NCBI GenBank assembly: GCA_965116115.1 | Contig: OZ220486.1 | Location: 2,144,808-2,208,807, forward strand | DNA: 64,000 nucleotides | Direction: 5' to 3' | From: Paracoccaceae bacterium | GTDB taxonomy: Bacteria > Pseudomonadota > Alphaproteobacteria > Rhodobacterales > Rhodobacteraceae | Shown: positions 1 through 64,000 of the stretch, one piece after another | Layout: each line of letters begins with the position of its first letter | Numbering within the stretch: the first letter of the stretch is position 1 | Notes under the pieces: generated by a model | Databases searched by the model: none | What the model was told of the DNA's origin: nothing | The model's input: only the letters and a program-made list of their open reading frames with translations | Made by a program: the position numbers and the translations under genes

Positions 1-443
<443 letters not shown>

Positions 444-595
444 CCGTTCACGCGATCAAGGCTGCGAAATGCCGAGGTTTCAGCGACGGCCGCGAGACAG
501 AGCTAAATTCCGGGCGACGGCCAGTGCGGATATTGCCGGGCAAGCCTATTAGGGCCTGTGGATAATCACTTTGCCGCGATCAGACCGGCGGTCAG

Positions 596-990
596 CTAGA
601 TCGCCGCCGCGAAGCTGGTATCGGTCTTTTCATACTGCGTCGCGATCGCACGGAACTTGATTTCCGCAAAGAAATTCTCGGTCCAGTGCCCCCAGCGGTA
701 CATATCGCGGTCGTAATTCCGAATCTGCCGCCGATTCTTCATTGGAAGAATCATCGCCTCTGCGCCGCGCTCTTCAAGCTCCTTGAGCAGCCAGCCGGCG
801 CGTCGAACGCCCGGTCAGCTGCCAAAGCCCCGAAAGACAGATCCTCGATAAGCCGCGACGTCCCGAAGAGATCATGCTTCTGACCGGGAAGAATCACGAA
901 CTTCACCGGATCTGACGTGCGCTGAGGATCAACGGCGGCATCTGTGGACAGTGAGGGCAGAGGCTGCGAGGCTCGCCGGTGAATCAACCG
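596..990 (-). pseudogene. IS5-family (IS427/IS1031-like) transposase remnant, frameshifted
   Basis: ORF 751..987 carries FVILPGQKHD...ALAADRAFDA. My reverse translation of 596..754 in another frame gives MILPMKNRRQIRNYDRDMYRWGHWTENFFAEIKFRAIATQYEKTDTSFAAAI*, a typical IS5-group C-terminus. No intact N-terminus or terminal repeats were seen. Confidence 0.6.
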
Positions 991-1435
991 CCTGCATCGC
1001 CGAACCAGACCTGGAGCGGGTTCTTGAGTGACTGCGCTGTCAGTTTCCCGTATTCAACCGGTGCCGCCGGCATCTACGGTAATCACCCCTCCCAAGGTAT
1101 CGCCGCGGGTTCGATGGGTTCATGCAATGAGGGTGAGCATTGCGCCCGCGTTGGCGGCCGCCTGGTCCGGAAGTCCGTCTAGCGACATCAGGAATCCGTA
1201 CAGCGCGAAAAGACAGAGATCGCCAAGTCAGAAAGCCCGCGGTCTGAAAAGTCAAATGAGAACCGCAATGCCTCCAGCCGCCACCGGGACTATGGCGGCA
1301 AGTCAGGTGAGATGCGGATTGATCTCCCACTTCCCGCAGTTAACCCAAATGATAGCCGCCGAACAGGCGGGGACAAAGGAAACAGCCGCTGTTCGGACGG
1401 GATCGGCGGGAAATCTTACACCCGGGTATACGCCG

Positions 1436-1864
1436 TCAGTCGAACGGTGAGGGCGGCTTGAAGGAATCAGGGACGGAAGGAAGGCTGAATTGATCCTCCT
1501 TGTTCTCCGGCGCGGGAGTGTTTTCAAGTTCGGAGATCAGAGTCTGAACCGTCAGGCGCATTTCGGGAAGGTCAAGAACGGCAGTGTCCCAGACAGTCTC
1601 AGGGTCGGTACGGTGATACTCATGGGCCGGATGGTTGCGGAGACCGACAGCCTGCCGCAGCCCGGGAATCCGCGCCGCTAGTTCGGGCGAGTCCTGACCA
1701 AGGCGCGTCAGTGCTTCGCCGATTATCAGGAACCGGCGCTCGACCGTATCCTGTTTTTCTGTGTCGGCAGCATAGGTTTCGAAATCAGTATTCGCGATGT
1801 AACCCTTGATCGCCGCCGCGGACTTTTCGACATCCCGCAGCGAGACCAAGGGTCTATGCGCCAT
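1436..1864 (-). CDS. hepT: HepT-type HEPN toxin (DUF86 family)
   Basis: The internal ATG at 1864 of ORF 1436..2296 gives 142 aa. The R-x4-H-x-Y HEPN motif is present as LRNHPAHEY. The start overlaps the stop of the upstream nucleotidyltransferase gene (ATGGCGCATAG). Confidence 0.8.
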   Translation of the reverse strand: MAHRPLVSLRDVEKSAAAIKGYIANTDFETYAADTEKQDTVERRFLIIGEALTRLGQDSPELAARIPGLRQAVGLRNHPAHEYHRTDPETVWDTAVLDLPEMRLTVQTLISELENTPAPENKEDQFSLPSVPDSFKPPSPFD

Positions 1865-2165
1865 AGACAGTTTTCCGCGAGCGATCGATGGCCGCCAGCA
1901 GATATTCGTTGTCGATCGTGCCCAATCGGACCAGATCGACTTCGCGGCCGAGCGCATCTGCCAGGTCATCTTGGAGCCCGAACAGGCGGCGGGCAATGCC
2001 GGGCAGAAGCGGCGGCAGGAACTCAACCAGGAAATCGGCGTCGCTGGTTTCCGGATCGAAATCCGTTCCCCGCGCCGCGGAACCGAACAGATCCAGCCGC
2101 CGTACGCCGTGGCGGCGGCAGATTTCCGCGATCTTGTCTTTTCTGTCAGCGATCTCGGTGCGCAC
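1854..2165 (-). CDS. mntA: MntA-type minimal nucleotidyltransferase antitoxin
   Basis: 103 aa with the pol-beta-fold NTase motif LFGSAARGTDFDPETSDADFLV. It lies immediately upstream of, and overlaps, hepT. Confidence 0.8.
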   Translation of the reverse strand: MRTEIADRKDKIAEICRRHGVRRLDLFGSAARGTDFDPETSDADFLVEFLPPLLPGIARRLFGLQDDLADALGREVDLVRLGTIDNEYLLAAIDRSRKTVYGA

Positions 2166-2345
2166 AGACGGTCTCCGATTGTACTATGGATTTCTGGCTT
2201 CAATGTAACGTCTGGCCGCGGTGACTTCCAGCCGGAAGACCGCCCGCTCACGGCAGAATGAGGCAGTTGCCGGAACTGTGCTCGTCCCGCCCGCAAAGCC
2301 GTTCAGTTCCGCGGTTTCAAGCCAGCGCAAAGCGTCGCCGAGGGT

Positions 2346-2560
2346 AGGGCTATCACTTTGAAATTCTCCGTTTTCCGGCAACAGTCCGGCGGAGCTGATT
2401 AGCTTCAGCCCGTAGCGTTGATACCATACGGCTTTCTTGAGTTTGCTGCGCATTGACTCAGCATGTTTGTTCTTCGTGAATCCCGGTTTGCAGTTGAGGC
2501 TATGCATTTCGGAGTTTAATCTGAACTTTTTTGCAGTGATTTTGTAAGTATCTATATTCA
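2346..2560 (-). mobile_element. ISAs1-family right-end remnant (terminal repeat plus last ~60 codons of the transposase)
   Basis: agggctatcactttg at 2346 matches the terminal repeat agggctatcgcttttg of the complete ISAs1 copy at 29216..30447. ORF 2184..2561 contains AESMRSKLKKAVWYQRYGLKLISSAGLLPENGEFQ, versus AESMRGKLKKAGWDHRYALKLISSAGMLPENWESQ in the complete copy. Confidence 0.65.
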
Positions 2561-2601
2561 TTCAATAATTTTAAGATTCGACGGCGTTTACCAGCCGGGT
2601 T

Positions 2602-4321
2602 TCAGCGTATTCGGGTTCCCAGGAGCCAGCATGCTTTTTCCTGCAGGGCTGTCGGCGCCGTGAACATGTCGAATTCCGCTGCGGTCTCCGAGGCCGGTTC
2701 AATGCGCATTTTCGAGAGGCCGGCGAGATGTTTCATAAGGCTGTGGAAGCTGAGAGCCGGCAGGCCGCCGGACGCGCGTTTTGATGACGCTTTGCGTTTT
2801 GCGCCGGGTGACGGCTCGGCCGCGGCTGCGGCGGATTCCCGCGCCGGCGGGTCTTCGTCATCGAACAGGATCGGTTTCAGGTCTTCCCGCATATGCTGTT
2901 CGACACAGCAGCGAGCATGCATGGCAGAACATGCGCCCGCACCCGGTCCGCCAGACGGCAGCAGACCGGACGAACCTTCAGATCGACGGTTTTCACAGCG
3001 CGGAACGCCCGTTCGACTTTTGTCAGACGCTTGTATGAGCGGACTGTTTCATCGGCGCTCATCACTGTTTCGGGCAGGCTGGTCCGCACGACATAGAAGC
3101 CGTCGAGCGCGGCTTCGGCGGCGATGTTTTTCCGGTTCCGGCGCTGAGTGAAACCGTCGTGACGGACCGTCACCATGAAATGCTTTCTCATCTTGTGCTT
3201 GTCCAAGGCCTTATCGACGCGGCGGGTGATCGCAACGGCGCCCTTGAGAGGGCGCGAAGCCCGTCCGGTCGCTGCTTCAATCAAGCGCAGGCGGGCTTCT
3301 GCCGCGTTCAGAAGCTCATCGCGGCGCCGGCGGCGCTCCTCCGCCGGCAAGGGGTTCCGGCAAACGACGAGACGCTCTCCGGGGAACAACTCCTCACAGG
3401 TGATTTCAGCCAGGTCCCGTTCGTCGAAGAGGGACGGCCGCAGGGTCCGGTTTTCCGCAAGCCTGCGCACAGCCGGAGCCCTCAGAGCGCTGATCCAGTC
3501 CAGCCCGGCCGGCTTGACATCCTCCCTGATCCGGGCTTCGGTCAGCATTCCCCGGTCGCCGATGACAACCGCCCGTTCAATGCCGAAACGGCAGCGTATC
3601 CGCCGGATGACGGTCGATGCTGTCGCCGGATCGGAAACATTGCCTTTGAACACCTCGACCGCGACGGGCCGCCCGTCCCGGTCGCAGAGCAGGGCGGACG
3701 CTGCTTGCATCTTGCCTTTTTTCTTATCCCGCGAGTGTCCGTACGCGGCTGGCCCGCACTTTGTTCCTTCCAGCTGAAATGACGTCAGATCCCAGAACAT
3801 GAGAGCTCCCTCGGCGATATGACGGCCCGCGAGGCGGGTTTCGATCCGCTCTCAGCGGGCTGGCAGCCAGTCCATCGCGGCATAAAGTTCAGCGGCATCG
3901 GTCTTGCCGAGGCCGAGCATGTCCCCGAGACTGCCGGCTCGGCTCTCGGGAGACAGAGCCTGAGCGGTAGCCAGCTCAGCTCTGGGATCGAGGATGCGGG
4001 CCGTGATCATGGCGGCGGCTGGATCGCGGTTGCGCGACCTGCGTGACGCGATAAGTTCCTCAATGCGCAGGTCCCTGAGTTTCCCGAGCGCCGCGGCGAC
4101 ATGGCCGTGCGGCTGCGAGGCTGTGACTTTGAAAGCCTTCGGAAGGCTTCGGGCGGATTTTCCTTTCACGCAGGCGCGGATCTCTTCGATCAGTCCGTCC
4201 GGCAGCTTGGAGAGGTCAGGAGAGTCCGCTTGCGGGATTTTTCAGCATTCTTAGACTGATAGGATTCGCGCAGCAGGATCGCGGGCGGCGAGTTTCGGTT
4301 CGGCACGGTCTCAATATACAT
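2602..4321 (-). pseudogene. IS1634-family (IS4 superfamily) transposase, split over at least 3 frames
   Basis: ORFs 2602..2922, 2877..3800 and 3852..4169 are consecutive pieces of one DDE transposase. Reverse translation from the ATG at 4321 gives MYIETVPNRNSPPAILLRESY, a typical IS1634-group N-terminus, then runs out of frame. Confidence 0.7.
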
Positions 4322-4525
4322 GAACAGCTATTTAGTGTTATAAAACATATTATCAATGTATGAAATGAAATTAAATCATTTTTACATGGACAGGTTTTGA
4401 GGCTTGCTGAACCGCTGAATGATCTCTATATTACTGAAAACACGCCGTTTTTTGAGTGCCGTCCGCCAAATTTCCAAAAAAGTTCAGTTTAATCGGAAAA
4501 CAGTATAGCTGCACGGATTCCGGAA

Positions 4526-7500
4526 TTAAGGAGCGGCAACATCAATTACGCAAATCTTGATCTTGCGTTGTTCGTCGACTGACAATGTAGCCGTCAAACG
4601 TTTCTCAAGTTCCTGCGAATCACGCGGCGAATATCCCGTCGCAGGTGGGGTTGGTCGGCAATCTTCAGTATTTCCGAACCAAAACACAAGATAGATGCCA
4701 TGCCCTTCAGTTCCAGGATCCCTGATGTAGCGGGGGATTAACTGTGATCTTATCGCACTCCAGAGGTGGCGATCACAGCTTTTCTTGATCTCGATGGGCA
4801 CATTGTATTGGCGATGGGAAACACGAATGTCCACGCGGCTGTCATCAGCGCAGCGGGCTTCTGCTTCTGCTTCGATTCCAAGCCGCAGCAGCTTGGTCCT
4901 CAGATCCGACAACAGAGCATCACGGCAAACATTTTCCGGACGAGTATTCAGTGGGGTTTTTTGCCCACGGATATTCCAATACTGCCGCCAGTCGGACATG
5001 TTGCCGTCGCGTATGTCGCGCGCGATTTGGCGCAGGTGCTCAAAAGTCAGCGCAGCCAAATCCGCCGCATTCGCCGGCTTACCGTTTTTAAGTGTATCAA
5101 GCACCTGAGAGGTATCGCTGTAGACAAATTCAGCCTCTCGGCGGAGCGCCCTTTGTTTGTAGGCGGCGTTTTTGAGAAGGGTGTGCCAAGGGCGCAGGTC
5201 GTCGTCGGAAGACAAGGATTCGAGAGCGCGGGAAGCATCTTCCGTCAAAATAGCTGAAAGTCGTTCAATGAAGACCTTGACTTGGTCCGCAGCAATTATT
5301 TCCGGTGTGGCGAATGAGGGTTCTTTGAATGAAAATGGTCTGCAGGAGAAACCGATGAGTCGGATCAACAGTCGGATCAACAACTGTAAAGCAGGCACAC
5401 TCTGATGGCACTGCAGATCGGGCGAGCGGCCGGATTGCCAGCTCACGGCCTCTGCCAAGAAACCAATGCGGCGTTCTGTGGCGGAGACATAGTCATTCAG
5501 CCGATCGACGTAAGTATCAGGCGCAATGCACAAGCCAGCGGCAAGCCAATGTATGCGTTGTGCTACGTTCATATTAGGAAGTGCCTGTTTTTCATCAATC
5601 AACTCAAGAAGCTGCTCGGCATCGCAATAACGCCTTGCTGCCAGGAAAAGGCGGCGCAGGCTCGACAACTGACTGGATCTGCAACGCTTGGGGAATCGCT
5701 TGAGGAGGGGTATGGCAGCGATCCGGGCAACATCCGCGTGGTCCTCAAATTTCAGTTTATAGAGGCCTGCGGGCGATTCAGTTCCGTTGCGGAGTTGAGA
5801 GAGAACGGATCGTGACAGAACGTCGGCGACCAGGTCAGGACGGCGGGACAGCAAACAATCGAACCAACGAGGCGGACGGTCTGCGGGAATTCGCCCGGCT
5901 AGCTGAATAGGCACGGTGTAATGAACTGCCAGAGCCAGCCGCAAGAACTTTTCATCGACATCCATTTCGTCGAACAGCGCCGTCTCGCTAATCTCTTCCA
6001 TACCCGCCATGAATGGCAGCGCAAGGAAGTGCGTTCGTTTTGAGGTTCCGAGTCGTATGATTTCCCTGTCCGAGGGAAGTTCTTTCCGTTCCATGGTTTT
6101 ACGGAAGCTGAATAAGACTGCCTCGACCAAGCTACTATCGCCGGCCAGGAGAGCATTCAGTCTTTCTCTTGGCGAACTGCCCTGAACGTCAATGTAACCG
6201 CCGAAATATACTACGGCAAGTTCGTGCAACAGCGCGGGATCAGCTCTGTTTCCGAACAGGTCATCCTCAAGCGGTTTCACTTCGTCATGCCAGTTCGGCT
6301 GCAAGGCCTCCAGCTGAGTTCGCCTGCCGTTCCCGGAAGCGTTCCCGTCGGGAGCGCGCACTTCAAATTCTGAGATTTTCCTGGTAAATATATGTTTGAG
6401 ACCAGCGTATCCAGCCAGACGCCTCAATACAACTTCGCGGGAAAGGTCGTTACTGGAGCGGCCGTAGCGGAGGTACTTCGCAGTTTTGCCTAAGAGCCAG
6501 TCGGCAGCGGCTGCGTTTTCAGCGACGATCGCTTGATCAAGGCACCAGAGACCGAAATCCGGCGGAGGTGCGGCACCGAAAAGCCTGCCCTTCTGTTCCT
6601 TGTACATGCAGCTTGTGAACCCGTACTGCTGGGCGCATTCGGGCTGGCCGATACACCTCTTGAGGCCCATGGCCAGCAGGGCCTTCCACGTGCTCGGGCG
6701 GTCTTCCAGCCACTCCCGAATAACTCGAAATTGTTGTCCGCCGTGCCTACGGAATTCCAAGCCGCCTGCGTATGCTGCCGATCCCAGCCGGTTGAATAAG
6801 AGGGTCAAGTCCGCCTCGGCCCCGGGCAACTCAAGAAATCCGATTAAGAGCTTTGAGGACAACGAGTCGATTAAAGAAGCGTTAAAGCTAAATCCGTGTG
6901 CGCTATCTTTTAAAGACAGTGAATCGCAGCGTTCAGCAAATTGGTCAAGAAGCACGACGAGTTGGTCTGTTGTCGACTTCTTAAAAAGTTGCTCGGTCCA
7001 AAAATATTTGTACAAATAATTCCCTGGTATTCGCCGGAAACGGAGATATCGCATGATCTCTGTCTCTGATATTATTGCTGGATAGAGAGTTGACAGCAGA
7101 CGGCAAAGCAGAGAGTCGTCGGGATCCGGCACTTCGCCCGTAAAGACGTCGTCAGTGAGCGCTTTGAGTTCAGCGGAAGCGCCAGCGTCGTTTTTCCTTT
7201 GCCGCAGGAACGCTTCTATGGCGCGATGCCTGATCCTCGGCCACCGGGTCTCATCGCGCAGCAACTTCATCAGCGGATCGGCGAGTCCCGGAACGGAAAC
7301 TCCGTATCGGAAAGCCTCGACTAAGATGGCGATGAAGGATTGCTGCGAGTCCTCTCGGGACGGCGCGGTCAGGATTTCACGGTAATGCTGTTCCATATCG
7401 GGGGAAATCAGATCGCCGAGCCGTGAATCCAGTTGAAGGGTTAAGATAAATTGTGGATTTGCGGCAGTTTCTCGCCGGAGGCCTTCAAGCAGCGCACGTT

Positions 7501-8662
7501 TTTCACTTTGTGAAAAGTCGCGGGCGTCTCCGTAAAGAACCGTTCCCAAAGGATCGCGCCTGATGACCTCCGCCCGGCTGGACTTGCTGTGAGCCGCCAG
7601 CCATGCTGACAGGCCCCGCAGCGCTGAAACTACTGCACTGTCATGCCATGTGATCAATGCGAGAATTCGCCCGACCGGCAGTCCTTCATCAATAAGACCA
7701 GCCAAATATCCGGCCGCGAGAAACTCCGCGGTCTGGCGATGAACGGGAACCGCCCGGCGCTGCGTCTGGGTCTCGAACAGTTTGCTCCGAAGACAACTGC
7801 GAAGCATCGTTTGATTTTGTCCCGGTATGTCATCAAGTTTAAGGAAGCGGTTGTCGCTGTCTTCCGCGGACAGCGTGTAACCGTCGGCCCCGGTCAGCAG
7901 AAGTATGGCGCAAAGTTTCCCGCTTGCATGCATCAAATCAGAAATACCGCTACTGTCGGGCTGCGCTATTCGATGATCATCATTGTGTTCCCGCAGCAGG
8001 GTGCGGCAAGCCATATTGAATGTTTGCTTCCTGGACACAGGCCAATCCCCTTGCGCTCCGACTGCGGCCGCAAGCATTTTCAGGCTTTGAGGATTGGCCA
8101 ACAGCCCTTGGACGTCCCGATCCTGGGCCGAGGAGATGAAATTCTCAGGATCATCGATTGCGGCGGCCGCAGTAAGAATTCTGTGAATATCTTGACCGGA
8201 CAGCGGCTCAAGGCGCAGAACCGTAACGGTTTCGTCGGGCGATACTGTCTTGAGATTAATGCTGTCGTTCGCGCCGAACCAGTCCGCTTCCCGACAGGAC
8301 AGGCGGAACCGCGGGCGCCCCATTCGGTCGAGTTTGGCGCGGATGCTGTCAAGAGGCGTACGTCCGTCGGCTTTTCCAGCCCGGCTCTCATCCAGTCCGT
8401 CGATAAAGAGGATTTTATCGTGCTGCTCAGGCTTTTCTTTGAAGGTCAGAAAATCGCGCACGGTTAAGAAAATGCCGCCTTGGCGTTCGGATTCATGTTT
8501 GAAAACAGTAGTCTTGCCGGAGCCCGGCGGGCCGAGCAGCACATAGGCCGCCTTATCTGCCCACTTTTCTACAGGTCTTGACAGAAATTCTGATCGGTCA
8601 GAAGGATCGCTCTGCGAAATCTGCGCAATTTCGCGGCACTTCCGTGGAACGAAATCATTCAT
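4526..8662 (-). CDS. Large STAND/NACHT-like P-loop NTPase with helical repeat region and C-terminal PD-(D/E)xK nuclease-like domain
   Basis: Walker A LLGPPGSGKTTVF and Walker B KILFIDGLDES lie near the N-terminus. About 1000 aa of helical sequence follow. The C-terminus has VDIRVS...NVPIEIKKS (D...E-x-K). The ATG at 8662 overlaps the upstream stop as ATGA, so 8662 is preferred over 8677. GC is about 50% against about 63% in the flanks (by eye). Confidence 0.75.
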   Translation of the reverse strand: MNDFVPRKCREIAQISQSDPSDRSEFLSRPVEKWADKAAYVLLGPPGSGKTTVFKHESERQGGIFLTVRDFLTFKEKPEQHDKILFIDGLDESRAGKADGRTPLDSIRAKLDRMGRPRFRLSCREADWFGANDSINLKTVSPDETVTVLRLEPLSGQDIHRILTAAAAIDDPENFISSAQDRDVQGLLANPQSLKMLAAAVGAQGDWPVSRKQTFNMACRTLLREHNDDHRIAQPDSSGISDLMHASGKLCAILLLTGADGYTLSAEDSDNRFLKLDDIPGQNQTMLRSCLRSKLFETQTQRRAVPVHRQTAEFLAAGYLAGLIDEGLPVGRILALITWHDSAVVSALRGLSAWLAAHSKSSRAEVIRRDPLGTVLYGDARDFSQSEKRALLEGLRRETAANPQFILTLQLDSRLGDLISPDMEQHYREILTAPSREDSQQSFIAILVEAFRYGVSVPGLADPLMKLLRDETRWPRIRHRAIEAFLRQRKNDAGASAELKALTDDVFTGEVPDPDDSLLCRLLSTLYPAIISETEIMRYLRFRRIPGNYLYKYFWTEQLFKKSTTDQLVVLLDQFAERCDSLSLKDSAHGFSFNASLIDSLSSKLLIGFLELPGAEADLTLLFNRLGSAAYAGGLEFRRHGGQQFRVIREWLEDRPSTWKALLAMGLKRCIGQPECAQQYGFTSCMYKEQKGRLFGAAPPPDFGLWCLDQAIVAENAAAADWLLGKTAKYLRYGRSSNDLSREVVLRRLAGYAGLKHIFTRKISEFEVRAPDGNASGNGRRTQLEALQPNWHDEVKPLEDDLFGNRADPALLHELAVVYFGGYIDVQGSSPRERLNALLAGDSSLVEAVLFSFRKTMERKELPSDREIIRLGTSKRTHFLALPFMAGMEEISETALFDEMDVDEKFLRLALAVHYTVPIQLAGRIPADRPPRWFDCLLSRRPDLVADVLSRSVLSQLRNGTESPAGLYKLKFEDHADVARIAAIPLLKRFPKRCRSSQLSSLRRLFLAARRYCDAEQLLELIDEKQALPNMNVAQRIHWLAAGLCIAPDTYVDRLNDYVSATERRIGFLAEAVSWQSGRSPDLQCHQSVPALQLLIRLLIRLIGFSCRPFSFKEPSFATPEIIAADQVKVFIERLSAILTEDASRALESLSSDDDLRPWHTLLKNAAYKQRALRREAEFVYSDTSQVLDTLKNGKPANAADLAALTFEHLRQIARDIRDGNMSDWRQYWNIRGQKTPLNTRPENVCRDALLSDLRTKLLRLGIEAEAEARCADDSRVDIRVSHRQYNVPIEIKKSCDRHLWSAIRSQLIPRYIRDPGTEGHGIYLVFWFGNTEDCRPTPPATGYSPRDSQELEKRLTATLSVDEQRKIKICVIDVAAP

Positions 8663-9924
8663 TGGTAATCGAACCATTCAGAAGCGGGCGTTGAAAGAAA
8701 CTCCGAAACCGGAACACCATCCTTCCCGACAACGACCGCCGCTAAGACTGGGAATCGCTCTGCGAATCGTTGAAGCCCGCTTGTCTTTGTCTTGTGCGCT
8801 CCGCTCTTCACCTCGAAGACAACCAGTTTTCGCCCGCGTGTCAGAACGAAGTCCACCTCGCAGTCGTTTTCGCGCCAATAGTGCAGGCTGTGTTCGGGCG
8901 CACCCGTGTTGAACAGGTGTGCGCCTGCGGCGCTTTCGACAAGGCGTCCCCAATAACTCCGGTCTGCTTTCGCTTCCTCGAACGTATATCCCGAGGCAAC
9001 CGACGTCAGCGCGGTGTTAAGAACGTTTAGCTTGGGACTGGAGGATCTCCGTCTATGAGACCCGGCGGCGTATTTGGTAAGACCGGCAATCAGACCCGCG
9101 TTCGACAGAAGGTCCAAATACCGCGCCAGGGTCGTCGTGTTGCCGGCGTCCTGAAGCTGACCGAGCATCTTGTTGTATGAAAATATCTGCCCGGAATATT
9201 CGGCGCCGAGCTGGAACAGCCGCTTCAGGAGCGCGGGTTTGTCCACCCGCTGCATCGCAAGTATGTCGCGCTCGATATTGGGTTCGACCAGTGCCTCGGC
9301 GATGTACGCGCGCCATCGACTTTGTTCTGCAACGAGAGGAGCCGCTCCCGGATAGCCTCCGAAATAGACGTAACGCTGGAGATCAAAGCCGAATGCCGCC
9401 GACATTTCGGCGAAGGACCAGTGCATGAGACGGACGGTCTCATACCTGCCGGCAAGACTTTCGCTCATTCCTTTCTGCACAAGCAAAGGAGCAGACCCCA
9501 ATAGAATGACATGGATAGGGCGGTCATGCCGACGGTCTGCGTCCCATAGACCTTTGACGGTCTCAGACCAGTTCGGAATTTTCTGAATCTCGTCAATCGC
9601 CAACACATAGCCCTGGCCGGACCGCCTGGAGACCATCCGCGCCTGTTCCCAAATTCGAACCAGCCATCGTGTGTCTCGCGGGACGTTTGGCCGGCCCGCG
9701 GATTCAGCAGTCAAACCGCCTAAGTCCGGGAACCGGGGAAGCACGGCGGGATCAGGTTCGTCGACGGACACATATTCAAATGGCCGTTTCAACTGCCCGA
9801 GCGCCTGCTGAACCAGCGTGGTCTTGCCGGTTTGGCGCGGACCGGTCACGATAATGAGCCGTTGAGGTTTCTCACTCAAGCGGTTGAGTAAAGTGGAAAT
9901 CTGGGTTCGTTCATAAGTTCGCAT
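8659..9924 (-). CDS. AAA ATPase of the AAA_14/DUF4143 (COG1373-like) architecture
   Basis: 421 aa. Walker A VTGPRQTGKTTL and Walker B-like VLAIDEIQKIP are present. The C-terminus has CEVDFVL...LVVFEVKSG, a PD-(D/E)xK-like motif typical of DUF4143 proteins. The gene is translationally coupled to the STAND gene. Confidence 0.75.
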   Translation of the reverse strand: MRTYERTQISTLLNRLSEKPQRLIIVTGPRQTGKTTLVQQALGQLKRPFEYVSVDEPDPAVLPRFPDLGGLTAESAGRPNVPRDTRWLVRIWEQARMVSRRSGQGYVLAIDEIQKIPNWSETVKGLWDADRRHDRPIHVILLGSAPLLVQKGMSESLAGRYETVRLMHWSFAEMSAAFGFDLQRYVYFGGYPGAAPLVAEQSRWRAYIAEALVEPNIERDILAMQRVDKPALLKRLFQLGAEYSGQIFSYNKMLGQLQDAGNTTTLARYLDLLSNAGLIAGLTKYAAGSHRRRSSSPKLNVLNTALTSVASGYTFEEAKADRSYWGRLVESAAGAHLFNTGAPEHSLHYWRENDCEVDFVLTRGRKLVVFEVKSGAHKTKTSGLQRFAERFPVLAAVVVGKDGVPVSEFLSTPASEWFDYQ

Positions 9925-9939
9925 ATGAGATTTCTATTA

Positions 9940-9957
9940 TATTGAGTAAAATTACTC
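9940..9957. promoter_or_regulatory. 18-bp perfect palindrome (ttgagtaaaattactcaa) in the leader of the AAA/STAND operon
   Basis: The palindrome sits 16-33 nt upstream of the ATG at 9924, inside an AT-rich stretch. It looks like an operator. No cognate regulator was identified. Confidence 0.4.
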
Positions 9958-10814
9958 AAGAACAATTCAATATTGGCAGGATCCGAAAATCCCAACGGCG
10001 GCAGGGATAGAACCCGTTCATGGTTCAGTGCTCGCATGGCTCTTGAAAACGGCCACATCACGACCCTTGGAGTCGGCCGCCCTGCGGGTTCGATCGCCAG
10101 CGCACGGATAACGTCGGCCGGAGGCGCAGAGATGAACAAATTCTGAAATTTGCTAAGCATCCGGCAAGTGTTTCCGAAAACGGGATCATTTGCTGCCCGC
10201 GGTCATTGAAACATTCATCGGAGGTGCGGAATGCCGGACCGTCGTTTCCTCATGAATCGACTGGTTTGAAATTAAGATCAACTGGCTCTTCCCGAAGCGC
10301 GTCAAGAACGGGCTGTCTCCGCTTGCGGGCGGTCTTGATCTGTGTCCGCGGCACCGCACAGATCCTGGCGCTTCGCTCGCTCCGGCAGCGGCCGGATGCT
10401 CTTTGGCGTGCTTTCGGCATCTGCTGGCCCTGCCGCCGAATGGTGGGGTCAGCTCACCGACACCGAACGCGACGAATGGCGCGACAAGGTGGGCCGGTTC
10501 ATGGTCGGGAAAAATGGCGAAGAAGTGCGGATTCGCGGGAAACGAACCGAGCGCAGGGATAGTGACATTGCCAAAGATGCCTATGATCACACGGTCACCC
10601 ACGTTCACTGACCGGTCAGTGACCGTGGATACCCCGGAAACGCTGGCGAAACTGGCAGCAGAAGCTCGTGCGGACGCGGCGGAACGGGCGCGGGATCAGG
10701 CTGAGACCGACCGGGATCATCGGCGTGACATGGCTGAAAAACCGGCAGAGCGTCGCCGAAGCCGGTGGCCGTGGCAATGCTTGCATTTTTTGCAAGCATG
10801 TCTTATCTGACCTC

Positions 10815-11072
10815 ATGCACAACAAACACCGCAAAACCCTTGCGACGGTTTTCACCGACCCGGTGTCAGCAACGGTCGAATGGTCCGCTATCGAAAATCT
10901 GCTGATCGCAGCCGGGGCGCGGGTGATCAAAGGCGGCGGCTCACGGGTTCGCTTCGAGAAGGACGGCGAAGTCGAAACCTTCCACCGCCCGCACCCGGCC
11001 AAGGAAGCCAAGCGGTATCAGGTCCGCGCCGCCCGCACGTTTTTGGAAAGGATCGGAGTCACACCACGATGA
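10815..11072 (+). CDS. hicA: HicA-family toxin
   Basis: Internal ATG of ORF 10668..11072. MHNKHRKTLATVFTDPV...GSRVRFEKDGEVETFHRPHPAKE is the HicA-like pattern. The stop overlaps the hicB start (ATGA). Confidence 0.7.
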   Translation: MHNKHRKTLATVFTDPVSATVEWSAIENLLIAAGARVIKGGGSRVRFEKDGEVETFHRPHPAKEAKRYQVRAARTFLERIGVTPR

Positions 11073-11410
11073 CGAACACCATGACCTACAAAGGCTATTC
11101 TGCCCGCATCGAATACGACGACGAGGACGGCATTCTGACCGGCCAGATCGCGGGCATCCGCGACGGGATAGGTTTCCACGCTGACAACGTGGAGGAGCTG
11201 CGCGCCGCATTTCATGAGGCCGTGGATGACTACATCGAAACCTGTGCCAAGATCAGCAAGGACCCCCAGAAGCCCTATTCTGGCCGGGTCATGTTCCGCG
11301 TCGATCCCGATGTTCACCGAAAAGCCGCTCTGGCGGCGGAACTGGCGGGCAAAAGCCTCAACCAATGGGCCGAGGATGTGCTGGACCGCGCTGCACGTGA
11401 GACGGCCTAG
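11069..11410 (+). CDS. hicB: HicB-family antitoxin
   Basis: MTNTMTYKGYSARIEYDDEDGILTGQIAGIRDGIGFHADNVEELRAAFHEAVDDYIETC plus a C-terminal RHH-like KSLNQWAEDVL. Start is the internal ATG of ORF 10880..11410. Confidence 0.8.
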   Translation: MTNTMTYKGYSARIEYDDEDGILTGQIAGIRDGIGFHADNVEELRAAFHEAVDDYIETCAKISKDPQKPYSGRVMFRVDPDVHRKAALAAELAGKSLNQWAEDVLDRAARETA

Positions 11411-12767
11411 CGGTCTGTCATTGTTATATTGACAGCTACAGGGAATGCAGTTCAGTACGCGCGTCCTCGGCGGTGAACCGCTGTTTGACCGGGGCCGGGT
11501 CGGCGTTGCGCGCTTTTTCCCATGCCGAAACCTCGCGGCAGAGCGTCTCCCGGTCGGGAATGCGCCGGGAAAGGCGCTGACGGCTCAGCACGCTGATTTT
11601 GCTCTCGGCGATGTTCAGCCGGGTGCCGTGTTTCGGCGCATGATGAACTTCAAAACGCTCGTAGAGCCTGCCCGCCTGCTCCGGCGGGAAAGCGTAGTAA
11701 AGACTCGACAGCTCATGCCGTTGTCCATGGCCGGCACGATTTTTTTGCCGGGGAAGTGAATATCGGCGATGTCTCTGAGGAGCTCGGCGAAATCTTTCTT
11801 CGTCCGGCGGTCGGTGATTTTGACATGCCCTGGTCTGAAAGCGGCGCATGCACCATGAACAGATTCGCCGTCCCGTTGCGCTCGTATTCGCAGTCGAAGC
11901 GCGCCGGCCGGCCGGGAGCGGCAGGCAAAGCCGCGCGGACCTCCTTCGTCTGCTGCTTGCCCGCCTCGGCTGTGCAGATCAAGACCTCGTCCTCGCTGAA
12001 TTTCCGCTGACAGACCCTGAGCACATCCTCCATCGAGCATGCGAAGTCGCCGCTGTTCTCCGCCGGAATGCGCTGACACCGCGTAAGGTGCGGTTTCAAA
12101 TCGTTTTTTTAATGTCTTCCTGACCGTCTCCCGAGAAATGCTGTCAACGACATTCAATGCGACCAGCCGCTCGCTGAGCAGGGCCGGCGGCTGTGAGGAA
12201 CGCCCTTCGGGAGGTTCCGAACAGGCGATCATCGTCAGCTTCGCCTCGCCCTCGCCGTCAAGCTTCGGAGGAACGCGGTTCGAATGCGGCCTGCGCTCCA
12301 AAGCCGCCATACCCTCCTCGACGAAACGCCGGCGGAGCCGCTCGACCGTCGCCGTGCCGACCCCGACGGAATCGGCGGCGTCGGCATCAGTGCGCGAGCC
12401 GCTCTTCCGGTTCTGATCCGTGAGAAGAAGAATATGCGCCCGCCGCCGCCGCTCGGCCGAACCGCGGCCGGATGAAACGATCTCCTCTGATTCAGCCCGT
12501 TCATGATCTTCGAGCCGAATGCGCTGTATCTTGCGTCCGATTTGTTCCTGTCAGTCCGTCATAGCTTCCCGCCTCTTGAATCGCCGCCGGCGCGAAACAG
12601 GCCTCAGCCGCTGGATTCCTGCTCAGAATCCGGTTGAAACACCCGGCCGACAACATTTGTCTTCGTTCAGACTGAAGCTTCTGCTGCAACTTCAACAGAG
12701 TGTCAACACCGGAAATCAGGACGTCCTCCAAACCACGATTGCCATCATTATCACTGTGTCAGACTAC
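11410..12767 (-). mobile_element. IS630-family element, copy 1 (1358 bp, TA-flanked), transposase defective
   Basis: Ends are gcggtctgtcattgttatattg and cactgtgtcagactac, flanked by TA at 11408-09 and 12768-69. Transposase pieces lie in ORFs 11436..11849, 11713..12099 and 11615..12310 (HVKITDRRTKKDFAELL...MDN, HAPKHGTRLNIAE). Collinear with copy 2 at 53174..54531. Confidence 0.85.
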
Positions 12768-13536
12768 TAGTCCGCACAGAATACGGTCGGCGCGGTGCGC
12801 ATGGTTCATGCCCAGGATATTCCGGTATGCTCGTTGAAAGCCGTGCACCGCAGTGCCGTCGCATCCGCGGTTGCGTCCCCGGGATTTTTACCCAAACGGA
12901 AGCCGCTGAGAAGCTCCCTGCGGATGACATGAACCTTCTTTAGCTTGCCGCCGAAGCGCGAATATGTCGGGCGAAGCTAAAAAATTGGCGTTACCGGTGT
13001 TAAGAACGGTCGAAATCGTCCCCGGGAGACAGCCGCGCTGGAGTGATCCTCTATAGCCTCGGCCATCGACCAGGTGCGCCGCGACCGGTTAACGCACGGC
13101 AGAACGCGGTCTTGAAACGCAGCGCGCCAAGCTGCCGCGCCCTCTAGAAAACGGCCCGCGTACATCTCCACGCATTGAGCGCAAGCAGCCCTGCGAATTC
13201 GTCGCTCCAAAGTCCCGAGCGTAACCGCGTGATGTTCGCGGGCTGCCGTCGGGTGCGAGCAGCCGACCTCTGCCACGACGCCCCAATACGAAAAACCGTT
13301 TTTCTTCAGTGCCTGGACACAGCAACGGCCGTGCCAAGTCACACAGTTAAAGCTTGACAGCATGCGATTCTCTCCCTTTTCTCATTGCAAAGAGCATCGC
13401 AACCGCTTGATCCGCATGTAATATATAGATCCACCTGCGTCGCGATCCACAATTGAAGCGGTGCGTTTCTGAGTCTAATCGGGGTAATGACGAATGACCG
13501 GTCTGAAGTGATTCCATCCAACCGAGGAATAAGACA

Positions 13537-13849
13537 AGGCTCAATTTACAAATCGTATGCATCCATACTGTAATGTATTTATATACAAGGGGATAGATGT
13601 CATAGATCACAAGCGGTTTTGCCAGATACTTCGACAATTATTCTGCAGTATTATCAGTATGTTGGGCTGAAAAATGCCTCCTCCCGCACATTTTTTCGGC
13701 GCTTATATGTTTGACTAGCCGTAACACAAAATGTAGTGTTCAGAGAACAACAAAATACACAAGGAGTAGTTTTTGGCTAATTAAGTATATAAGCCCCATT
13801 TTTTCTGCGGGAACCGAAAGACCGTGCATACGATTTGTAAATTGAGCCT
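13537..13849. mobile_element. 313-bp AT-rich MITE-like element with 24/25-bp perfect terminal inverted repeats and a 6-7 bp direct duplication
   Basis: aggctcaatttacaaatcgtatgca (13537..13561) is the exact reverse complement of 13825..13849. taagaca flanks both ends (13530-36 and 13849-55). No coding capacity is evident. Confidence 0.6.
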
Positions 13850-13855
13850 AAGACA

Positions 13856-14608
13856 ATGACCGTCAAAAAGTCAGTGATCATCACCGGTGCGTCATCCGGC
13901 ATCGGCGCGGCGCTATCGCGTCGGGTAGCCGCACCCGACATCGGCATCGTCGTTCACGCCCGGAAATCAGCGGACCGGCTCGAAGGTGTCGCAGCTGATT
14001 TGACGGCGCGGGGCGCCGTAGTTTCGCAGGTGTTGGGCGACCTCGCCGAAGCGGCGACCGCGGATCGTATTGTGAATGCAGCCGTGACTCGTTTCGGCCG
14101 TCTCGACGCGTTGGCAGCCAATGCCGGGTTTCCGATTCTGAAGAGCTTTGAGCAGGGAACGGACGCGGATCTTGATTATGCGTTCCGCGGTAATGTCATC
14201 AGTTTCATGCGATTGGCGCGCGCCGCTCATGAGGCTTTGAAAAAGTCGGGGCAGGGCAGAGTGGTCGCGGTGGGCAGCTTCACCGCGCATGTGTTCCGGT
14301 CCGATATGCCGCAGTTTCCGATGTCAGCCGCCTCCAAGGGCGCGCTTGAGGTGGCGGTGAGAAGCCTTGCGATGTTTATGGCACCTGACGGCATCACGGT
14401 GAACTGTGTCGTGCCGGGATATATCGCTAAAGATCATGGCACCGCAGACGGTCTGCCTGATGACGCTCTGAGCGAACTGGCCGGACGGATTCCCCTGGGA
14501 CGAGTTGGCCAGCCGGACGAAGTCGCCGGCGCGATCGCCTTTCTGCTCGCTCCGGACGCCGCTTATATCACTGGACAATGTCTGCATGTGAACGGGGGGC
14601 TGGTTTGA
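13856..14608 (+). CDS. Short-chain dehydrogenase/reductase (SDR) family protein, atypical active site
   Basis: [12 protein letters not shown] Rossmann motif, LAANAG, and VNCVVPGYI. The expected Y-x3-K reads S-A-A-S-K ([11 protein letters not shown]). Confidence 0.8.
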
Positions 14609-14666
14609 ACCGGCATGAGTTAAGCGCAGGGCAGACGCTTTCGCTGCCAAGTTCTATCAGTCGGGA

Positions 14667-17155
14667 TCATACCCGCGGGGTTACGCGTGCAGCCGTGCGG
14701 ATATCGGCGATCTGAACGCCAAGGGCCATGAGTGTCTGACGCAGGTCGTTGAAAACCGGCTGAGCCCCTTCAGGATCAGAGATTGTCAGGATCGCCGTGA
14801 AGGGCACTCCGTCGTCGGGCATCTCCTCTTCAGCCCGCGTGAGATAGTTGACGGAAAGGCGCCAGCTCGAGGTCTTGCCGACGCCGAGCGGCATTTTCTT
14901 GGTGAAAACTTTGACCTGGCTCCACTTCATACTGTGCTTAATCAGTTCGGCTTCAATCATTGGAATCTCGCTCCGGCTTGGAAGGTGGACTAGATCCAAT
15001 CGGCCTTGCCATCTGCCGTCAGGCTGTTCTTGCTGAAGGGCAGCGTTGAGATTGATCCGCACGAATTCAGATCCGTATCTCTGATCAAGCGGCGGCGTGG
15101 ATATAAGTGTCAAGCGAACGGCCCCGCGACACTTCCCTCCGGGAGCGGCAAGAGAGGAAGGCCAGTAAAACCTGAAAGTCACTTGCTGATCACGCCTTAT
15201 CCGTGACGCGAACACCAAGGTGATCTCGTGATCGTCTGTTTCCAGGATATCCTCCATTGACATCGGAACGCCGAAACCTGCCAAATGACGGGCTACCGGG
15301 GCCAATGCTTTCATCTGAAGCGGCTGCGGAACCCAGGCGTTATGAATCAAGAGGCCGATCAGCGTCTCCCTTGAGACGTCTCCCTCAATGGCGTGGTCCA
15401 AGGCGGCAGCCGTTTTTGCAGCGAGAGGGGCCGCATAACTTGTGCCGCAATCACTGATGACATCGCCCTCAAGGTTAACGGAGAAGAGGGCATGGTCAAG
15501 AGGAGGCTGCGGAGAACCGGAACCGCCGACGTGAGCGATGTCAGTTTCACGCCGGTTCGCAAACCCGGCCCCCGCCGGCTGAAGCGGCATGGCGAAAAAG
15601 GCACAGAGATCGGATGGCCCGGCGGATTGACTGCGGTAACCGAAACATTTCGGACGCTCTCGGCCGGAGAGAGCAACCCGTCGTTGATTGACGCCGCTAC
15701 GTCCGCAAGCGCCTTTGTCGTGTCCTCTGACCATTCAGGGCGAAGATCGCGTGGATCAAGATTGCCGGCTGAAACGAAGATAATGGCATCGTTTTCTTCG
15801 GCAATGCGGTCGAGACGGGCCGCATGGAGACTGTATCGGTCAAAGGCCGCTTGCTGGATAATGTTCAGGCTCATGTTGAAGATGCGGACACCGTTACGTG
15901 CCCGCATTTCGCCTATCGCTGTTTCCACTTCGTCAAAAAACCCAGGCTAGCCCTGTGGATAATATGAAGCAAAAGCATCGGTACCTTCACTTGGAAACAC
16001 TGCGAGATCGACGAGTTCGGCTCCGTCGGATTCAGGACAGCACCGGGGGCCGTTGAGTGTCCTGCCCAAGACGGCGAGACCACCGATAAAAGAGCCATGA
16101 GCAAGGTTTTTATGTTCTTCAGCAAGGAGGCCCCAACGGTCAATCACCCAATCCGACAGCACCGAGCCCATACCGCCGTCTATAATGCCGATCTTTGGAT
16201 ATGTTCCGGCCTTTTTCCGGGGCGGCACCACCGCCGTGACCGGGCGCACACGGCCTTGAAATGCAGTTGTTCGCGTGATGATGCCAGGGAGCGAAATCTT
16301 GCGAACAAGAGGATGACCGTCCAGGAAAGTCAAGAGACGGTGATTTCGCTCCCGTGATGGATCGAATGCGGCAGCCGTACGATGCCGATCCGCCTGAGGC
16401 GGCGGATCGAGGAGATGTGTCTGAGCAGACGCCGTGCGGGATACCCGGACCGACAGAAGCGGCTGGGAGCGGGCGTGGGCGGGAAGTCTACGAACCTTCA
16501 ACCCTTCGCCAAGCGAATCGAGGCCAGCCGTGAAAGACGTGAACAGGCGACGATGGCTTTCACTGAGTGAATCCCGATCGCTCTGTGCGGGAAGCGTTTT
16601 GAACAGCTCCACCTCATAGCTGCCGCCAGTGATCGGGTTTGACAACCAGGCCACAGCTTCTTCCAGTGAGAAGTCTCTTCTGTCGCTTTCGCTGTAGATC
16701 TCAATTCGTTCGATGGCACCCGATTCGCTGCGGCGCGTTGAGGGATACGGAACCTGCATTCCTTGGATTTGACGGAATCTGGTGTTGTCCTCGGTGCCTG
16801 CGATTTCCTCGGCGACCTGCAGCAATGCGGGAGGCCGCGCTTCGACAAGGATAACGCCAAGGTCGGTTCCGCCTGCGATTGGAGTGCGCTCCGGCTTGAA
16901 GAGCGTCCTGAATGGTCGATGGCTTTTCGCCAATGCCGTACGGCGCAGAATCACCTTCACGTAGCCCAGGTCGGTGTGAGGTTGATTGGCCAAGCCGTGC
17001 GCCAGCGTTTTAAGTTGCTTAATAAGGCGTGCCTTGTGCTGTCGAAATTCCCGGTCGCGGTTCGCAAAAAAATCCTTTCTCGGTCCGCCCCCGGCAGTTT
17101 CCCGAGATTCCTCGTAATTCTCAGGATTCAGGATGATCTGGATCGGGTTACCCAT
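14667..17155 (-). pseudogene. S8 (subtilisin-like) serine peptidase, IetS-like, inactivated by one in-frame TAG and one frameshift
   Basis: Catalytic motifs are GIIDGG (Asp), AHGSFIGG (His) and CGTSYAAP (Ser), spread over ORFs 15947..17155, 15359..15928 and 14667..15734. An amber codon at 15947-49 sits in frame (YYPQG*PGFFDEVETAIGEM). The frame changes near 15545-15555, between GPGLRTGVK and DIAHVGGSG. Confidence 0.75.
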
Positions 17156-18365
17156 CGTCGCTCACCTCGCCGCCGGCTTCTGGATAACGCTCTCCCAATT
17201 TCCCGATCCTACGGCTTACTGTGGATTTGTCGCGTCCGGCGACTTCCCCGATGTCGGCAAGTGAAAAGTCGAGTTCGGGATCATGTTTCATGGCACGGAA
17301 CAGGTTCGCCGTATCGCTGAACAACAGCTTCCGCCGGGTGCTGTCAATGCGAGCGCTGTTAAGCGTCGCGAACTGCCTGAGCGTGTCCAGCAATCCCCGC
17401 CGATCCTGACCTTTGATTATGACAGCCCTCTTATACGTCCGCGACAAAGACTCGATCTCAGCGCCTGTGCAGCCAGCCGTGAACCATGCGATCAGTCGTA
17501 TGTGGTTTTCAGGAACGCTGATCGGGGGCATTAAATGCCGGGCGATGGCAGTTCGCAGTTGGAAGTCCGGCTTCGGAATTTCGAGTTGCACATCAAAGCG
17601 CCGCCAGACAGCAGGGTCCAGCAGACGCTCATGGTTCGTGATCCCGACGGTGAGGCCGATGTCCTTGCGCATATCCAGATTCTGAAGCAGGGCGTTAACC
17701 ACACGCTTGATCTCCCCCACCTCCTGCGGATCATTGCGAAGCTTCGCAATGGCATCGAACTCATCAAGAAGCAGCAGACAGCGATGACGGTTCGCGAAAG
17801 CGAAAAGATTGCCTATGTTGCGTGCTGTCGTCCCGAGAAACGAAGAGATCAAACCGTCCAGTCTTGCCAGCACGACGGGCAGATCAAGTTGGCATGCGAT
17901 CCATTGGGCGAGGCGCGTCTTGCCGGTGCCGGGCGCGCCAAAAATGAGGCAGGCCTTCGGCGGCTGAAGCCCGGCGGCGGAGAGAGCTTCAATGTTGGCC
18001 CATTCTTCAATGACCGTCTTAATCGCGGCAGTGACCGTTGAGTTGAACAAAGGCGGGTCGGCGCGGATGTCCGCGGGGAATAAGAGTTCGGCCAGCGACG
18101 CAGCTGTTTCGCGGTCCACAGGGAGCGGCGTATTCGGGCTGAGGGTTTCCCCGGGCATTTGCGCTCTTGAACGCGTAAGCCGGCCCGGCGCTATCTCCTT
18201 GGTCCGTTCGGCTGCGGTGAGGAGGCGGTTCAGCGCCGCTGCTTGCCTGGTCTCTCCGTCCCGGGCGAGCGCGTCCTTCAGTCGCTCCACCTGCTTCCGC
18301 AATGCGGGGGAGGCATCCGCCATCGCTGCCCGGCAGAGGGCCTGGATTATCGGGAAGTGTTCCAT
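17148..18365 (-). CDS. AAA+ ATPase, IetA-like partner of the S8 peptidase
   Basis: Walker A IFGAPGTGKTRLA and Walker B CLLLLDEFDAIA. The stop overlaps the peptidase start by 8 nt (ATGGGTAA). The ATG at 18365 is preferred over the TTG at 18386. Confidence 0.75.
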   Translation of the reverse strand: MEHFPIIQALCRAAMADASPALRKQVERLKDALARDGETRQAAALNRLLTAAERTKEIAPGRLTRSRAQMPGETLSPNTPLPVDRETAASLAELLFPADIRADPPLFNSTVTAAIKTVIEEWANIEALSAAGLQPPKACLIFGAPGTGKTRLAQWIACQLDLPVVLARLDGLISSFLGTTARNIGNLFAFANRHRCLLLLDEFDAIAKLRNDPQEVGEIKRVVNALLQNLDMRKDIGLTVGITNHERLLDPAVWRRFDVQLEIPKPDFQLRTAIARHLMPPISVPENHIRLIAWFTAGCTGAEIESLSRTYKRAVIIKGQDRRGLLDTLRQFATLNSARIDSTRRKLLFSDTANLFRAMKHDPELDFSLADIGEVAGRDKSTVSRRIGKLGERYPEAGGEVSDDG

Positions 18366-18713
18366 TTTGATTCCTGATCGGGGCAAAAAATTGTTTTGTT
18401 GCGCATAAATTATAATTTGTTGCGCGTCAATAACAATTAATTTCTTAATATTATAAAATCGTTGCTTAGTAATGACTTCCTTGCCGTAAATTCTCCACCG
18501 GCTATGAAAAGCGCCGGGGAACGACTGCCCGGCCGGACCACATACTCATAATATTACATGAGCTTGTCGGAAAACCTGTTTTGCCATCCGGCATTATGCA
18601 CCCCCTCTGACCGACAGCCCTTTACTTTTCAGAGTTACCTATAGTGTTGATTGTAGTGACGCATCGCAAGATCCTGCTCTCATGAGCACGGGAACCGGAA
18701 AATCCCCGCAGGG

Positions 18714-19120
18714 GTGCTTACGACATTTTCAAAACGAACCGTCGATGCACTCAAGCCCGTCAGCAAGCCTTGGATCGCGTGGGACGACGAGGACCACCAG
18801 CTTCCGAGTGCGCATCCACCCCTCTAAAACCAAAGCCTCCATCGTCAACTACCGCGCCGGCGACGGCAGTAGGAAAGCACCCGACAAGCGCGTCTTGATT
18901 GACCACCACGGACAGCTTCCCCCGGCCATGCGCGACGGAAGGCGCGGGAACTGCTCGGTAAGGTTGCAAGCGGGGATAACCCCGCGCCGAAGCGCAGGCC
19001 ATGCCGACTTTCAGGTCGCCTTCGAGGACTACATGGCGGCCAATCCCCATCGCTCCGTCTGCACCGACGAACTGTATCGCTGCGAGGCGAACCGCTATCT
19101 GGCCGACTGGCTGCCCCCCT
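18714..19120 (+). pseudogene. Tyrosine-integrase N-terminal (DUF4102-type) fragment, frameshifted and truncated
   Basis: Translation from the GTG at 18714 gives VLTTFSKRTVDALKPVSKPWIAWDDE. A shifted frame (ORF 18682..19122) continues FRVRIHPSKTKASIVNYRAGDG...HHGQLPPAM. The reading frame ends where an ISAs1 terminal repeat begins. No catalytic domain is present. Confidence 0.55.
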
Positions 19121-19150
19121 AGGGCTATCGCTTTTGAATTTTTCTGCTTT
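19121..19150 (+). repeat. Solo ISAs1 left terminal repeat (30 nt identical to 29216..29245)
   Basis: agggctatcgcttttgaatttttctgcttt is identical at both loci. The sequence diverges after nt 30. Confidence 0.8.
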
Positions 19151-20341
19151 CCAATCGGCGCGCCCGTACAACTATGAAATGCATCCCCTGCATCCGCGCT
19201 GCACTGTGACGGCAATGGCAGAAGACTCGCCTGCGCCGAGGCCTCCAGTGGCTGACGAGGAGGCGAAAAGGCGTGGTTCTTCTGCGGCTTCAACAAAAAC
19301 GATGCAAGGTCCCCGGAATCAAATGCAAAGGCAAAGCGTCTTTTCTGATCGGGATATCGATCCGATACTTCGCCGGCGACATGGCCGGCGACCAGAAAGG
19401 CGTGGGAATGGTCCGCGGTTGAAGACGGCGGAAGGGGCGATCGACTATTGTGCGCCGCAGGTTGCCGGCACGGCCGAGCCGTTCCGCGCGGCCTTTCTGT
19501 ACGCGACATCGAGGATGCCTACAGGGACGAGGAGGGCCGGCTGCTGTTGTCCAAAACGGCGGTGTCAAAGATCGACGAGCGGCTGCAGGCGGATTATCAA
19601 GAGTTCGCCAGCCGCGACCTGTGCGAACATGACTTCGCCTATCTGTTCATCGACGGCGTTGTCGAGCGCATCCGGCCGGGCCGGAAACGCGAGCCGGCGC
19701 TTGCGGCGTCGGGCTTTACCGGCGAAGGCCGCAAGGTTCTTCTGCATCTGATGGCCGGATCGAAGGAAGACCACGAGACCGTCAGTGCGTTCTTTCCGGA
19801 TATGCGCGGGCGCGGTCTGGGCGACCCGCCGCTGCTGGTTCCGGACGGTGCGCCGGGTATCGTCAAGGCCATCGAGAACTGCTTGCCGAGATCGGCCGGG
19901 CAACGCTGTCTGGCGCATCGCATGGGCGATCCGGCGGCCAAGGTTCCGGAGGATCCGCAGCCTGATTTCAAGGCCCGCGCCACGGCCGCCTGTCATGCTC
20001 CCAGCCGCGCCATCGCCCGCGACTTGGCCGCCGGACCGGCGGACGATTACGACGATTACGATAAGAAGCCGCCCGGCGCCGTTGCCTGTTTTATGGACGG
20101 CTTTGAGGCCTGCATCGCGCATCTGAGAATGCCGGTCACCCGCCGCCGGGCGGTCCGGACGACGAATCTGCTGGAACGACTGTTCGTCGAAGAGCGCCGG
20201 CGCTTGAAGATCATCCCCGACGCGTTTGGCGAGAAGGCCGTGTTGAAACTCATATTCGGCGCCATGACACGCGCTGCCGAGCGGTGGAGGCCGATCTGGA
20301 TAACCGAATTCGAGCGCCGCCAGGGCCGGGCTCGACAATAA
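19151..20341 (+). pseudogene. Second-type IS256-family (Mutator-like) transposase, N-terminally degenerate
   Basis: ORF 19448..20341 has LSVRDIEDAY...FIDGVVERIR...LLVPDGAPGIVKAIE...QRCLAHRM...TTNLLERLFVEERRR. An upstream piece lies in another frame (QGPRNQMQRQSVF...ILRRRHGRR). About 250 bp of this 5' part recurs at 38920..39200. Confidence 0.65.
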
Positions 20342-20473
20342 ATACGAGGCTCGGATCGGCCTCGGCAAACCCGCCTCAAAGGAAAAGCCTTCCAGACAAA
20401 TTCCCAGCACTTTTCGGACTTGACCAGAGATATTTGATTCGTATATCTTTAAGATATATCATTGAGCCGCAAC

Positions 20474-20764
20474 ATGACAGATCCATTCGACTGGAACGAA
20501 GACAAGAACGCCTCACTCAAAGCGCGTCACGGTGTGAGCTTCGATGACGTGGTGATTGCGTTTCAGGAAGGGCGCTTGCTAGCCGATATTGACCACTCCG
20601 GCGAAGACTACGCGCACCAGCGCATGGCCGTGGTTGAGATCGAAGGCTATGCTTACGCCGTGCCGTATATGACGGACGGCGAAACCCGCTTCCTGAAGAC
20701 CCTCTTTCCCAGTCGAAAACTGCAAAAACGATATTTGGCTGACCCAGATGACCATGACCGCTGA
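20474..20764 (+). CDS. brnT: BrnT-family (DUF497) toxin
   Basis: FDWNEDKNASLKARHGVSFDDVVIAF is the BrnT N-terminal signature. The gene overlaps the downstream antitoxin gene. The ATG at 20474 is preferred over the TTG at 20462. Confidence 0.7.
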   Translation: MTDPFDWNEDKNASLKARHGVSFDDVVIAFQEGRLLADIDHSGEDYAHQRMAVVEIEGYAYAVPYMTDGETRFLKTLFPSRKLQKRYLADPDDHDR

Positions 20765-21062
20765 ACCTCTCTCCCCGATCCTGACCCGCGCAGACTTCGA
20801 CAGCGACGCGGAGTATCAAGAATATCTGGCCGTTGAGGCGGCGGACTATGACGATGCGCCCGCTGCCAGCGATGCTGAAAAGGCATTTTGGAAGGCGTTG
20901 GCGGACGAGCATATCAACGGCGAGCGTGAGAAAATCTCCCTCAACGTCCCCAAGCGCAATCTGTCGCGCCTCAAGGCACGGGCGCTGGAACAAGGCTTGC
21001 CGTACCAGACCCTCATCAACGCGGTGCTGCAACAATGGCTGCGCGACGGCCACCACCGCTGA
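20748..21062 (+). CDS. brnA: BrnA-family antitoxin
   Basis: C-terminal ISLNVPKRNLSRLKARALEQGLPYQTLINAVLQQWL is the BrnA-type RHH-like motif. The gene overlaps brnT by 17 nt. Confidence 0.7.
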   Translation: MTMTAEPLSPILTRADFDSDAEYQEYLAVEAADYDDAPAASDAEKAFWKALADEHINGEREKISLNVPKRNLSRLKARALEQGLPYQTLINAVLQQWLRDGHHR

Positions 21063-21540
21063 GAAAGGCCGTGCCTTACACCCTTCATAACGTGCATTGC
21101 GTAGGGTCTTGATAAACTGGCACATATCCAAGTGATCAAACCAAGCGTTCCTTCTCACTGGTTTGATAAAGCGCTGGACTGTGCGATAAACCGCGAAAGG
21201 GCTTCGCGTCTCGAAGTTCGGTCCAGGGCGCTGGCAGTGCGGTAGAATTCAATCCTCGCGAGAAGCCCTGCGGATGTAGCCGGAGACGGTATCCGCCGCC
21301 ATCTCAAGCACACTACTGAGTAAATGGATCAATTTAGTGTCTGTCAGAAAACCCCTGTTTTCGGCGGCGTCGGCTCGGCGCGGCCGGGCCGCCATCCGGC
21401 GCCGGATCCGGGCTCCTGAAGCACGCCGGACGGCGGAAATTCATTGCTGAAATCGGGTTTGCGTGCCGCCGGAGCACGGCTGACCGCCCCCGGCTTCAGA
21501 GACCCGGGAGAACACTGTTATTTCGATGAAGGGGGGGGGG

Positions 21541-22909
21541 TCAGGCGGCGCGTCGTCGCAATCGCTTCCTGTTCCGCGTCTGCCGTCTTTTCCGCAGAAG
21601 GCTTCCGAGCCGGCAGCAGTTCGCGGCCAGCGCCCGCTGAGGCCGCGGTGCGGGCGAAGCCGTTGCGGCCATGGCCCCGGATCCGGTCGAGACCGCGGCG
21701 TTTGAGATGATTGATCGCTGATTCAACCGCCGGATGCTGACGGCGGGCCTCGGCGAAGCCGGGCTCCGACTGCCGCTCCCGCTCCGCCTTCGAAAGATAC
21801 CCCTTCTTCGGCAGCGCGTTCAGATCAAGCATCGCAGCCGGTTCCCGGCGGTTCTCCGGGCTGGGAAAGCCGCGGTCGAAACCGCAGGCCCGGAGTTCCG
21901 GAAACCGCTCCTGCGCCGCCGCGACGACCGGAACGGCATGGTGAACATCAGAACCTTACTGCATAATCGCATGACAGTTATGAACTGATGCTGATCCTCG
22001 ACGACAGCTGTCGGAACTACTGGCTCTGCCGGCGAGCCGGCCTTGCCCTCAGTGATCCAGCGCACATTCGGCTCGAAAATCGAGAACACCTTCTCGTTCT
22101 GCGGTATCGTCTCCCCCCGGAGCAGGCGGCGGCTGACCTGGTCGATCTGCCGCCGCCGAGTGCGGACGCCGTGAAACCGCCGCCGCAGAACTTCCTGAAG
22201 ATGCGCGCTCTGCCACTGGTCGGGAACGCCGCGCCGGCAAGCCTCCCGCGCCGTCTCCCGCACTATGCGGCGCACCGCATCCATGAGAAGATTCACATCC
22301 GTCGGAAAATGAACATCCGTCTCAACGCAAAAACTGTCAACGCGACCGCGCAACGCGGCACCGGGCTTTTTCCGGCGACCTCATGGCCGCTCGCTGCCAG
22401 CAGCTTGCCGACGCGCGCCGGCATCCGCGGCATCAGAAGCGAAACATCATCGACAAGCGTCTGCATCTCATACCCGCCGCAGTCGAAGACATCGTCATGG
22501 CCGAGCATCGCGCGGATCAGCTTGTGGTTGTCAACCAAACTCTGAAGCCGGTCGAAATCGCAGTCAGTCCCCTGTTTGAGAACGCCGATCATGAGAATCG
22601 GCTGGAAGCTGTCCCCGGACGACCGTCAGGCTGGTCGACATCGACGAAGAATTCCTCGTCGAAAATCCGCTGAAGGTCGCGCTGGCGATTGACATAAAGA
22701 TGCTGCAGGCCCCTGAGCGCATTCTCGATGTCATCCCGCGACTTCAGATCAATCTTCAAAGTTTCGATAGACTTCGTGCCGAGGCGGGCCGGTTTGATCA
22801 GGCGGCGCATACCGTCCTCCCGGTGAAATAAGCGGCGAAGATTGCCCCGATCGGGGCTTAATCGCCGGATGTTCAGCGGAAAAGCTGATTCTTTACAACC
22901 GGAAAACAC
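21541..22909 (-). pseudogene. ISNCY-like DDE transposase, at least 4 frame breaks
   Basis: Consecutive pieces lie in ORFs 22589..22909 (KIDLKSRDDIENALRGLQHLY), 22293..22592 (LVDNHKLIRAMLGHDD...YEMQTLVDDV), 21820..22353 (RGRVDSFCVETDVHFPTDVNLLMDA), 21518..21832 (ESAINHLKRRGLDRIRGHG) and 21541..21726. Confidence 0.6.
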
Positions 22910-23145
22910 CTCAAAATACTAAAAATGATAAGCAAAAAACTTTTCAGGCAGGCACTATTTCGGCGGTTTGCAGGAACATTTTGGTCGAGATCGGCAGTTG
23001 GACGACGTTGCTGAACTGCCTCATCCCTGCCCGCTTTGTCCCTCGGCAACAAAAACAACCTTGAGCGGCCGCTTGACCGCCGTTCATACACTTATGTAAG
23101 AAACCGCTTATCGAATTTTGCCTTTTGAAGAGATGTAACTCCGCG

Positions 23146-26139
23146 ATGACGGCTCCGAAGATTTTTGATTCCTGCCACCCGCGCCCCGACGTTCTGGATG
23201 GCACTTTGTCAGAGGCCGATTTCGCGGCCGACTTGGCGCAAGTGGTTTCCGGTAAGGGACCGGCCGAATATACGAATCCGGCACGGTTTTTTGCCAACAC
23301 CTACCCGACAAGAGGGTTAAAAGACCTTTTGAAGAATGTCTGCGCCCGGTTGAACGGCGCCGGCAGTGAAGCCGCGTCAATTTTCCGTCTCGACACATCC
23401 TATGGCGGCGGAAAATCGCACGGTCTGATTGCGCTCTGCCATGCCGCTCGCCGTGGCTCCGAGTTGCAGGAACTTTCCCGTTTCGTCGATCCCGAAATGA
23501 TTCCCCGGGACCGTGTGCGCATTGCCGCCTTTGACGGCGAGAACGCAGACCCGGCTAACGGCCGTCGTATGGGCGCAGGTCATCTCGCCTATACGCCATG
23601 GGGTGAGATCGCTTGGTCGCTGGCCGGCGCCGAAGGTTATGAGCGGGTCCGCCTGAGCGATATGAAACGAGTCGCTCCAGGCGCCGAGACGCTGCGCGAG
23701 CTGTTTGGCGGCGAACCGACGCTGATCCTTTTAGATGAACTTTCTGTCTACCTGCGCAAGGCGGCCGCTCTCGGCCAGGCTCGCGAACAGCTGACCGCTT
23801 TCTTGACATCTCTGTTCAGGGCCGTGGAGGGTGAGCCAAACGCAGCTCTCGTCTTCACTCTGGCGATCGGCAAGGACGGGCGGGCAGGTGACGCTTATCG
23901 TGAAGAAAACGAGTTCATCTTCGACATCATGGCGGAGGCAGAGAGCGTGTCGGCGCGTAAGGCGACGTTGTTGAATCCCACCGAAGAAGACGAGACGATT
24001 CAAGTGCTTCGCCGCCGCCTGTTCGAATCCATTAACGACGCGGCCGCAGCCGCCGCGGCAGAGGCTTACCTGGCGCAGTGGAGGGCTCATTCTCAGGCCT
24101 TGCCGGAAAAAGTCGCACGGGCTGAGGCCGGCGCGGAGTTCCGTTCGAGTTACCCCCTTCATCCCGAGGTGCTTGACGTCCTGAAGGCCAAGACGGCGAC
24201 GCTCGGCAATTTCCAGCGAGTTCGGGGAATGCTGAGGCTGCTGGCCCGCACCGTGGCCCATTTATGGAAGCAGCGGCCTGCTGACGCGACAGCCATCCAC
24301 CTGCACCACATTGATCCCGGCCATGAACCCATACGCCAAGAGATTGTGACGCGCCTCGGCCAGTCTCAGTTCGCGCCTGCGATTTCCAATGACGTGTCCG
24401 GAGGGTCAGCGGACAAAGCAGCGCTCGCTGAGGAAATTGATAACGGGCATTACGGGCGAATGCCGCCATACGCTTCCTATGTGGCCCGCACCATCTTCAT
24501 GCACACGCTGGCATTCAACGATCCTCTGAAAGGGGTATCAGCGGAACGGCTGCGTTACTCGGTTCTTTGCCCGGCAACGGACATCAGCTTCATTGATGAT
24601 GCGCAGAAGAAATTCATCGCGGATTCCGCCTATCTGGACGACCGTCCCGGGGCGACGATGCGTTTTGCGGCCGAGGCCAACCTTCAAAAAATGATACGCA
24701 ATACGCAAGATGGCATCGACGCCGGGGAGACGCGGGCGGAACTGAACGACCGGATCCGCACCATATTCAACGGCAGAACGCTGTGTGCGGTGCCATTTCC
24801 CGGCGGTCCGTTCGATGTAGCTGACGATGTCGCGGACGGGCGTCCGAAGCTGGTCATTCTCGGTTACGAGGCTGTGACAGTGGGCGAATCGGAAGATTCC
24901 GTTCCGGAGCTGATCCGGCGCATCTACAAGAGGAAGGGATCGGACAGCTCTGCGCTGCGCATGCTTCGCAACAATCTTGTCTTTGTGGCCGCCGATGAGG
25001 CGCGCAAGGAAAACATGCGCCGCAATGCCCGCCGCCGGCTGGCGCTGCGCGAGTTGAAGAAGCCGGAACGCTTGGTCGAATTAGCGCAGCACCAACAGGA
25101 AAAAGTCCGTGAGGAGGAAGCGCGCTCAGAGCAGGAACTCGCGCTTGCCGTTCAGCAATGCTACCGGCATGTATACTATCCGTCGCGTAACAGCAGCTCC
25201 GGCGGCGTAGATCTGGCGCATACAGCCATCGATATGCCCTCGGCCTCCGAAAGACCGGGCACGGGGCAGCAACAGGTCGTGCAGGCTTTACGGCGTCTGA
25301 ACAAGCTTCGCCTTTCAGAGGATAAACCGGATTCTCCGACTTATGTGCGCGACCGGACGCCTCTCAAAAAGGGACCAATGACGACGCTGTCGTTGCGCGA
25401 TGAATTCCGTCGTGACCCTGCGTTGACAATACTTGTAGGCGACGGCATCTTTGTTCGCGGCGTGAAGCAAGGCATCGAGCAGGGCGAGTACGTGTACCGC
25501 CGTGGAGAACTGCTTTGCGGGCAAGGCGATCCGGAGGTCGAGATCGAAATCGATGAGCAGTCAACGGTCCTGACAACAGCCTATGCGAAAAATAAGGGAA
25601 TTTGGCCACGACCACCGTTACCGCCACGTCCCAAGAAAAAACCTGAAGACAAAAATGGGGGTAACGACAAACCCCCGGGCCCAGACGGCCCTGAACCGGA
25701 TTCGTTTTATGCCGAGGGGCCTCTCCCAGAAGCGCTCGTGTGTATTTGGGACCAAGCCCGTGCGAAAAAAACCGAGTCCATCGCCGTAATGACCGTTCGC
25801 ATGTTCGAGGCCGGCGACGCCTTCCGGCTTCTCGGTGCTGTCAATGCAGTCCAAGGAGCGAAGCCTATTGTCACGCTGGAAGGCGGTTACGAGACCCAAG
25901 ACAACGGTACTCTCGAATTGGATTTCCGGGGGCCGGTTTCCGACGCGCAGCCGCTCCGGGAATTCTTGGAGCCGCAGTTACGGGCCGCCGTTTCGCAGAA
26001 TCTTAAAGCGGGATTTGAGTTGACCTACGAGAACGGTTTGCCGATGAAAGGCGACGCTGCGGAAAAACTGACCGAACGGCTCACCCGGTTCGCGCGCGGT
26101 GCGGCATTTGTTACGGCCATAGCGAAGGCGAGGACGTAA
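23146..26139 (+). CDS. DUF499-family ATPase (BrxC/PglY-like)
   Basis: About 997 aa from the ATG at 23146. N-terminus is KIFDSCHPRPDVLDGTLSEADFAADLAQV. P-loop is RLDTSYGGGKSHGLIAL and Walker B is PTLILLDELSVYL. The overall layout is typical of DUF499 proteins. Confidence 0.8.
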   Translation: MTAPKIFDSCHPRPDVLDGTLSEADFAADLAQVVSGKGPAEYTNPARFFANTYPTRGLKDLLKNVCARLNGAGSEAASIFRLDTSYGGGKSHGLIALCHAARRGSELQELSRFVDPEMIPRDRVRIAAFDGENADPANGRRMGAGHLAYTPWGEIAWSLAGAEGYERVRLSDMKRVAPGAETLRELFGGEPTLILLDELSVYLRKAAALGQAREQLTAFLTSLFRAVEGEPNAALVFTLAIGKDGRAGDAYREENEFIFDIMAEAESVSARKATLLNPTEEDETIQVLRRRLFESINDAAAAAAAEAYLAQWRAHSQALPEKVARAEAGAEFRSSYPLHPEVLDVLKAKTATLGNFQRVRGMLRLLARTVAHLWKQRPADATAIHLHHIDPGHEPIRQEIVTRLGQSQFAPAISNDVSGGSADKAALAEEIDNGHYGRMPPYASYVARTIFMHTLAFNDPLKGVSAERLRYSVLCPATDISFIDDAQKKFIADSAYLDDRPGATMRFAAEANLQKMIRNTQDGIDAGETRAELNDRIRTIFNGRTLCAVPFPGGPFDVADDVADGRPKLVILGYEAVTVGESEDSVPELIRRIYKRKGSDSSALRMLRNNLVFVAADEARKENMRRNARRRLALRELKKPERLVELAQHQQEKVREEEARSEQELALAVQQCYRHVYYPSRNSSSGGVDLAHTAIDMPSASERPGTGQQQVVQALRRLNKLRLSEDKPDSPTYVRDRTPLKKGPMTTLSLRDEFRRDPALTILVGDGIFVRGVKQGIEQGEYVYRRGELLCGQGDPEVEIEIDEQSTVLTTAYAKNKGIWPRPPLPPRPKKKPEDKNGGNDKPPGPDGPEPDSFYAEGPLPEALVCIWDQARAKKTESIAVMTVRMFEAGDAFRLLGAVNAVQGAKPIVTLEGGYETQDNGTLELDFRGPVSDAQPLREFLEPQLRAAVSQNLKAGFELTYENGLPMKGDAAEKLTERLTRFARGAAFVTAIAKART

Positions 26140-26664
26140 ATGGCGCGGCTGGATCGGGTGTCGGATGCGGAGACGCCCGCGCTTTCACCGCGCTACGAAT
26201 TGCGGGTGCGGCGTCATGGGCCGGCAGACTCCTCCTATGAGGTTTGGCAGCTGCCGTCAGCTGCCTCGCCGCATTTGTCCTGTGCGCAGCGTGTCGCCGG
26301 GCTGCGGGGCCGCAATCTCGACTTTGTCGAGCACCGGGTGCTGAGAAGGCTGTCACAGGCCGGCATCCGACTGGGACAGCATAAGGATGCGACGAAGCGC
26401 GGTTATATGCTTAGCGAAGACGCGGCACTCATACTGGGCCTGCTTTTCCGAGCTCTGGCGCCGATGCGCAGCCGTGCCAACATGCGGGCCGTAACGGAAG
26501 GTATCGAGGCGATGGGCCGCGAAGAGGCGGCTTACTGGCTGGGCATGGCCATGCACCGCAGGAACCCCCGGAGGGTTTTAACGGCTCTCAGGTGCCTTTT
26601 GACGGAGCCGAAGCGGCGGCACCAATGCCGCAGAACAAGTTCAGAGAAAAAACCTAATGGATAA
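26140..26664 (+). CDS. Small conserved-partner-like protein (possibly the DUF3780-type protein that accompanies DUF499/DUF1156 genes)
   Basis: 174 aa. The start abuts the DUF499 stop (TAAATG) and the stop overlaps the next start (TAATG). The family assignment is from memory of the gene neighbourhood only. Confidence 0.55.
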   Translation: MARLDRVSDAETPALSPRYELRVRRHGPADSSYEVWQLPSAASPHLSCAQRVAGLRGRNLDFVEHRVLRRLSQAGIRLGQHKDATKRGYMLSEDAALILGLLFRALAPMRSRANMRAVTEGIEAMGREEAAYWLGMAMHRRNPRRVLTALRCLLTEPKRRHQCRRTSSEKKPNG

Positions 26665-27184
26665 AGAGACGCTTGGTCTATCCAATAATGACGAAGAACC
26701 GGAAGGTCTGGATCAAGACAGCGTGTCGTGGGGAGACTATCCGCTTGATGACCTCTTGATCAGATACGAGAGCCGGACAGTCCATGACGTTATCCGACGC
26801 ATCGACCAGTCCAACTATGTCATGGATCCGGACTTCCAGCGAGACTTTATCTGGCCGGAAGATAAACAAAGCAAACTCATTGAGTCAGTGATCATGCGTA
26901 TACCTTTGCCTGTTTTCTATATGGCAGAGGACGATCGAGGACGCATGGTTGTGGTGGACGGTTTGCAGCGCCTTTCGACTTTCCATCGCTTTGTCAAGGA
27001 TGAGTTGAGATTAGAACTTCCCGCTAGGGAGGCGATCAATGGCAGGAGATTCAAGGATCTGCCGCCCAAGATCCAGAATCGTGTCGAGGACTGTAATCTC
27101 ATTTTTTATGTCATCGATTCGAAGGTGCCGGAACGTGCCCGGCTGGATATATTCGAAAGGGTCAACGGCGGCGTTCCTTTGACC
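26657..27184 (+). pseudogene. DUF262 (ParB-like/GmrSD N-terminal) domain protein, 3'-truncated by IS256 copy A
   Basis: DPDFQRDFIWPEDKQSKLIESVIMRIPLPVFY...VVVDGLQRLSTF (a DGQQR-type motif). The native reading frame ends at the IS terminus at 27185. No C-terminal nuclease domain is left. Confidence 0.75.
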
Positions 27185-28619
27185 GGGAATGTCCCGCTTG
27201 ATGTTGAAACCCGCAGGAGCGATGCTGCCTGTCGGCTATCTACGCGGCGTCCTTGAGCCGGTCAAGCCGATCCTTTCGACGATGTTCGATGAGAGCCTGC
27301 TTGAGAACGGGCAGCTGCCTGTAAGCCTTGATGCGGCGGAAACCCTTCTCGGCCGCTGTCATGCCGGCGGCGGGCTGTCGCAGAGCCATCCCGGCGTTCC
27401 TCCAGCGCTTCACGTTGCGGCAGACCTGCCGGACCGTGCTGTTCATCGATTCGATGATGTTCGTGCTCGCCAGCGACCGCCGCAGCTCTGACGGCAGGCC
27501 GAGCCGGGAGACGGTCAGGACCTCGTCCAAGCCCTCAAGTATCGACCGGGAGACGTCCGGAGCCTCCTGTTCGAACCGCTGAGCCAGGCTGCGCATCAGC
27601 CGCTCGGCCTTGTCGGCGTCATCAAGTTCCCAGGCTTGCCTGAGCGTCCGCCGCACGCCGGCGTGATGTTCCGCGGCGAGACGGTCGATGATGTTGCGGC
27701 CCTTGTGAACCTGACAGCGCTGAATAGGGATGTCCGCGCCGAAAGTGCGCCGGATCGCCTTGCTGAGCGCCCTGGCTCCGTCGACGATGAACAGATAACA
27801 GCCCTTCGGATCAAGCCCGCGCCGGATCAGATCATCAAGCAGAGCCTGCACGGTCGCGGCGTTCTCCGTCGCGCCTTCGATGACGACTGGGGGGCGCTTA
27901 CGCCCCGACGCGTCAATGCCGACGGCCCCGATCATCAGCAGGCGGTCGCTCATATGCAGCCCGTCGATCTGAACCGCGACGAGATCAAGCTCCGACAGAT
28001 CGGAAGTCATCCATTCATCAAACTTCGCCTGCGTCAACGCCTTGAACCGGCGGGACACGGCCGATTTCGACAGCCCGCAGCCCGCCCCGCAGGGAACCCC
28101 GGCCTCCGGAATCCTCACCGCCCGGCGGAACTTGCGGGTCGCTGCGCTCGCGGTCATCAAGTTCACCGCCCATCGGTCGAGATAACCGTCCGCGGAGATT
28201 TCTTACTGGCTCGGCAGAGACATCTCCTTGCCCGCAGCCTTGCAGCGGAGACGCGGACGGTCGATGCCGACCTTGCCGCCGTGAAACCCGACCTGGGAAC
28301 GCGTATGTCCCCAGCGGTGCCCCGGCTTGTCGGGAGAATGACTGTGACGTTTCCCGGCCAGCCGTTCGGCGTCCTCGTCCATCATCTGCCGCAGATACGC
28401 GATGCCCGTCGTCAGGCAGAATTTCTCGAAACTCTCGGTCACGTCTTCGTACGCCTCTTCGACGAGCGCGTTGATGTTCGGAGCGCTGGCGGAGGCGCCG
28501 GGGAATGTGCTAACGGTTTTCATGGTGTTGCTTCCTTTTCTTCAAAAAATCCCCGAGCTGATTCTCGGGGGAGAGGCAACACCGCCCATATCAAATTCAA
28601 CATCAAGTGGGACATCCCC
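27185..28619 (-). mobile_element. IS256-family element copy A (1435 bp), transposase interrupted by an in-frame TAA, no target-site duplication
   Basis: Termini are gggaatgtcccgcttgatgttgaa and (reverse complement) ggggatgtcccacttgatgttgaa. ORFs 28203..28523 and 27240..28166 together equal the intact 427-aa transposase of copy C, except for SQ* versus SWE at codons 105-107. Flanks are cctttgacc and gggagatta. Confidence 0.9.
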
Positions 28620-28704
28620 GGGAGATTAGCCGTGTTAGCGTTGTGCTTGTGGGGAATTTAATCCAGAGATTTTTACCCCCGCGTGGTTTGCATTAAACGG
28701 TCTT

Positions 28705-29215
28705 TTGCCGAAGAGTGCCGCCGAGACAGCCGAAATTAGGATTGCGCATCATCAGGCATCCAGTTTCTGCACTGAATGGCTCCAGCTTGATGCCGCCCCC
28801 GACCGTTTCCAGGCCGCGACTCAATCGGCCCCGAATATCCGGGTCCGTGACTTTGTGTTACGTGCCTTCAAGGAGCAACTCGTCCACACTCCCATCAAGG
28901 CGCTCGGAATCAATCGTGATGCGCATTTTCGTGCACCAAACCAGAGTGCCCGGAATCATGTTGGCAGAGTGTTGGCACCGGTGGAACCATGACTTCCTTG
29001 CACTGAGGAACTCGGCTTGGGACTGGACAGCGAAAACGGCGGGATGCGGTCCTTGACTATGGTGGATACTCAGCCCGAAGGCCGGCCACCGGGAGGACAG
29101 ATCAGTGTTACGGTGGAACCGTCTCAACGAATCGGCAACGGAATCACAGGGATATATGTGGGTACCAACGATCACTACGCAGTTGACTTAACTGATGCCA
29201 AAGGTAGGGCTATCG
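28705..29215 (+). pseudogene. Orphan gene, frameshifted and then split by ISAs1 (last codons at 30448..30482)
   Basis: ORFs 28705..28992 and 29017..29271 are in different frames. Reading continues across the ISAs1 insertion (..HYAVDLTDAKG / SAHNCWGF*). No family was recognised. Confidence 0.35.
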
Positions 29216-30447
29216 CTTTTGAATTTTTCTGCTTTTCAGTCAGCTTTTTTGTTCCATCAATGCCTCAATAATACAAACAGAGGCAAGCAGATGACTGATT
29301 TATCTCATATTTTCAATGGCATCACCGATCCCCGGCGCAGCAACGCCATCCGGCATGACCTTCACGAAATACTCATGATCGCTTTTCTGACTGTCATGTC
29401 GGGAGGAGAAACATGCACCGATACAGTCGAATTCGCTGAAATCAAGAAGAAATTCCTGCTTGAGTTCATGGATCTGAAGCACGGCACGCCGAGTCACGAC
29501 GCCTTTTCCGACCTGTTCAACAGTCTGAATCCGGTCGAGCTCGGCGTCGTTCTCTCGCGCCTTGCCGAGCTGGGCGGAGGGTCTGGCAGCAGCAGACGGG
29601 GACGGCGTCATCGCCGTCGACGGCAAGACTCTGCGCCGGTCATTCGCCGACGCTTCGAAGCGGCATCCTCTGCATCTCGTTCACGCTTTCGCCTCTGACA
29701 CGCGGCCAGCTCTCGCGCAGACCGCGGTCGACGGGAAGTCGAACGAGATCACCGCGATCCCTGCGCTTCTGAAGTTCCTCGACATCCGGGGGCGGACGGC
29801 AGCGGCTGACGCGATGCATGCGCAGCGGACGATATCGGAGGCCGTGAAGGACGGCGGGGGCGGGTATATTCTCGCCTTGAAGGGCAATCAGGGCAATCTG
29901 CACAAGGATGTGAAACGGTATATGGAGAACCCCGGTAATATTGAAAACATTCAGTTTTCCGAGACGCATAAGGAGAAGGGGCACAGCCGGATCGAAACCC
30001 GGCGGGCCGCGGTCTGCCATGATGTCGGCTGGCTGGAAAAGCTCCTACAGTCGGGTCTCGCCGCTGTCGGATCCGTCTCTTCGACCCGGGAAATCAAGGG
30101 AAAGCGCAGTGCCGAAACCCGGTATTTCATTATGAGTGAGAAGCGGGGTCCGGAGCGTTTTCTCAAGGGCGTGCGGGAATGCCTGGTCGGTGAAAACAGT
30201 CTGCACTGGGTACTCGATGTCACGATGAATGAAGATCATCTGCGAAACCGGACCGGACCCGGGCCGGAAAACCTGGCCGTGATGCGGCGGCTGTCTCTCA
30301 ACCTGGCGCGGGTCACGGAGGACAAGCAGGCTGAGTCAATGCGCGGCAAACTCAAGAAAGCCGGATGGGATCACCGCTATGCGCTGAAGCTCATCAGCTC
30401 CGCTGGAATGCTGCCGGAAAACTGGGAATCTCAAAAGCGATAGCCCT
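29216..30447 (+). mobile_element. Complete ISAs1-family element with 10-bp target duplication; transposase has one frameshift
   Basis: Terminal repeats are agggctatcg...cgatagccct. atgccaaagg is present on both flanks (29205-14 and 30448-57). The transposase starts at the ATG at 29291 (MTDLSHIFNGITDPRRSNAIRHDLHEIL) and continues in ORF 29562..30443 (VIAVDGKTLRRSF...ILALKGNQGNL). Confidence 0.85.
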
Positions 30448-30571
30448 ATGCCAAAGGGAGCGCACAATTGCTGGGGTTTCTAGAAAGCAATTTTAATGAT
30501 TCAATGCAGCGCAGCGATGGCATAATTGATCACATCATGTCATTAGCAGTGGATAAAGGAGGATAAGTTTT

Positions 30572-31195
30572 ATGAAACAATCAGTCAACTCCACTGCGAA
30601 CCGAAGGTTCAACCGGGTGCCGGGTGGAAATGGAAGTTCCCCTAGGAAGTTTCAGCATGGACAATCGGCATTCCGGGTGCCAGAAGTGAAGGCCGCAGTG
30701 GATCGGGCGTTGGCATCCGCCAAACATGCGAAACATATGACGACGCATGATTTGCGGGGCGGAAACTGTTTGTCTCCTGAGTCGCTTCTTGATCATACTC
30801 ATAGCCGTGATCGGGCCGTTCCAGCCGTTGATTTTCCTCCATTGGCAAAATCCGAGCCCCGCATGAGCACGCTCTATGCGTTGCAGGAATGGGAAGGATA
30901 TGTTGTTCAAATCGAAGCTGACGAATTCGTAGCACGCCTGGTCAATTTGACAGCAGGACATTCCCATGAGAGCCAAGAAGCGACTATCCCTCTAGTTGAA
31001 ATTTCCGAGTATGATATCTCCTGTATGACTGTCGGTAGTATTTTCCGCTGGGTGATCGGTTACGAACGTTCTCCCGAAGGAACGCAGAAGCGGGTATCGC
31101 AAATTGTTTTCCGGGATTTGCCCAGAATGACCGAAAGTGACTTTTCGGAAGGCAAAGCGTGGGCGCGAAAGATCGTACAAGCCATCAGCCCATGA
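30572..31195 (+). CDS. Orphan 207-aa protein (basic, probably disordered N-terminal half; compact C-terminal half)
   Basis: A strong SD (aaggagg) lies 8 nt upstream of the ATG at 30572. The stop overlaps the next start (ATGA). No motif was recognised. GC is about 50-55% by eye. Confidence 0.6.
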   Translation: MKQSVNSTANRRFNRVPGGNGSSPRKFQHGQSAFRVPEVKAAVDRALASAKHAKHMTTHDLRGGNCLSPESLLDHTHSRDRAVPAVDFPPLAKSEPRMSTLYALQEWEGYVVQIEADEFVARLVNLTAGHSHESQEATIPLVEISEYDISCMTVGSIFRWVIGYERSPEGTQKRVSQIVFRDLPRMTESDFSEGKAWARKIVQAISP

Positions 31196-32277
31196 AAAAT
31201 GCAAGAAAACCGCCGGAGGATCAGGAGTTCGAACTGACGCTTCTTGGTCCCGGTTACGGCGAGAGTATCGTAATGCACGTCGGTGGCGGTGAATGGGTTG
31301 TCGTCGATTCTTTTTTGGACTCTGCTGGAAGGCCCGCAGCGGTGCGATATCTGGAGGAAATCAGCGTCAATCCAGCGGAGTCCGTTGTTCTGATCGTGGC
31401 GACGCATTGGCATGATGACCACATACGCGGGATCGCGCGTCTAGTTACACTGTGTTCAGCAGCTGGATTTTGTTGCGCTGGCGCACTATTTTGCGAGGAG
31501 TTTCTGACACTGGCAGGGGCACTGGAACGCCGACATTTTTCTGCGTCCGGTTCCGGGATGCGCGAGATGCACGATGTGTTTTCTGTGTTTGAGGTGACAG
31601 GGAAGAGGCCAGCGCACGCGATGGCAAACCGTGTCGTGCTTCGAACCGACGCATGCACCGTTTCGTCTCTGTCTTCCAGCGACGCGGTTTTCCAGAGCTT
31701 CTTAAAATCCGTCGAACGCCTAATTCCCGGACGAGGTGCGAACAAGACGCGGATTCCAACCCTTTTTCCCAATCAGGCTGCGGTTGCGCTGCGGGTAAAT
31801 GCCCAACCTGTCTCCTTGTTACTCGGCGCCGACTTGGAGAGAAGCGGCTGGGTAGCAATTTTTGAGGACAAAACACGTCCAGCTGGCCGGGCATCAGTTT
31901 TCAAGGTTCCTCATCATGGCTCGAAGGATGCCGACGAACCGGGAATATGGAAATTTCTGTTGGAACCGGACTCATATGTTGTTCTGACTTCTTGGCGTCG
32001 AGGCAGCCGTGTATTGCCAACGCCACAGGGCACCAGGCGTATTTCAGCCGCTACGGCAAACGCCTATGTGTCGGCTGCGAATACGCAGCCGGTCCGGCGG
32101 GGCCTCAGGCATGCGGAAAGATCAGTGGCGAAGACTTTGCGGGAATCAGGAGTCCAACTCCGTTCGCCTGAATCTCAAGATAGTTCAGTTCGGCTGCGGC
32201 GCCGCTTCGTTTCTGCACGCCCGTGGTCGCTCGAACTACGCGGGGATGCGCGCCACTTAAAGAACTTTGCAGCGTAG
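31192..32277 (+). CDS. Metallo-beta-lactamase-fold hydrolase, ComEC/Rec2-like subtype
   Basis: H-x-H-x-D-H is present as ATHWHDDHIRG. The late motif is FKVPHHGSKDA, as in ComEC-type MBL domains. The ATG at 31192 is coupled to the upstream ORF. The gene ends 7 nt before the methyltransferase ATG. Confidence 0.75.
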   Translation: MKNARKPPEDQEFELTLLGPGYGESIVMHVGGGEWVVVDSFLDSAGRPAAVRYLEEISVNPAESVVLIVATHWHDDHIRGIARLVTLCSAAGFCCAGALFCEEFLTLAGALERRHFSASGSGMREMHDVFSVFEVTGKRPAHAMANRVVLRTDACTVSSLSSSDAVFQSFLKSVERLIPGRGANKTRIPTLFPNQAAVALRVNAQPVSLLLGADLERSGWVAIFEDKTRPAGRASVFKVPHHGSKDADEPGIWKFLLEPDSYVVLTSWRRGSRVLPTPQGTRRISAATANAYVSAANTQPVRRGLRHAERSVAKTLRESGVQLRSPESQDSSVRLRRRFVSARPWSLELRGDARHLKNFAA

Positions 32278-32284
32278 CGCGCCC

Positions 32285-35209
32285 ATGCCGGAAGACCCCC
32301 GTCTGATCGAACGCTGGCTGCCGATTGCGGCACTTGGCGAAGAGAGCACCCGCGAGCGGCGGTCCATGACAGCTTTGCCGCCGACGTACTATCTCCATGT
32401 CTGGTGGGCGCGGCGGCCGTTGGTGGCGTCGCGCGCCGCCGTTCTGGCCTCGCTGCTGCCCGCGGACGCCGACCGAGAGATGTTCATGCATGCGCTGGGG
32501 ATCCATGGGGATCCGGTGGCGGCAAAACGGCGAATCTCGATTGCCACTCGAAAAGGTGAGCGCCTGGGGGCTGCCGCGTACGGATACTCACGTGCCTTTG
32601 GCTATACGCCTAATTTCGAGGACAAGAAATGGGTGTTTTCTTTATTACTTGGAGAAGCAACAGTTCTTGACCCGACAGCAGGTGGCGGCAGCATACCCTT
32701 TGAGGCAGTTCGCCTAGGCTTGAAGGCCATGGCCAACGACCTTAACCCCGTGGCGTCATTAATTGAGCGTGCCACCATCGACTGGCCTAGCAAACATGGG
32801 AGCGAAATCAAGATAGTCTTTGAAGAGCTGGGTATCAAACTTACGGCCACTGTACGAGAGCGGCTGGCCGGAATTTTTCCGTTGGAACCTGAAGAGAATA
32901 CTCGATCTGACGGCTATCTCTGGGCCCGCACGGTCACTTGTCCGTATTGCGCCGGCCTTGTGCCGCTTTCGCCGAACTGGCGTCTGGCACCGGGCGGGAC
33001 AGGGGTGCGATTGCAGCCGGACCTGTCTGCGGGGCCGGGTTCCGAAGGCCGGGAATGTTCGTTTGAGATCGTTGAGAGCGAACGGGATCAGTCGCCGGGC
33101 ACGGTTTTGAAAGGCGCCGGTTCCTGCCCGTATCCGGACTGCGGGCGCGTCATCGACGGCAAGGAGATCAAGCGTCAGGCTCAGGCCGGCCGGATGGGCG
33201 AGCAGCTTTACGCCGTGGTGTACAAGCGGCGCGTGCCGGGCCGGATCCTCAAGTCGGGCAAGCGGGGCAAGGACAAATGGGACCGCGGTTACCGGGCCCC
33301 GCGGCCGGAGGATGACAACAGCGCGGACATCGCCGTCCGGCTGGCCGGCAAACTTCCCGAGTGGGAAGCGTTCGACATGGCGCCGGGGGAGAGGTTTCCG
33401 GAAGTCAGTAATGACGATCGCCCGATACAGTATGGAATGCCGCTCTGGCGCGATCTGTTTTCGCCGCGTCAGCTTCTGTGCCACGGAACCGGCGTCGAGG
33501 TGTTCCGGGAGATGCTGGAGGCCGACCGCCGGGCCGGCAGGCTGACCGATGTCCGCCGGGCGGCCTACGGGTATCTGGCTTTGATGCTTGATAAGCTTTT
33601 GAACTACAATTCCCGCATGACTCGTTGGATATCGCAGCGAGGAGTCATCGCCGGGACATTTGATCGCCATGATTTTGCGTTGAAATGGTCCTACGCGGAA
33701 ATGGCCCCGCTCGTCGCCGGGGTCGGCTACGACTGGGCTGTCGGCCAAACCGCGAAATGCATCAAAGAACTGACGGCGCTTGTCCGTCCGGAAACCGGTA
33801 ACGAGGGCGGCCTGTTTAAAGCCGAGTCTGCCCCGCCCCCGGTCACCGTCTCCTGCAAATCGGGAGACAGCCTTGATCACATAGAGGACGGCAGCATTGA
33901 CGCAGTGGTCATGGATCCGCCCTATTACGACAACGTGATGTATGCTGAGCTTTCGGACTTCTTCTATGTCTGGCTGAAGCGCACCGCCGGGCATGTCTTT
34001 CCCGAACTGTTCCGGCGCGTTTTGACCGACAAGGAGAATGAGGCGGTCGCGAACCCGGCGCGGTTCCGGGGCGGGAAGAACGCGAAGGAAATGGCCGGCC
34101 GCGAATACCGGGAACGCATGGCGTCGATTTTCGCGGAATGCCGCAGGGTATTGAAGCCTGACGGCATCATGACGCTGATGTTCACGCATAAGGCGAAGGG
34201 GGCGTGGGACGCGCTCACCGCGGGCCTGATGGAAGCGGGGTTCGCCGTCACCGCGTCTTGGCCGGTCAACACGGAAGCTGAAGGCAGCCTTCATATCCGG
34301 AATAAGGCGGCAGCCAACAGCACGGTTTTTCTGGTCTGCCGCCCGCGGGCCGCCGCCGGCCCGGAACAGGGTCGCTATTGGGAGGATGTGGAGCCGCGGG
34401 TGGCGCAGGCGGTCCGTGAACGGATCGGGTCGTTTCAGGAAGCCGGGATCGCCGGGGTCGATCTTTATCTGGCCTGTTTCGGCCCGGCGCTGGAAGAATT
34501 TTCCCGCAGTTGGCCGCTCAAACGCGGAACGCCGCGGCAAATGTCCAAAGAACGGCGAAGGAGCAGCAGCGGAAATCGTCCCGAGGATGATCCGGATCCA
34601 TATGCGGTGACGCCGGAGGATGCGCTTGATGCCGCGCGCCGGGAGGTGACGCGCTGGCGGATGGAAAAGCTGACGCGCCTGAAGGTTGACGCCGGTCTTG
34701 ATGCTCCGACCAACTTCTTCGTGCTCGCTTGGGACGCTTTCCGGGCGCCGGTGTTCTCGTACGACGAGGCGTTGCGGCTGGCGCGCGCCGCGGGTGTTGA
34801 TCTTGACCGCGACATCATGGACCGGCTGGCCGGAAAGAAGGGCAGCGACATCGTCATGTGGGACAGCGCCCGGCGCGCGGCGGCGGCGAAGCTCGGCCCC
34901 GCCGACGGTTCACGCGGCATGATCGACGCGCTCCATCACGCCGCCCATACGGCGCGGCGGCGCTCACTGGCCGCTGCCCGGGAGTCGCTGGCCGACGCGA
35001 ATCTGGATCAGGACGCGGGTTTCATCGCGGCGCTGACGGCGGCCCTCGAGGTGCTGCCGGTTTCCAGGTCAATCACGGGCATCGAGCTTCAAGGCGACGC
35101 CGCCGCGTCGGGCGATGACTTCGAGGCGCTCAACAATCTGAGACTGCTGGCCTACAGCGACCGGGTCGCCGAGCCGGAGCAGCTCTCGTTCTGGCGGGAT
35201 GACGAGTAG
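32285..35209 (+). CDS. DUF1156-family DNA methyltransferase (COG1743-like, DPPY motif)
   Basis: N-terminal IERWLPIAALGEES...YYLHVWWARRPLVASRA is the DUF1156 signature. The catalytic motif IV is VVMDPPYYDNVMYAELSDFFYVWLKR. About 974 aa from the ATG at 32285. Confidence 0.85.
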   Translation: MPEDPRLIERWLPIAALGEESTRERRSMTALPPTYYLHVWWARRPLVASRAAVLASLLPADADREMFMHALGIHGDPVAAKRRISIATRKGERLGAAAYGYSRAFGYTPNFEDKKWVFSLLLGEATVLDPTAGGGSIPFEAVRLGLKAMANDLNPVASLIERATIDWPSKHGSEIKIVFEELGIKLTATVRERLAGIFPLEPEENTRSDGYLWARTVTCPYCAGLVPLSPNWRLAPGGTGVRLQPDLSAGPGSEGRECSFEIVESERDQSPGTVLKGAGSCPYPDCGRVIDGKEIKRQAQAGRMGEQLYAVVYKRRVPGRILKSGKRGKDKWDRGYRAPRPEDDNSADIAVRLAGKLPEWEAFDMAPGERFPEVSNDDRPIQYGMPLWRDLFSPRQLLCHGTGVEVFREMLEADRRAGRLTDVRRAAYGYLALMLDKLLNYNSRMTRWISQRGVIAGTFDRHDFALKWSYAEMAPLVAGVGYDWAVGQTAKCIKELTALVRPETGNEGGLFKAESAPPPVTVSCKSGDSLDHIEDGSIDAVVMDPPYYDNVMYAELSDFFYVWLKRTAGHVFPELFRRVLTDKENEAVANPARFRGGKNAKEMAGREYRERMASIFAECRRVLKPDGIMTLMFTHKAKGAWDALTAGLMEAGFAVTASWPVNTEAEGSLHIRNKAAANSTVFLVCRPRAAAGPEQGRYWEDVEPRVAQAVRERIGSFQEAGIAGVDLYLACFGPALEEFSRSWPLKRGTPRQMSKERRRSSSGNRPEDDPDPYAVTPEDALDAARREVTRWRMEKLTRLKVDAGLDAPTNFFVLAWDAFRAPVFSYDEALRLARAAGVDLDRDIMDRLAGKKGSDIVMWDSARRAAAAKLGPADGSRGMIDALHHAAHTARRRSLAAARESLADANLDQDAGFIAALTAALEVLPVSRSITGIELQGDAAASGDDFEALNNLRLLAYSDRVAEPEQLSFWRDDE

Positions 35210-35215
35210 CGCCGC

Positions 35216-38200
35216 ATGTTCCGTGACCGTCCATGGCGCCTCAAATACACGGTCGATGACGGTGATCTCGTTAAGCTTTTCCACATCCCTGCGCTTGAGG
35301 ACGCGGTCCGCTACGACCGGCTGACCGGCTATTTCAACGCTCAGGCGCTCGCGCTCGCGGCGCGCGGCATTGAGGGGCTGGTGCGCAATGATGGAAAGAT
35401 GCGGCTCGTGGCAGGATGCACGCTGGAGCCTGACGAGATCACAGCGATTGAACGAGGCGAGGCCCTCCGCGCCGTGGTGGAGCGGCGCCTTGCAGGCGAA
35501 CCGCTCACTCCGCCCGATCCGGCATCGGCCGGTGCGCTGGAACTTCTGGCGTGGATGGTCGCGCGCGGGTTTCTTGACGTGAAAGTCGCCGTGCCCCGAA
35601 ATGCCTCAGGCGAGCCGGATCCGGAGAGCGGAATTTTCCACGAAAAGTCCGGGATCGTCGAGGACCGGGCCGGCAACCGGCTTGCCTGGACCGGCAGCCT
35701 TAACGAGACCGGCGCTGGCTGGCGGAACAACTGGGAGAGCTTCAGCGTCTATACCAGCTGGGGAGCGGAGCCCGGACGGGTCGATGCGGAGGAGGCGAAC
35801 TTCGCCCGCCTCTGGGCCGGGAGGACGGAGCGCATGTTCGTTCTGGATGTGCCGGAGGCGGTGCGCCGCGACCTGATGCGTTTTATGCCTGAGACCGGCC
35901 TGCCGGCGCGTCTGGAGCGGCAGTCGACGGTTGCGGGCCGAAAACATTCCGCGCCGAAGCCGGAACACCGGCCGGACAACGGCGCGGGAATGCCGGCGTC
36001 GCTGCGCGGACGGGTATGGGCGTTTATCAGGGAAGCGCCGTCGCAGCCGGGCGGGGAGGGGATCGGCGAGGCCACCGCGCCGGTCGTGCCTTGGCCGCAT
36101 CAGGCAAGGGCGTTCGAGCGTTTGTACGGTAACTGGCCGCCCCGGCTCTTGATCGCGGACGAAGTCGGGCTGGGCAAGACCGTTCAGGCCGGACTGCTGT
36201 TACGCCAGGCTTGGCTCGCCCGCCGCGCCGAGCGGATTCTGATTCTCGCTCCGAAGGCCGTGCTCGGCCAGTGGCAGATCGAACTCCGGGAGAAGTTCAA
36301 TCTCAACTGGCCTGTCTACGACGGCGGAAAACTGATATGGTATCCTTCGCCGGCGCTGAAGGGGCGGCATGAACGCGTCGTCGGGCGCGGGGAGTGGCAT
36401 CGCGAGCCGGCTGTGATCGTGTCCAGTCAACTGATGCGCCGGCGCGATCGGGCGAAGGAACTCTTGGAAACGGCGGAGGCGTGGGACTTGGCAGTGCTTG
36501 ACGAGGCGCATCATGCCCGCCGCAAGGCCCCCGGAAGTCAGCAGGAAGGGGGACCGAACACGCTTCTCCGACTTATGCGGGGTCTTAAGGACCGCTCGAA
36601 AAGCCTGCTTCTTCTGACTGCGACGCCAATGCAGGTGCATCCGGTAGAGGTTTGGGACTTGCTTGATCTGCTCGGGTTGCCGCCCGAATGGAACGAACAG
36701 GCGTTTCTCACGTTCTTCGAAGATATCGGGAAGCGGAATCCTTCGAATGATGCCATGGAACGGATGGCGGCGCTGTTCCGCTCTGCCGAGCGTGAATTCA
36801 GCGAAATTGGAACGGAGGATGCGCAGCGTCTGACCCGCCTCTCGCGGCTTAAGGCGAACAAAGTGCTCCGCGCCCTGCGCGATTCCGCCAGCATTCCGCG
36901 CCGCCAACTGGAAACCGGCGAGCGTCAGGCGGCGGTGGCGATCATGCGGTCCGCCGCCCCGGTCCGCCGGCTGATCTCGCGAAACACCCGCGAGCTGCTG
37001 CGGCGTTACTTCCGTGAAGGGATGATTGAGACGCCGATCGCGGAACGCCGGGTTGAAGACCGCTTTCTGGAGATGACGGCCGGCGAACGTGCCGTTTACG
37101 AAGCGGTCGAGGATTACATCGCAGGCGCGTACAGACGGGCGAGCGGCCGGGAACGCACGGCGGTCGGTTTCGTCATGACGATCTACCGCCGTCGGCTGGC
37201 CAGCAGCTTCACGGCGTTGCGCGAAACCCTGCGCAAACGCCGCGATGCCGTCACCGGCGCCGTGCGCATGAACGCCTTCGGTCTCGCGGAGGATCTGCCG
37301 GACGATGAAGCGGCCGACGAAATGATTGACGCCGACAAGGCGGCTGACCTTGAACGCCGATCCCTCGACCGCGAGCATGAGGCGGAAATCGACCGGCTGC
37401 TCGGTGCGGCCGGGAACCTGCCGCCGGACAGCAAACTCGGCGGTCTCAAGGAGGTTCTGCGCGAACTGCGCCGTGCAGGACATGACCGGATGATGGTGTT
37501 TACCCAATACACCGATACCATGGATTTCCTTCGCGACGCGCTCGCGAAGGATGCTGAGTGGGCGCTGCTGTGTTTTTCCGGCCGGGGAGGAGAGGCGCTT
37601 GGGACAGACGGCACATGGCGCGGAATATGCCGGGACGATGCGAAACAGCGTTTCCGGGACGGGCAGGCGGATGTCCTGTTGTGCACCGATGCGGCGGCTG
37701 AGGGCTTGAATTTTCAGTTCTGCGGCGCTGTGGTCAATTACGACATGCCGTGGAACCCCATGCGGGTCGAACAGCGCATCGGGCGCATAGACCGGCTGGG
37801 TCAGAAGCACGAAACCATCCGTATTGTCAACCTGCACTATGAGGGGACAGTCGAGACAGACATCTACCGCGCGCTTCGCGACCGTATCGGCCTGTTTGAA
37901 AAAGTGGTGGGACGTCTGCAGCCGATCCTGGCCCGTTTGCCCGGCGCGATATCGCAGAGCGTGCTCTCGGGGCAGGGCCGGGAAGAGCGCGGGCGCGCCG
38001 GGCTTATCGCCGATATCGAACAAAAAGCGAATGAAGCCCGAGACAGCGCAGGATTTGATATCGATGGCGTGACCGAGGATGACTTGACTATGCCGACGCG
38101 CCCGGAGCCGACCGTAACGATGGAAGATCTGGATCGGATCATCGTATCAGACAGCTTGACAGCGCCCGGGGTCGATGTTCAGGCGATGAGACATCGCGAA

Positions 38201-38398
38201 TACGGACTGCTGGCGCCGGGCATGGACGCACAGTTACGGGTGACTACAGACCGGAAATATTTCGAGGAACACGCGGAGAGCATGGAATTTTGGTCGCCCG
38301 GCAATCCATTGTTCAGCAAATCGGAGCCTGCGGACAAAGCGGAACTGGACCCCGCGCACAAGACGCTGAAGGACATCCTTGATGATGCCGGGCGTTGA
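35216..38398 (+). CDS. PLD-nuclease-domain / SNF2-family helicase fusion
   Basis: An N-terminal HKD-like motif reads GIFHEKSGIVED...SLNET. SNF2 motifs are LIADEVGLGKTVQAG (I), LDEAHHARR (II), LLLTATPMQ (III) and PWNPMRVEQRIGRIDRLGQ (VI). The start is 7 nt after the methyltransferase stop. Confidence 0.85.
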   Translation: MFRDRPWRLKYTVDDGDLVKLFHIPALEDAVRYDRLTGYFNAQALALAARGIEGLVRNDGKMRLVAGCTLEPDEITAIERGEALRAVVERRLAGEPLTPPDPASAGALELLAWMVARGFLDVKVAVPRNASGEPDPESGIFHEKSGIVEDRAGNRLAWTGSLNETGAGWRNNWESFSVYTSWGAEPGRVDAEEANFARLWAGRTERMFVLDVPEAVRRDLMRFMPETGLPARLERQSTVAGRKHSAPKPEHRPDNGAGMPASLRGRVWAFIREAPSQPGGEGIGEATAPVVPWPHQARAFERLYGNWPPRLLIADEVGLGKTVQAGLLLRQAWLARRAERILILAPKAVLGQWQIELREKFNLNWPVYDGGKLIWYPSPALKGRHERVVGRGEWHREPAVIVSSQLMRRRDRAKELLETAEAWDLAVLDEAHHARRKAPGSQQEGGPNTLLRLMRGLKDRSKSLLLLTATPMQVHPVEVWDLLDLLGLPPEWNEQAFLTFFEDIGKRNPSNDAMERMAALFRSAEREFSEIGTEDAQRLTRLSRLKANKVLRALRDSASIPRRQLETGERQAAVAIMRSAAPVRRLISRNTRELLRRYFREGMIETPIAERRVEDRFLEMTAGERAVYEAVEDYIAGAYRRASGRERTAVGFVMTIYRRRLASSFTALRETLRKRRDAVTGAVRMNAFGLAEDLPDDEAADEMIDADKAADLERRSLDREHEAEIDRLLGAAGNLPPDSKLGGLKEVLRELRRAGHDRMMVFTQYTDTMDFLRDALAKDAEWALLCFSGRGGEALGTDGTWRGICRDDAKQRFRDGQADVLLCTDAAAEGLNFQFCGAVVNYDMPWNPMRVEQRIGRIDRLGQKHETIRIVNLHYEGTVETDIYRALRDRIGLFEKVVGRLQPILARLPGAISQSVLSGQGREERGRAGLIADIEQKANEARDSAGFDIDGVTEDDLTMPTRPEPTVTMEDLDRIIVSDSLTAPGVDVQAMRHREYGLLAPGMDAQLRVTTDRKYFEEHAESMEFWSPGNPLFSKSEPADKAELDPAHKTLKDILDDAGR

Positions 38399-38919
38399 GC
38401 GGCAGGCTGCTGGAACAGACGGCGCATGAATGGCGAAGACGCTTATGAAACGACGGTCAGGAGGATGGCGGCAGCCGCGCTGTTTTTGTTCCGGCTGTCA
38501 GCTTGATTTACCGGGGCCACACTGAAGCGCGTCGTCAAGAGTAACTTGTCAGCCTCTCTGTCGGAAGGCAGGTTGTCGCAGATGCCCCGCAAATGCGTTT
38601 CCGAAGACCGTCGATCGTGAACAACAGGGCTGAAATTCGGCGCATGCGCACTCAGGCCGCGGATTCAGCGGCAGCCGGATCAGTTCGATTCTTCTATGCG
38701 GCCCTTCGGCGGTATCAACAGGGGGCTGCCGGAGTTCTTATCACCGCTCAGAGGCCGTTCAGGCTCATCCCCTCGGGCCGCCGCCGGGTAGTGAAGCATT
38801 CCAATAGCAGCCGTCGCGTTCGGCAATACGACAACATAAGCAGATGCCGCATCTTTATGATGTGGATTGATGGAAAGGCGAGACATGCTGAACGGCCAGC
38901 GACATGATTGTCGAAGATC

Positions 38920-39200
38920 AACGCGCATCCGCGCTGAACTGCTGCGGCAATGACGGAAGACTCGCCTGCGCTGAGCCATCCAGTGGCAGACAAGAAGGCG
39001 AAAAAGCGGCGTTATTCAGCGGCTTCAACGAAAACGATACAAGTTCCCCGGAATCAAATGCAAGGCGAAGCGGCGTTTCTGGTTGAAATATCGATTCCGA
39101 TGCTTCGCCGGCGACATGGTCGGCGATCAGAAATGCGCGGGAATGGTCCTCGATCAGATTGATCTTGTCCATGCGCAGGAAATTGATCATGCCCCGTTGA
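38920..39200 (+). mobile_element. Fragment of the 5' part of the second-type IS256 element (related to 19170..19420)
   Basis: About 70-75% nucleotide similarity by eye to 19170..19420 (gaagactcgcctgcgc...ccccggaatcaaatgcaa...cttcgccggcgacatgg). No transposase body follows. Confidence 0.45.
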
Positions 39201-39307
39201 TAAATGGATTGCGCTTCGGGCGATTCGCTGTCATGATCATTTTAAAGAGCGCCGGAACAGGTATCCTTTCATCTCCGGAATGGAATCTCGGCGGATGACA
39301 AGAAGGA

Positions 39308-39643
39308 ATGGACATAGTGGCTGATCTTGAGATCATTCTGGCAATCTTGGGCGTAGGGGCAGCGCTGGCGGCGCTGACGATATCTCAGAATGCGGCACGG
39401 GCGCGGGAAAACGCAGAACTCCGCAGGGAGATCGGCGACGTCCGCAAAGAAATTGTTGATGTCCGCAAAGAAATTGTTGATGTCCGCAAGGAGGCCGGGG
39501 ATTTCCGCAAGGAGATGCATGATCAGCTTGGACACATCCGGGAGCGGCTCGCCCGTCTTGAAGGAATCATCGACATCATCCGCACCGGCATGCAGCTGCC
39601 CAAGCCGGATCCGGCCGACGGCAGCCCTGACAGAACTTCCTGA
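39308..39643 (+). CDS. Small membrane-anchored coiled-coil protein with heptad tandem repeats
   Basis: N-terminal hydrophobic helix LEIILAILGVGAALAALTI, followed by VRKEIVD VRKEIVD VRKEAGD FRKEMHD. Confidence 0.5.
   Translation: MDIVADLEIILAILGVGAALAALTISQNAARARENAELRREIGDVRKEIVDVRKEIVDVRKEAGDFRKEMHDQLGHIRERLARLEGIIDIIRTGMQLPKPDPADGSPDRTS
39440..39523 (+). repeat. 21-bp tandem repeat x4 (two perfect copies, two degenerate), coding heptads
   Basis: gtccgcaaagaaattgttgat occurs at 39440 and again at 39461, followed by gtccgcaaggaggccggggat and ttccgcaaggagatgcatgat. Confidence 0.85.
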
Positions 39644-39909
39644 GTCGAGCCCGCTGCCCGCCCGTGCGAACCGGGCCGCGGGTTTCAGGGATCGGCCGCC
39701 TCGCGTTTCGCCCGCCGGAGCCTGAGCGGGAGCGGCGTAACGCCGCCGTTCCGTGCGGTTTTTCAGTTGAAGCGGGACGGCCGGCAACAGGGCGCCGCCG
39801 TTGCTGATTGACGTGTCGTACGCGCCGTAGGTTCAGACTTTCCAATTTGTCTCCTGCGTCCTGAATGGATGCTGGGATCAAGATCCGTATTAACTCAGCG
39901 AGTAGGAAC

Positions 39910-40830
39910 ATGACGAAAATATGCGCAGGCTTGGATATCAGCAAGGAGATCATCGACGTGCATGCCGCTGGCGTCGACCGCCGGTTCAGAAACGACCGTT
40001 CGGGCTTCCGCGCGATAGACGAGTTTCTGAAAAAGCATGCGGTACAGCGGGTCATCATCGAAGCGACCGGACGGCTGCACCGGAAGATTCATCCTTCGCT
40101 GCATGGCAAGGGTTACGAAGTCTGCATCATCACCCCGCTCCAGGCACGGCGCTTCGCCGAAGAGACCGGCCAGCTGGTTAAGGCCGACAAGGCGGATGCC
40201 AAGATGCTCGCGGCCTTTGCGACGGCCTTCACCGATCTTCCTGCGACGCAGCTGAAATCCGGGTTTCTCAGCCGTCTCAATGATTTAACAGCCGCTCACC
40301 GGCACTTGGTTGAAACCGCTGAAGAAATACGTCAGTGCCGCGATGATATCCAGCACGCGTCAGCTAAGGAAGGCTTAGATGAAATAATCAAAATTGCTGA
40401 GCAGCAAAAGGAAGTTCTCGAAAATGAAATTGAGGAGCATATCAAGAGCGATCCCGATTAGACCAGCGCTTATCTCATCCTGGTGTCCGTTTCCGGCCGC
40501 CGCTCTGCTTTGCCGGTGCCTGAACTTGAGTGGATCGACAGGCGGCGGTGCTCGCCGGGACTGCCCCGTTCGACCGCGACAGCGGCGCGAAGAAAGGTGC
40601 GCCGTGCGTTCAGAACGGACGTTCCGCTCGAGGCATGCGCTCTGCATGGCGGCTGCAGCGGCTGTGCGCTTCAATGAAGGTATGTCCGAATTCTACGGTT
40701 GGCTTATCGAGCGGGGGAAATTTCATAAGGTCGCTCTTATCGCCGTCATGCGCAAGCCGGCAGTCCTGGTGAGCACGCTGCTGCGCGGCCGGCGCACTTG
40801 GAAGAAACGGAATCCGTCCGCGTCAAGAAC
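39910..40830 (+). pseudogene. IS110-family transposase, multiple frameshifts in the C-terminal half
   Basis: The N-terminus MTKICAGLDISKEIIDVHAAG...VIIEATGRLHRK...KADKADAKMLAAFA is intact to 40461. C-terminal motifs are scattered over other frames (AGTAPFDRDSGAKKG; FYGWLIERGKFHKVALIAVMRKPAVL). Confidence 0.7.
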
Positions 40831-41890
40831 TCAGCCCGGTGTTCCGGGCTGCGCTCTGGATCAGCCGCTTCGGCGGCCCGCGGCTACTGCGCCAGCCTCT
40901 TGATTGGACGGATCCTCTGTGGATGAAATACAGCAAAGCTGTGTTAAGGGCGAGGGAAAATAGTGGCTGAATTTTCCCGGAACGCCCTTCAATCGGAGCA
41001 TGTATGCTGCCCCGGCGGATCTCGTCATGCCGCGTTATGAGTGATGTAGTTGATACAGAACCTGTCGTTTCGTTCGCAAGCGTTGATCCGGTATCAATCA
41101 CATTGTGATCAACTCGAGGGTTTTGATTCTTCGGATCCTCATATGCGCCCCGCGTGGCTGGTCAGAGACTGACCTTTGAAAATCGACCGTGGGGTTTGTC
41201 AGGAGAATTCAATCGTTGGAAAACGATAGGTTCGGTTTTCGCCGGGTTGAATCGATCCGGTCCGGCTGGTAGATCACACCGCATACTTCACAGCGGAAGA
41301 TCACTTTCTGCACGCCTTTTCGGAAATCAGGAAGGACATGCGGGCCAGCGTGGCGGAGTTGTGCGGCCGATATAGGTGATCTGAAAAAAGATATTCAGGC
41401 GTTGAACAGGTGGAAGTGGGCCGCCGCCGGTATAGTCGTCCAGGCCGCGGTTTCCGCGTCTGTGCTTGTCGTTTTGCGTGCGTGCTTGGTCGGACGGATG
41501 ATATGACCGCCCGTCGAAACGCGTTGACCCAGACGCTGATATGCGTCCTGGCGTCCGCGCAGGGCTGATCCGGTCGAGGTCGAACTCTCAATCCGGATAT
41601 CCGTCGCTGACAATCGTTCTTGAGCCGTCTCACGCTTTCAGGCGTCTGTTCATATCCGGCGGAGCGGCCGCCTGCCGCCGGCCTGTTTCGGCGGCGAACC
41701 TGCCGGGCGTGTGGACCGTCGTCATCGGGCGGGATTTCACGGCCCGGCCGGCGAAGTAAGGGAGATATCTTGCCATGCTTGAGATTTGCGCGGCGATGTC
41801 GGCGGACGGAGACTCTCCTGCGGGAATGCCTGCCGGCATAACCGTTTATCTGTTCATTCCGGCCGTTTCGGCAGCCGATGACGCCGACTA

Positions 41891-42015
41891 GTAGTCTGAC
41901 ACAGCAAAATTGACGGCAAAAACAGGTTGAGAGAAGAAACCGAAAACAACAAGCTCGATATACTGGAACGTCTACGTCACTATTTCCATTCATCAATATA
42001 ACAATGTCGAACTAC
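41891..42015. mobile_element. 125-bp MITE derived from the IS630-family element, TA-flanked
   Basis: The left end gtagtctgacacag equals the orfA-proximal IS630 end. The right end ...catcaatataacaatgtcgaactac matches the other IS630 end (caatatagcaatgacagactac). TA lies at 41889-90 and 42016-17. Confidence 0.75.
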
Positions 42016-42560
42016 TAGCCGGAACTTCACAGAAAAATCAATCCGGTTTCATCCGCCAATATATTGTTTTTATTTTATTTTCAGCTTGTGGAAAGTGAAT
42101 TCAAACTGTCACGTTTATGGGAACGATTTTTTCAGATCTACTGCCAAGAGTTTGAATGTCCGCCGCTGCAGCTCAGTCGGTCGGGTGACGACCGACGGAC
42201 CCGTTTGCCTTCGCGCCAAGCCTGCCGTAAAAGGACAGCAGGCTTTCCTGTTTGATTCGGCGCGTGTTCGATATTGAAAGCCATTGGATCTGCCTCATGC
42301 GGAGGTTCCCTGTTATGGGAACCCTTTTGCCGTTACATATGGCCGAAAACTCTTTTGTCAATACAGTTTGATGAGAAGAACGCTGTATTTTATTATGGGA
42401 ACAGAGAGCCGCTTTTTCGTGCCGAAAAACGCTGTTTTCATAAATGAAATCAAATGGTTAACAGGCTTGACGGCAAATGAAGTTCCGACTAGCTTTCAGC
42501 GGTGGGTTTGATCCGCCGGGTGTGGTTCGCCTGTCATCAGAACGCAGCCGCAAGATTGTT

Positions 42561-43118
42561 TCAGGAATCATCCTTCCATTTTATGGTGCAGCCCATGGAC
42601 GGAACTTGGGAGGCGGGGCCGGAGCCGGTCTCCGCCACCATTTTCATGGCCTCGTACAGTTCGCGCCGGGTTGACGCGTTCGCGGCGGCGCGGCCGGCGT
42701 CATCCAGGCGTCCCCGGTACTGAAGTTCAAGTCCGGCGTTGAAGCCGAAAAAGTCCGGCGTGCAGACCGCGCTGTATGCGCGGGCGACGTTTTGGCTTTC
42801 GTCATGCAGATATGGGAAAGTGAAACCGGCACGCTCCGCGAAGGTGACCATATTGTCAAAGGAATCCTCAGGATAGCTGACCGCGTCGTTCGAGCAAACA
42901 GCGGCGACCCCTATGCCCAGCGTCCGCAGTTCCCGAGACTCAGAGACAAGCCGGTCAATGACTGAAGTGACATACGGGCAATGATTGCAGATGAACATGA
43001 TCAGGGATCCCTTCGGACCGGACACATCCGCCAGTGACAGTGTTTCACCTTTTGTCGAAGGCAGCGAAAAATCGGGGGCTTTCCAGCCGAAATCGCAAGT
43101 CGGTGGTCGTGCAGCCAA
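42561..43118 (-). CDS. Thioredoxin-fold (AhpC/TSA-like) thiol-disulfide oxidoreductase
   Basis: APDFSLPSTKGETLSL...LIMFICNHCPYV (C-x-x-C). 185 aa. TTG start, uncertain. Confidence 0.75.
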   Translation of the reverse strand: MAARPPTCDFGWKAPDFSLPSTKGETLSLADVSGPKGSLIMFICNHCPYVTSVIDRLVSESRELRTLGIGVAAVCSNDAVSYPEDSFDNMVTFAERAGFTFPYLHDESQNVARAYSAVCTPDFFGFNAGLELQYRGRLDDAGRAAANASTRRELYEAMKMVAETGSGPASQVPSMGCTIKWKDDS

Positions 43119-43190
43119 GACAAATACTCCTTTTTGTTTCCGTTAACTTGTTGCCGCGAACGGCGGCAGGACTCGTCCTTTCCGCCCCGC

Positions 43191-43868
43191 TCAGTGAGAA
43201 GCGGCGGCCTGCCTCAGCGCCGAGATCCGTTCGCCGATCCCGGAAGGTTCGCCGTTAAATACGGCTGAGCCGGCGACAAAGACATTGGCTCCGGCTTCCG
43301 CCGCCGCCGCCGCCGTGTCCGGCGCAATGCCGCCGTCCGCCTGAATGTCAATCGGGCGGCCGCTGATCATTGAACTGATTTCTGAAATCTTGTCCAGCTG
43401 GCTGCGCAGGAATTTCTGCCCGCCGGCGCCGGGATTGACCGTCATGACGCAGATCAGATCCGCTAAGTCCAGCACGTTCGCGACTGCCGCCGCGGGCGTT
43501 CCGGGATTCAAAGCGACGCCGGCCCTGCAGCCTAGGTCACGGATGGTCTGCAGTGATCTGTGCAGATGAGGCCCGGCTTCCGCATGCACCGTGATGATGT
43601 CCGCGCCCGCTTCAGCGAAATGAACGAGCTGGCGGTCCGCCGGCGAGATCATCAAATGGACATCCATGACTTTGCGGATATGTGCGCGCAACGCGGCGCA
43701 GACAGCTGGACCGAAAGTGATGGCCGGCACGAAATGACCGTCCATCACGTCCAGATGCAGCCAGTCGCATCCGCCTTTTTCAGCCATGCGGCAGGCTTCG
43801 CCCAGCGCGGCGAAGTCCGCGCTCAGCACGGACGGCGCGATGATTACGCTGTTTTCAGCAGCATCCAT
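43191..43868 (-). CDS. rpe: Ribulose-phosphate 3-epimerase
   Basis: [15 protein letters not shown]...[20 protein letters not shown]...DVHLM...[12 protein letters not shown]. Confidence 0.93.
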
Positions 43869-43924
43869 TGCGCTGATACAGCCGCTGGTCGGCGTGGCAG
43901 GACAATGTTCCGGTTTCCCGGGGC

Positions 43925-45868
43925 TTAACTGGACGTGCGGTTGGCGATCAGGTCTTCGACTACCTCAGGTTCCGCCAGGGTGGAAGTGTCGCCCAAAGCG
44001 CCGTAGTCGTTTTCCGCGATCTTGCGCAGAATCCGCCGCATGATCTTGCCGGACCTCGTTTTCGGCAGACCGGGCGCCCACTGAATGACATCGGGTTTAG
44101 CGATCGGGCCGATTTCTTTGCGCACCCACTGCATCAGCTCAGCTTTCAGCGCATCATTCGGTTCAATGCCCTTCATCAGTGTCACATAAGCATAGATGCC
44201 TTGGCCCTTGATATCGTGCGGAAATCCGACAACCGCGGATTCCGAGACCGCGCTGTGGGCCACCAAGGCGCTTTCGACTTCCGCAGTGCCCATGCGGTGC
44301 CCGGATACATTCAATACATCGTCGACCCGCCCGGTGATCCAGTAATAGCCGTCGGAGTCGCGGCGACACCCGTCTCCAGTGAAATAATAGCCGGGATAAT
44401 GGCCGAAATACGTGTCCATGAAACGCTGGTGATCGCCGAAGACGGTCCGCATCTGCCCGGGCCAGCTGTCCTTGATGCACAGCACTCCTTCCGCCTCGTC
44501 CGTATGGACTTCCTCCCCCGTTTGCGGGTCCAGAATTGCCGGCACGACTCCGAAAAACGGCTTTGTCGCGGAACCGGGCTTTGTAGGGATGGCTCCGGGC
44601 AGCGGAGTGATCAGATGACCTCCTGTCTCGGTCTGCCACCAAGTGTCAACGATCGGGCATCGTCCGTTGCCGACGACATTGTGGTACCATGACCAGGCTT
44701 CAGGATTGATCGGCTCGCCGACCGTGCCCAGAACCCTGATCGATGACAAGTCGCATTTTTTAACCCATTCGTCGCCTTGGCCCATCAGGGCGCGGAGAGC
44801 GGTCGGCGCAGTGTAGAACTGGTTGACTCTGTGGGTTTCGCAGACTTGCCAGAAACGTGAACAGTCCGGGTAGGTCGGCACGCCTTCAAACATCAGGGTG
44901 GTCGCGCCGTTTGCCAGCGGTCCGTAGACGATGTAGCTGTGGCCGGTCACCCAGCCGACATCGGCTGTGCACCAGAAAATGTCGCCTTCATGATAATCGA
45001 ACACGGTTTCATGGGTCAAGGCCGCAAACAGTAGATATCCGCCGGTCGTATGGACGACTCCCTTCGGCTTTCCGGTGGAGCCGGACGTATACAGGATGAA
45101 CAGCGGATCTTCGGCTCCTGTTTCCCGGCATTCGCAGTTGACGCTGAGTCTTGACGACATTTCGCTGTAATCAAAGTCCCGGCCTGCCTTCCACTCCACT
45201 TCGTCGCCGGTGCGGCGGACAACCAGAGTCCGCACGTCGCCGCCGCATGACTCCAGAGCCGTGTCGGTGTTCTTTTTCAGCGGCGTTTTCCGTCCGCCGC
45301 GCGGCGCCGCGTCGGCGGTGATCACCAGTTTCGCATCCGAATCCTGAATGCGGCTCGCTAAGGCGTCGGGACTGAAACCGGCGAAAACGATGGAATGCAC
45401 GGCGCCTATGCGGGCGCAGGCCAGCATCGCGTAGGCGGCTTCGGGAATCATCGGCAGGTAGATGACCACGCGGGATCCGGTTTGAACGCCCAACTCCAAG
45501 AGCGCATTCGCCATGCGGCAGGTGTTTTCGTGGAGCTCCCGGTAGGTGATGTGTTCAGCTTTCTGGCCGGGGTCGTCAGGCTCCCAGATGATCGCTGTCT
45601 GGCCGCCCCTGGATTCAAGATGCCTGTCTATGCAGTTCCAAGACGCATTGATTTTTCCGTCTTCGAACCATTTCACCGAGACATCAGGAATGTTGAAATT
45701 CACTGATTTGACTTGGGTGAAGGGTTTGAACCAATCGAGCCGGCCGGCTGCTTTTCTCCAGAATTGTTCAGGATCATTGATTGATTTGGTGTACATATCT
45801 TCATAGCGTTGTGCATCGACATGCGCTTTCGCGGCAAAACGCGGATCAGGGTTGTGGATTTCGCTCAT
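43925..45868 (-). CDS. acs: Acetyl-CoA synthetase (acetate--CoA ligase)
   Basis: 647 aa. [15 protein letters not shown]-binding motif, WWQTETGG, and C-terminal [17 protein letters not shown]. Confidence 0.95.
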
Positions 45869-46082
45869 CTTTCGGCCATATTTTCGATCATGTTCCTGCT
45901 GTTTCGGATGCTGACGGCATCTGATCGGGTTGAATATACGAACCGCGTGGAAATATTAAGCCAAAACTGGACGCCGAGCCCGATTTTGCTTGAATCCATC
46001 TTGTTCGCCGTGATTCCGTGCGGCGTTCCGGCTGAACGTCGGACAGTCGCGCTTTGGTCATTTGCGCCGGCGGATTGCCGTA

Positions 46083-46817
46083 ATGCCTGAATCGGAAAGC
46101 TATCCGCGCATCCGGCCGGCCGGCGACCAAGCTGTCTTGGTCGAATTCGGCGCGGCCTATTCGAAGGAAGTTAGCCGTGCCGTTATGGCTTTTGACCGCA
46201 TGTTGCGTACGGCTCCTGCCGGGGTGAGCGAGACCGTGCCGACAATCCGTTCCGTGCTGATCACTTTTGATCCCGCCTCAATTGACCCGGAGCGTTTGGA
46301 AAGCTGGTGCGCGGAAAAACTTGCCGGCGCCGACTGGTACGATTCGCCGTTGATCGGGGAAGGGCCCCGCTGGCGGATTCCGGTGATATACGGCGGAGGG
46401 CACGGTCCCGAGATATCGGAAGCGGCCGCAATGGCAGGACTGACGGAAAACCAATTGATCGAAAGGCATGCATCCGTCGATCTGACAGTGCTGTGTCTCG
46501 GGTTTTCGCCCGGACTGGCATATCTCGCTGAATTGCCGGAAGAATTCGCGATTCCGCGGCGGCAGGCCTACGGCCGTCCGGTGCCGTCAGGCTCCGTTCT
46601 GATCGCCAACCGGCAGACTGTGTTGCCCGCGACGCCGATACCCACCGGCTGGCGGCGCATCGGCGTCACGCCACTGCCGACTTTCCGGCCGAGCCGCAGT
46701 AAGCCGTTTCTTCTCTCGCCCGGCGATGTCGTCAGGTTCGAGCCGGTCAGTGAATCAGAGGCCGCGGAATTCAGGCCGGATACTGTTTGGGACGCTCTTG
46801 GCGATAGCCGGACTTGA
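46083..46817 (+). CDS. pxpB: 5-oxoprolinase subunit B (KipI / allophanate hydrolase subunit 1 family)
   Basis: YPRIRPAGDQAVLVEFG...IRSVLITFDP...LGFSPGLAYL. Context with pxpC and pxpA supports the call. Confidence 0.85.
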   Translation: MPESESYPRIRPAGDQAVLVEFGAAYSKEVSRAVMAFDRMLRTAPAGVSETVPTIRSVLITFDPASIDPERLESWCAEKLAGADWYDSPLIGEGPRWRIPVIYGGGHGPEISEAAAMAGLTENQLIERHASVDLTVLCLGFSPGLAYLAELPEEFAIPRRQAYGRPVPSGSVLIANRQTVLPATPIPTGWRRIGVTPLPTFRPSRSKPFLLSPGDVVRFEPVSESEAAEFRPDTVWDALGDSRT

Positions 46818-47820
46818 AATCAAGCGTCTGCAGCCCGGGGCGTCGATTCAGGACAGGGGACGGGCAGGCTTCCGCCGGTTCGGGGTGACGAAAGGCGGCG
46901 TGATGGATCAGTTCGCCCTTGCGGAGGGACAGGCGCTGCTCGGTAACGGCGCTGACTGTGCCGCTCTGGAAATGGCTGGCCGGGGCGGGGAATTCCGTTC
47001 GGTCGGACGCAACGTAATCGCCTGTACGGGTGCCGAGATGAAACTTTCCGTTAACGGCCGGGAAGCCGCATGGCGGCAGACAATGGCTCTGCGGGACGGA
47101 GATATGCTTGAGATCGGCGCCTGCGCGGAAGGCAGTTACGGCTATCTGCATCTGCCCGGCGGCATTGACGGTCCGGTCGTGCTCGGCTCCCGATCGGCGC
47201 ATGCGCACGCTGAGCTCGGTTGGACGCCGAAGCCGGGCGAAAGGCTGGTTCCGCTTGCGGATCGCTGGCCGAAGGAAGGCCTGCGTTTGCCGCGGCCGGC
47301 TTATTTCACCGACCGGATTATCCGGATCATGGAAGGTCCGCAATCGAAACTGTTCGCTGAGCAGGATTTCCGGTCCCTGCGGCAGGCGGAATTCCGCGTG
47401 ACGAACGCGCGTAACCGGGTTGGAATGCGGATTGAGAGTTCAATGGGCCCCATAAGCGCGGATCTGGGGACGGTCATTGCGTCCGATGCCATCGTCGCGG
47501 GAGACATCCAGATCGCCGCTGACGGGATCGCCGCGGTGCTGCTGGCGGATTTTCAGCCTGTCGGCGGCTATCCGAGGATCGCGACCGTGATCACTGCGGA
47601 TTTGCACAAACTTGCTCAAATGCCTGTCGGGACGGCGTTCAGAATGCGTATGGCGGATCGGCGGCAGGCTCTGAAGGAGCTTGCGGACCTCAGGTCGCTG
47701 ATTGCCGGTCTTCCCGGCCGGATCGAATCCGCCGTCCGCGATCCGAAAGACATGGCGGATTTGCTGGCGTATTCGCTGATTGACGGTGTCATATCGGGAG
47801 ATGAACAGGATGAAGATTGA
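46798..47820 (+). CDS. pxpC: 5-oxoprolinase subunit C (KipA / allophanate hydrolase subunit 2 family)
   Basis: LQPGASIQDRGRAGFRRFGVTKGGVMDQFAL...GGYPRIATVI. The start is uncertain: either the TTG at 46798 or the ATG at 46726. Confidence 0.8.
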   Translation: MAIAGLEIKRLQPGASIQDRGRAGFRRFGVTKGGVMDQFALAEGQALLGNGADCAALEMAGRGGEFRSVGRNVIACTGAEMKLSVNGREAAWRQTMALRDGDMLEIGACAEGSYGYLHLPGGIDGPVVLGSRSAHAHAELGWTPKPGERLVPLADRWPKEGLRLPRPAYFTDRIIRIMEGPQSKLFAEQDFRSLRQAEFRVTNARNRVGMRIESSMGPISADLGTVIASDAIVAGDIQIAADGIAAVLLADFQPVGGYPRIATVITADLHKLAQMPVGTAFRMRMADRRQALKELADLRSLIAGLPGRIESAVRDPKDMADLLAYSLIDGVISGDEQDED

Positions 47821-48568
47821 TCTGAATTCAGACCTTGGCGAAAGTTTCGGTCCATGGAAGATGGGTCATGACGAAGAGCTTCTGGCCGTCGTCACCTCCG
47901 CCAATATCGCCTGCGGTTTCCATGCCGGAGATCCGCTGCATATGCGCGAAACCGTCCGCACCTGCAGGGAGAACGGCGTCGGGATCGGCGCTCACCCGGG
48001 ATTCGCGGATCTCATGGGATTCGGTCGGCGGGAAATCTCCGGAATCCCGGCGGAAGAACTGAAAGCCGTGATCATTTACCAGATCGGGGCCCTGAGGGCG
48101 CTCGCAGAGGCTGAGAGTTCATCTGTCCGGCATGTCAAAATGCACGGCGCCCTCGCCAATATGGCCAGCCGGAGCCAGAGTCTGGCTGACACAGTTATCG
48201 GCGCGGTGCGGGAGTTTGACAAGTCGCTCATCATCGTCGCGATGGCTTCAACCTGTCTTGAACGGGCGGCCAAAGCCGCCGGGGCGGCCTATGTGGCTGA
48301 GATTTTCGCTGACCGCGCCTACAATGATGACGGCACGCTGGTTTCCCGGAGAGAACCCAACGCGTTGATTCGCGACCCGCGAACCTGCGCCGACAACATT
48401 CTCCGCGCTGTTGAGACCGGATCGCTGATCTCACGCAGCGGAGCCAAAGTGCCAGTGAATGCCGGCACGGTCTGCGTGCACGGTGACAAGCCGGAAGCCG
48501 TCCGGATCGCGTCCGAGGTGCGGAACCGTCTTGATCAGGCCGGAATTGAGGTGGCGCGGTTCGAATGA
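47810..48568 (+). CDS. pxpA: 5-oxoprolinase subunit A (LamB/YcsF family)
   Basis: MKIDLNSDLGESFGPWKMGHDEELL...ANIACGFHAGDP...VKMHGALAN. The ATG at 47810 overlaps the pxpC stop. Confidence 0.9.
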   Translation: MKIDLNSDLGESFGPWKMGHDEELLAVVTSANIACGFHAGDPLHMRETVRTCRENGVGIGAHPGFADLMGFGRREISGIPAEELKAVIIYQIGALRALAEAESSSVRHVKMHGALANMASRSQSLADTVIGAVREFDKSLIIVAMASTCLERAAKAAGAAYVAEIFADRAYNDDGTLVSRREPNALIRDPRTCADNILRAVETGSLISRSGAKVPVNAGTVCVHGDKPEAVRIASEVRNRLDQAGIEVARFE

Positions 48569-48588
48569 GCGCGGAGGCCTGGCGCGTA

Positions 48589-49188
48589 TCAGACGCCGGC
48601 GGATGTCTCTTCGGCCTCTTCGGATCCGTCCTCGGCTGCCTCCTCGAAGTCAGAGGTTTCGGAAGGGATGACGCCGCTCTCCGGCTGATCCTCGTCGCCT
48701 GGCGCAGGGATATCCTCGCCCTTGGCTTGAAGCGCGGCCTCTTCCTTGGTCCGTGCCACATTCACTTTGATCCTGACCGTGACTTCGGGATGCAGTGTCA
48801 CGTCCACATCGTGAATTCCCAGAGCCTTGATCGGACGCTCCAGCCTGATCTGCCTGCGGTTGACGGAAATGCCTTCTTCGCCGGCGACTTCAGCGATGTC
48901 GCGCGTTGTCACGGAGCCGTAAAGGGAACCGACTTCGGATGCCGAACGGATGAGTACGAGTTCGCGTTCCCTGATTTCAGCCGCGGCTTTGTCGGCTTCG
49001 CTTTTAAGTTCCAGATTCCTGGCCTCGAGCTCGCTCCGCCGGGATTCGAAGTCTGCCAGATTCTCCGCCGATGACCGCAAGGCCTTGCCCTGGGGCAGCA
49101 GGAAATTTCTAGCGTAACCGCTTTTGACTGAGACCACATCGCCCATCTGGCCGAGTTTCGACACGCGTTCAAGGAGGATGACTTGCAT
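48589..49188 (-). CDS. rplI: 50S ribosomal protein L9
   Basis: [36 protein letters not shown]. It has an acidic C-terminal extension. Confidence 0.93.
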
Positions 49189-49198
49189 GCCCCGGCTC

Positions 49199-49426
49199 CT
49201 ATTTGATGGTGTAAGGAAGCAGCGCGAGAAACCGGGCGCGCTTGATCGCCGTGGCGAGTTCCCGCTGTTTCTGCGATGACACGGCGGAAATCCTGCTGGG
49301 AACGATCTTGCCGCGCTCCGAGATGTAACGCTGCAGGAGCTTGATGTCTTTGTAATCGATTTCAGGGGCGTTCTTGCCGGAAAACGGGCAGACTTTCTTG
49401 CGCCGGAAAAATGTCTTTCTGGCCAT
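49199..49426 (-). CDS. rpsR: 30S ribosomal protein S18
   Basis: [12 protein letters not shown]...[24 protein letters not shown]. Confidence 0.95.
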
Positions 49427-49452
49427 CTGAATTGTCCTTGTTCTGTTAATGC

Positions 49453-49800
49453 TCAGCGGTGACGGCGCGGTTGCTCCTCGCGCTTCTGGATCATCGGCGA
49501 CGGATCTTCGGAATGTTTCTTGACCTTGATGGTAAGGACACGCAGCACGTCATCATGCAGGCGCATCAGCCTTTCCATTTCCTGGACAGCCGCCGGCGGG
49601 GAATCGGTCTTCAGCAGAAAGTAATGGCCTTTGCGGTTCTTCTTGACCTTGTAGGCCATCTTCTGAAGTCCCCAGTTTTCTTTGCCGACCAGATTTCCGC
49701 CGTTGTCGGCCAATACGGAAGCAAACGACTCGGACAGTTCGTCAGCTTGGGCGTGGGATAAGTCCTGCCGCGCAATCATCACGTGTTCGTAAAAGGGCAT
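49453..49800 (-). CDS. rpsF: 30S ribosomal protein S6
   Basis: [15 protein letters not shown]...[18 protein letters not shown]. Confidence 0.95.
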
Positions 49801-50214
49801 CTCAACGCTCCTGATCCGCGCACTTCAAAGCATGGCGAAACAAACTTCCGCCGCCATGCACGAGAGGTGCATCCTGCATAATTTCCGCGGAAGCGGACCC
49901 TACATACACCGCCGCCGCTGAAGTGCAACACCGGATCGGGTGAAATTGAAGAAAATAATCGGATGATCGAACGGCCGGCAGTTCGCCGCAGTGAACCGCG
50001 CTTGAATTCTGAGGATCCTGCCCCCCCCCCCCGGTTTTGACCGCGGGAGGGGGAGGGATTGACGCAGCCGTTCTTTCGTTTCTAAGCGATTTTCCGGCGG
50101 TTCGACCGGATCCGCGGAAAGCCGCTTCCTTGGAACAGGAATGAATCTCTCCAAGAACTTTCCATTGGACGCTATCGGTGGAATTATGCCCGGCCCAACT
50201 GATTTTTTCAGCGA

Positions 50215-50500
50215 TATTTGATGAAAGCCTGCCAACCTTGATGCGGGGGAAGCCTCTCTCAGCCTCTGATATACTGACTGGAAGTTGTCGAAGGACTGCT
50301 TTGGCATTCCTCCGGCGCTTTAACGTTGCGGCAGACCTGCCGGAGCGTGCTGTCTATCGATTCGATGATATCCGCGCCCGCCGCCGACCTTCGCAGTTCA
50401 AGCGACAGACCGGGCTTGGCGATGGTCAGCGTACGCCGGGAGATTCCCGTTCTCAAGGTCGGCAAGCGCTGCAGAATAATCTCGTGCTTATCCGTACATT
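50215..50500 (-). mobile_element. Degenerate C-terminal remnant of another IS256-family transposase
   Basis: ORF 50259..50465 has ADIIESIDSTLRQVCRNVK, compared with TNIIESMNSTVRQVCRNVKRW in the intact copy. It is frameshifted and has no termini. Confidence 0.5.
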
Positions 50501-50511
50501 CCGTTCTATCT

Positions 50512-50660
50512 TCAGCGTTTCGTATTCTGAATTTCCAGGATCCATTCCGTCACCAATTCCAGACCGGTTATATTGTCGAAGTCGCGAGCGTTGTGTGTTA
50601 ACAGCGGTATTTCATGCTTGACTGCGCATGCGGCAATCCAAGCGTCATTTGAGGAAATCT
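50512..50660 (-). pseudogene. vapC: vapC (PIN-domain toxin) 3' fragment, separated from its 5' part by IS256 copy B
   Basis: My reverse translation gives ISSNDAWIAACAVKHEIPLLTHNARDFDNITGLELVTEWILEIQNTKR*. This joins in frame to ...RRKLGREIS of the 5' fragment once the IS and one copy of the 9-bp duplication are removed. Confidence 0.7.
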
Positions 50661-52094
50661 GGGGATGTCCCACTTGGTGTTGAATTTGATATGGGCGGTG
50701 TTGCCTCTCCCCCGAGCATCAGCTCGGGGATTTTTGAAGAAAAAGGAAGCAACACCATGAAGACCATCAGCACATTCTCCCGCGCCTCCGCCAGCGTTTC
50801 GAACATCGACGCGCTCGTCGAAGAGGCGTACGAAGACGTGACCGAGAGTTTCGAGAAATTCTGTCTGACGACGGGCATCGCGTATCTGCGGCAGATGATG
50901 GACGAGGACGCCGAACGGCTGGCCGGGAAACGTTACAGTCATTCTCCCGACAAGCCGGGGCACCGCTGGTGCCATACGCGCTCCCAGGTCGGGTTTCACG
51001 GCGGCAAGGTCGGCATCGACCGCCCCCGGCTCCGCTGCAAAGCTGCGGGCAAGGAGATGTCTCTGCCGAGCTGGTAGGAGATCTCCGCGGACGGTTATCT
51101 CGACCGACAGTCGGTGAACTTGATGACCGCGAGCGCAGCGACCCGCAAGTTCCGCCGGACGGTGAGGATTCCGGAGGCCGGGGTTCCCTGCGGGGCGGGC
51201 TGCGGGCTGTCGAAATCGGCCGTGTCCCGCCGGTTCAAGGCGTTGACGCAGGCGAAGTTTGATGAATGGATGACTTCCGATCCATCGGAGCTTGATCTCG
51301 TCGCGGTTCAGATCGACGGGCTGCATATGAGCGACCGCCTGCTGATGATCGGGGCCGTCGGCATTGACGCGTCGGGGCGTAAGCGCCCGCCAGTCGTCAT
51401 CGAAGGCGCGACGGAGAACGCCGCGACCGTGCAGGCTCTGCTTGATGATCTGATCCGGCGCGGGCTTGATCCGAAGGGCTGTTATCTGTTCATCGTCGAC
51501 GGAGCCAGGGCGCTCAGCAAGGCGATCCGGCGCACTTTCGGCGCGGACATCCCTATTCAGCGCTGTCAGGTTCACAAGGGCCGCAACATCATCGACCGTC
51601 TCGCCGCGGAACATCACGCCGGCGTGCGGCGGACGCTCAGGCAAGCCTGGGAACTTGATGACGCCGACAAGGCCGAGCGGCTGATGCGCAGCCTGGCTCA
51701 GCGGTTCGAACAGGAGGCTCCGGACGTCTCCCGGTCGATACTTGAGGGCTTGGACGAGGTCCTGACCGTCTCCCGGCTCGGCCTGCCGTCAGAGCTGCGG
51801 CGGTCGCTGGCGAGCACGAACATCATCGAGTCGATGAACAGCACGGTCCGGCAGGTCTGCCGCAACGTGAAGCGCTGGAGGAACGCCGGGATGGCTCTGC
51901 GACAGCCCGCTGCCGGCATGACAGGGCCGAGAGGGGTTTCCGCCGCATCAAGGCTTACAGGCAGCTGCCCGTTCTCAAGCAGGCTCTCATCGAACATCGT
52001 CGAAAGAATCGGCTTGACCGGCTCAAGGACGCCGCGTAGGTAGTCGACAGGCAGCATCGCTCCTGCGGATTTCAACACCAAGCGGGACATTCCC
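50661..52094 (+). mobile_element. IS256-family element copy B (1434 bp) with 9-bp target duplication; transposase has an in-frame TAG and a late frameshift
   Basis: aggaaatct is present at 50652-60 and 52095-103. ORF 50628..51077 ends SW*, then ORF 51114..52043 follows. A 1-nt deletion near 51925 changes the C-terminus (AAGMTGPRGVS versus AAGMMEAEKGF). Confidence 0.9.
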
Positions 52095-52386
52095 AGGAAA
52101 TCTCTCTGCCAAGTTTTCGCCTTTCGTTCAGGATGCGGCCGTAACAGCGGGCAATCTCTTGATGGTAAGGGAGCACGATAAAATTCCGTAACGTCTCTTC
52201 GAGTTGACGTTGCCTCTTTTGGCCCCAGCACGCCTTCTCCGCTCCAAAGTAAAGTTCGCCGACCGTAATGAACGTAACAGCAAGCAACCGACCCTGAATA
52301 TGCGACCCATAGGCATCCGCTAAGCGTCCTCCCCTCATAAGGTACGAAACAGTGTTCGTGTCGAGAAGGGCAGGAGCTTGCCGCAC
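52095..52386 (-). pseudogene. vapC: vapC 5' fragment
   Basis: ALLDTNTVSYLMRG...FITVGELYFGAEK is a PIN N-terminal acidic motif. The GTG start is 2 nt downstream of the upstream gene's stop. Confidence 0.7.
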
Positions 52387-52388
52387 GG

Positions 52389-53173
52389 TTACATGCCATA
52401 CCTTGGTTGAGCACGTCGTAAATCATCGATTTCTGCCTCAAAACCATCGTTCTCATCTCCCGGCCAAGTGCCAAAGAGCGCGCGGACATCAGCTATAGGC
52501 TGCACACCTTGTTCGTCGGCTAGTTCCTGCAATGTCGGTGATTCCCAGAAGGACTGAAGTATACTTGTGCCTTTAGGCAACAGATCAATGGCTTCATTCG
52601 ATTTTTCTTCCATCGGCTCGATGTCTTGAATGTTTACGCTGGCAATCTTTCCAGATGCCGAATCTTCCGTTGCTTCTCCGGAAATTCGGACATAGCGCAA
52701 TATATTGTCTAATACGGCATCTTTCTGTTCTTCACCAAAAAGGCACAGAACCGGGTCTCCGACCGACGGATGAACATGGCAGCGGGTTCCTTGACCTTTG
52801 AAGTCCGCCATCAACAGGCGGCCTTCAATAATCCGAACGTTCTGTTGCGGGCCTCTGATGCGTTCCCGAATCTGGGCAACGCCGTCCGGCGTAAATGATA
52901 TCTGACAAACCGGACCATGGCTCGTCAGCGTAAACAAAATCCGGTTGATTCCTTGACCAAATACCTTTCCCGCATCTCGCCAAGCCATCAAGACGCCTGA
53001 GTCATATCCGTTCGGCAGTGCCGACGCTTCATCGCTTGTCTGGATTATTTCCAGTCCATGCAGTGCGCACTCCAGAATTTCCCAACCAAAATCCATTCCC
53101 GAAAAGCGCGGTTCGGAAATGGTTCGTTCAAAGCCAAGCACTGCAGCAGCGCTTCCCTCGGTCAGCGACACTA
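52389..53173 (-). pseudogene. 3' part (about 260 codons) of a roughly 329-aa orphan gene upstream of vapC, split by IS630 copy 2
   Basis: ORF 52389..53171. Removing the IS and one TA joins it in frame to 54534..54738 (..EVELEL/VSLTEGS..). The C-terminus ..LQELADEQGVQPIADVRALFGTWPGDENDGFEAEIDDLRR looks like an antitoxin tail. Confidence 0.55.
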
Positions 53174-54531
53174 GTAGTCTGTCATTGCTATATTGATGGG
53201 TATAAAGAATGCAGTTCAGTGCGCGCGTCTTCGGCGGTGAACCGCTGTTTGACCGGGGCCGGGTCGGCGTTGCGCGCTTTTTCCCATGCCGAAACCTCGC
53301 GGCAGAGCGTCTCCCGGTCGGGAATGCGCCGGGACAGGCACTGACGGCTCAGCACGCTGATTCCGCTCTCGGCGATGTTCAGCCGGCTGCCGTGTTTCGG
53401 CGTGTGATGAACCTCGAAACGCTCGCAGAGCCTGCCGGCCTGCTCCGGCGGAAAAGCATGGTAAAGACTCGACAGCTCATGCGTTGTCCATGGCTGGCAT
53501 GATTTTTTTGCCGGGGAAGTGAACATCGGCGATCTCTCTGAGGAGTTCGGCGAAATCCTTCTTCGTCCGGCGGTCGGTGATTTTGACATGCCCCAGTCTG
53601 CAAGCGGCGCATGAACCATGAACAGATTCGCCGTCCCGTTGCGCTCGTATTCGCAGTCGAAGCGCGCCGGCCGGCCGGGAGCGGTCGGCAAAGCCGTGCG
53701 GACCTCCTTCGTCTGCTGCTTGCTCGCCTCGGCTGTGCAGGCCAGCACCTCGTCCTCTTTGAACTTCCGCTGATAAACCCTGAGCACATCCTCCATCAAG
53801 CATGCGAAGTCGCAGCTTTTCGCCGCCGGAATGCGCTGGCACCGCGTAAGATGCGGTTTCAAATCGTTTTTTTAATGTCCTCCTGACCGTTTCCCGGGAA
53901 ATGCCATCGACGACATTCAACGCGACCAGCCGCTCGCCGAGCAGCGCTGGCGGCTGTGAGGAACGCCCTTCGGGAGGTTCCGAACAGGCGATCATCGTCA
54001 GCTTCGCCTCGCCCTCGCCGTCAAGCTTCGGAGGAACGCGGTTCGAATGCGGCCTGCGCTCCAGAGCCGCTGTACCCTCCTCGACGAAACGCCGGCGGAG
54101 CCGCTCGACAGTCGCCGTGCCGACACCGACGGAATCGGCGGCGTCGGCATCGGCGCGCGCGCCGCTCTTCCGGTTCTCATCCGTGAGAAGAAAAATATGC
54201 GCCCGCCGCCGCCGCTCGACCGAACCGCGGCCGGATGAAACGATCTCCTCTGATTCAGCCCGTTCATGATCTTCGAGCCGCACATGCCATATCTTGCGTC
54301 CGATTTGTTCCTGTCAGTCCGTCATAGCTTCCCGCCTCTTGTAATCGCCGCCGGCGCGAAACAGGCCTCAGCCGCTGGATTCCTGCTCAGAATCCGGCTC
54401 AAATACCCGGCCGACAGCATTTGTCTTCGTTCAGACTGAGGCTGCTGCTGCAACTTCAACGGAGCGTCAACACTGGAAATCAGGACGTCCGCCAAACCAC
54501 GATTACCATCATTATCACTGTGTCAGACTAC
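53174..54531 (-). mobile_element. IS630-family element, copy 2 (1358 bp, TA-flanked), transposase defective
   Basis: Ends are gtagtctgtcattgctatattg and cactgtgtcagactac, with TA at 53172-73 and 54532-33. ORFs 53477..54283 and 53188..53862 overlap. An A7 slippery run lies at 53867-73. Confidence 0.85.
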
Positions 54532-54533
54532 TA

Positions 54534-54738
54534 GCTCAAGCTCAACTTCGCTTTCAATACCGCGCGGGGGACGGCCCTTGCGAATGCTTGCTGACTCGCC
54601 GTGAAGCACCCGGCCGACCCTCTGCAGCGCCTTGTTGAGATTGGGAAGAAAACGCAGCAAATGACTGACCGGAATGCTTCCCGGCCCAACCGCGCTTCCA
54701 TCGAAGCGAATTTGCAGCAAAGGGTGCGGATTGCTCAT
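54534..54738 (-). pseudogene. 5' part (69 codons) of the orphan gene split by IS630 copy 2
   Basis: A gaggag SD lies 9 nt upstream of the ATG at 54738 (MSNPHPLLQIRFDGSAVGPGSIPVSHLL...). In the present state the frame runs 2 codons into the IS and stops. Confidence 0.5.
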
Positions 54739-55380
54739 CGGAACATTCTCCTCTTTTTCCATGGCAGCGTCTTGAAGTTCTGTCACGTATTTCGCCCGTC
54801 ACCGCAACGCGCCCATGTTGTTTGAGAGTTTCGGAAAAGTTCTTCATGGCGGCATCGTCAGTGAAGGCGTTGCGTATACTCTTGTCGTTCCCCGCTGTCA
54901 GCCGGACCAGTTCCTTGATCATTGCCCTCCGTGATGCCGACAGAATGCTTGTCTCCCGGTCCGTCCTTGCTGCTCTAAGCCCTATGGACAAATGGGGTTG
55001 CGCCGGGGTCGGTCGCTTTGCCGGGAAAAAGCAGTTCGATCCGCTGCTGCATTCTATCAGTCAGCATGGTTTTGTCAGCGTTCATTCATCTCTCTGACTG
55101 TCTTGCCTGCGGCGTCGCTCCGGCGCTTGTTAAGATGATGCTGGCAGCGAATCGCCCGAAGCGCAACCCCATTTGTCCACAGGCCTTAGAAGCAGGGATG
55201 ACTACACCCGATTCTTATGCGAGTTCAAAGCCAGCCTTGATTCAAACAGATCAGCAAGAGAAAAAGCGGCAGAGCCGGATCCAGCGTTTCCGGCCTGGTC
55301 CGGATGAAAGGCCGGAGTCATGAGCGACGCCGCGGCGATCCGACCGTTCGTGCGTCCGGTTTGGAATCGCCGGCGGTTCG

Positions 55381-55765
55381 TCAGCCGCCTGCCAGCGGGG
55401 AAAATATCAGTAGCAAGTTCACGGCGGCGATGATGACGATGACGCCGACAGTGATTGTCGCGACGATCCAGCGTGTGTTGACGACTTCGCGGCGTGCGGC
55501 GGCCGTTTCGCGCTCCGCCATCTTGCGGTCTCGCTCTGCTGTCTGTCTGGCGGCGGCCTTCTCGCGCTCTGCCGTCTGTCGGGCGTTGTCTATCTCGCGG
55601 TCCGCCATCTGACGGTCTCGTTCCGCCGTCTGCTGGGCGGCAACGGTATCGCGCTCCGCATATCCGGCGTTCGAGACGTTCTAACGCGGCTGCGTATGTC
55701 GCCTGATGCGTGTTCACGCGCTCCTCCAACACAGCGATCTGGCGCGCGAGAGTTTCAATTTCCAT
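55381..55765 (-). pseudogene. Tail-anchored coiled-coil membrane protein, paralog 1 (one frameshift near 55665-55672)
   Basis: MEIETLARQIAVLEERVNTHQATYAAALERLERR is followed, in another frame, by YAERDTVAAQQTAERDRQMADREIDNARQTAEREK...RWIVATITVGVIVIIAAVNLLLIFSPLAGG*. Confidence 0.5.
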
Positions 55766-55935
55766 CGCTTCGCTTCATATATTGCGTCTGCGTTCGCTTA
55801 TCTGACAATCGAGCGGTTATTCAGCGTCAAAGACTGATATTGCTGAAACGGAAGCATGACCGTGACTGCCGCGGTGATCTGCTCATTCGTGCTGCCGGTT
55901 TGGAATCACTGGCTGCCGGTCAGCCGGCCGGCGAC

Positions 55936-57370
55936 GGGGATGTCCCACTTGATGTTGAATTTGATATGGGCGGTGTTGCCTCTCCCCCGAGAATCAGCTC
56001 GGGGATTTTTTGAAGAAAAGGAAGCAACACCATGAAAACCGTTAGCACATTCCCCGGCGCCTCCGCCAGCGCTCCGAACATCAACGCGCTCGTCGAAGAG
56101 GCGTACGAAGACGTGACCGAGAGTTTCGAGAAATTCTGCCTGACGACGGGCATCGCGTATCTGCGGCAGATGATGGACGAGGACGCCGAACGGCTGGCCG
56201 GGAAACGTCACAGTCATTCTCCCGACAAGCCGGGGCACCGCTGGGGACATACGCGTTCCCAGGTCGGGTTTCACGGCGGCAAGGTCGGCATCGACCGTCC
56301 GCGTCTCCGCTGCAAGGCTGCGGGCAAGGAGATGTCTCTGCCGAGCTGGGAAGAAATCTCCGCGGACGGTTATCTCGACCGATGGGCGGTGAACTTGATG
56401 ACCGCGAACGTAGCGACCCGCAAGTTCCGCCGGGCGGTGAGGATTCCGGAGGCCGGGGTTCCCTGCGGGGCGGGCTGCGGGCTGTCGAAATCGGCCGTGT
56501 CCCGCCGGTTCAAGGCGTTGACGCAGGCGAAGTTTGATGAATGGATGACTTCCGATCTGTCGGAGCTTGATCTCGTCGCGGTTCAGATCGACGGGCTGCA
56601 TATGAGCGACCGCCTGCTGATGATCGGGGCCGTCGGCATTGACGCGTCGGGGCGTAAGCGCCCGCCAGTCGTCATCGAAGGCGCGACGGAGAACGCCGCG
56701 ACCGTGCAGGCTCTGCTTGATGATCTGATCCGGCGCGGGCTTGATCCGAAGGGCTGTTATCTGTTCATCGTCGACGGAGCCAGGGCGCTCAGCAAGGCGA
56801 TCCGGCGCACTTTCGGCGCGGACATCCCTATTCAGCGCTGTCAGGTTCACAAGGGCCGCAACATCATCGACCGTCTCGCCGCGGAACATCACGCCGGCGT
56901 GCGGCGGACGCTCAGGCAAGCCTGGGAACTTGATGACGCCGACAAGGCCGAGCGGCTGATGCGCAGCCTGGCTCAGCGGTTCGAACAGGAGGCTCCGGAC
57001 GTCTCCCGGTCGATACTTGAGGGCCTGGACGAGGTCCTGACCGTCTCCCGGCTCGGCCTGCCGTCAGAGCTGCGGCGGTCGCTGGCGAGCACGAACATCA
57101 TCGAATCGATGAACAGCACGGTCCGGCAGGTCTGCCGCAACGTGAAGCGCTGGAGGAACGCCGGGATGGCTCTGCGATGGACCGCTGCCGGCATGATGGA
57201 GGCCGAGAAGGGTTTCCGCCGCATCAAGGCGTACAGGCAGCTGCCCGTTCTCAAACAGGCTCTCATCGAACATAGTCGAAAGGATCGGCTTGACCGGCTC
57301 AAGGAAGCCGCGTAGATAGCCGACAGGCAGCATCGCTCCTGCGGGTTTCAACATCAAGCGGGACATTCCC
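55936..57370 (+). mobile_element. IS256-family element copy C (1435 bp), intact, 9-bp target duplication
   Basis: gccggcgac is present at 55927-35 and 57371-79. Termini are ggggatgtcccacttgatgttgaa and gggaatgtcccgcttgatgttgaa (reverse complement). Confidence 0.92.
56032..57315 (+). CDS. IS256-family (Mutator-like) transposase, full length, 427 aa
   Basis: Uninterrupted ORF with VAVQIDGLHMSDRLLMIGAVGID...LFIVDGARALSKAIR...IQRCQVHKGRNI...STNIIESMNSTVRQVCRNVKRW. Confidence 0.9.
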   Translation: MKTVSTFPGASASAPNINALVEEAYEDVTESFEKFCLTTGIAYLRQMMDEDAERLAGKRHSHSPDKPGHRWGHTRSQVGFHGGKVGIDRPRLRCKAAGKEMSLPSWEEISADGYLDRWAVNLMTANVATRKFRRAVRIPEAGVPCGAGCGLSKSAVSRRFKALTQAKFDEWMTSDLSELDLVAVQIDGLHMSDRLLMIGAVGIDASGRKRPPVVIEGATENAATVQALLDDLIRRGLDPKGCYLFIVDGARALSKAIRRTFGADIPIQRCQVHKGRNIIDRLAAEHHAGVRRTLRQAWELDDADKAERLMRSLAQRFEQEAPDVSRSILEGLDEVLTVSRLGLPSELRRSLASTNIIESMNSTVRQVCRNVKRWRNAGMALRWTAAGMMEAEKGFRRIKAYRQLPVLKQALIEHSRKDRLDRLKEAA

Positions 57371-57711
57371 GCCGGCGACAAGTGCAAGCCCAGCGACAGG
57401 CTTATAGCGGCGATGACGACAATGACGCCAAAAGCGATTGTCGTGATTATCCAGATCGTGTCGGCGGTCTTGCGGCGGGCAGCTGCCGCTTCGCGCTTTT
57501 CCACCCAACGTTCGTGCTCTTCAATCAAGCGTTCGCGCTCTTCCATCAGGCGTTCGCGCTCTTCTATCCGATGCTCGCGCCTTTCTATCCAGCATTCGCG
57601 CTTTTCCATTCGGCGGGCAGCGTCCTTTTCGCGCTTTTCCATCCGGCGTTCAAAGCCCTTCAACGCGGTTTCGTAAGTTGCCTGATGTATGTTCATATGT
57701 GCCTCCGACAC
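57371..57711 (-). CDS. Tail-anchored coiled-coil membrane protein, paralog 2; its native stop is displaced by IS256 copy C
   Basis: MSEAHMNIHQATYETALKGFERRMEKREKDAARRMEKRE...IWIITTIAFGVIVVIAAISLSLGLHLSPAG. Without the IS the frame would stop right after PAG. At present it reads on into the IS (ORF 57064..57711). Confidence 0.55.
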
Positions 57712-58201
57712 AGCGAACCGGTGCGCAACAGTTTCAAAGTCCGACGCTTTAAGCGTGTGCTTGATTTATGCCTCCGAATGCACCGCTGTCAACCGTCCGG
57801 AGGTTGTCCGGCGTTCAAAACGGACAATCAAGCATCCATTGAGATGTCAGGCTTCATGCTTTACCTCCCCGTCCGGCCGGCTCTGAACCCCTGCCGGGTG
57901 ACGCCCGTCGGCCTTGCCTCGTCAGCGCCTGGAGGGCAGACATTTTACACCGCTGAGCCGAAAAAATCGTGAAGCGGGCTGCAAAACCGCGCGTCGGTGA
58001 TTCCTTCGGAGCTTTCCCCGGCGGCGGACACGCTCCCGGCGCCGGGAAACGGTCAGGCATTTCAAAACGTCCGTTCCGTGAGCTGAGCCGCCCCGGACAG
58101 CGATCACGTTTACGGTTTTCCACATGCACTGATTTGAAGTATTACCGCCGTTCTGAATCGTGATTTTCCGCGGTGTGATCCGCGATTTCGTATCGGCAAG
58201 G

Positions 58202-59491
58202 ATGGAATCAAACCCGACAGACATGCCGGCGCAGAGGCGCCGGATCGCCGTTATCGGTTCAGGCGTGTCGGGCCTCGGCGCGGCGTGGCTGCTTTCCCGT
58301 GCCTGCGATGTCGTGCTGTTCGAGGCGGCGGACAGGCTCGGCGGGCATGCTTGGACCGTCACGGTCAGCACGCGCGGGCGGGAGGTTCCCGTCGATATCG
58401 GATTCATAGTTTTCAACCGGGTCAACTATCCCAACCTTTGCCGGCTGTTCGGAACCCTCGACGTTCCGGTTCGCAGGAGCGATATGTCCTTCGCGGTGTC
58501 GGTAAACGATGGCGCCTTAGAATACGGCTGCCGCAGCCTCAGGGCGGCGCTGGCGCAGCCGGCCAATGCGGCGAAGCCCGGCTTCTGGCGGATGATCCGC
58601 GACATTGCGGTGTTCAACCGCACGGCGCTGGCGGACTCATCCGCGGATCCTCGCATGACGCTGGAAGGCTTGATCCGGCGCCGGCGTCTGGGAAAGTGGT
58701 TTGAGCGCTATTACCTGCTGCCGATGAGCGGCGCGATCTGGTCCACGCCGCGAACGCAGATGTTGAAGTTTCCGGCCGGCGTTCTGGCCCGCTTTTTCTC
58801 CAACCACGGACTGCTGTCCTTCACGGGCCAGCATCAATGGTGGACGGTCGAAGGCGGGTCGCGGAATTATGTCTCGAAAATTGCGGACAGCATGAGCGCT
58901 CAGGTGCGGCGGCGCACGCCTGTGAAAGCTGTGATCCGCGGTCCGGAGGGAATCCGCGTCAAGGCGGCCGGGCAGAATGTCGAAGGTTTCGACGGAGTCG
59001 TGTTCGCCTGCCATTCGGACACCGCGCTGGAACTCCTCAAGGACGCCGGACCTGACGAACGGCGCATTCTCGGAGCCATATCATACCGGCGTAACCGGAT
59101 CGTTCTTCACACCGACTCCCGGCTGATGCCGCGGCGCAGGGCATGCTGGTCAAGCTGGGTGTATCTGGCGAATTCGCCGGCCGAAGAGGAACAGGCGTCG
59201 GTCACCTACTGGATGAATTCCCTTCAAGGCATCCCGGATGACACGCCGCTGTTCACGACCCTCAACCCGCCGTCGCCGGTGGATGATCGCTGCGTTCTCG
59301 CCGAACATCCGTTCGAGCATCCGCAATACGATTTCAGCGCCGTCGCGGCTCAGGCGGAACTGCCTTCCATACAGGGCAGGGGGGGCGCTTGGTACTGCGG
59401 GGCATGGACCGGCATGGGGTTCCATGAAGACGGTCTTGCAAGCGCGGTCCGCGTCGCCGGCTGCTTAGGAGTGTCGCCGCCATGGAAATGA
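58202..59491 (+). CDS. FAD/NAD(P)-binding amine-oxidase-like oxidoreductase
   Basis: RRIAVIGSGVSGLGAAWLL...VLFEAADRLGGH dinucleotide-binding motif. The start is uncertain (ATG at 58202 or 58223; the ORF opens at 58160). Confidence 0.8.
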   Translation: MESNPTDMPAQRRRIAVIGSGVSGLGAAWLLSRACDVVLFEAADRLGGHAWTVTVSTRGREVPVDIGFIVFNRVNYPNLCRLFGTLDVPVRRSDMSFAVSVNDGALEYGCRSLRAALAQPANAAKPGFWRMIRDIAVFNRTALADSSADPRMTLEGLIRRRRLGKWFERYYLLPMSGAIWSTPRTQMLKFPAGVLARFFSNHGLLSFTGQHQWWTVEGGSRNYVSKIADSMSAQVRRRTPVKAVIRGPEGIRVKAAGQNVEGFDGVVFACHSDTALELLKDAGPDERRILGAISYRRNRIVLHTDSRLMPRRRACWSSWVYLANSPAEEEQASVTYWMNSLQGIPDDTPLFTTLNPPSPVDDRCVLAEHPFEHPQYDFSAVAAQAELPSIQGRGGAWYCGAWTGMGFHEDGLASAVRVAGCLGVSPPWK

Positions 59492-60246
59492 CCGGCTCCT
59501 CGGTCGTACGCGCCCGGGTCGTCCATTCCCGGCGGACTCCGGTGAACAACAGCTTCGCCTACGAGGTCGATTATCTCATGCTTGACGAGGCGGCGCTGAT
59601 CCGGAACGAAGGCCCCAGGCTCTTTTCCTACGGCAGACCTAATCTGGTTTGCCTGCGGAAGTCGGACCACGGCGCCGCAGGGTACGAGAATATCCATGCG
59701 GTTCTCGGTCTCGTGAAGAAAGCGGGCGTCAGCGGCGCAGACCGTGCGCTGCTTCTCACCCATCCCCGCTACTGGGGCTACACCTTCAATCCTGTGAGTT
59801 TCTGGCTTGTCTTCAGTTCCGCCGGCAACCTGCGCACTGTCTTGGCGGAGGTGCACAATACGTTCGGAGACCGCCACGCTTATCTGTGCACAGCGAAGAA
59901 CGGCGCCGATATCAGAAGCGATTCCTGGACCGATTCCAGCAAGCGTTTCCATGTGTCTCCTTTTTTTGACATCACGGGCAAATACCGCTTCCGCTTCCTT
60001 GTCGAAGAAGCCCGGATCGCCATCCGAATCGATTACGACGACGGCGCGGGCGGCGGGTTGTCCACAGCGCTTTCAGGTTCCCGCCGGCCATTCACTGACC
60101 GGGAACTCGCCCGGGCCCTGTTACGCCACCCGTTGGGAGCCGCCAAGACGACCGCGCTGATTCACTGGCAGGCGCTGCGCCTGTGGCGGAAGGGCGTGCG
60201 CTACCGGAACCGTCCGGAACCGCCAGAACGGGGCATCACGACATGA
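59482..60246 (+). CDS. DUF1365-family protein
   Basis: VVHSRRTPVNNSFAYEVDYLMLD...HPRYWGYTFNPVSFW. It overlaps the upstream gene by 10 nt. Confidence 0.75.
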   Translation: MEMTGSSVVRARVVHSRRTPVNNSFAYEVDYLMLDEAALIRNEGPRLFSYGRPNLVCLRKSDHGAAGYENIHAVLGLVKKAGVSGADRALLLTHPRYWGYTFNPVSFWLVFSSAGNLRTVLAEVHNTFGDRHAYLCTAKNGADIRSDSWTDSSKRFHVSPFFDITGKYRFRFLVEEARIAIRIDYDDGAGGGLSTALSGSRRPFTDRELARALLRHPLGAAKTTALIHWQALRLWRKGVRYRNRPEPPERGITT

Positions 60247-60424
60247 GCATGCAGACTGTTCCGTTTCAAGGTCCGGCGACGCTGAGCGCTGTCAGAAGTC
60301 TGCCTTGCCGGCGGTTTGTCTATCCGGTCGGCCGCCGGAGTTTTCAATGCGGATGTCGGGAACGTGCGCCGCGCTCCAGGCTGTCTGACGGAGCGGAGAA
60401 TTCAGCGGCTCAGGGGATGCTGCC

Positions 60425-61675
60425 ATGACCGGTGCCAGCGCTCGGCAGATCGCGCGCCGCGACCTGGTTCCGCCCGCGGCCGTCGCAGCGATGCTCGCCT
60501 TCGCCGGGCTGCCGCTCTACATCCATGTTCCGCGTTACTACGCGGAAGAAATGGGCGTCGGCCTCGCGGCGCTCGGAATCGTCCTCTTGGCGGCGCGGGC
60601 GGTTGACAGTCTTCAGGATCCGCTCCTCGGCCGGCTGGCGGACCGCTGGCCGCGCCGCCGTGAGGCCTGGGCGTTGTGTTCAGGTGTTTTTCTCGCGGCC
60701 GGAATCGCAGTGCTGTTCGCGCCGCCGGAATGGGGCGAACCGCTTCCGCGTCTGATCGTCGGTTTTCTGGCGGCCTTCACCGGTTTCAGCGCTATGCAGA
60801 TCGCGCTTTACGATCACGGCCTCGCTCAGGCGGAAGCGGCCGGGGGCGGCTACACGCGCATCGCTCTCTGGCGGGAGGCAGGCGGGCTGGTCGGCATATG
60901 CCTCGCCGCCGCGGCGCCGGCCGGTCTCTCCGCGGTCTTCGGCACTTCTTTCGCATACAGCGGCTATGCCGCGTTCCTTGTCCTTTTCATCCTGTTCGCT
61001 CTGGTGCGCATGCGCATGCGCTGGCTCGCATCCGGCAAATCCTTGCCGGCTGCCGGCTTCGCGTCCGCGCTCCGCGTTCCCGGCGTCGTGCCGATCCTCG
61101 CCTTCGGTTTCATAAATGCCCTTCCGACCGCGGTGACTTCGACGCTGTTTCTGTTTTTCGTTTCCGACATCCTCGCGGCCGAAACGCATGCGGGTCCCAT
61201 GCTGATTGTCTTTTTCGGCGCGGCCGCCGCCGCCGCGCCGTTTTGGGCACGCCTCGCTGACCGCGTCGGGCGCAAGGCGGCGCTCACGGCTGGAATGTCA
61301 CTGTCCGTTCCGGTCTTTGTTTGGGCTTGGACGCTCGGTCCCGGCGACATCGCGCCCTTCTATGCCATCGCCGCGGCATCCGGCGCGGCCCTCGGAGCCG
61401 ACATGACACTGACGCCGGCAATGCTCGCGGCCCGGATCAGGGGCGGCGGCGGGCAGATGTTCTCGCTCTGGACATTCCTGCAAAAGACCGCTTTGGCAGC
61501 GGCAGCCGGCGTGACCCTTCCGGTCCTGGCTCTTGCGGGCTACGATCCCGGATTCCCCGGGCAGGACGGCCGCGCCGCTCTGGCTGCGGCTTACGCGCTG
61601 ATCCCCTGCGCCCTGAAGCTGGCTGCGATACCGGCGCTGCTGATTTTTGTGAATGAAAAAGGAGGCGGAAAGTGA
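60425..61675 (+). CDS. MFS-type transporter
   Basis: 416 aa, about 12 hydrophobic segments, and a D-x-x-x-G-R-like loop LQDPLLGRLADRW. Confidence 0.75.
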   Translation: MTGASARQIARRDLVPPAAVAAMLAFAGLPLYIHVPRYYAEEMGVGLAALGIVLLAARAVDSLQDPLLGRLADRWPRRREAWALCSGVFLAAGIAVLFAPPEWGEPLPRLIVGFLAAFTGFSAMQIALYDHGLAQAEAAGGGYTRIALWREAGGLVGICLAAAAPAGLSAVFGTSFAYSGYAAFLVLFILFALVRMRMRWLASGKSLPAAGFASALRVPGVVPILAFGFINALPTAVTSTLFLFFVSDILAAETHAGPMLIVFFGAAAAAAPFWARLADRVGRKAALTAGMSLSVPVFVWAWTLGPGDIAPFYAIAAASGAALGADMTLTPAMLAARIRGGGGQMFSLWTFLQKTALAAAAGVTLPVLALAGYDPGFPGQDGRAALAAAYALIPCALKLAAIPALLIFVNEKGGGK

Positions 61676-62229
61676 GAACGAGGCATTTTCCCGGTTCGAA
61701 CCTGCCGTTCGATTTCGGATCGCAGAGCGTAAGTGATTATGTCGCGGAAACGCCGGTCCTGGATTTCCGGGAATTCCTGAACGGCCGGCTGTCAGCGTCC
61801 GGCGTCTTTTTCGGACTCTCCGGCCGGGTCGAGCGGCATTTCACGCTTGATATGACCGGCGACTGGTCAGGCGGGCGGGGCACGCTCGACGAGAAATTCC
61901 GCTACAATGACGGCGAGACCGGCGAAAGACGCTGGAGTCTGACCTTCACCGGAGAAGGCGCCTTCACCGCGACCGCGCCTGATGTCGAAGGCGAAGCGGT
62001 CGGGGCTCAGTGCGGAAATGCGGCCGTGATGCGCTACCGCCTGAGGATTCCGCGGGCGAAAGGCGAAATCATCGTCGGCATGGAGGATTGGTTCTATCTC
62101 ATGGAAGACGGCACGCTCATCAACCGGGCCCGCATGTCAAAATTCGGCTTCAAAGTCGGTGAATTGCTCGCCTCCTTCCGCAAGCGCGATGGAGATAAAA
62201 TTTCAGCCGGGCGGGCGGGGCCGGAATGA
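61672..62229 (+). CDS. DUF3833-family protein (no lipoprotein signal visible)
   Basis: FREFLNGRLSASGVFFGLSGRVERHFTLDMTGDWSG..GTLDEKFRYNDGETGERRWSL. The GTG start overlaps the MFS stop. Confidence 0.65.
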   Translation: MRTRHFPGSNLPFDFGSQSVSDYVAETPVLDFREFLNGRLSASGVFFGLSGRVERHFTLDMTGDWSGGRGTLDEKFRYNDGETGERRWSLTFTGEGAFTATAPDVEGEAVGAQCGNAAVMRYRLRIPRAKGEIIVGMEDWFYLMEDGTLINRARMSKFGFKVGELLASFRKRDGDKISAGRAGPE

Positions 62230-63005
62230 TTCAGCTGGCCGGAAAACGTTTCTGGCTGGTCGGGGCCAGCGCCGGCATCGGCCGGCAACTCGCCCTGCGC
62301 TTGGCGCGGGAAGGAGCTGCTGTGGCCGCTTCCGCCCGAGACGGGGCGGCGCTCGCTGCCTTGATCCGGGAGCTGCCGCCGGTCGAGACTGAAGCGGGCG
62401 GCCATACCGCGGTGCAATGCGATGTCGCTGACGCCGCTCTGACGGCGAATGCCTTCGACCGCGCCGGCCGGATCGACGGTATCATCTACTGCGCCGGCGC
62501 CTACGAGCCGATGTCGGCGCGCAGCCCCGATCTGCGTGCGCTCGAGTCGATTGTCGAAGTCAACCTGACAGGCGTTCTGCGCGTTCTGGCGTCCTGTGTT
62601 CCGGAATTCCACAGGCGCGGATCCGGCCATATCGTGCTGTTCGGCTCTCTTTCGGGTTACCGCGGACTCCCCGATGCCTGGGGATACGGGGCGACCAAAG
62701 CGGCGCTGATCCATCTGGCGGAAAATCTACGCTGCGACCTGCGGGGATCCGGCGTCACAGTGCAGGTCTGCAATCCCGGATTCGTGGAAACGCGCCTGAC
62801 CGACAAGAACAGTTTCAAGATGCCGCTCATCATGTCTCCAGCGGAAGCGGCAGACCGGGTCGTGCGCGGAATGGCCCGCGGACGGTTCGAAATCGCGTTC
62901 CCTTTTGCCATGACCGCGGGTCTCAGGCTTCTGGCGGCCCTGCCGCGGCCGCTTTATTTCGCGCTGCTGGGGTTGGCCGGCGGCAAACCTGGTAAGCGGC
63001 CGTGA
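62226..63005 (+). CDS. SDR-family oxidoreductase
   Basis: LVGASAGIGRQLA, YGATKAALIHL (Y-x3-K intact), and NPGFVETRL. Confidence 0.85.
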   Translation: MIQLAGKRFWLVGASAGIGRQLALRLAREGAAVAASARDGAALAALIRELPPVETEAGGHTAVQCDVADAALTANAFDRAGRIDGIIYCAGAYEPMSARSPDLRALESIVEVNLTGVLRVLASCVPEFHRRGSGHIVLFGSLSGYRGLPDAWGYGATKAALIHLAENLRCDLRGSGVTVQVCNPGFVETRLTDKNSFKMPLIMSPAEAADRVVRGMARGRFEIAFPFAMTAGLRLLAALPRPLYFALLGLAGGKPGKRP

Positions 63006-63079
63006 GCGGACCTTCCGGCGGGCGCGGCTTTTTCACGCGGCGGGAGCCGGCCGGACCGCCGTTACCGCGCCGGCTGCGG

Positions 63080-64000
63080 ATGCTCCATTACATCCTGAAC
63101 CGCATCGAACGCGGTTCGATGGAACTCCGTCTGCCAGACGGAAGCCGGCTCCGGGCTGAGGGCAACGAACCCGGTCCTTGCGGAAGCATCCGCGTTCTGA
63201 ACCCGAAATTTTTCCGGCGGCTGCCTATCGGAGGCGAAGTCGGATTCGGCGAGATGTTCATGGATGGCTGGTGGACCACGCCGGACCTCCAAGGTCTTCT
63301 GGATGTCATCATGCTGAACAACGAGAACATGGCGCGGCGCCTCCCCGGCGCCGGACTGATCCGCCTGAGAGAGCGGCTGCGTCACTTCCTTAATTCCAAC
63401 AGCCGGACCGGCTCGCGGCGCAACATCGCGCGCCACTATGATCTCGGCAACGACTTCTACAGCCTGTGGCTTGACAAAACGCTGACTTACTCTTCCGCGC
63501 TGTTCCGCAACGGCAGCGAAAGTCTGGCGGAAGCGCAGCGGAACAAATACGCGGCCATCTGCGACCGGCTCGCGTTGGTTCCCGGAGACCGGATTCTTGA
63601 AATCGGCTGCGGCTGGGGAGGTTTCGCGGAATTCGCGATCCGTGAACGCGGCGTCCGCGTGACGGGGCTGACGATTTCCCGGGAACAGCAGAATTTCGCC
63701 CGGCGGCGTCTGTTCAACGCGGGACTGGCCGAACGGGCTGAGATCCTTCTGCGCGATTACAGAGATGAACGCGGCGTTTATGACGGAATCGCTTCGATAG
63801 AGATGATCGAGGCGGTCGGCGAGAAATATTGGCCGGCATACTTCTCGTCCCTCCATGATCGTCTCCGGCCGGGATGCGTCGCGGCCTTGCAGGCCATCAT
63901 GATAGCGGACAAGCTGTTTCCGAAATACCGCAAAGGCGCCGATTTCATCCAGAAACACATTTTTCCCGGCGGCATGCTGCCGAGCCCGGCGGCCATGCGC
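63080..64000 (+). CDS. Cyclopropane-fatty-acyl-phospholipid synthase family SAM methyltransferase, 3' end outside window
   Basis: Not in the ORF track because no stop lies within the window. My translation gives ..FGEMFMDGWWTTPDL...IARHYDLGNDFYSLWLD..LTYSSALF...ILEIGCGWGGFAEFA...IEMIEAVGEKYW. An alternative GTG start at 63002 overlaps the SDR stop. Confidence 0.85.
   Translation, partial: MLHYILNRIERGSMELRLPDGSRLRAEGNEPGPCGSIRVLNPKFFRRLPIGGEVGFGEMFMDGWWTTPDLQGLLDVIMLNNENMARRLPGAGLIRLRERLRHFLNSNSRTGSRRNIARHYDLGNDFYSLWLDKTLTYSSALFRNGSESLAEAQRNKYAAICDRLALVPGDRILEIGCGWGGFAEFAIRERGVRVTGLTISREQQNFARRRLFNAGLAERAEILLRDYRDERGVYDGIASIEMIEAVGEKYWPAYFSSLHDRLRPGCVAALQAIMIADKLFPKYRKGADFIQKHIFPGGMLPSPAAMR

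Follow-up and report, generated by a model that had tools for sequence, protein, structure and literature searches.

A two-gene operon of a Paracoccaceae bacterium was found to couple an AAA+ ATPase of the defence candidate type PDC-S01 with an EruA-like NACHT protein that ends in a predicted nuclease domain. The new part of this finding is that the coupling of this PDC-S01 subclade to the EruA-like NACHT protein is reciprocal and clade-wide. The operon lies in a 64,000-nt stretch of DNA (GCA_965116115.1 OZ220486.1:2144808-2208807), which was analysed as a whole and is referred to below as the window. The two overlapping ORFs of 421 aa and 1378 aa and their ATGA junction, which had been described in an earlier note on this DNA, were both present on the minus strand. 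All of the motifs named there (GPRQTGKT, EVDFVL...FEVKSG, GPPGSGKT, ILFIDGLDES and VDIRVS...VPIEIKKS) were found in the translations. The features of the locus are the following.

8659..9924, minus strand: gene 1, 421-aa AAA+ ATPase (AAA_14) with a DUF4143 tail, PADLOC PDC-S01 type
9817..9843, minus strand: ATPase Walker A (G28-P-R-Q-T-G-K-T-T36), located by conservation in orthologs
9589..9594, minus strand: ATPase Walker B (D111-E112), invariant in 74 orthologs
8806..8859, minus strand: putative PD-(D/E)xK-type motif of the ATPase tail (E356-V-D358 ... E371-V-K373)
8659..8662, minus strand: stop/start overlap of gene 1 and gene 2 (ATGA), read from the sequence
4526..8662, minus strand: gene 2, 1378-aa EruA-like NACHT protein
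7658..8548, minus strand: NACHT module, residues ~39-335 (NBD, helical domain, winged helix)
8510-8533, minus strand: NACHT Walker A, G44-T51 (GPPGSGKT)
8387-8401, minus strand: NACHT Walker B, D88-G-L-D-E92 (DGLDE)
4943..7645, minus strand: helical middle region, residues ~340-1240, presumed sensor
4529..4939, minus strand: predicted C-terminal PD-(D/E)xK nuclease domain, residues ~1242-1378
9925..10185, minus strand: upstream leader, 50% GC, with a perfect TATAAT at 9941-9936
10668-11410: HicA/HicB, flank of the operon
11436-12310: IS630-like debris (HTH_32/DDE_3), flank of the operon
2877-3800: DDE_Tnp_1 transposase remnant, flank of the operon

The ATPase matched the Pfam families AAA_14 (7.8e-25) and DUF4143 (7e-28). 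It was assigned by PADLOC to PDLC04791 (PDC-S01) at 1.6e-164, with residues 4-418 of 421 covered. Among 74 orthologs, the Walker A residues G28, P29, R30, Q31, G33, K34, T35 and T36 were at least 97% conserved, and E356, D358, E371 and K373 of the tail were invariant. The tail motif region also gave weak matches to the YraN and CARF_PDDEXK profiles, and DUF4143 has been catalogued as a PD-(D/E)XK family (PMC3424549). Judged from its sequence, the tail appears to carry an intact PD-(D/E)xK-type nuclease motif, which is putative. No match was obtained when the PDB was searched with the ATPase sequence. PDC-S01 has been described as a fusion of an ATPase with a PD-(D/E)xK domain; it is a single-gene defence candidate, experimentally unvalidated, and was reported to rank fourth by frequency among the defence candidates of prokaryotes (PMC12988326).

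The sequence of gene 2 retrieved only P-loop noise from the PDB, and its N-terminal part was modelled with AF2. The model of residues 1-600 had a pLDDT of 81, and its top 17 Foldseek matches in the PDB comprised NOD2, NLRC4, NLRP3, NAIP5 and NLRP14 (E of 4e-8 to 1e-4). Because the modelled fold resembles those of NOD2, NLRC4 and NLRP3, the N-terminus of gene 2 was taken to be a NACHT module. Its DGLDE sequence fits D[GAS]hDE, which Kibby et al. (bioRxiv 10.1101/2022.07.19.500537) gave as the Walker B signature of the NACHT clade. The N-terminal NACHT-like P-loop NTPase that had been proposed from the sequence was thus borne out by both fold and signature. Residues P46, G47, G49, K50, D88, L90, D91, E92, H308 and R309 were invariant in 79 orthologs.

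In AF2 models of the respective parts, the middle region was helical at residues 340-600 and 1130-1260. No internal repeats were detected in it by profile-profile comparison of four chunks (E ≥ 0.024), so that, of the ~1000 aa of helical repeats suggested previously, the helical character was retained in the modelled parts and the sequence repeats were not. Mean pairwise identity was 36% in the middle region, 52% in the NACHT module and 56% in the tail. The fast-diverging middle region is presumed to be the sensor. The AF2 model of the C-terminal domain (pLDDT of 78.8) showed a PD-(D/E)xK-like fold in the last ~135 residues. Its top Foldseek matches were Can1, PspGI, Can2, Hjc, NucS/EndoMS, Mus81 and PaqCI, with probabilities up to 1.00; the E values were weak (1e-3 to 0.1), but the matches were consistent. 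Residues E1268, D1278, E1291 and K1293 (E1291-I-K1293) were invariant in 79 orthologs. The restriction-endonuclease-like motif noted earlier at the C-terminus accordingly lies in a domain that was modelled with a PD-(D/E)xK nuclease fold, whose catalytic residues are invariant and for which catalysis is predicted. The possibility that the two proteins are duplicates was rejected, as hhalign aligned only the D..ExK core (E of 0.07) and the P-loop. The two NTPases align with each other only at the P-loop.

The earlier note had not recognised the combination as a named system, a view that could not be kept, as gene 2 is a full-length relative of EruA and the ATPase belongs to the PADLOC candidate PDC-S01. 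Gene 2 matched the NCBIfam model NF058535 ('NACHT domain-containing antiphage protein EruA') with 873.2 bits (E of 4.5e-262), below the equivalog cutoff of 1000, and the match was collinear over the full length (residues 20-1375 against model positions 8-1317 of 1318). The two proteins share the order of an N-terminal NACHT, a long helical region and a C-terminal nuclease-like tail. The cutoff was passed by three relatives, L061 (1018), L068 (1032) and L083 (1190), and L061 (from Sideroxydans) and L068, which are basal in the paired clade, also carry the ATPase. The one cutoff-passing gene inspected outside the paired clade, on Bradyrhizobium pCW1_1 (1190 bits), is solo, whereas the clade of the window is locked to a DUF4143 ATPase, and NCBIfam holds no Eru-named model for such an ATPase. 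The score against NF058534 ('NACHT domain-containing antiphage protein HyoA') was only 159 bits at a cutoff of 1200, and gene 2 is not a member of that family. The likeness is weak and long-range, with matches in relatives spanning the NACHT to the C-terminus, which suggests that HyoA may be a sister family of similar layout. A full-text literature search for EruA, HyoA and EruB returned no relevant publication, and EruA, HyoA and DUF4143 are all absent from a 2026 STAND survey preprint. The label 'antiphage' for gene 2, a putative one, is based on the NCBI family name and on context.

The PADLOC check placed one member of the pair: the ATPase corresponds end to end to the PDC-S01 model, with AAA_14 and DUF4143 (COG1373), while the PADLOC v2 models, including those for Avs, gave no match to gene 2. 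The Avs models did not match the ATPase either, and no E. coli relative was found by blastn. PDC-S01 was defined as a single-gene system, but here the ATPase gene overlaps a NACHT gene by ATGA. In its general STAND-sensor-nuclease logic gene 2 would resemble Avs, which were reportedly characterised by Gao et al. in 2022 as STAND NTPases in which a helical region serves as the sensor and oligomerisation activates a PD-(D/E)xK-type nuclease. Avs are single-gene systems with N-terminal effectors and an NTPase outside the NACHT clade, whereas the order in gene 2 is NACHT, helical region and nuclease. As for bNACHT proteins, the invariant His308 lies in the region equivalent to that of the hyperactivating WHD-His mutations described by Kibby et al. 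(bioRxiv 10.1101/2022.07.19.500537). Unlike in bNACHT25, for example, the gene 2 protein has its NACHT at the very N-terminal end and its effector at the very C-terminal end, a layout called infrequent in the same study. The architecture had been described as inverted; it is indeed rare, but bacterial NACHT proteins with the effector at the C-terminus had been mentioned in the literature before. Moreover, the systems of Kibby et al. are single genes, whereas a second NTPase-nuclease is coupled here.

More than 2600 homologs of gene 2 were found, and co-occurrence was surveyed in the 80 best genomic relatives out of at least 567, most of them MAGs. In 78 of these 80 loci, which span at least 12 phyla with protein identity down to 36%, the NACHT gene was directly preceded by the ATPase gene, and the co-conservation of the two genes was thereby established among the best-scoring loci. 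The genes overlap in 72 of the 78 paired loci, by a 4-nt NTGA in 65 and by 1 nt in 7. Viewed from the ATPase, a NACHT gene followed downstream in 19/20 cases at ≥54% identity versus 5/35 below 54%. Pairwise distances in one protein track those in the other (r = 0.89), which demonstrated co-divergence, and mean identity was 63% for the ATPase versus 43% for the NACHT protein. The paired loci form one clade and have a single origin. Nested within this clade are two ATPase-less members (L073 and L075), in which the ATPase was lost and the NACHT ORF is intact. Two diverged copies of the pair were observed in some genomes. Solo EruA-level or EruA-like genes were found without the ATPase on Bradyrhizobium, Vibrio and Pantoea plasmids, and ATPases at ≤49% identity were found without a NACHT gene on Coxiella and Thermus plasmids; Ppl, Abi and SIR2 genes adjoin solo relatives. 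Because both genes have solo relatives, neither needs the other in principle. The coupling that had been called obligatory therefore holds within one clade but does not extend to distant relatives of either gene. A phage-borne system was considered and rejected: a search of 2.9 million viral contigs returned only four distant relatives, none of them with the ATPase.

The operon is located in a defence island. A degraded IetAS, HicAB, MNT/HepT and an Hma system were found within the window, and the flanking HicAB and IS630 elements described before were present. On the other side of the operon, where IS1634 debris had been proposed, a DDE_Tnp_1 transposase remnant was found, but the IS1634 family assignment was not confirmed. 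Across related loci no third gene is conserved beside the pair, and no conserved transposase or recombinase adjoins it; the flanks vary, while gene order and strand are fixed. A transposon-like cassette was rejected, as there are no flanking terminal inverted repeats and no conserved neighbour gene.

On balance we favour, as a reading with somewhat better than even prospects, that the pair is a two-gene antiphage module composed of a NACHT nuclease receptor and a dedicated ATPase-nuclease partner. Its observed basis consists of the folds of the domains, the catalytic residues that are invariant in both proteins, the coupling, the co-divergence, the defence island and the homology to EruA. The NACHT switch of gene 2 would probably be ADP-locked at rest, and its long, fast-evolving helical domain most likely recognises a phage-derived trigger. 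Binding of the trigger would most likely lead to nucleotide exchange and oligomerisation, which would gather the PD-(D/E)xK domains and result in the cutting of DNA, the presumed substrate. Such an activation logic would follow the one established for nuclease-bearing Avs and proposed for bNACHT25. The ATPase, as the slower-evolving AAA+ partner that is translationally coupled to gene 2 and would be dedicated to it in the paired clade, most likely resides in a physical complex with the gene 2 protein and might act either as a DNA-engaging co-effector or as a checkpoint on the NACHT nuclease.

A more specific proposal, possible but doubtful at this stage, is that the two proteins form an obligate hetero-oligomeric two-NTPase immune complex like paired NLRs, in which both nuclease tails would be needed for killing and the AAA+ partner would engage DNA or license the NACHT oligomer. 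Animal NAIP-NLRC4 and plant sensor/helper pairs are obligate pairs of NTPase immune proteins. The likeness is by analogy, in that two NTPase-containing proteins are encoded as a pair; here, however, the partner is an AAA_14/DUF4143 ATPase and not a second NACHT.

Three other explanations were weighed against the two-gene module. The pair could consist of two autonomous single-gene systems, PDC-S01 and an EruA-type one, which co-travel as a mini-island and do not cooperate. The solo plasmid-borne relatives of both genes, the PADLOC definition of PDC-S01 as a single-gene system and the complete catalytic set kept by each protein are all in line with such autonomy. Nevertheless, simple linkage does not explain an overlap of 4 nt or 1 nt that persists in 72/78 loci down to 36% identity and across at least 12 phyla, an association that is reciprocal (78/80 for the top relatives out of at least 567, and 19/20), distances that correlate at r = 0.89, and a gene order and strand that stay fixed amid variable flanks. 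Autonomy is therefore regarded as unlikely, though it is the strongest of the three. The ATPase might instead be chiefly a negative regulator, antitoxin- or guard-like, by which the NACHT nuclease is held inactive until infection disturbs the ATPase. Its upstream position and translational coupling resemble toxin-antitoxin or guard layouts, and its higher conservation (63% versus 43%) is as expected for a protein that has no contact with variable phage ligands. But EruA relatives that occur alone do without such a regulator, autoinhibition is normally intrinsic to STAND proteins, and L073 and L075 retain an intact NACHT ORF although they have no ATPase. A pure inhibitor would also not need the nuclease motif that is invariant in the ATPase. 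This regulatory role was judged to be improbable.

A function outside defence was given the smallest weight, as a very remote prospect. The pair would then serve a mobile element or DNA repair and maintenance, for example as an ATPase-assisted nuclease for element propagation. IS debris on both sides in the window, the wide spread of the pair across phyla by horizontal transfer, and the fact that transposons, too, use AAA+/wHTH ATPases (Kibby et al., bioRxiv 10.1101/2022.07.19.500537) are compatible with it. However, related loci lack a conserved transposase or recombinase beside the pair, terminal inverted repeats are absent, and immunity is indicated by the fold of the NACHT module, a divergence like that of a sensor, the presence of more than one diverged copy in a genome, the location in a defence island and the antiphage name in NCBIfam.

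Since the component families were already catalogued, the finding refines the known picture and adds no new kind of system. With one PDC-S01 subclade locked to an NLR-like NACHT nuclease in at least 12 phyla, the ATPase has gained a concrete and testable context, and the hetero-oligomeric complex, if true, would provide the first mechanistic role for PDC-S01. The locus defines a version of bacterial NLRs with two NTPases and two predicted nucleases, through which it may be learnt if NLR-like receptors of bacteria have helper ATPases dedicated to them.

At the sequence level, the GC contrast of the operon (estimated before as ~50% against ~63%) proved to be overstated, with computed values of 0.55 for the operon versus 0.595 for the remainder of the window. 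The junction of gene 1 and gene 2 reads ACCAATGAATGA, where the start codon of gene 2 (ATG, 8662-8660) overlaps the stop codon of gene 1 (TGA, 8661-8659); an alternative upstream ATG of gene 2 at 8677 would give 1383 aa. A scan for consensus sigma-70 promoters upstream of the ATPase gene on the operon strand yielded no full site. The AT-rich leader that had been pointed out was recovered, and its TATAAT is located 11 nt upstream of the ATG of gene 1.

Both genes were encoded on the minus strand, one following the other in the same orientation:

9924..8659, minus strand, ATPase of 421 aa (gene 1)
ATG at 8662, stop at 4526–4528, minus strand, NACHT protein of 1378 aa (gene 2)

As described in the earlier note, the ORFs overlapped by ATGA, the gene 2 ATG at 8662–8660 being placed over the gene 1 stop in the junction ...TAC CAA TGA, and every motif quoted there was found in them. 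An alternative in-frame ATG at 8677 would add five residues to gene 2. The GC content of the operon, previously put at ∼50% against ∼63% for the genome, was measured to be 55.0%; outside the operon the window had 59.5%, so that the dip was only modest. The leader (260 nt, 50% GC) contained a perfect TATAAT 11 nt ahead of the gene 1 start codon; no complete sigma-70 site was found in it by a consensus promoter scan.

Gene 2 had no significant match in PADLOC or in Pfam (a copy without PF28130); precomputed PF28130 matches were present in all but five of the 120 homologs listed. It was found that gene 2 aligned end to end with NCBIfam NF058535, ‘NACHT domain-containing antiphage protein EruA’ (model positions 8–1317 of 1318), and weakly matched the sister model HyoA. 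By this full-length match it is an EruA member, yet its score of 873.2 bits fell short of the curated cutoff of 1000 bits. AF2 models of moderate confidence covered residues 1–600 (pLDDT 81) and the last 249 residues (pLDDT 78.8). The top 17 PDB fold matches of the former were to NOD2, NLRC4, NLRP3, NAIP5 and NLRP14 (E 4e-8 to 1e-4), and the Walker B DGLDE agreed with the NACHT-specific signature D[GAS]hDE (Kibby et al., bioRxiv 10.1101/2022.07.19.500537), which confirmed the suspected NACHT-like N-terminus and placed gene 2 among bNACHT proteins by fold and signature. The C-terminal model exhibited an alpha/beta core whose best matches were all PD-(D/E)xK nucleases (Can1, PspGI, Can2, Hjc, NucS/EndoMS, Mus81 and PaqCI; probability up to 1.00, E-values weak but consistent, 1e-3 to 0.1). 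E1268, D1278, E1291 and K1293 were invariant in 79 orthologs, so that the proposed C-terminal nuclease was upheld by both predicted fold and catalytic residues. The middle region, supposed to consist of ∼1000 aa of helical repeats, was helical in its modelled parts; no internal sequence repeats were found, and it was the most divergent part (36% mean identity, whereas the NACHT module had 52% and the tail 56%). From N- to C-terminus the protein thus consists of NACHT, variable helical domain and nuclease. These results demonstrated that gene 2 joins a NACHT switch and a fast-evolving middle to a PD-(D/E)xK tail whose catalytic residues are all preserved. The inverted NLR layout thus held as to the position of both domains, but it is uncommon rather than unprecedented.

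Gene 1 matched Pfam AAA_14 (7.8e-25) and DUF4143 (7e-28), and the PADLOC PDC-S01 model PDLC04791 over its full length (1.6e-164), which identified it as this type. PDC-S01, an ATPase joined to a PD-(D/E)xK domain, was reported as a single-gene ‘putative defence candidate’ identified through guilt-by-embedding; it ranked fourth among the most common defences in prokaryotes, as a candidate without experimental validation (PMC12988326). DUF4143/COG1373 is catalogued in the PD-(D/E)XK superfamily with function unknown (PMC3424549). Walker A GPRQxGKTT, Walker B D111 and E112, and E356, D358, E371 and K373 were invariant in 74 orthologs. Judged by these motifs, gene 1 encodes a second predicted enzyme, with ATPase and nuclease motifs both intact. 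No PDB relative was detectable by sequence search. The ATPase was more conserved than the NACHT receptor (63% vs 43% mean identity). Profile comparison rejected the two proteins as mutual duplicates.

The protein collection yielded more than 2600 gene 2 homologs, and the genomes of GTDB species representatives at least 567 relatives. Among the best 80 of these at least 567 genomic loci, which came almost entirely from MAGs, spanned at least 12 phyla and showed 36–69% identity, an ATPase ortholog (55–81% identity) was present in 78, on the same strand and ending where the NACHT gene began. The junction was a 4-nt NTGA overlap in 65 of the 78, a 1-nt overlap in seven, a 2-nt gap in two and a 17-nt overlap in one; in the other three the ATPase frame stopped early, most likely owing to frameshifts, leaving a gap of 145–189 nt. 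These results demonstrated that translational coupling of the pair is conserved across phyla. Pairwise distances of the two proteins correlated (r = 0.89), and no other family occurred in more than 9 of the 80 loci within 4-kb flanks. In the reverse survey (the best 80 metagenome loci, retrieved with the ATPase alone), only ATPases followed by 600 nt or more of sequence were counted: a NACHT gene lay immediately downstream of 19 of 20 that were at least 54% identical, compared with 5 of 35 below 54%. A few metagenome loci (L112–L115, L126, L158) had ATPases ∼50% identical with a NACHT relative (31–37% identity) directly downstream, so the paired clade reaches past the 80 genomic loci surveyed; its boundary is not sharp. 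Two copies of the whole pair were observed in some genomes, on a single contig 48 kb apart in one, with NACHT proteins diverged to 68% (L004/L022), 52% (L058/L072) and 40% (L001/L041) identity, a pattern typical of receptor repertoires.

The obligatory coupling claimed earlier was thus borne out within the clade but not for more distant relatives. ATPases at most 49% identical on Coxiella and Thermus plasmids were solo, and no ATPase accompanied the EruA relatives (∼30% identical) of four viral contigs and of plasmids from Vibrio, Pantoea and Bradyrhizobium. The Bradyrhizobium solo protein (1190 bits) exceeded the EruA cutoff, as did L061 and L068, basal in the paired clade. In an NJ tree every paired gene fell into one clade, separated by a long branch from solo relatives; the ATPase-less L073 and L075 nested within it, implying secondary ATPase loss. 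Upstream of the L075 NACHT gene (5379–7836) lay an ORF resembling serine recombinases and an ATPase of 570 aa similar, by eye, to OLD/AAA_15-type proteins, which suggested replacement through rearrangement. Most simply, an EruA-type gene recruited a PDC-S01-type ATPase once, and the two have since been passed on together, by inheritance and by horizontal transfer. Nearly all close relatives came from MAGs named like marine-sponge symbionts (Poriferihabitaceae, Latescibacterota, Binatia, Tectimicrobiota, Dadabacteria; bins APA, RHO, CAR, COS), suggesting extensive horizontal spread inside one habitat, as read from the names.

Neither gene is new on its own: the combination had been taken for no named system, but gene 2 belongs to the named EruA family, below its cutoff, and gene 1 is PDC-S01. 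The apparent novelty is the pairing of the two families. This reciprocal, clade-wide, translationally coupled pairing was not in PADLOC v2.0.0 or NCBIfam, none of whose Eru-named models covers the ATPase; it was also undescribed in the searchable literature, where no primary EruA publication was found. If primary EruA work tested a paired locus, the pairing is already known.

In the proposed mechanism, the helical domain would sense a phage product, the NACHT would then exchange nucleotide and oligomerise, and clustering of the tails would switch on DNA cleavage; by analogy, this would be the activation logic of nuclease-bearing Avs and of bNACHT25. Since the ATPase evolves slowly, it probably does not form the arms-race interface, and since it keeps both catalytic sets, it is probably neither a mere scaffold nor an inhibitor. 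Tentatively, we therefore regard it as a co-effector or licensing partner dedicated to the NACHT protein within a complex. That two autonomous systems are merely linked is unlikely; the solo relatives speak for it and the reciprocal pairing against it. A guard or antitoxin-like inhibitor, a role that the kept catalytic sets oppose, is less probable still. A non-defence, mobile-element function seems very improbable: IS630 debris lay upstream and a DDE transposase remnant downstream, but no inverted repeats bracketing the pair were found, and the window is a defence island. Solo plasmid relatives adjoined Ppl, Abi and SIR2 genes. The island in the window included:

1436–2165, minus strand, MNT nucleotidyltransferase (PADLOC PDC-S09) and HepT-like RNase, downstream of the pair
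10668–11410, plus strand, HicA/HicB, upstream of the pair
15947–17155, 15359–15928 and 14667–15734, minus strand, three consecutive ORFs jointly covering the IetS model
17148–18386, minus strand, IetA (PADLOC PDLC02195, 517 bits), intact
23125–26139, plus strand, HmaC/DUF499
31159–32277, plus strand, MBL-fold gene within the Hma system
32267–35209, plus strand, HmaB/DUF1156 methylase
35216–38398, plus strand, HmaA SNF2 helicase

The MNT/HepT and HicA/HicB genes are two pairs of toxin-antitoxin type, one on either side of the operon. As IetS was split into three ORFs spanning the model, it is frameshifted and probably a dead copy. The Hma (helicase-methylase-ATPase) system occupied 23125–38398 on the plus strand, with ∼5 kb of ORFs embedded between HmaC and HmaB. 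Two of these, 27636–28661 and 29562–30443, had no PADLOC match and are defence candidates by guilt-by-embedding logic.

Follow-up and report, generated by a model that had tools for sequence, protein, structure and literature searches.

[quoted passage not shown] The helicases of BR type 1 (Hma) carry an N-terminal TUDOR and a C-terminal PD-(D/E)XK (NOV_C/DUF3883) nuclease, and the DUF1156 N-terminus sets BR methyltransferases apart from those of type 3 BREX (PMC12839542). Hma operons contain an internal hotspot for the insertion of defence genes, with Septu embedded (PMC11232893), and Menshen is known beside BREX and RM systems (PMC12065111).

Here we analysed a gene cluster in a 64,000-nucleotide stretch of a Paracoccaceae genome (the window). 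The cluster is an IS-damaged, MANTIS-like phage-defence operon, a four-gene relative of BREX without PglZ. The family to which it belongs is widespread and comprises four genes, for a DUF499 ATPase, DUF7680, a DUF1156 N6-adenine methyltransferase and an HKD(PLD)-SNF2 helicase; gene order and domain architecture match BR type 2 (Gao_RL, renamed MANTIS in 2026); thus, the initial annotation, which called the family poorly characterised, is outdated on this point. Since the family is widespread and was already described in 2026, the only parts of the cluster that look new are its small subunit, which is unusual, and one of the lodged modules. We consider it highly probable that this is a chromosomal, methylation-based restriction system of four genes with BR type 2 (MANTIS/Gao_RL) architecture, in which DUF7680 replaces DUF3780.

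The four core genes

The core genes, designated A to D, are as follows:

23146..26139, plus strand: A, DUF499 AAA+ ATPase (MtsA/BrxC-like), full length; Pfam DUF499 125 bits, PADLOC HmaC 334 bits, NF042962 222 bits
26140..26664, plus strand: B, DUF7680 small protein of 174 aa; Pfam DUF7680 152 bits across the entire profile
32267/32285..35209, plus strand: C, DUF1156 N6-adenine DNA methyltransferase (MtsC/PglXI-like), full length; Pfam DUF1156 58 bits, PADLOC HmaB 250 bits, NF042963 218 bits
35216..38398, plus strand: D, HKD (PLD) nuclease-Swi2/Snf2 helicase (MtsD-like), full length; SNF2-rel_dom and Helicase_C, with an N-terminal PLD

The positions given earlier for the named genes and for both IS copies are all correct, and profile searches (Pfam, PADLOC, NCBIfam) back all the domain assignments of the cluster proteins. 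The tight spacing is confirmed as well, with 7 nt between the MBL and methyltransferase genes and 6 nt between the methyltransferase and helicase genes. None of the four core genes is truncated, and the catalytic motifs are preserved in each; these motifs, like the domain content of the four proteins, were observed directly. The ATPase likely starts at ATG 23146, within a longer ORF that begins at TTG 23125; numbered from this TTG, Walker A (YGGGKS) lies near residue 95 and Walker B (LILLDE) at residue 200. It is 75% identical over 996 residues to its orthologs in two related loci, L001 and L002. The methyltransferase, 77-79% identical to its orthologs, has the motifs DPTAGGGS (135), CPYC (225) and DPPY (550), invariant in 25 homologs. 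The helicase has motifs I (GLGKT, 318), II (DEAH, 429) and VI (QRIGRIDR, 853), and it is matched by PADLOC PLD_Helicase (224 bits), BrxHI/HII (235 bits) and DrmD (228 bits). Its PLD assignment falls short in Pfam, where PLDc_2 scores 21 bits, under the cut-off, and stands through NCBIfam phospholipD_antiphage (NF042964, 353 bits) and through the residues H142/K144/D150/G160-S161-x-N163-E164, which are invariant in 71 orthologs and whose HKD residues align with the canonical A. baumannii protein.

DUF7680 occupies the slot of MtsB/DUF3780 in MANTIS. Among 80 species-representative loci surveyed, DUF7680 sits directly next to DUF499 in 67/67 scorable loci, with a median gap of 30 nt. DUF7680 and DUF3780 have no detectable sequence similarity (profile-profile hhalign probability 0.07% and 0.4%). 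Both have the predicted secondary structure b-b-b-a-b-a-a-a-a with near-identical element boundaries, and aligned without gaps they agree at 73%, compared with 57.5% or less in shifted registers. The AF2 model of DUF7680 has a pLDDT of 77; the comparison of the folds is weak because DUF3780 is modelled with low confidence (pLDDT 55).

The top PADLOC matches, HmaC for the ATPase and HmaB for the methyltransferase, together with the defence-gene hotspot that Hma operons also have, would fit an Hma (BR type 1) operon of helicase HmaA, methylase HmaB and ATPase HmaC with an incidental extra small gene. However, the helicase here has an N-terminal HKD and no NOV_C match in the Pfam profile search, not the TUDOR and PD-(D/E)XK of type 1, and HmaA covers merely its helicase core (182 bits). 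Type 1 also lacks a conserved small subunit, while every scorable locus here has DUF7680 next to DUF499. We thus regard an Hma identity as very unlikely.

Orthologous loci and the absence of PglZ

Two IS-free orthologous loci, 73-79% identical to the window proteins, have the orders DUF499-DUF7680-NsnA-NsnB-NsnC-DUF1156-SNF2 (L001) and DUF499-DUF7680-238aa-203aa-MBL-DUF1156-SNF2 (L002), and a plasmid of Aminobacter carries the minimal four-gene form. The four core genes keep a fixed order in about 70 loci. Of the 80 loci surveyed, 64 have DUF7680 upstream of the methyltransferase and in the same orientation. The gap between these two genes is at most 100 nt in 16 loci and exceeds 1 kb in 42, and that from methyltransferase to helicase is at most 100 nt in 42/70 loci. 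The junction between the A-B and C-D pairs is a hotspot that accepts other defence cassettes. Among the orthologs these include Menshen, Septu, Schlafen, PIN and STAND-TPR, and they are variable, being carried by some orthologs and absent from others.

The initial annotation found no PglZ, and indeed no window ORF of at least 400 aa contains a PglZ domain. It left two readings: a PglZ-independent DUF499/DUF1156/helicase family, or what is left of a type 3 BREX (brxC-pglXI-brxHII-pglZ-brxA) after IS activity 3' of the helicase removed pglZ and brxA. The layout of ATPase, methyltransferase and SNF2 helicase does parallel type 3 BREX, PADLOC PglXI (63 bits) and BrxHI/HII match, and the DNA 3' of the helicase holds IS fragments. 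However, the IS-free orthologs terminate at the helicase. The neighbourhoods of 45 loci were checked downstream, where the 83 ORFs comprise transposases and unrelated genes only; the 25 families listed for them, which take in every family matched by at least two ORFs, do not include PglZ, so that PglZ is not recurrent 3' of the helicase. Furthermore, the ATPase is a DUF499 protein rather than one of BrxC/DUF6079 type, the N-terminus of the methyltransferase is the BR-type DUF1156 (PMC12839542), and a conserved HKD nuclease is part of the helicase itself. The reading as a decayed BREX is therefore extremely improbable, and the PglZ-independent family is the correct alternative.

Lodged cassettes and IS elements

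The A-B and C-D pairs are now 5.6 kb apart, with IS and pseudogene DNA between them:

26657..27182, plus strand: 5' fragment of Menshen NsnA (ParB/DUF262), about 176 of 377 codons; PADLOC NsnA 190 bits
27183..28621, minus strand: IS256-family element with 51-nt imperfect inverted repeats; Transposase_mut 94 bits
28622..29204, plus strand: remnant of the 238-aa gene, first of a trio; tblastn with the L002 238-aa query, residues 15-202, 69% identity
29205..30448, plus strand: ISAs1-family element inside the 238-aa gene, with 31-nt inverted repeats; DDE_Tnp_1 52 bits
30449..30566, plus strand: 3' end of the 238-aa gene; tblastn residues 198-234
30572..31195, plus strand: 207-aa protein, second of the trio, apparently intact; 63% identity to the L002 203-aa protein
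31159/31192..32277, plus strand: MBL-fold protein, third of the trio; Lactamase_B 27 bits, HxHxDH motif invariant

The DUF262 and MBL genes, previously taken as extra modules of the system, lie outside it: each is part of a different cassette lodged between DUF7680 and the methyltransferase, present or absent among orthologs, and neither is a constant member. The DUF262 family assignment holds (Pfam GmrSD_N/DUF262, 76 bits), but the gene is only the first half of an NsnA, covering positions 38-191 of the 385 in the PADLOC NsnA profile and aligning with residues 2-185 of the L001 NsnA before IS256 interrupts it. It is NsnA-like, a ParB/DUF262 protein without an HNH domain, and not of the BrxU/GmrSD kind as had been suggested. 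The NsnA C-terminus, NsnB and NsnC are absent throughout the window (tblastn). Thus, since the first half of NsnA alone survives, this copy of Menshen is dead. Reduced to half of NsnA through an IS256-mediated deletion, it is lodged in the surrounding system without being one of its subunits.

The gene between the IS copies, described as a wrecked orphan, is wrecked but no orphan, as related loci have its ortholog, a 238-aa gene, upstream of the 207-aa gene and the MBL gene. It has been destroyed in three ways: truncation (about 14 N-terminal codons are missing), an in-frame TGA at 28990-28992, and the ISAs1 insertion, whose target duplication ATGCCAAAGG forms a direct repeat at 29195-29204 and 30448-30457. 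The transposases of both elements are split, that of ISAs1 into 29195-29698 and 29562-30443 and that of IS256 into two ORFs at 28203-28523 and 27240-28166. The 207-aa protein has no Pfam, PADLOC or NCBIfam match; its gene accompanies the MBL gene in 68/80 metagenome loci. The MBL protein, with the motif ATHWHDDH invariant in 8 orthologs and a match to PDB 9ic4_A (competence protein; E = 4.8e-5), is probably a nuclease because it is ComEC-like. Nearby defence genes have decayed as well, with IetS split and the two cassettes destroyed.

We propose that the hotspot here would have held a Menshen NsnABC cassette followed by the 238aa-207aa-MBL module; an IS256-associated deletion would have taken most of Menshen plus the start of the 238-aa gene, and the ISAs1 insertion and a nonsense mutation would then have finished the latter, sparing the four core genes. 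The deletion is supported because the cluster IS256 copy, with flanks TTCCTTTGA and GAGATTAGC, has no target-site duplication, unlike two further copies in the window, 97-99% identical, each with an 8-9-bp duplication. The same missing duplication, with several near-identical copies in the genome, might also suggest that two halves of different loci were joined by recombination between IS256 copies and never formed one operon. Against this, both halves are equally identical (73-79%) to the same orthologous loci; another locus (L035) has Menshen and MBL cassettes in tandem between the halves, in the order proposed here; neither a further copy nor a stray half of such a system occurs in the window; and the junction takes fewer steps to explain if it arose by deletion between two IS copies in direct orientation. 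We consider such a chimera very unlikely.

Whatever its ancestry, the operon may be a dead relic, if the IS events silenced the C-D half or unbalanced expression so that defence was lost. The 5.6-kb separation and the decay of the neighbouring defence genes point this way, as does the promoter scan upstream of 30572, where sites are no more frequent than chance and none is convincing. However, no core ORF is shortened or has lost a catalytic motif, and read-through transcription into C-D is possible, because the frame of the ISAs1 transposase, the 207-aa gene and the MBL gene are all co-directional with it. Loss of function is thus a possibility to be taken seriously, though we doubt it.

Proposed mechanism and comparison with known systems

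By analogy with MANTIS, the DUF499 AAA+ ATPase would load the DUF1156 methyltransferase onto short asymmetric sites, and the small partner would stimulate the ATP-dependent hemimethylation of N6-adenine in the host DNA. Where incoming DNA has unmodified sites, the same A-B-C assembly would recognise them and thereby license translocation and cleavage by the dimeric HKD-SNF2 protein.

DISARM resembles the cluster in the DrmD matches of the helicase and in having a PLD nuclease, as in DrmC; DrmA, DrmB and DrmC have no match among the eight cluster proteins scanned. In the cluster the PLD is fused to the helicase, the ATPase is DUF499-type and the methyltransferase is DUF1156-type. The complete Menshen is found in orthologous loci as NsnA-NsnB-NsnC (PADLOC 190, 336 and 387 bits). 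Type 3 BREX (brxF-brxC-pglXI-brxHII-pglZ-brxA) and BR type 3 share with the cluster a tripartite core, namely an AAA+ ATPase, an N6A methyltransferase with an inserted TRD and a Swi2/Snf2 helicase; they have a PglZ effector, BrxA/BrxB or iSTAND partners and a helicase without nuclease, whereas the window has no PglZ, nor do its relatives recurrently downstream, and its helicase has the HKD. Hma also combines a DUF499 ATPase, a DUF1156 methyltransferase and a Snf2 helicase-nuclease, and its profiles outscore the type 2 profiles for the window ATPase and methyltransferase (PADLOC). Its nuclease is a C-terminal PD-(D/E)XK, it has no small subunit and its ATPase is often HEPN-fused; the cluster has an N-terminal HKD nuclease and DUF7680, and no HEPN.

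Canonical MANTIS (Gao_RL/Gao_29; MtsA-MtsB-MtsC-MtsD) differs from the cluster in its small protein, DUF3780 in place of DUF7680, without detectable sequence similarity. The window A, C and D proteins are 23%, 23.5% and 25.6% identical to their canonical counterparts and miss the NCBIfam equivalog cut-offs by a wide margin (ATPase 222 vs 1200, methyltransferase 218 vs 1000, helicase 353 vs 1100). The window helicase is about 155 residues longer, and the window-type operon, unlike canonical MANTIS, is often interrupted by cassettes between B and C. The two have the gene order in common (canonically DUF499-DUF3780-DUF1156-PLD helicase), as well as three of the four protein architectures, namely the DUF499 AAA+ ATPase, the DUF1156 N6A methyltransferase and the N-terminal HKD-Swi2/Snf2 protein; neither has PglZ, and each places a small standalone protein between ATPase and methyltransferase (PMC12839542).

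The four-gene core and its arrangement

All of the genes named for this cluster by the initial annotation were confirmed by the ORF map together with the Pfam, PADLOC and NCBIfam profile libraries. The features of the cluster, in window positions, are as follows.

ORF ending at 26139, DUF499 ATPase, the first gene; Pfam DUF499 125 bits, PADLOC HmaC 334 bits; Walker A and Walker B present
26140-26664, DUF7680 small protein; whole Pfam DUF7680 profile covered, 152 bits
26657-27256, DUF262/GmrSD_N ORF; best model PADLOC NsnA (Menshen), 190 bits, profile positions 38-191 of 385
27183-28621, IS256-family copy; 51-nt imperfect inverted repeats, transposase broken
28622-32277, trio of 238-aa, 207-aa and MBL genes
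29205-30448, ISAs1-family copy; simple insertion with duplication ATGCCAAAGG
30572-31195 (+), 207-aa gene of the trio
31159-32277, MBL-fold protein, third gene of the trio
32267/32285-35209, DUF1156 methyltransferase; DUF1156 58 bits, DPTAGGGS and DPPY both invariant
35216-38398, SNF2 helicase with N-terminal PLD; motifs GLGKT, DEAH and QRIGRIDR

The ortholog alignment of the DUF499 ATPase starts at the ATG at 23146. The four core proteins, namely the ATPase (A), the DUF7680 protein (B), the methyltransferase (C) and the helicase (D), are full length and 73-79% identical to their counterparts in two IS-free orthologous loci, L001 and L002. The PLD domain of the helicase scores 21 bits with Pfam PLDc_2, under the cut-off, and 353 bits with NCBIfam phospholipD_antiphage (NF042964); its HKD residues H142, K144, D150, G160, S161, N163 and E164 (HxK...D...GSxNE) are invariant in 71 helicase orthologs and align with those of the canonical Acinetobacter baumannii anti-phage PLD protein. 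A sequence search of the PDB returned no relatives of the ATPase or the methyltransferase. Promoter and terminator scans gave counts not above chance, and a search upstream of DUF499 found no conserved regulator common to the orthologs.

Homologs of the methyltransferase number more than 6600 at E<=1e-20, and many share 70-79% identity with it. On the IS-free contigs, L001 reads DUF499-DUF7680-NsnA-NsnB-NsnC-DUF1156-SNF2 and L002 reads DUF499-DUF7680-238aa-203aa-MBL-DUF1156-SNF2. We surveyed 80 loci, one genome per species, from Alpha- and Gammaproteobacteria, Acidobacteriota, Cyanobacteria, Desulfovibrio, Spirochaetia, Binatia, Latescibacterota and others. In every one of the 67 loci that could be scored, DUF499 adjoins DUF7680 (median gap 30 nt). 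The DUF7680 gene precedes the methyltransferase gene on the same strand in 64 loci, and in 4 the two are divergent. The distance between these two genes is at most 100 nt in 16 loci and more than 1 kb, up to about 9 kb, in 42, while the methyltransferase and helicase lie within 100 nt of each other in 42/70 loci. The Aminobacter plasmid pMET2 carries the minimal form, a four-gene operon with overlapping genes. In the Vicinamibacterales loci L006, L010, L017 and L036, the DUF499-DUF7680 pair is divergent from the methyltransferase-helicase pair, and a PIN-domain gene stands between methyltransferase and helicase in L006, L010 and the short contig L018; because of these two layouts, the A-B and C-D pairs can be said to behave as separable units.

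Two alternatives had been offered for the cluster: a PglZ-independent family, or a type 3 BREX that had lost PglZ. The first stands and the second is refuted, so that the earlier interpretation was half right. Window ORFs of at least 400 aa contain no PglZ domain, and no PglZ gene follows the helicase in L001 or L002. Among 83 same-strand ORFs of at least 180 aa downstream of the helicase in 45 loci, which matched 112 Pfam families, the commonest were transposases (5 ORFs) and AAA_22 (4 ORFs). PglZ is not among the 25 families listed, which include every family matched by at least two ORFs; thus there is at most one downstream PglZ match, and none that recurs. [quoted passage not shown]

The insertion hotspot and the losses in the window

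Extra DNA of more than 1 kb fills the junction between A-B and C-D in about two thirds of the surveyed loci. Clustering of the intervening ORFs, followed by profile scans of representatives, identified the guests: the Menshen cassette NsnABC in nine loci (NsnB 336 bits, NsnC 387 bits), the 238aa-203aa-MBL trio in 7-8 loci, Septu PtuA-PtuB (397 and 194 bits), an AAA-ATPase_like plus PDDEXK_9 protein, a STAND-TPR protein, an AAA_14/DUF4143 protein (PDC-S01), a Schlafen/HATPase_c_4 protein and a three-gene Hsp70-like set. A second insertion site, at the methyltransferase/helicase junction, houses a PIN protein. The Hsp70-like set, present in L023 and L038, encodes proteins of 391 aa and 353-364 aa and a 636-aa Hsp70-like protein; a PADLOC scan of this cassette gave no match, and it is possible that it is another defence module. 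With Menshen, Septu, Schlafen-type genes and others among its guests, the family is a useful bait for new defence modules.

Since the guests vary among loci, the DUF262 and MBL proteins, which the initial annotation had raised as possible additional members, are lodgers and not subunits. Nor does the DUF262 protein belong with BrxU/GmrSD, which it had been said to recall: its full-length ortholog (377 aa) has GmrSD_N only, the C-terminal DUF1524 HNH domain that those proteins combine with DUF262 is missing, and the best profile is NsnA. The ORF surviving in the window corresponds to about the first 176-185 residues of the 377-aa NsnA. When the window was searched by tblastn with proteins from the IS-free orthologs, the remainder of NsnA, NsnB and NsnC were found nowhere in it; Menshen is thus incomplete here and complete in orthologous loci. 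The same search showed that what had been taken for a wrecked orphan gene is the ortholog of the 238-aa trio gene: 28648-29211 corresponds to residues 15-202 and contains a TGA in frame at 28990, and residues 198-234 lie past the ISAs1 copy. The trio continues with the intact 207-aa ORF as gene 2 and the MBL gene as gene 3, which are 61-63% identical to their L002 counterparts.

The IS256-family element is present in three copies (27183-28621, 50661-52094 and 55935-57371), mutually 97-99% identical, and the transposase of the last is intact (427 aa). Clean target duplications of 8-9 bp border both other copies and are missing only from the one in the defence cluster, which is flanked by TTCCTTTGA and GAGATTAGC. 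An inversion between inverted IS256 copies might have explained the absent duplication but was rejected, as neither the 3' end of NsnA nor NsnB or NsnC lies beside the other copies. The simplest history starts from a double cassette and continues with an IS256-linked loss: the locus would originally have carried Menshen and then the MBL trio, and the stretch from the middle of NsnA to the start of the 238-aa gene would have been lost by recombination of two IS256 insertions or by an IS-adjacent deletion. In L035, NsnA and remnants of NsnB and NsnC are followed by the MBL trio, the same order as proposed for the window. The 238-aa gene also suffered the ISAs1 insertion and a nonsense mutation, before or after the deletion.

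The trio extends well beyond this family. A metagenome search anchored on the MBL gene gave 80 loci (L087-L166), in which the 203/207-aa gene accompanies it in 68/80 and the 238-aa gene in 61/80, with constant order and strand; no more than two or three of these loci have BR core genes beside the trio. It is an autonomous, widespread three-gene module, mostly found outside BR systems. A PADLOC scan of its surroundings matched 81 neighbouring ORFs, with 240 families; the neighbours include mad2 of MADS in five cases, DrmMI of DISARM in three, and type I and type IIG RM genes. The 207-aa protein matches nothing in Pfam, PADLOC or NCBIfam, and the 238-aa protein, scanned through its L002 ortholog, nothing in Pfam or PADLOC. 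The MBL protein has an invariant HxHxDH and resembles the ComEC nuclease domain. The constant composition, the defence-rich surroundings and the ComEC-like MBL protein therefore make the trio a candidate stand-alone defence module, one that is not catalogued. The C-terminal domain of the 203/207-aa protein, about 110 aa, also occurs as a separate small ORF (L008, L011, L012, L031 and L041), where it borders Menshen and other cassettes of the same hotspot without an MBL gene.

The cluster sits in 64 kb of decaying defence island, rich in IS copies, and the window locus is a partly decayed member of this island, ordinary in itself. A Gao_Iet system lies at 14667-18386 (-), with IetA at 17148-18386 (517 bits) and IetS broken in two: one ORF, 15947-17155, covers profile positions 3-397 of 826 and the other, 14667-15734, covers 527-826, so that IetS is probably inactivated. 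The candidate defence ATPase PDC-S01 (AAA_14 plus DUF4143; 8659-9924 (-), 545 bits) overlaps the start of a 1383-aa ORF at 4526-8677 (-), for which Pfam and PADLOC scans gave no match. Remains of IS elements occur to either side of the cluster (38399-41000, 19120-19417 and 2345-2479), including an N-terminal fragment of an IS110 transposase at 39865-40461 and ISAs1-like ends at 19120-19159 and 2345-2479. A 229-bp direct repeat, 85% identical (19190-19417 and 38925-39152), brackets the whole cluster.

DUF7680 as a probable counterpart of MtsB

BR type 2, also called Gao_RL, was renamed MANTIS in a September 2026 preprint (10.64898/2026.09.23.753747), with MtsA to MtsD for A to D, and its hallmark is a standalone DUF3780 gene, MtsB. 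The small gene of the window encodes DUF7680 instead, and a Pfam search at E<=5 found no DUF3780 in its product. Comparison of the two families with hhalign, using close homologs in local and global modes and a wider alignment from 50%-identity representatives, revealed no similarity (probabilities of 0.07% and 0.4%). A local likeness between PEERWWLYSK in DUF3780 and VEETYYWYSK in a Rhodococcus DUF7680 is anecdotal, and the profiles lend it no support.

The predicted secondary structures agree in the order of their elements. The AlphaFold model of DUF7680 (pLDDT 77) has the elements E18-25, E32-38, E50-56, H58-73, E88-91, H93-106, H112-124, H127-139 and H143-155, and that of DUF3780 (pLDDT 55) has E17-22, E30-35, E50-52, H56-76, E87-91, H93-108, H111-123, H126-140 and H149-158 (E, strand; H, helix). 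The element order is identical and the boundaries are nearly so; without gaps, the three-state assignments agree at 73%, compared with 57.5% at most in any shifted register. This order is consistent with DUF3780 as published, a sheet of four strands with five helices behind it (PMC12839542). A Foldseek search with the DUF7680 model gave no match at E<=0.001 in a PDB set without MtsB.

DUF7680 and MtsB thus have the same locus position, size and predicted element order, and no sequence similarity. We therefore treat DUF7680 as the positional and probably the functional counterpart of MtsB. Clustered at 90% identity the family comprises 3001 clusters, and a 50% threshold leaves 525 representatives; it is found from Acidobacteriota to Cyanobacteria and Actinomycetota. 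More distant four-gene loci on plasmids of Leptolyngbya and Rhodococcus carry it as well, with DUF499 at 29-33% identity; in the one distant locus tested, from Rhodococcus, the helicase has an HKD N-terminus. The literature searched does not mention DUF7680, and the text-form supplements of PMC12839542 contain neither the accessions sought nor DUF7680-like sequence strings.

Comparison with Hma, MANTIS and other BR systems

BR type 1, or Hma, has a helicase with PD-(D/E)XK at its C-terminus and an ATPase that is often HEPN-fused; in type 2, 98% of taxa have a standalone DUF3780, and an N-terminal HKD takes the place of TUDOR in the helicase; type 3 combines PglZ and iSTAND with a helicase that lacks a nuclease (PMC12839542). 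The hma operon, too, is an insertion hotspot, and HmaA on its own gives defence against T4 (PMC11232893). The window ATPase and methyltransferase score higher on Hma profiles. The window helicase differs from that of Hma, which has N-terminal TUDOR and C-terminal PD-(D/E)XK (NOV_C/DUF3883), in that its N-terminus is HKD and NOV_C has no match in it.

With MANTIS, the window shares the architecture and order of A, C and D: a DUF499 AAA+ of the ORC/Cdc6 clade as first gene, a DUF1156 N6-adenine methyltransferase, N-terminal HKD with Swi2/Snf2, and no PglZ in window ORFs of at least 400 aa, with restriction by the helicase-nuclease predicted. The canonical A. baumannii plasmid locus is ordered in the same way. 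However, the window proteins are only 23-26% identical to the canonical ones, and fall short of the NCBIfam equivalog cut-offs (NF042962-4; 222 against 1200, 218 against 1000 and 353 against 1100 bits).

In MANTIS, MtsA loads the MtsC methyltransferase at unmodified asymmetric 6-bp sites, and ATP-dependent hemimethylation requires an MtsB dimer; restriction requires all four proteins and favours inverted unmodified sites, and the MtsD dimer resembles SauUSI and has a single PLD active site (10.64898/2026.09.23.753747). This behaviour is known only from the DUF3780-type system of P. aeruginosa (10.64898/2026.09.23.753747). The DUF7680 loci have the corresponding domain content, conserved catalytic residues, a fixed gene order and no recurrent downstream PglZ. 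By analogy, host DNA would undergo hemimethylation by a methyltransferase loaded by the ATPase and stimulated by the small partner, and unmodified DNA would be cut by an HKD-SNF2 dimer. The role of MtsB is unresolved, and its authors expect that 'alternative proteins or domains' may fill it in other BR systems (10.64898/2026.09.23.753747); resembling MtsB without sequence similarity, DUF7680 is therefore a natural candidate for such an alternative and offers a ready-made comparison. If DUF7680 too activates methylation, the traits that it has in common with MtsB would hint at how this step works.

Taken jointly, these observations allow a reading that we offer tentatively, as possible and somewhat short of probable: the DUF7680 loci would be a distinct, widespread BR lineage, in effect a fourth type, with a small protein of no detectable sequence relation to MtsB as methylation co-activator; the A-B/C-D junction would be a dedicated docking site for defence cassettes; and the 238aa-207aa-MBL trio would be a defence module in its own right, not yet catalogued and equipped with a ComEC-like nuclease. 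Compared with the known systems, what is new here is the DUF7680 subunit, which marks a large lineage not described before, together with the MBL trio of the hotspot; the locus is otherwise of a known kind.

Follow-up and report, generated by a model that had tools for sequence, protein, structure and literature searches.

Organization of the Locus

The window, that is, the whole stretch of 64,000 nucleotides analyzed here, contains an operon that combines a DUF499 ATPase, a DUF3780-like DUF7680 protein, a DUF1156 methyltransferase, and an HKD/PLD-SNF2 helicase, the composition by which Hma or Type-2 BREX-related (BR) systems are defined (PMC12839542). Between the DUF7680 and DUF1156 genes lie a truncated GmrSD_N gene, two insertion sequences, and a cassette of three genes, g1, g2, and g3, the last of which encodes a metallo-beta-lactamase-fold (MBL) protein (Table 1).

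Table 1. Features of the Hma operon in the window and of the cassette lodged within it.
Feature	Position in the window	Strand	Evidence
HmaC, DUF499 AAA+ ATPase	23125..26139	+	Pfam DUF499 4e-36; PADLOC HmaC 3.7e-100; NCBIfam DUF499_antiphage
DUF7680 small protein, left hotspot border	26140..26664	+	Pfam DUF7680 1.6e-44
5' half of GmrSD_N / NsnA-like (DUF262) gene, cut off by IS256-family element	26657..27182	+	Pfam GmrSD_N 4.6e-21; PADLOC NsnA
IS256-family (Mutator-type transposase) insertion sequence, 1439 bp	27183..28621	-	Transposase_mut 1.3e-26, minus strand
g1 pseudogene, 5' part (codons ~6-200)	28622..29204	+	tblastn, hmmsearch pieces, reconstruction and alignment
ISAs1-family insertion sequence within g1, 1244 bp	29205..30448	+	NCBIfam transpos_ISAs1 1.3e-73; Pfam DDE_Tnp_1_assoc, DDE_Tnp_1
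g1 pseudogene, 3' remnant (codons ~201-235; stop TAA 30564-30566)	30458..30566	+	tblastn
g2 (207 aa; predicted earlier to be an orphan)	30572..31195	+	at least 942 homolog clusters; unassigned in Pfam, NCBIfam and PADLOC
g3, ComEC-like MBL-fold hydrolase, predicted DNase (361 aa)	31192..32277	+	Pfam Lactamase_B
HmaB, DUF1156 N6-adenine methyltransferase, right hotspot border	32285..35209	+	Pfam DUF1156; PADLOC HmaB 8.5e-75
HmaA, PLD(HKD)-SNF2 helicase, Type-2 BR / Hma effector	35216..38398	+	Pfam SNF2-rel_dom, Helicase_C, PLDc_2; NCBIfam phospholipD_antiphage 4.6e-105

The gene anatomy given in the original prediction was reproduced in full. The 207-residue g2 frame is preceded by a strong Shine–Dalgarno sequence, AAGGAGG, located 9 nt upstream, and its TGA stop overlaps the MBL start (ATGA) at 31192. 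The 361-residue MBL protein carries HWHDDH at residues 72–77 and KVPHHGS at residues 238–244, while 7 nt separate its TAG stop (32275–32277) from the downstream DUF1156 ATG at 32285, with no terminator-like site found between the two genes. The lower GC content of the pair, estimated by eye at about 52% against 65%, was borne out in direction and only roughly in size, with values of 0.514 for g2 and 0.560 for the MBL gene versus 0.633 for HmaB, 0.637 for HmaA, and 0.592 for HmaC. Two other elements of the prediction had to be abandoned: the 207-residue protein is not an orphan, as at least 942 homologous clusters (90% identity) exist, and the cassette is not a two-gene unit, as it comprises three genes, with the remains of the first lying upstream of g2 in two pieces.

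Insertion Sequences and the Loss of the First Gene

The IS256-family element is bounded by 51-nt terminal inverted repeats (27183–27233 and 28571–28621) and took the place of the sequence running from the GmrSD_N gene to about codon 5 of g1. Two more copies of 97–99% identity are found at 50661–52094 and 55935–57371. The truncated GmrSD_N gene matches the PADLOC NsnA profile at positions 38–191 of 385, and a full-length homolog of 368 aa occupies the equivalent position in another of the loci compared (L001).

The 5' part of g1 shares 67–70% identity with the g1 genes of loci L001 and L002 (tblastn, E 1e-84 to 1e-86). It has no start codon, contains a frameshift caused by a 1-nt deletion near 28655, and carries a nonsense codon, TGA, in place of a conserved Trp at 28990–28992. 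The ISAs1-family element that follows has 31-nt inverted repeats (29205–29235 and 30418–30448) and a transposase split into two reading frames (29195–29698 and 29562–30443). It is flanked by the direct repeat (A)TGCCAAAGG at 29195–29204 and 30448–30457, a target duplication of 9 or 10 bp, because base 30448 also belongs to the inverted-repeat arm. Beyond it, the 3' remnant corresponds to residues 198–235 of g1 homologs (tblastn, E 1e-9 to 3e-12). Since g1 has been destroyed by the IS256-family truncation, the frameshift, the nonsense codon, and the ISAs1 insertion, the cassette is probably inactive in this genome. Apart from these four lesions the g1 remnant shows almost no decay; the inactivation therefore looks recent, and g2 and the MBL gene may not have decayed yet.

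Directly upstream of g2 lies the 3' end of the g1 pseudogene rather than a promoter region, so that the Shine–Dalgarno sequence of g2 falls inside the pseudogene, just downstream of the ISAs1 element; a sigma-70-like promoter was not detected upstream of g2 on the plus strand. Neither g2 nor the MBL gene of the window has a frame-breaking lesion, and the metal-binding motifs of the MBL protein are all intact. At columns conserved in at least 90% of homologs, g2 deviates once (median 1) and the MBL protein seven times (median 3). Decay of these two genes was considered and set aside, there being no clear substitution excess at conserved columns. The four lesions are confined to g1, and the intact g2–MBL pair could still work without it.

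Relationship of the MBL Protein to ComEC

The association of the KVPHHGS-bearing protein with ComEC was upheld by profile comparison. The family profile matches the ComEC MBL domains 9ic4 (E 2.7e-10) and 30bt (7e-9), and the alignment to the latter, an 801-aa ComEC entry, covers the MBL portion only (chain residues 529–739). A glyoxalase II or RNase Z type, which would have spoken against the prediction, fits less well: among the best NCBIfam matches of diverged MBL members, ComEC_Rec2 (9e-9) and Avs1a (6e-7; 16 bits against a curated cut-off of 420) stand ahead of GloB (4e-5; 15 bits against a cut-off of 200) and RNase Z (5e-5). The match to PRK11539 is limited to profile positions 621–676. 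Weak PADLOC matches were obtained for LmuA, RTasMBL, and Avs1a, those to LmuA and RTasMBL being mostly N-terminal with E values of 1e-6 to 1e-9. Among triads whose proteins share only 29–33% identity, the residues D39, H72-x-H74-x-D76-H77, D214, and H241-H242 are invariant. Relative to ComEC, the protein has about 40 additional residues between motifs II and IV, including a conserved GSGxRE loop.

Predicted Folds of g1 and g2

Close and remote members of both the g1 and g2 families lack matches in Pfam, NCBIfam, and PADLOC, and profile searches of the PDB with either family returned nothing significant. In the g2 protein the N-terminal half is variable, disordered, and fast-evolving, and the conserved C-terminal part (residues ~96–207) is predicted to form an OB-like beta-barrel with the core LQEWEG...GSIFRWVIGYE...FRDLPR. 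Its AF2 model reaches pLDDT values of 85–96 over residues 96–207, with the topology b1-b3/a/b4-b5/a, and Foldseek returned only weak matches to OB/S1 folds (E of at least 0.02). The C-terminal half is accordingly predicted to be OB-like with weak to moderate confidence. Similar confidence, weak to moderate, attaches to the alpha+beta, TBP-like pseudo-dimeric fold predicted for g1 (~233 aa), for which Foldseek against the PDB proposed AdoMetDC and START-like structures (best TM-score 0.32), and against BFVD one good unnamed match along with TBP-like proteins (best TM-score 0.54–0.62).

Candidate catalytic roles for g1 were also considered. The residues D82, H107, and S173 are invariant in 12 g1 sequences, but a Ser-His-Asp protease built on them is weakened as a proposal by a remote Pantoea homolog that has Q in place of H107. 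A caspase was ruled out, as g1 has no invariant Cys.

A Widespread Three-Gene Cassette

When 80 loci from GTDB genomes spanning more than 12 phyla or classes were compared, virtually all showed closely spaced genes in the fixed order g1 (~233 aa), g2 (~205 aa), and MBL (~360 aa). A g1 match is missing only in L059, where the MBL match is itself truncated (HMM 2–285), and in L064, which starts at a contig end. The strict synteny of g2 and MBL homologs in other genomes, on which the predicted pairing depended, thus extends to a third gene. Remote triads in which g1 retains only 28–37% identity keep the same order; they were found in Novosphingobium, on plasmids of Adhaeribacter and Pantoea, and in locus L167. 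A natural g1–g2 fusion protein (P0361) also exists, the g1 family as a whole comprises more than 2000 clusters at 50% identity, and the genome loci number at least 311.

The distribution of the cassette is patchy and horizontally mobile. Adhaeribacter and Pantoea carry triads on plasmids, and Novosphingobium has one in an ICE-like region, with recombinases and transposases as neighbors. Some stand in defense contexts other than Hma, namely type III R-M, E1-E2-JAB-patatin genes, and GASH/DO-GTPase genes; outside Hma, however, clear defense genes make up about a dozen of 109 immediate neighbors, most of the remainder being housekeeping or unannotated. As originally stated, no described defense system has this pairing: none matching it was found in PADLOC, NCBIfam, or the literature searched, and the literature search brought up no already named system of g1-g2-MBL composition. 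The triad is a widespread but unnamed, mobile three-gene cassette built around a ComEC-like MBL protein.

The Hma Operon as Host and Its Insertion Hotspot

The genes proved to be strongly associated with DUF499/DUF1156 operons, lying in such an operon in about 26 of the 80 triad loci, always exactly at the DUF7680|DUF1156 junction; the remaining two thirds or so lie outside Hma, most of them standing alone. Reverse sampling gave a different picture, as none of 80 independently sampled DUF7680-anchored Hma loci from metagenomes carries g1, g2, or the MBL gene. The junction in those 80 loci is usually closed, with a gap of 9–135 nt, and DUF1156 directly follows DUF7680 in about 45 of them. Elsewhere it holds alternative cargo such as Septu PtuA/PtuB, Menshen NsnB/NsnC, and SIR2-like genes. 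The Hma insertion hotspot has already been published (PMC11232893), and the cargo reported for Hma/BREX-related junctions includes Septu, PARIS, Ppl, and GmrSD-like genes (PMC11232893; PMC12839542).

These data bear on the proposal, made in much the same form in the original prediction, that Hma / Type-2 BR has in the cassette its own auxiliary or backup nuclease module, which would rely functionally on the DUF499 ATPase, the DUF1156 methyltransferase, and the helicase. Such a role would explain why the cassette takes the same position within highly similar Hma operons across phyla and why the MBL gene stands so close to DUF1156 with no intervening terminator. MBL divergence also tracks that of HmaB (r = 0.73) and HmaC (r = 0.82), to a degree comparable with HmaB versus HmaC (r = 0.80; Mantel p = 0.001), and auxiliary nucleases are reported to be embedded time and again in BREX and BR loci (PMC12839542). 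We nevertheless consider this dependence unlikely. Two thirds of the triads are found outside Hma operons, many of them flanked by housekeeping genes or carried by plasmids and ICEs, the Hma-embedded copies are spread across the entire MBL tree, and unrelated autonomous systems use the identical junction. A single acquisition by Hma is ruled out by that scatter, and a core Hma component by the reverse sampling; the dedicated component of an R-M-like system that had been envisaged does not hold, and the 207-residue protein can be called at most a putative adaptor. Because none of the 80 independently sampled Hma loci carries the triad, the cassette is to be regarded as an autonomous module, often lodged as optional cargo in the DUF7680|DUF1156 junction.

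Proposed Function and Alternative Explanations

On balance, we favor the view that g1-g2-MBL is a conserved mobile cassette whose most likely role is defense with a regulated DNase effector, and that it was inactivated here through g1. The cassette would act against phages or other mobile genetic elements, with the MBL protein as a latent DNase effector and a g1–g2 complex that would sense infection and then license it. This arrangement would parallel the protease-gated pro-nucleases HamM, Avs1a, and CanC, but with partners that are not proteases or at least not recognizable as such. How licensing would proceed can only be guessed, because g1 and g2 have no recognizable sensor, protease, or ATPase domain. 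More tentatively, and at somewhat less than even odds, the triad may represent a previously undescribed anti-phage or anti-plasmid system in which the DNase is licensed by a complex of TBP-like and OB-fold proteins rather than by a classical protease, and which preferentially colonizes the Hma/BREX-related hotspot in sponge and coral symbionts. On this reading the complex might sense nucleic acids, or g1 could be a processing enzyme of a novel type, and the triad would form a fourth, non-canonical branch of the MBL effector modules.

A toxin-antitoxin-like addiction or stabilization module, with the MBL protein as the toxin, g2 and/or g1 as the antidote, and no primary role in phage defense, would agree with the presence of triads on plasmids and in an ICE-like region near recombinases and transposases, with the translational coupling of g2 and MBL (ATGA), and with the long disordered region of g2, as is often seen in labile antitoxins. 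The probability of this reading is nonetheless low, since three fixed genes and a nuclease of about 360 aa are atypical of type II systems and the triad turns up repeatedly inside defense operons, in a hotspot that known defense systems also occupy. Moreover, if g1 were the antidote, its loss should select for inactivation of the MBL protein, yet that protein keeps all its invariant residues. Toxin-antitoxin function and abortive-infection defense are not mutually exclusive.

Less probable still is that g2 and the MBL gene of the window form a still-functional two-gene unit that dispenses with g1 and owes its expression to a promoter carried on an IS or to read-through. With about 29% of the cassette's length, g1 does hold all four lesions, no frame-breaking lesion affects g2 or the MBL gene, and the deviations of these two at conserved columns are near normal. 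Against this, a g1 match is absent from just the two loci named above among the 80 examined, the plus strand upstream yielded no sigma-70-like promoter, and the near absence of decay in the g1 remnant makes the inactivation look recent, so that g2 and the MBL gene may merely lag behind.

Finally, a housekeeping MBL hydrolase (of the glyoxalase II, RNase Z, or beta-lactamase type) or a phage-derived anti-defense cassette is very improbable: the weak, N-terminal, motif-level matches to beta-lactamase, GloB, and RNase Z models and that to Anti-Pycsar_Apyc1 (E 0.018, for one of 28 diverged triad proteins scanned) are all far below curated cut-offs, the longest and best matches are to ComEC and Avs1a, the triad is patchy and horizontally mobile, and the anti-defense reading, which the original prediction had also entertained, found no support, g1 having no match in 50,697 phage records.

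Significance and Comparison with Known Systems

Studies from 2025 established that bacterial immunity uses ComEC-like MBL nucleases as a portable death effector, which a partner protease licenses in every case. If the defensive cassette that we favor is real, the triad would constitute a large and taxonomically broad branch of MBL effectors with two novel partners, and it would offer a test of whether such effectors can be controlled other than by proteolysis. It also adds a new type of cargo to the Hma / BREX-related insertion hotspot. Tractable representatives are available in Pantoea agglomerans plasmid pAR24_C, Novosphingobium sp. ST904, and an Adhaeribacter swui plasmid. Their triads correspond, respectively, to the accessions WP_311976879/80/81, to WP_054436230, WP_132470054, and WP_165913353, and to WP_185269975/74/73. 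From the perspective of annotation, two large families of "hypothetical protein" could receive names, and the locus in the window is better recorded as a decayed cassette than as a two-gene system.

Compared with known systems, the triad differs from housekeeping MBL hydrolases in that its MBL protein has no above-threshold match and in its patchy occurrence, which is tied to mobile elements, and from type II toxin-antitoxin systems in that it comprises three fixed genes in essentially all loci instead of a two-gene operon. Like other embedded cargo of Hma/BREX-related systems, it occupies an internal junction of a Type-2 BR operon; however, the embedded effectors listed in PMC11232893 and PMC12839542 do not include a triad with an MBL nuclease, and the term "MBL" is mentioned 0 times in the latter.

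The MBL domain of ComEC/Rec2, a metal-dependent DNase (Silale et al. 2021, as cited in PMC12799240), is the nearest relative of solved structure by profile, and both share a KVPHHGS-type motif. The window protein, in contrast, is a soluble protein of 361 aa that lacks the membrane-channel (competence) and OB domains, contains the extra stretch between motifs II and IV together with about 47 additional residues at the C-terminus, and is encoded in a context unrelated to competence.

The closest parallels are the protease-gated MBL modules, which include trypsin-MBL pairs in HamMAB, Avs1/2/4, Lamassu, and DRT, the Canu system, and subtilisin-MBL; antiphage DNase activity of ComEC-like MBLs has been experimentally proven in this group (PMC12799240, PMC12642450, bioRxiv 10.1101/2025.09.03.673762). 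Such modules are characterized by a neighboring protease that co-evolves with the nuclease and by two disordered insertions in the latter, which cover its active site and bear conserved residues for cleavage. The triad departs from them in having no trypsin, caspase, or subtilisin partner, its g1 and g2 proteins being predicted as TBP-like and OB-like, and its MBL matches are partial and far below curated cut-offs. What it has in common with them is a stand-alone, cytoplasmic, ComEC-like MBL protein of about 350–370 aa with intact HxHxDH, D, and HHGS motifs, and the only defense models that it matches are the LmuA-associated MBL, RTasMBL, and Avs1a. As in those modules, the genes are portable, recur in or beside unrelated defense systems, and co-diversify with partner genes, and the cassette shares with Canu (CanABC; caspase-nuclease) an architecture of three genes with the nuclease in last position.

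Conservation of a three-gene cassette

Directly upstream of the DUF1156 methyltransferase gene, the window carries g2 and g3, the latter encoding a metallo-β-lactamase-fold protein (MBL). The g2 stop overlaps the MBL start as ATGA, the MBL gene ends at TAG (32275-32277), the methyltransferase ATG follows 7 nt further on, and a search for a terminator-like site between these two genes found none. Both reading frames, the SD sequence, the overlap, the 7-nt gap and the HWHDDH and KVPHHGS motifs are present as originally predicted. The GC content, described as about 10 points below that of flanking genes, is roughly so: g2 stands at 0.514 and the MBL gene at 0.560, while the two genes downstream reach 0.633 and 0.637.

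This observation is real yet incomplete. Homologs of the g2 product, first taken for an orphan in a two-gene unit, fall into at least 942 clusters and those of the MBL into at least 1593, with many of the two lying on common contigs. A third gene of ~235 aa (g1) always lies directly upstream in the neighbourhoods of homologs inspected. HMM searches of 80 GTDB species-genome loci, retrieved by MBL profile out of at least 311 confirmed, recovered the order g1-g2-MBL with tight spacing in essentially all of them; a g1 match is missing only in L059 and L064, the latter beginning at a contig end. These loci span Alpha- and Gammaproteobacteria, Acidobacteriota, Latescibacterota, Binatia, Gemmatimonadota, Rhodothermales, Spirochaetia, Dehalococcoidia, Entotheonella, Opitutales and Thermodesulfobacteriota.

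Novosphingobium sp. ST904 (in an ICE-like region), Adhaeribacter swui of the Bacteroidota (on a plasmid) and Pantoea agglomerans (on a conjugative plasmid) carry very distant triads with g1 at 28-37% identity, as does a Logan contig; NCBI names the three proteins "hypothetical", "hypothetical" and "MBL fold metallo-hydrolase". Searched against 1.84 billion representatives, the g1 profile alone collects 2383 clusters at 50% identity. One library protein of 438 aa (P0361) joins g1 (residues 1-230) to g2 (linker and OB-like domain), and could reflect a genuine Rosetta-stone fusion or an artefact of read-through or assembly.

Relationship with the Hma operon

The cassette lies within an Hma anti-phage operon, an architecture classified in a 2026 survey as a Type-2 BREX-related (BR) system with the HKD/PLD-helicase as primary effector (PMC12839542). 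In about 26 of the 80 loci the triad occupies precisely the DUF7680/DUF1156 junction of closely similar Hma operons, most often as a seamless seven-gene array. Across these loci, MBL divergence correlates with that of HmaB (r = 0.73) and HmaC (r = 0.82) as tightly as HmaB does with HmaC (r = 0.80; Mantel p = 0.001), and a lodged triad is therefore co-inherited with its operon.

Such co-inheritance might suggest an auxiliary nuclease dependent on Hma, much as the original prediction proposed an addition to an R-M-like system, but this is unlikely. Hma-embedded copies are dispersed across the entire MBL tree, and two thirds of triads lie elsewhere, most often among housekeeping or unannotated genes, and also behind type III R-M genes or beside E1-E2-JAB-patatin and GASH/DO-GTPase genes. 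Reverse sampling started from DUF7680 proteins 60-74% identical to the one in the window, and none of the 80 metagenome loci collected in this way contains g1, g2 or MBL. DUF1156 follows within 9-135 nt in about 45 of them, while around a dozen hold other insertions of 0.8-4.6 kb, with matches to Septu (PtuA 1e-113, PtuB 6e-59), Menshen NsnB and NsnC, and a SIR2-like gene. This agrees with the description of Hma operons as defence-gene insertion hotspots (PMC11232893). Taken together, these results identify the triad as optional, autonomous cargo rather than a core Hma component.

Other cargo at this junction includes a SIR2/pAgo-associated-like gene and, behind it, a 336-aa protein without PADLOC match, as well as unannotated proteins of 1032 and 1779 aa without strong PADLOC match. 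The genome matches (L007-L086) are nearly all MAGs of sponge/coral-holobiont-type lineages (Latescibacterota, Binatia, Entotheonella, Dehalococcoidia; bins named COS, IRC, RHO and Plut), with hosts deduced from record names only; on that basis, and with the triad carried by 0/80 JGI metagenome Hma loci, the Hma-embedded form may be habitat-restricted.

Features of the window, and other cargo at the DUF7680/DUF1156 junction in sampled loci
Feature	Sequence	Coordinates	Strand	Remarks
HmaC/DUF499	window	23125-26139		Hma operon
DUF7680 small protein	window	26140-26664		Hma operon
GmrSD_N (DUF262)/Menshen NsnA-like gene, 5' half	window	26657-27182		overlaps DUF7680 stop; cut by IS256-family element
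IS256-family element	window	27183-28621		Mutator-type transposase on minus strand; 51-nt inverted repeats 27183-27233, 28571-28621
g2	window	30572-31195	+	207 aa; AAGGAGG upstream
MBL (g3)	window	31192-32277	+	361 aa; HWHDDH residues 72-77, KVPHHGS residues 238-244
HmaB/DUF1156 methyltransferase	window	32285-35209		Hma operon
HmaA PLD-SNF2 helicase	window	35216-38398		Hma operon
IS256-family fragment	window	50227-50429		same element
IS256-family copy	window	50661-52094	-	97-99% identity
IS256-family copy	window	55935-57371	-	97-99% identity
Other cargo	L087	10492-12548
Other cargo	L121	1645-3948
Other cargo	L155	1575-3772
Other cargo	L089	8974-12072
Other cargo	L104	10765-16104

Predicted proteins and proposed mechanism

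The MBL family profile finds its best solved relatives among ComEC MBL nuclease domains (9ic4, E 2.7e-10; 30bt, 7e-9), as originally suggested. Residues D39, H72-x-H74-x-D76-H77, D214 and H241-H242-G-S are invariant even in MBLs of triads sharing only ~30% identity, and the protein is expected to be an active metal-dependent hydrolase. Compared with ComEC, it is longer by ~40 residues in the stretch from motif II to motif IV and by ~47 at its C-terminus. Members of the close family share a cysteine cluster (C88, C94, C95, another near 100-101, and C155; motif FCCA), absent from remote-triad MBLs and possibly a structural metal or redox site particular to this lineage.

In g2, a hypervariable N-terminus of ~95 residues, predicted to be disordered, precedes a modelled barrel (residues ~96-207; pLDDT 85-96; b1-b3/helix/b4-b5/helix), for which Foldseek returned only weak matches of OB/S1 type (LysRS anticodon-binding domain, exosome S1, PriB, Stn1; E >= 0.02). 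Its invariant residues (Q105, W107, G109, G155, G163 and P184) do not suggest catalysis. The g1 model is confident (pLDDT 85.6, pTM 0.82) and combines an alpha+beta sheet of two repeats with a long helix at the C-terminus, weakly matching AdoMetDC and START/Bet v 1 in the PDB (TM about 0.3); BFVD yielded one good unnamed match (E 7e-11, TM 0.54-0.62) plus TBP-like proteins. Twelve diverse g1 sequences keep D82, N103, H107, S173 and N188. A Ser-His-Asp protease is unlikely, because Gln occupies the H107 position in the Pantoea homolog.

We propose that g1 and g2 act as a complex, on the strength of their fusion in P0361, of strict co-occurrence and of translational coupling. It would respond to a cue of infection, which might be a nucleic acid recognised by the OB-like domain and TBP-like sheet, and in turn license the MBL DNase to degrade invading and/or host DNA, whether through binding and release or through processing. 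That the triad is instead a TA-like addiction module is improbable.

Disruption of g1 in the window

The window holds a recently IS-inactivated copy of the cassette. DUF7680 and DUF1156 are separated here by 5.6 kb, containing a truncated GmrSD_N/NsnA-like gene, an IS256-family and an ISAs1 element, g2 and the MBL gene. Homologs of g1 match 28622-29211 (residues ~6-202, 67-70% identity) and 30450-30563 (residues 198-235) by tblastn, and the gene is a pseudogene with four lesions. Its start and first ~5 codons are replaced by the end of the 1439-bp IS256-family element; one nucleotide is deleted near 28655 (AATTT for the expected AATTTT); TGA at 28990-28992 takes the place of the conserved Trp of LAPVEPW; and a 1244-bp ISAs1 element (29205-30448) interrupts the gene, bounded by inverted repeats of 31 nt and a duplicated target of 9-10 bp, (A)TGCCAAAGG. 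Removing this element and one duplicate copy restores the frame to a TAA at 30564-30566, and the g2 SD sits within this 3' end.

With three near-identical 1.44-kb copies in 64 kb, the IS256-family element is evidently active in this genome, and it probably drove a deletion between the GmrSD_N gene and g1. The left flank of its first copy is the middle of the GmrSD_N gene, whereas the closest relative, L001, continues from that position with the gene's remainder and with TIR, LD_cluster2 and ThsB-TIR genes before reaching g1, which makes an IS-associated deletion likely. Full-length versions of the GmrSD_N gene (368 aa) occupy the equivalent position in L001 and L015.

The g1 remnant has barely diverged outside its lesions, and its inactivation looks recent. 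At columns conserved at >=90%, g2 deviates once (family median 1) and the MBL seven times (family median 3), a comparison in which decay of either is not demonstrable. A g2-MBL pair still functional in this genome is very unlikely.

The ISAs1 transposase (29195-30443) is itself split into overlapping ORFs of 167 and 293 aa (NCBIfam model positions 1-62 and 64-313), and end fragments of the element lie at 2345-2479 and 19120-19159. A transposase fragment of the IS110 family (DEDD_Tnp_IS110; 39865-40461), located downstream of the Hma operon, is a further sign of a mobile-element-rich island. Two minus-strand regions may hold further defence-like gene pairs of the same island: at 15947-18386 a 412-aa AAA ATPase, weakly matching NACHT, overlaps an unannotated 402-aa gene, and at 4526-9924 an unannotated 1383-aa protein adjoins an AAA_14/DUF4143 ATPase. 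In L001, TIR_2-like (388 aa), LD_cluster2 LOG-like (283 aa) and ThsB-type TIR (200 aa) genes upstream of the triad in the same hotspot (5957-8554) may represent a Thoeris-like variant stacked with it.

Comparison with known MBL nuclease modules

The original interpretation was partly right, in that the pair is ComEC-like, syntenic, defence-linked and undescribed: no such triad appears in the literature searched, nor among PADLOC (2023) or NCBIfam (June 2026) models. A housekeeping or anti-defence function is scarcely credible. Novel candidates for defence cassettes are no rarity; the present one is large, broadly distributed, available in culturable representatives and tied to a very recent mechanistic theme.

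The ComEC-like MBLs of Hachiman, AVAST, Lamassu and DRT loci, and of the three-gene caspase-nuclease system Canu, were shown by three studies in 2025 to be DNase zymogens whose active site is blocked by two inserted loops, removed upon infection by a co-evolving trypsin-, caspase- or subtilisin-like protease (PMC12799240; PMC12642450; bioRxiv 10.1101/2025.09.03.673762). The only defence models matched by the triad MBL are those of trypsin-MBL modules (PADLOC LmuA and RTasMBL; Avs1a), all partially and below curated cut-offs. The triad resembles these modules in effector type, portability among defence contexts and a nuclease-last three-gene layout, but it lacks a recognisable protease and is therefore not classed in the protease-gated family. 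We regard it instead as a new variant within the defence-associated MBL-nuclease modules, with two novel partners.
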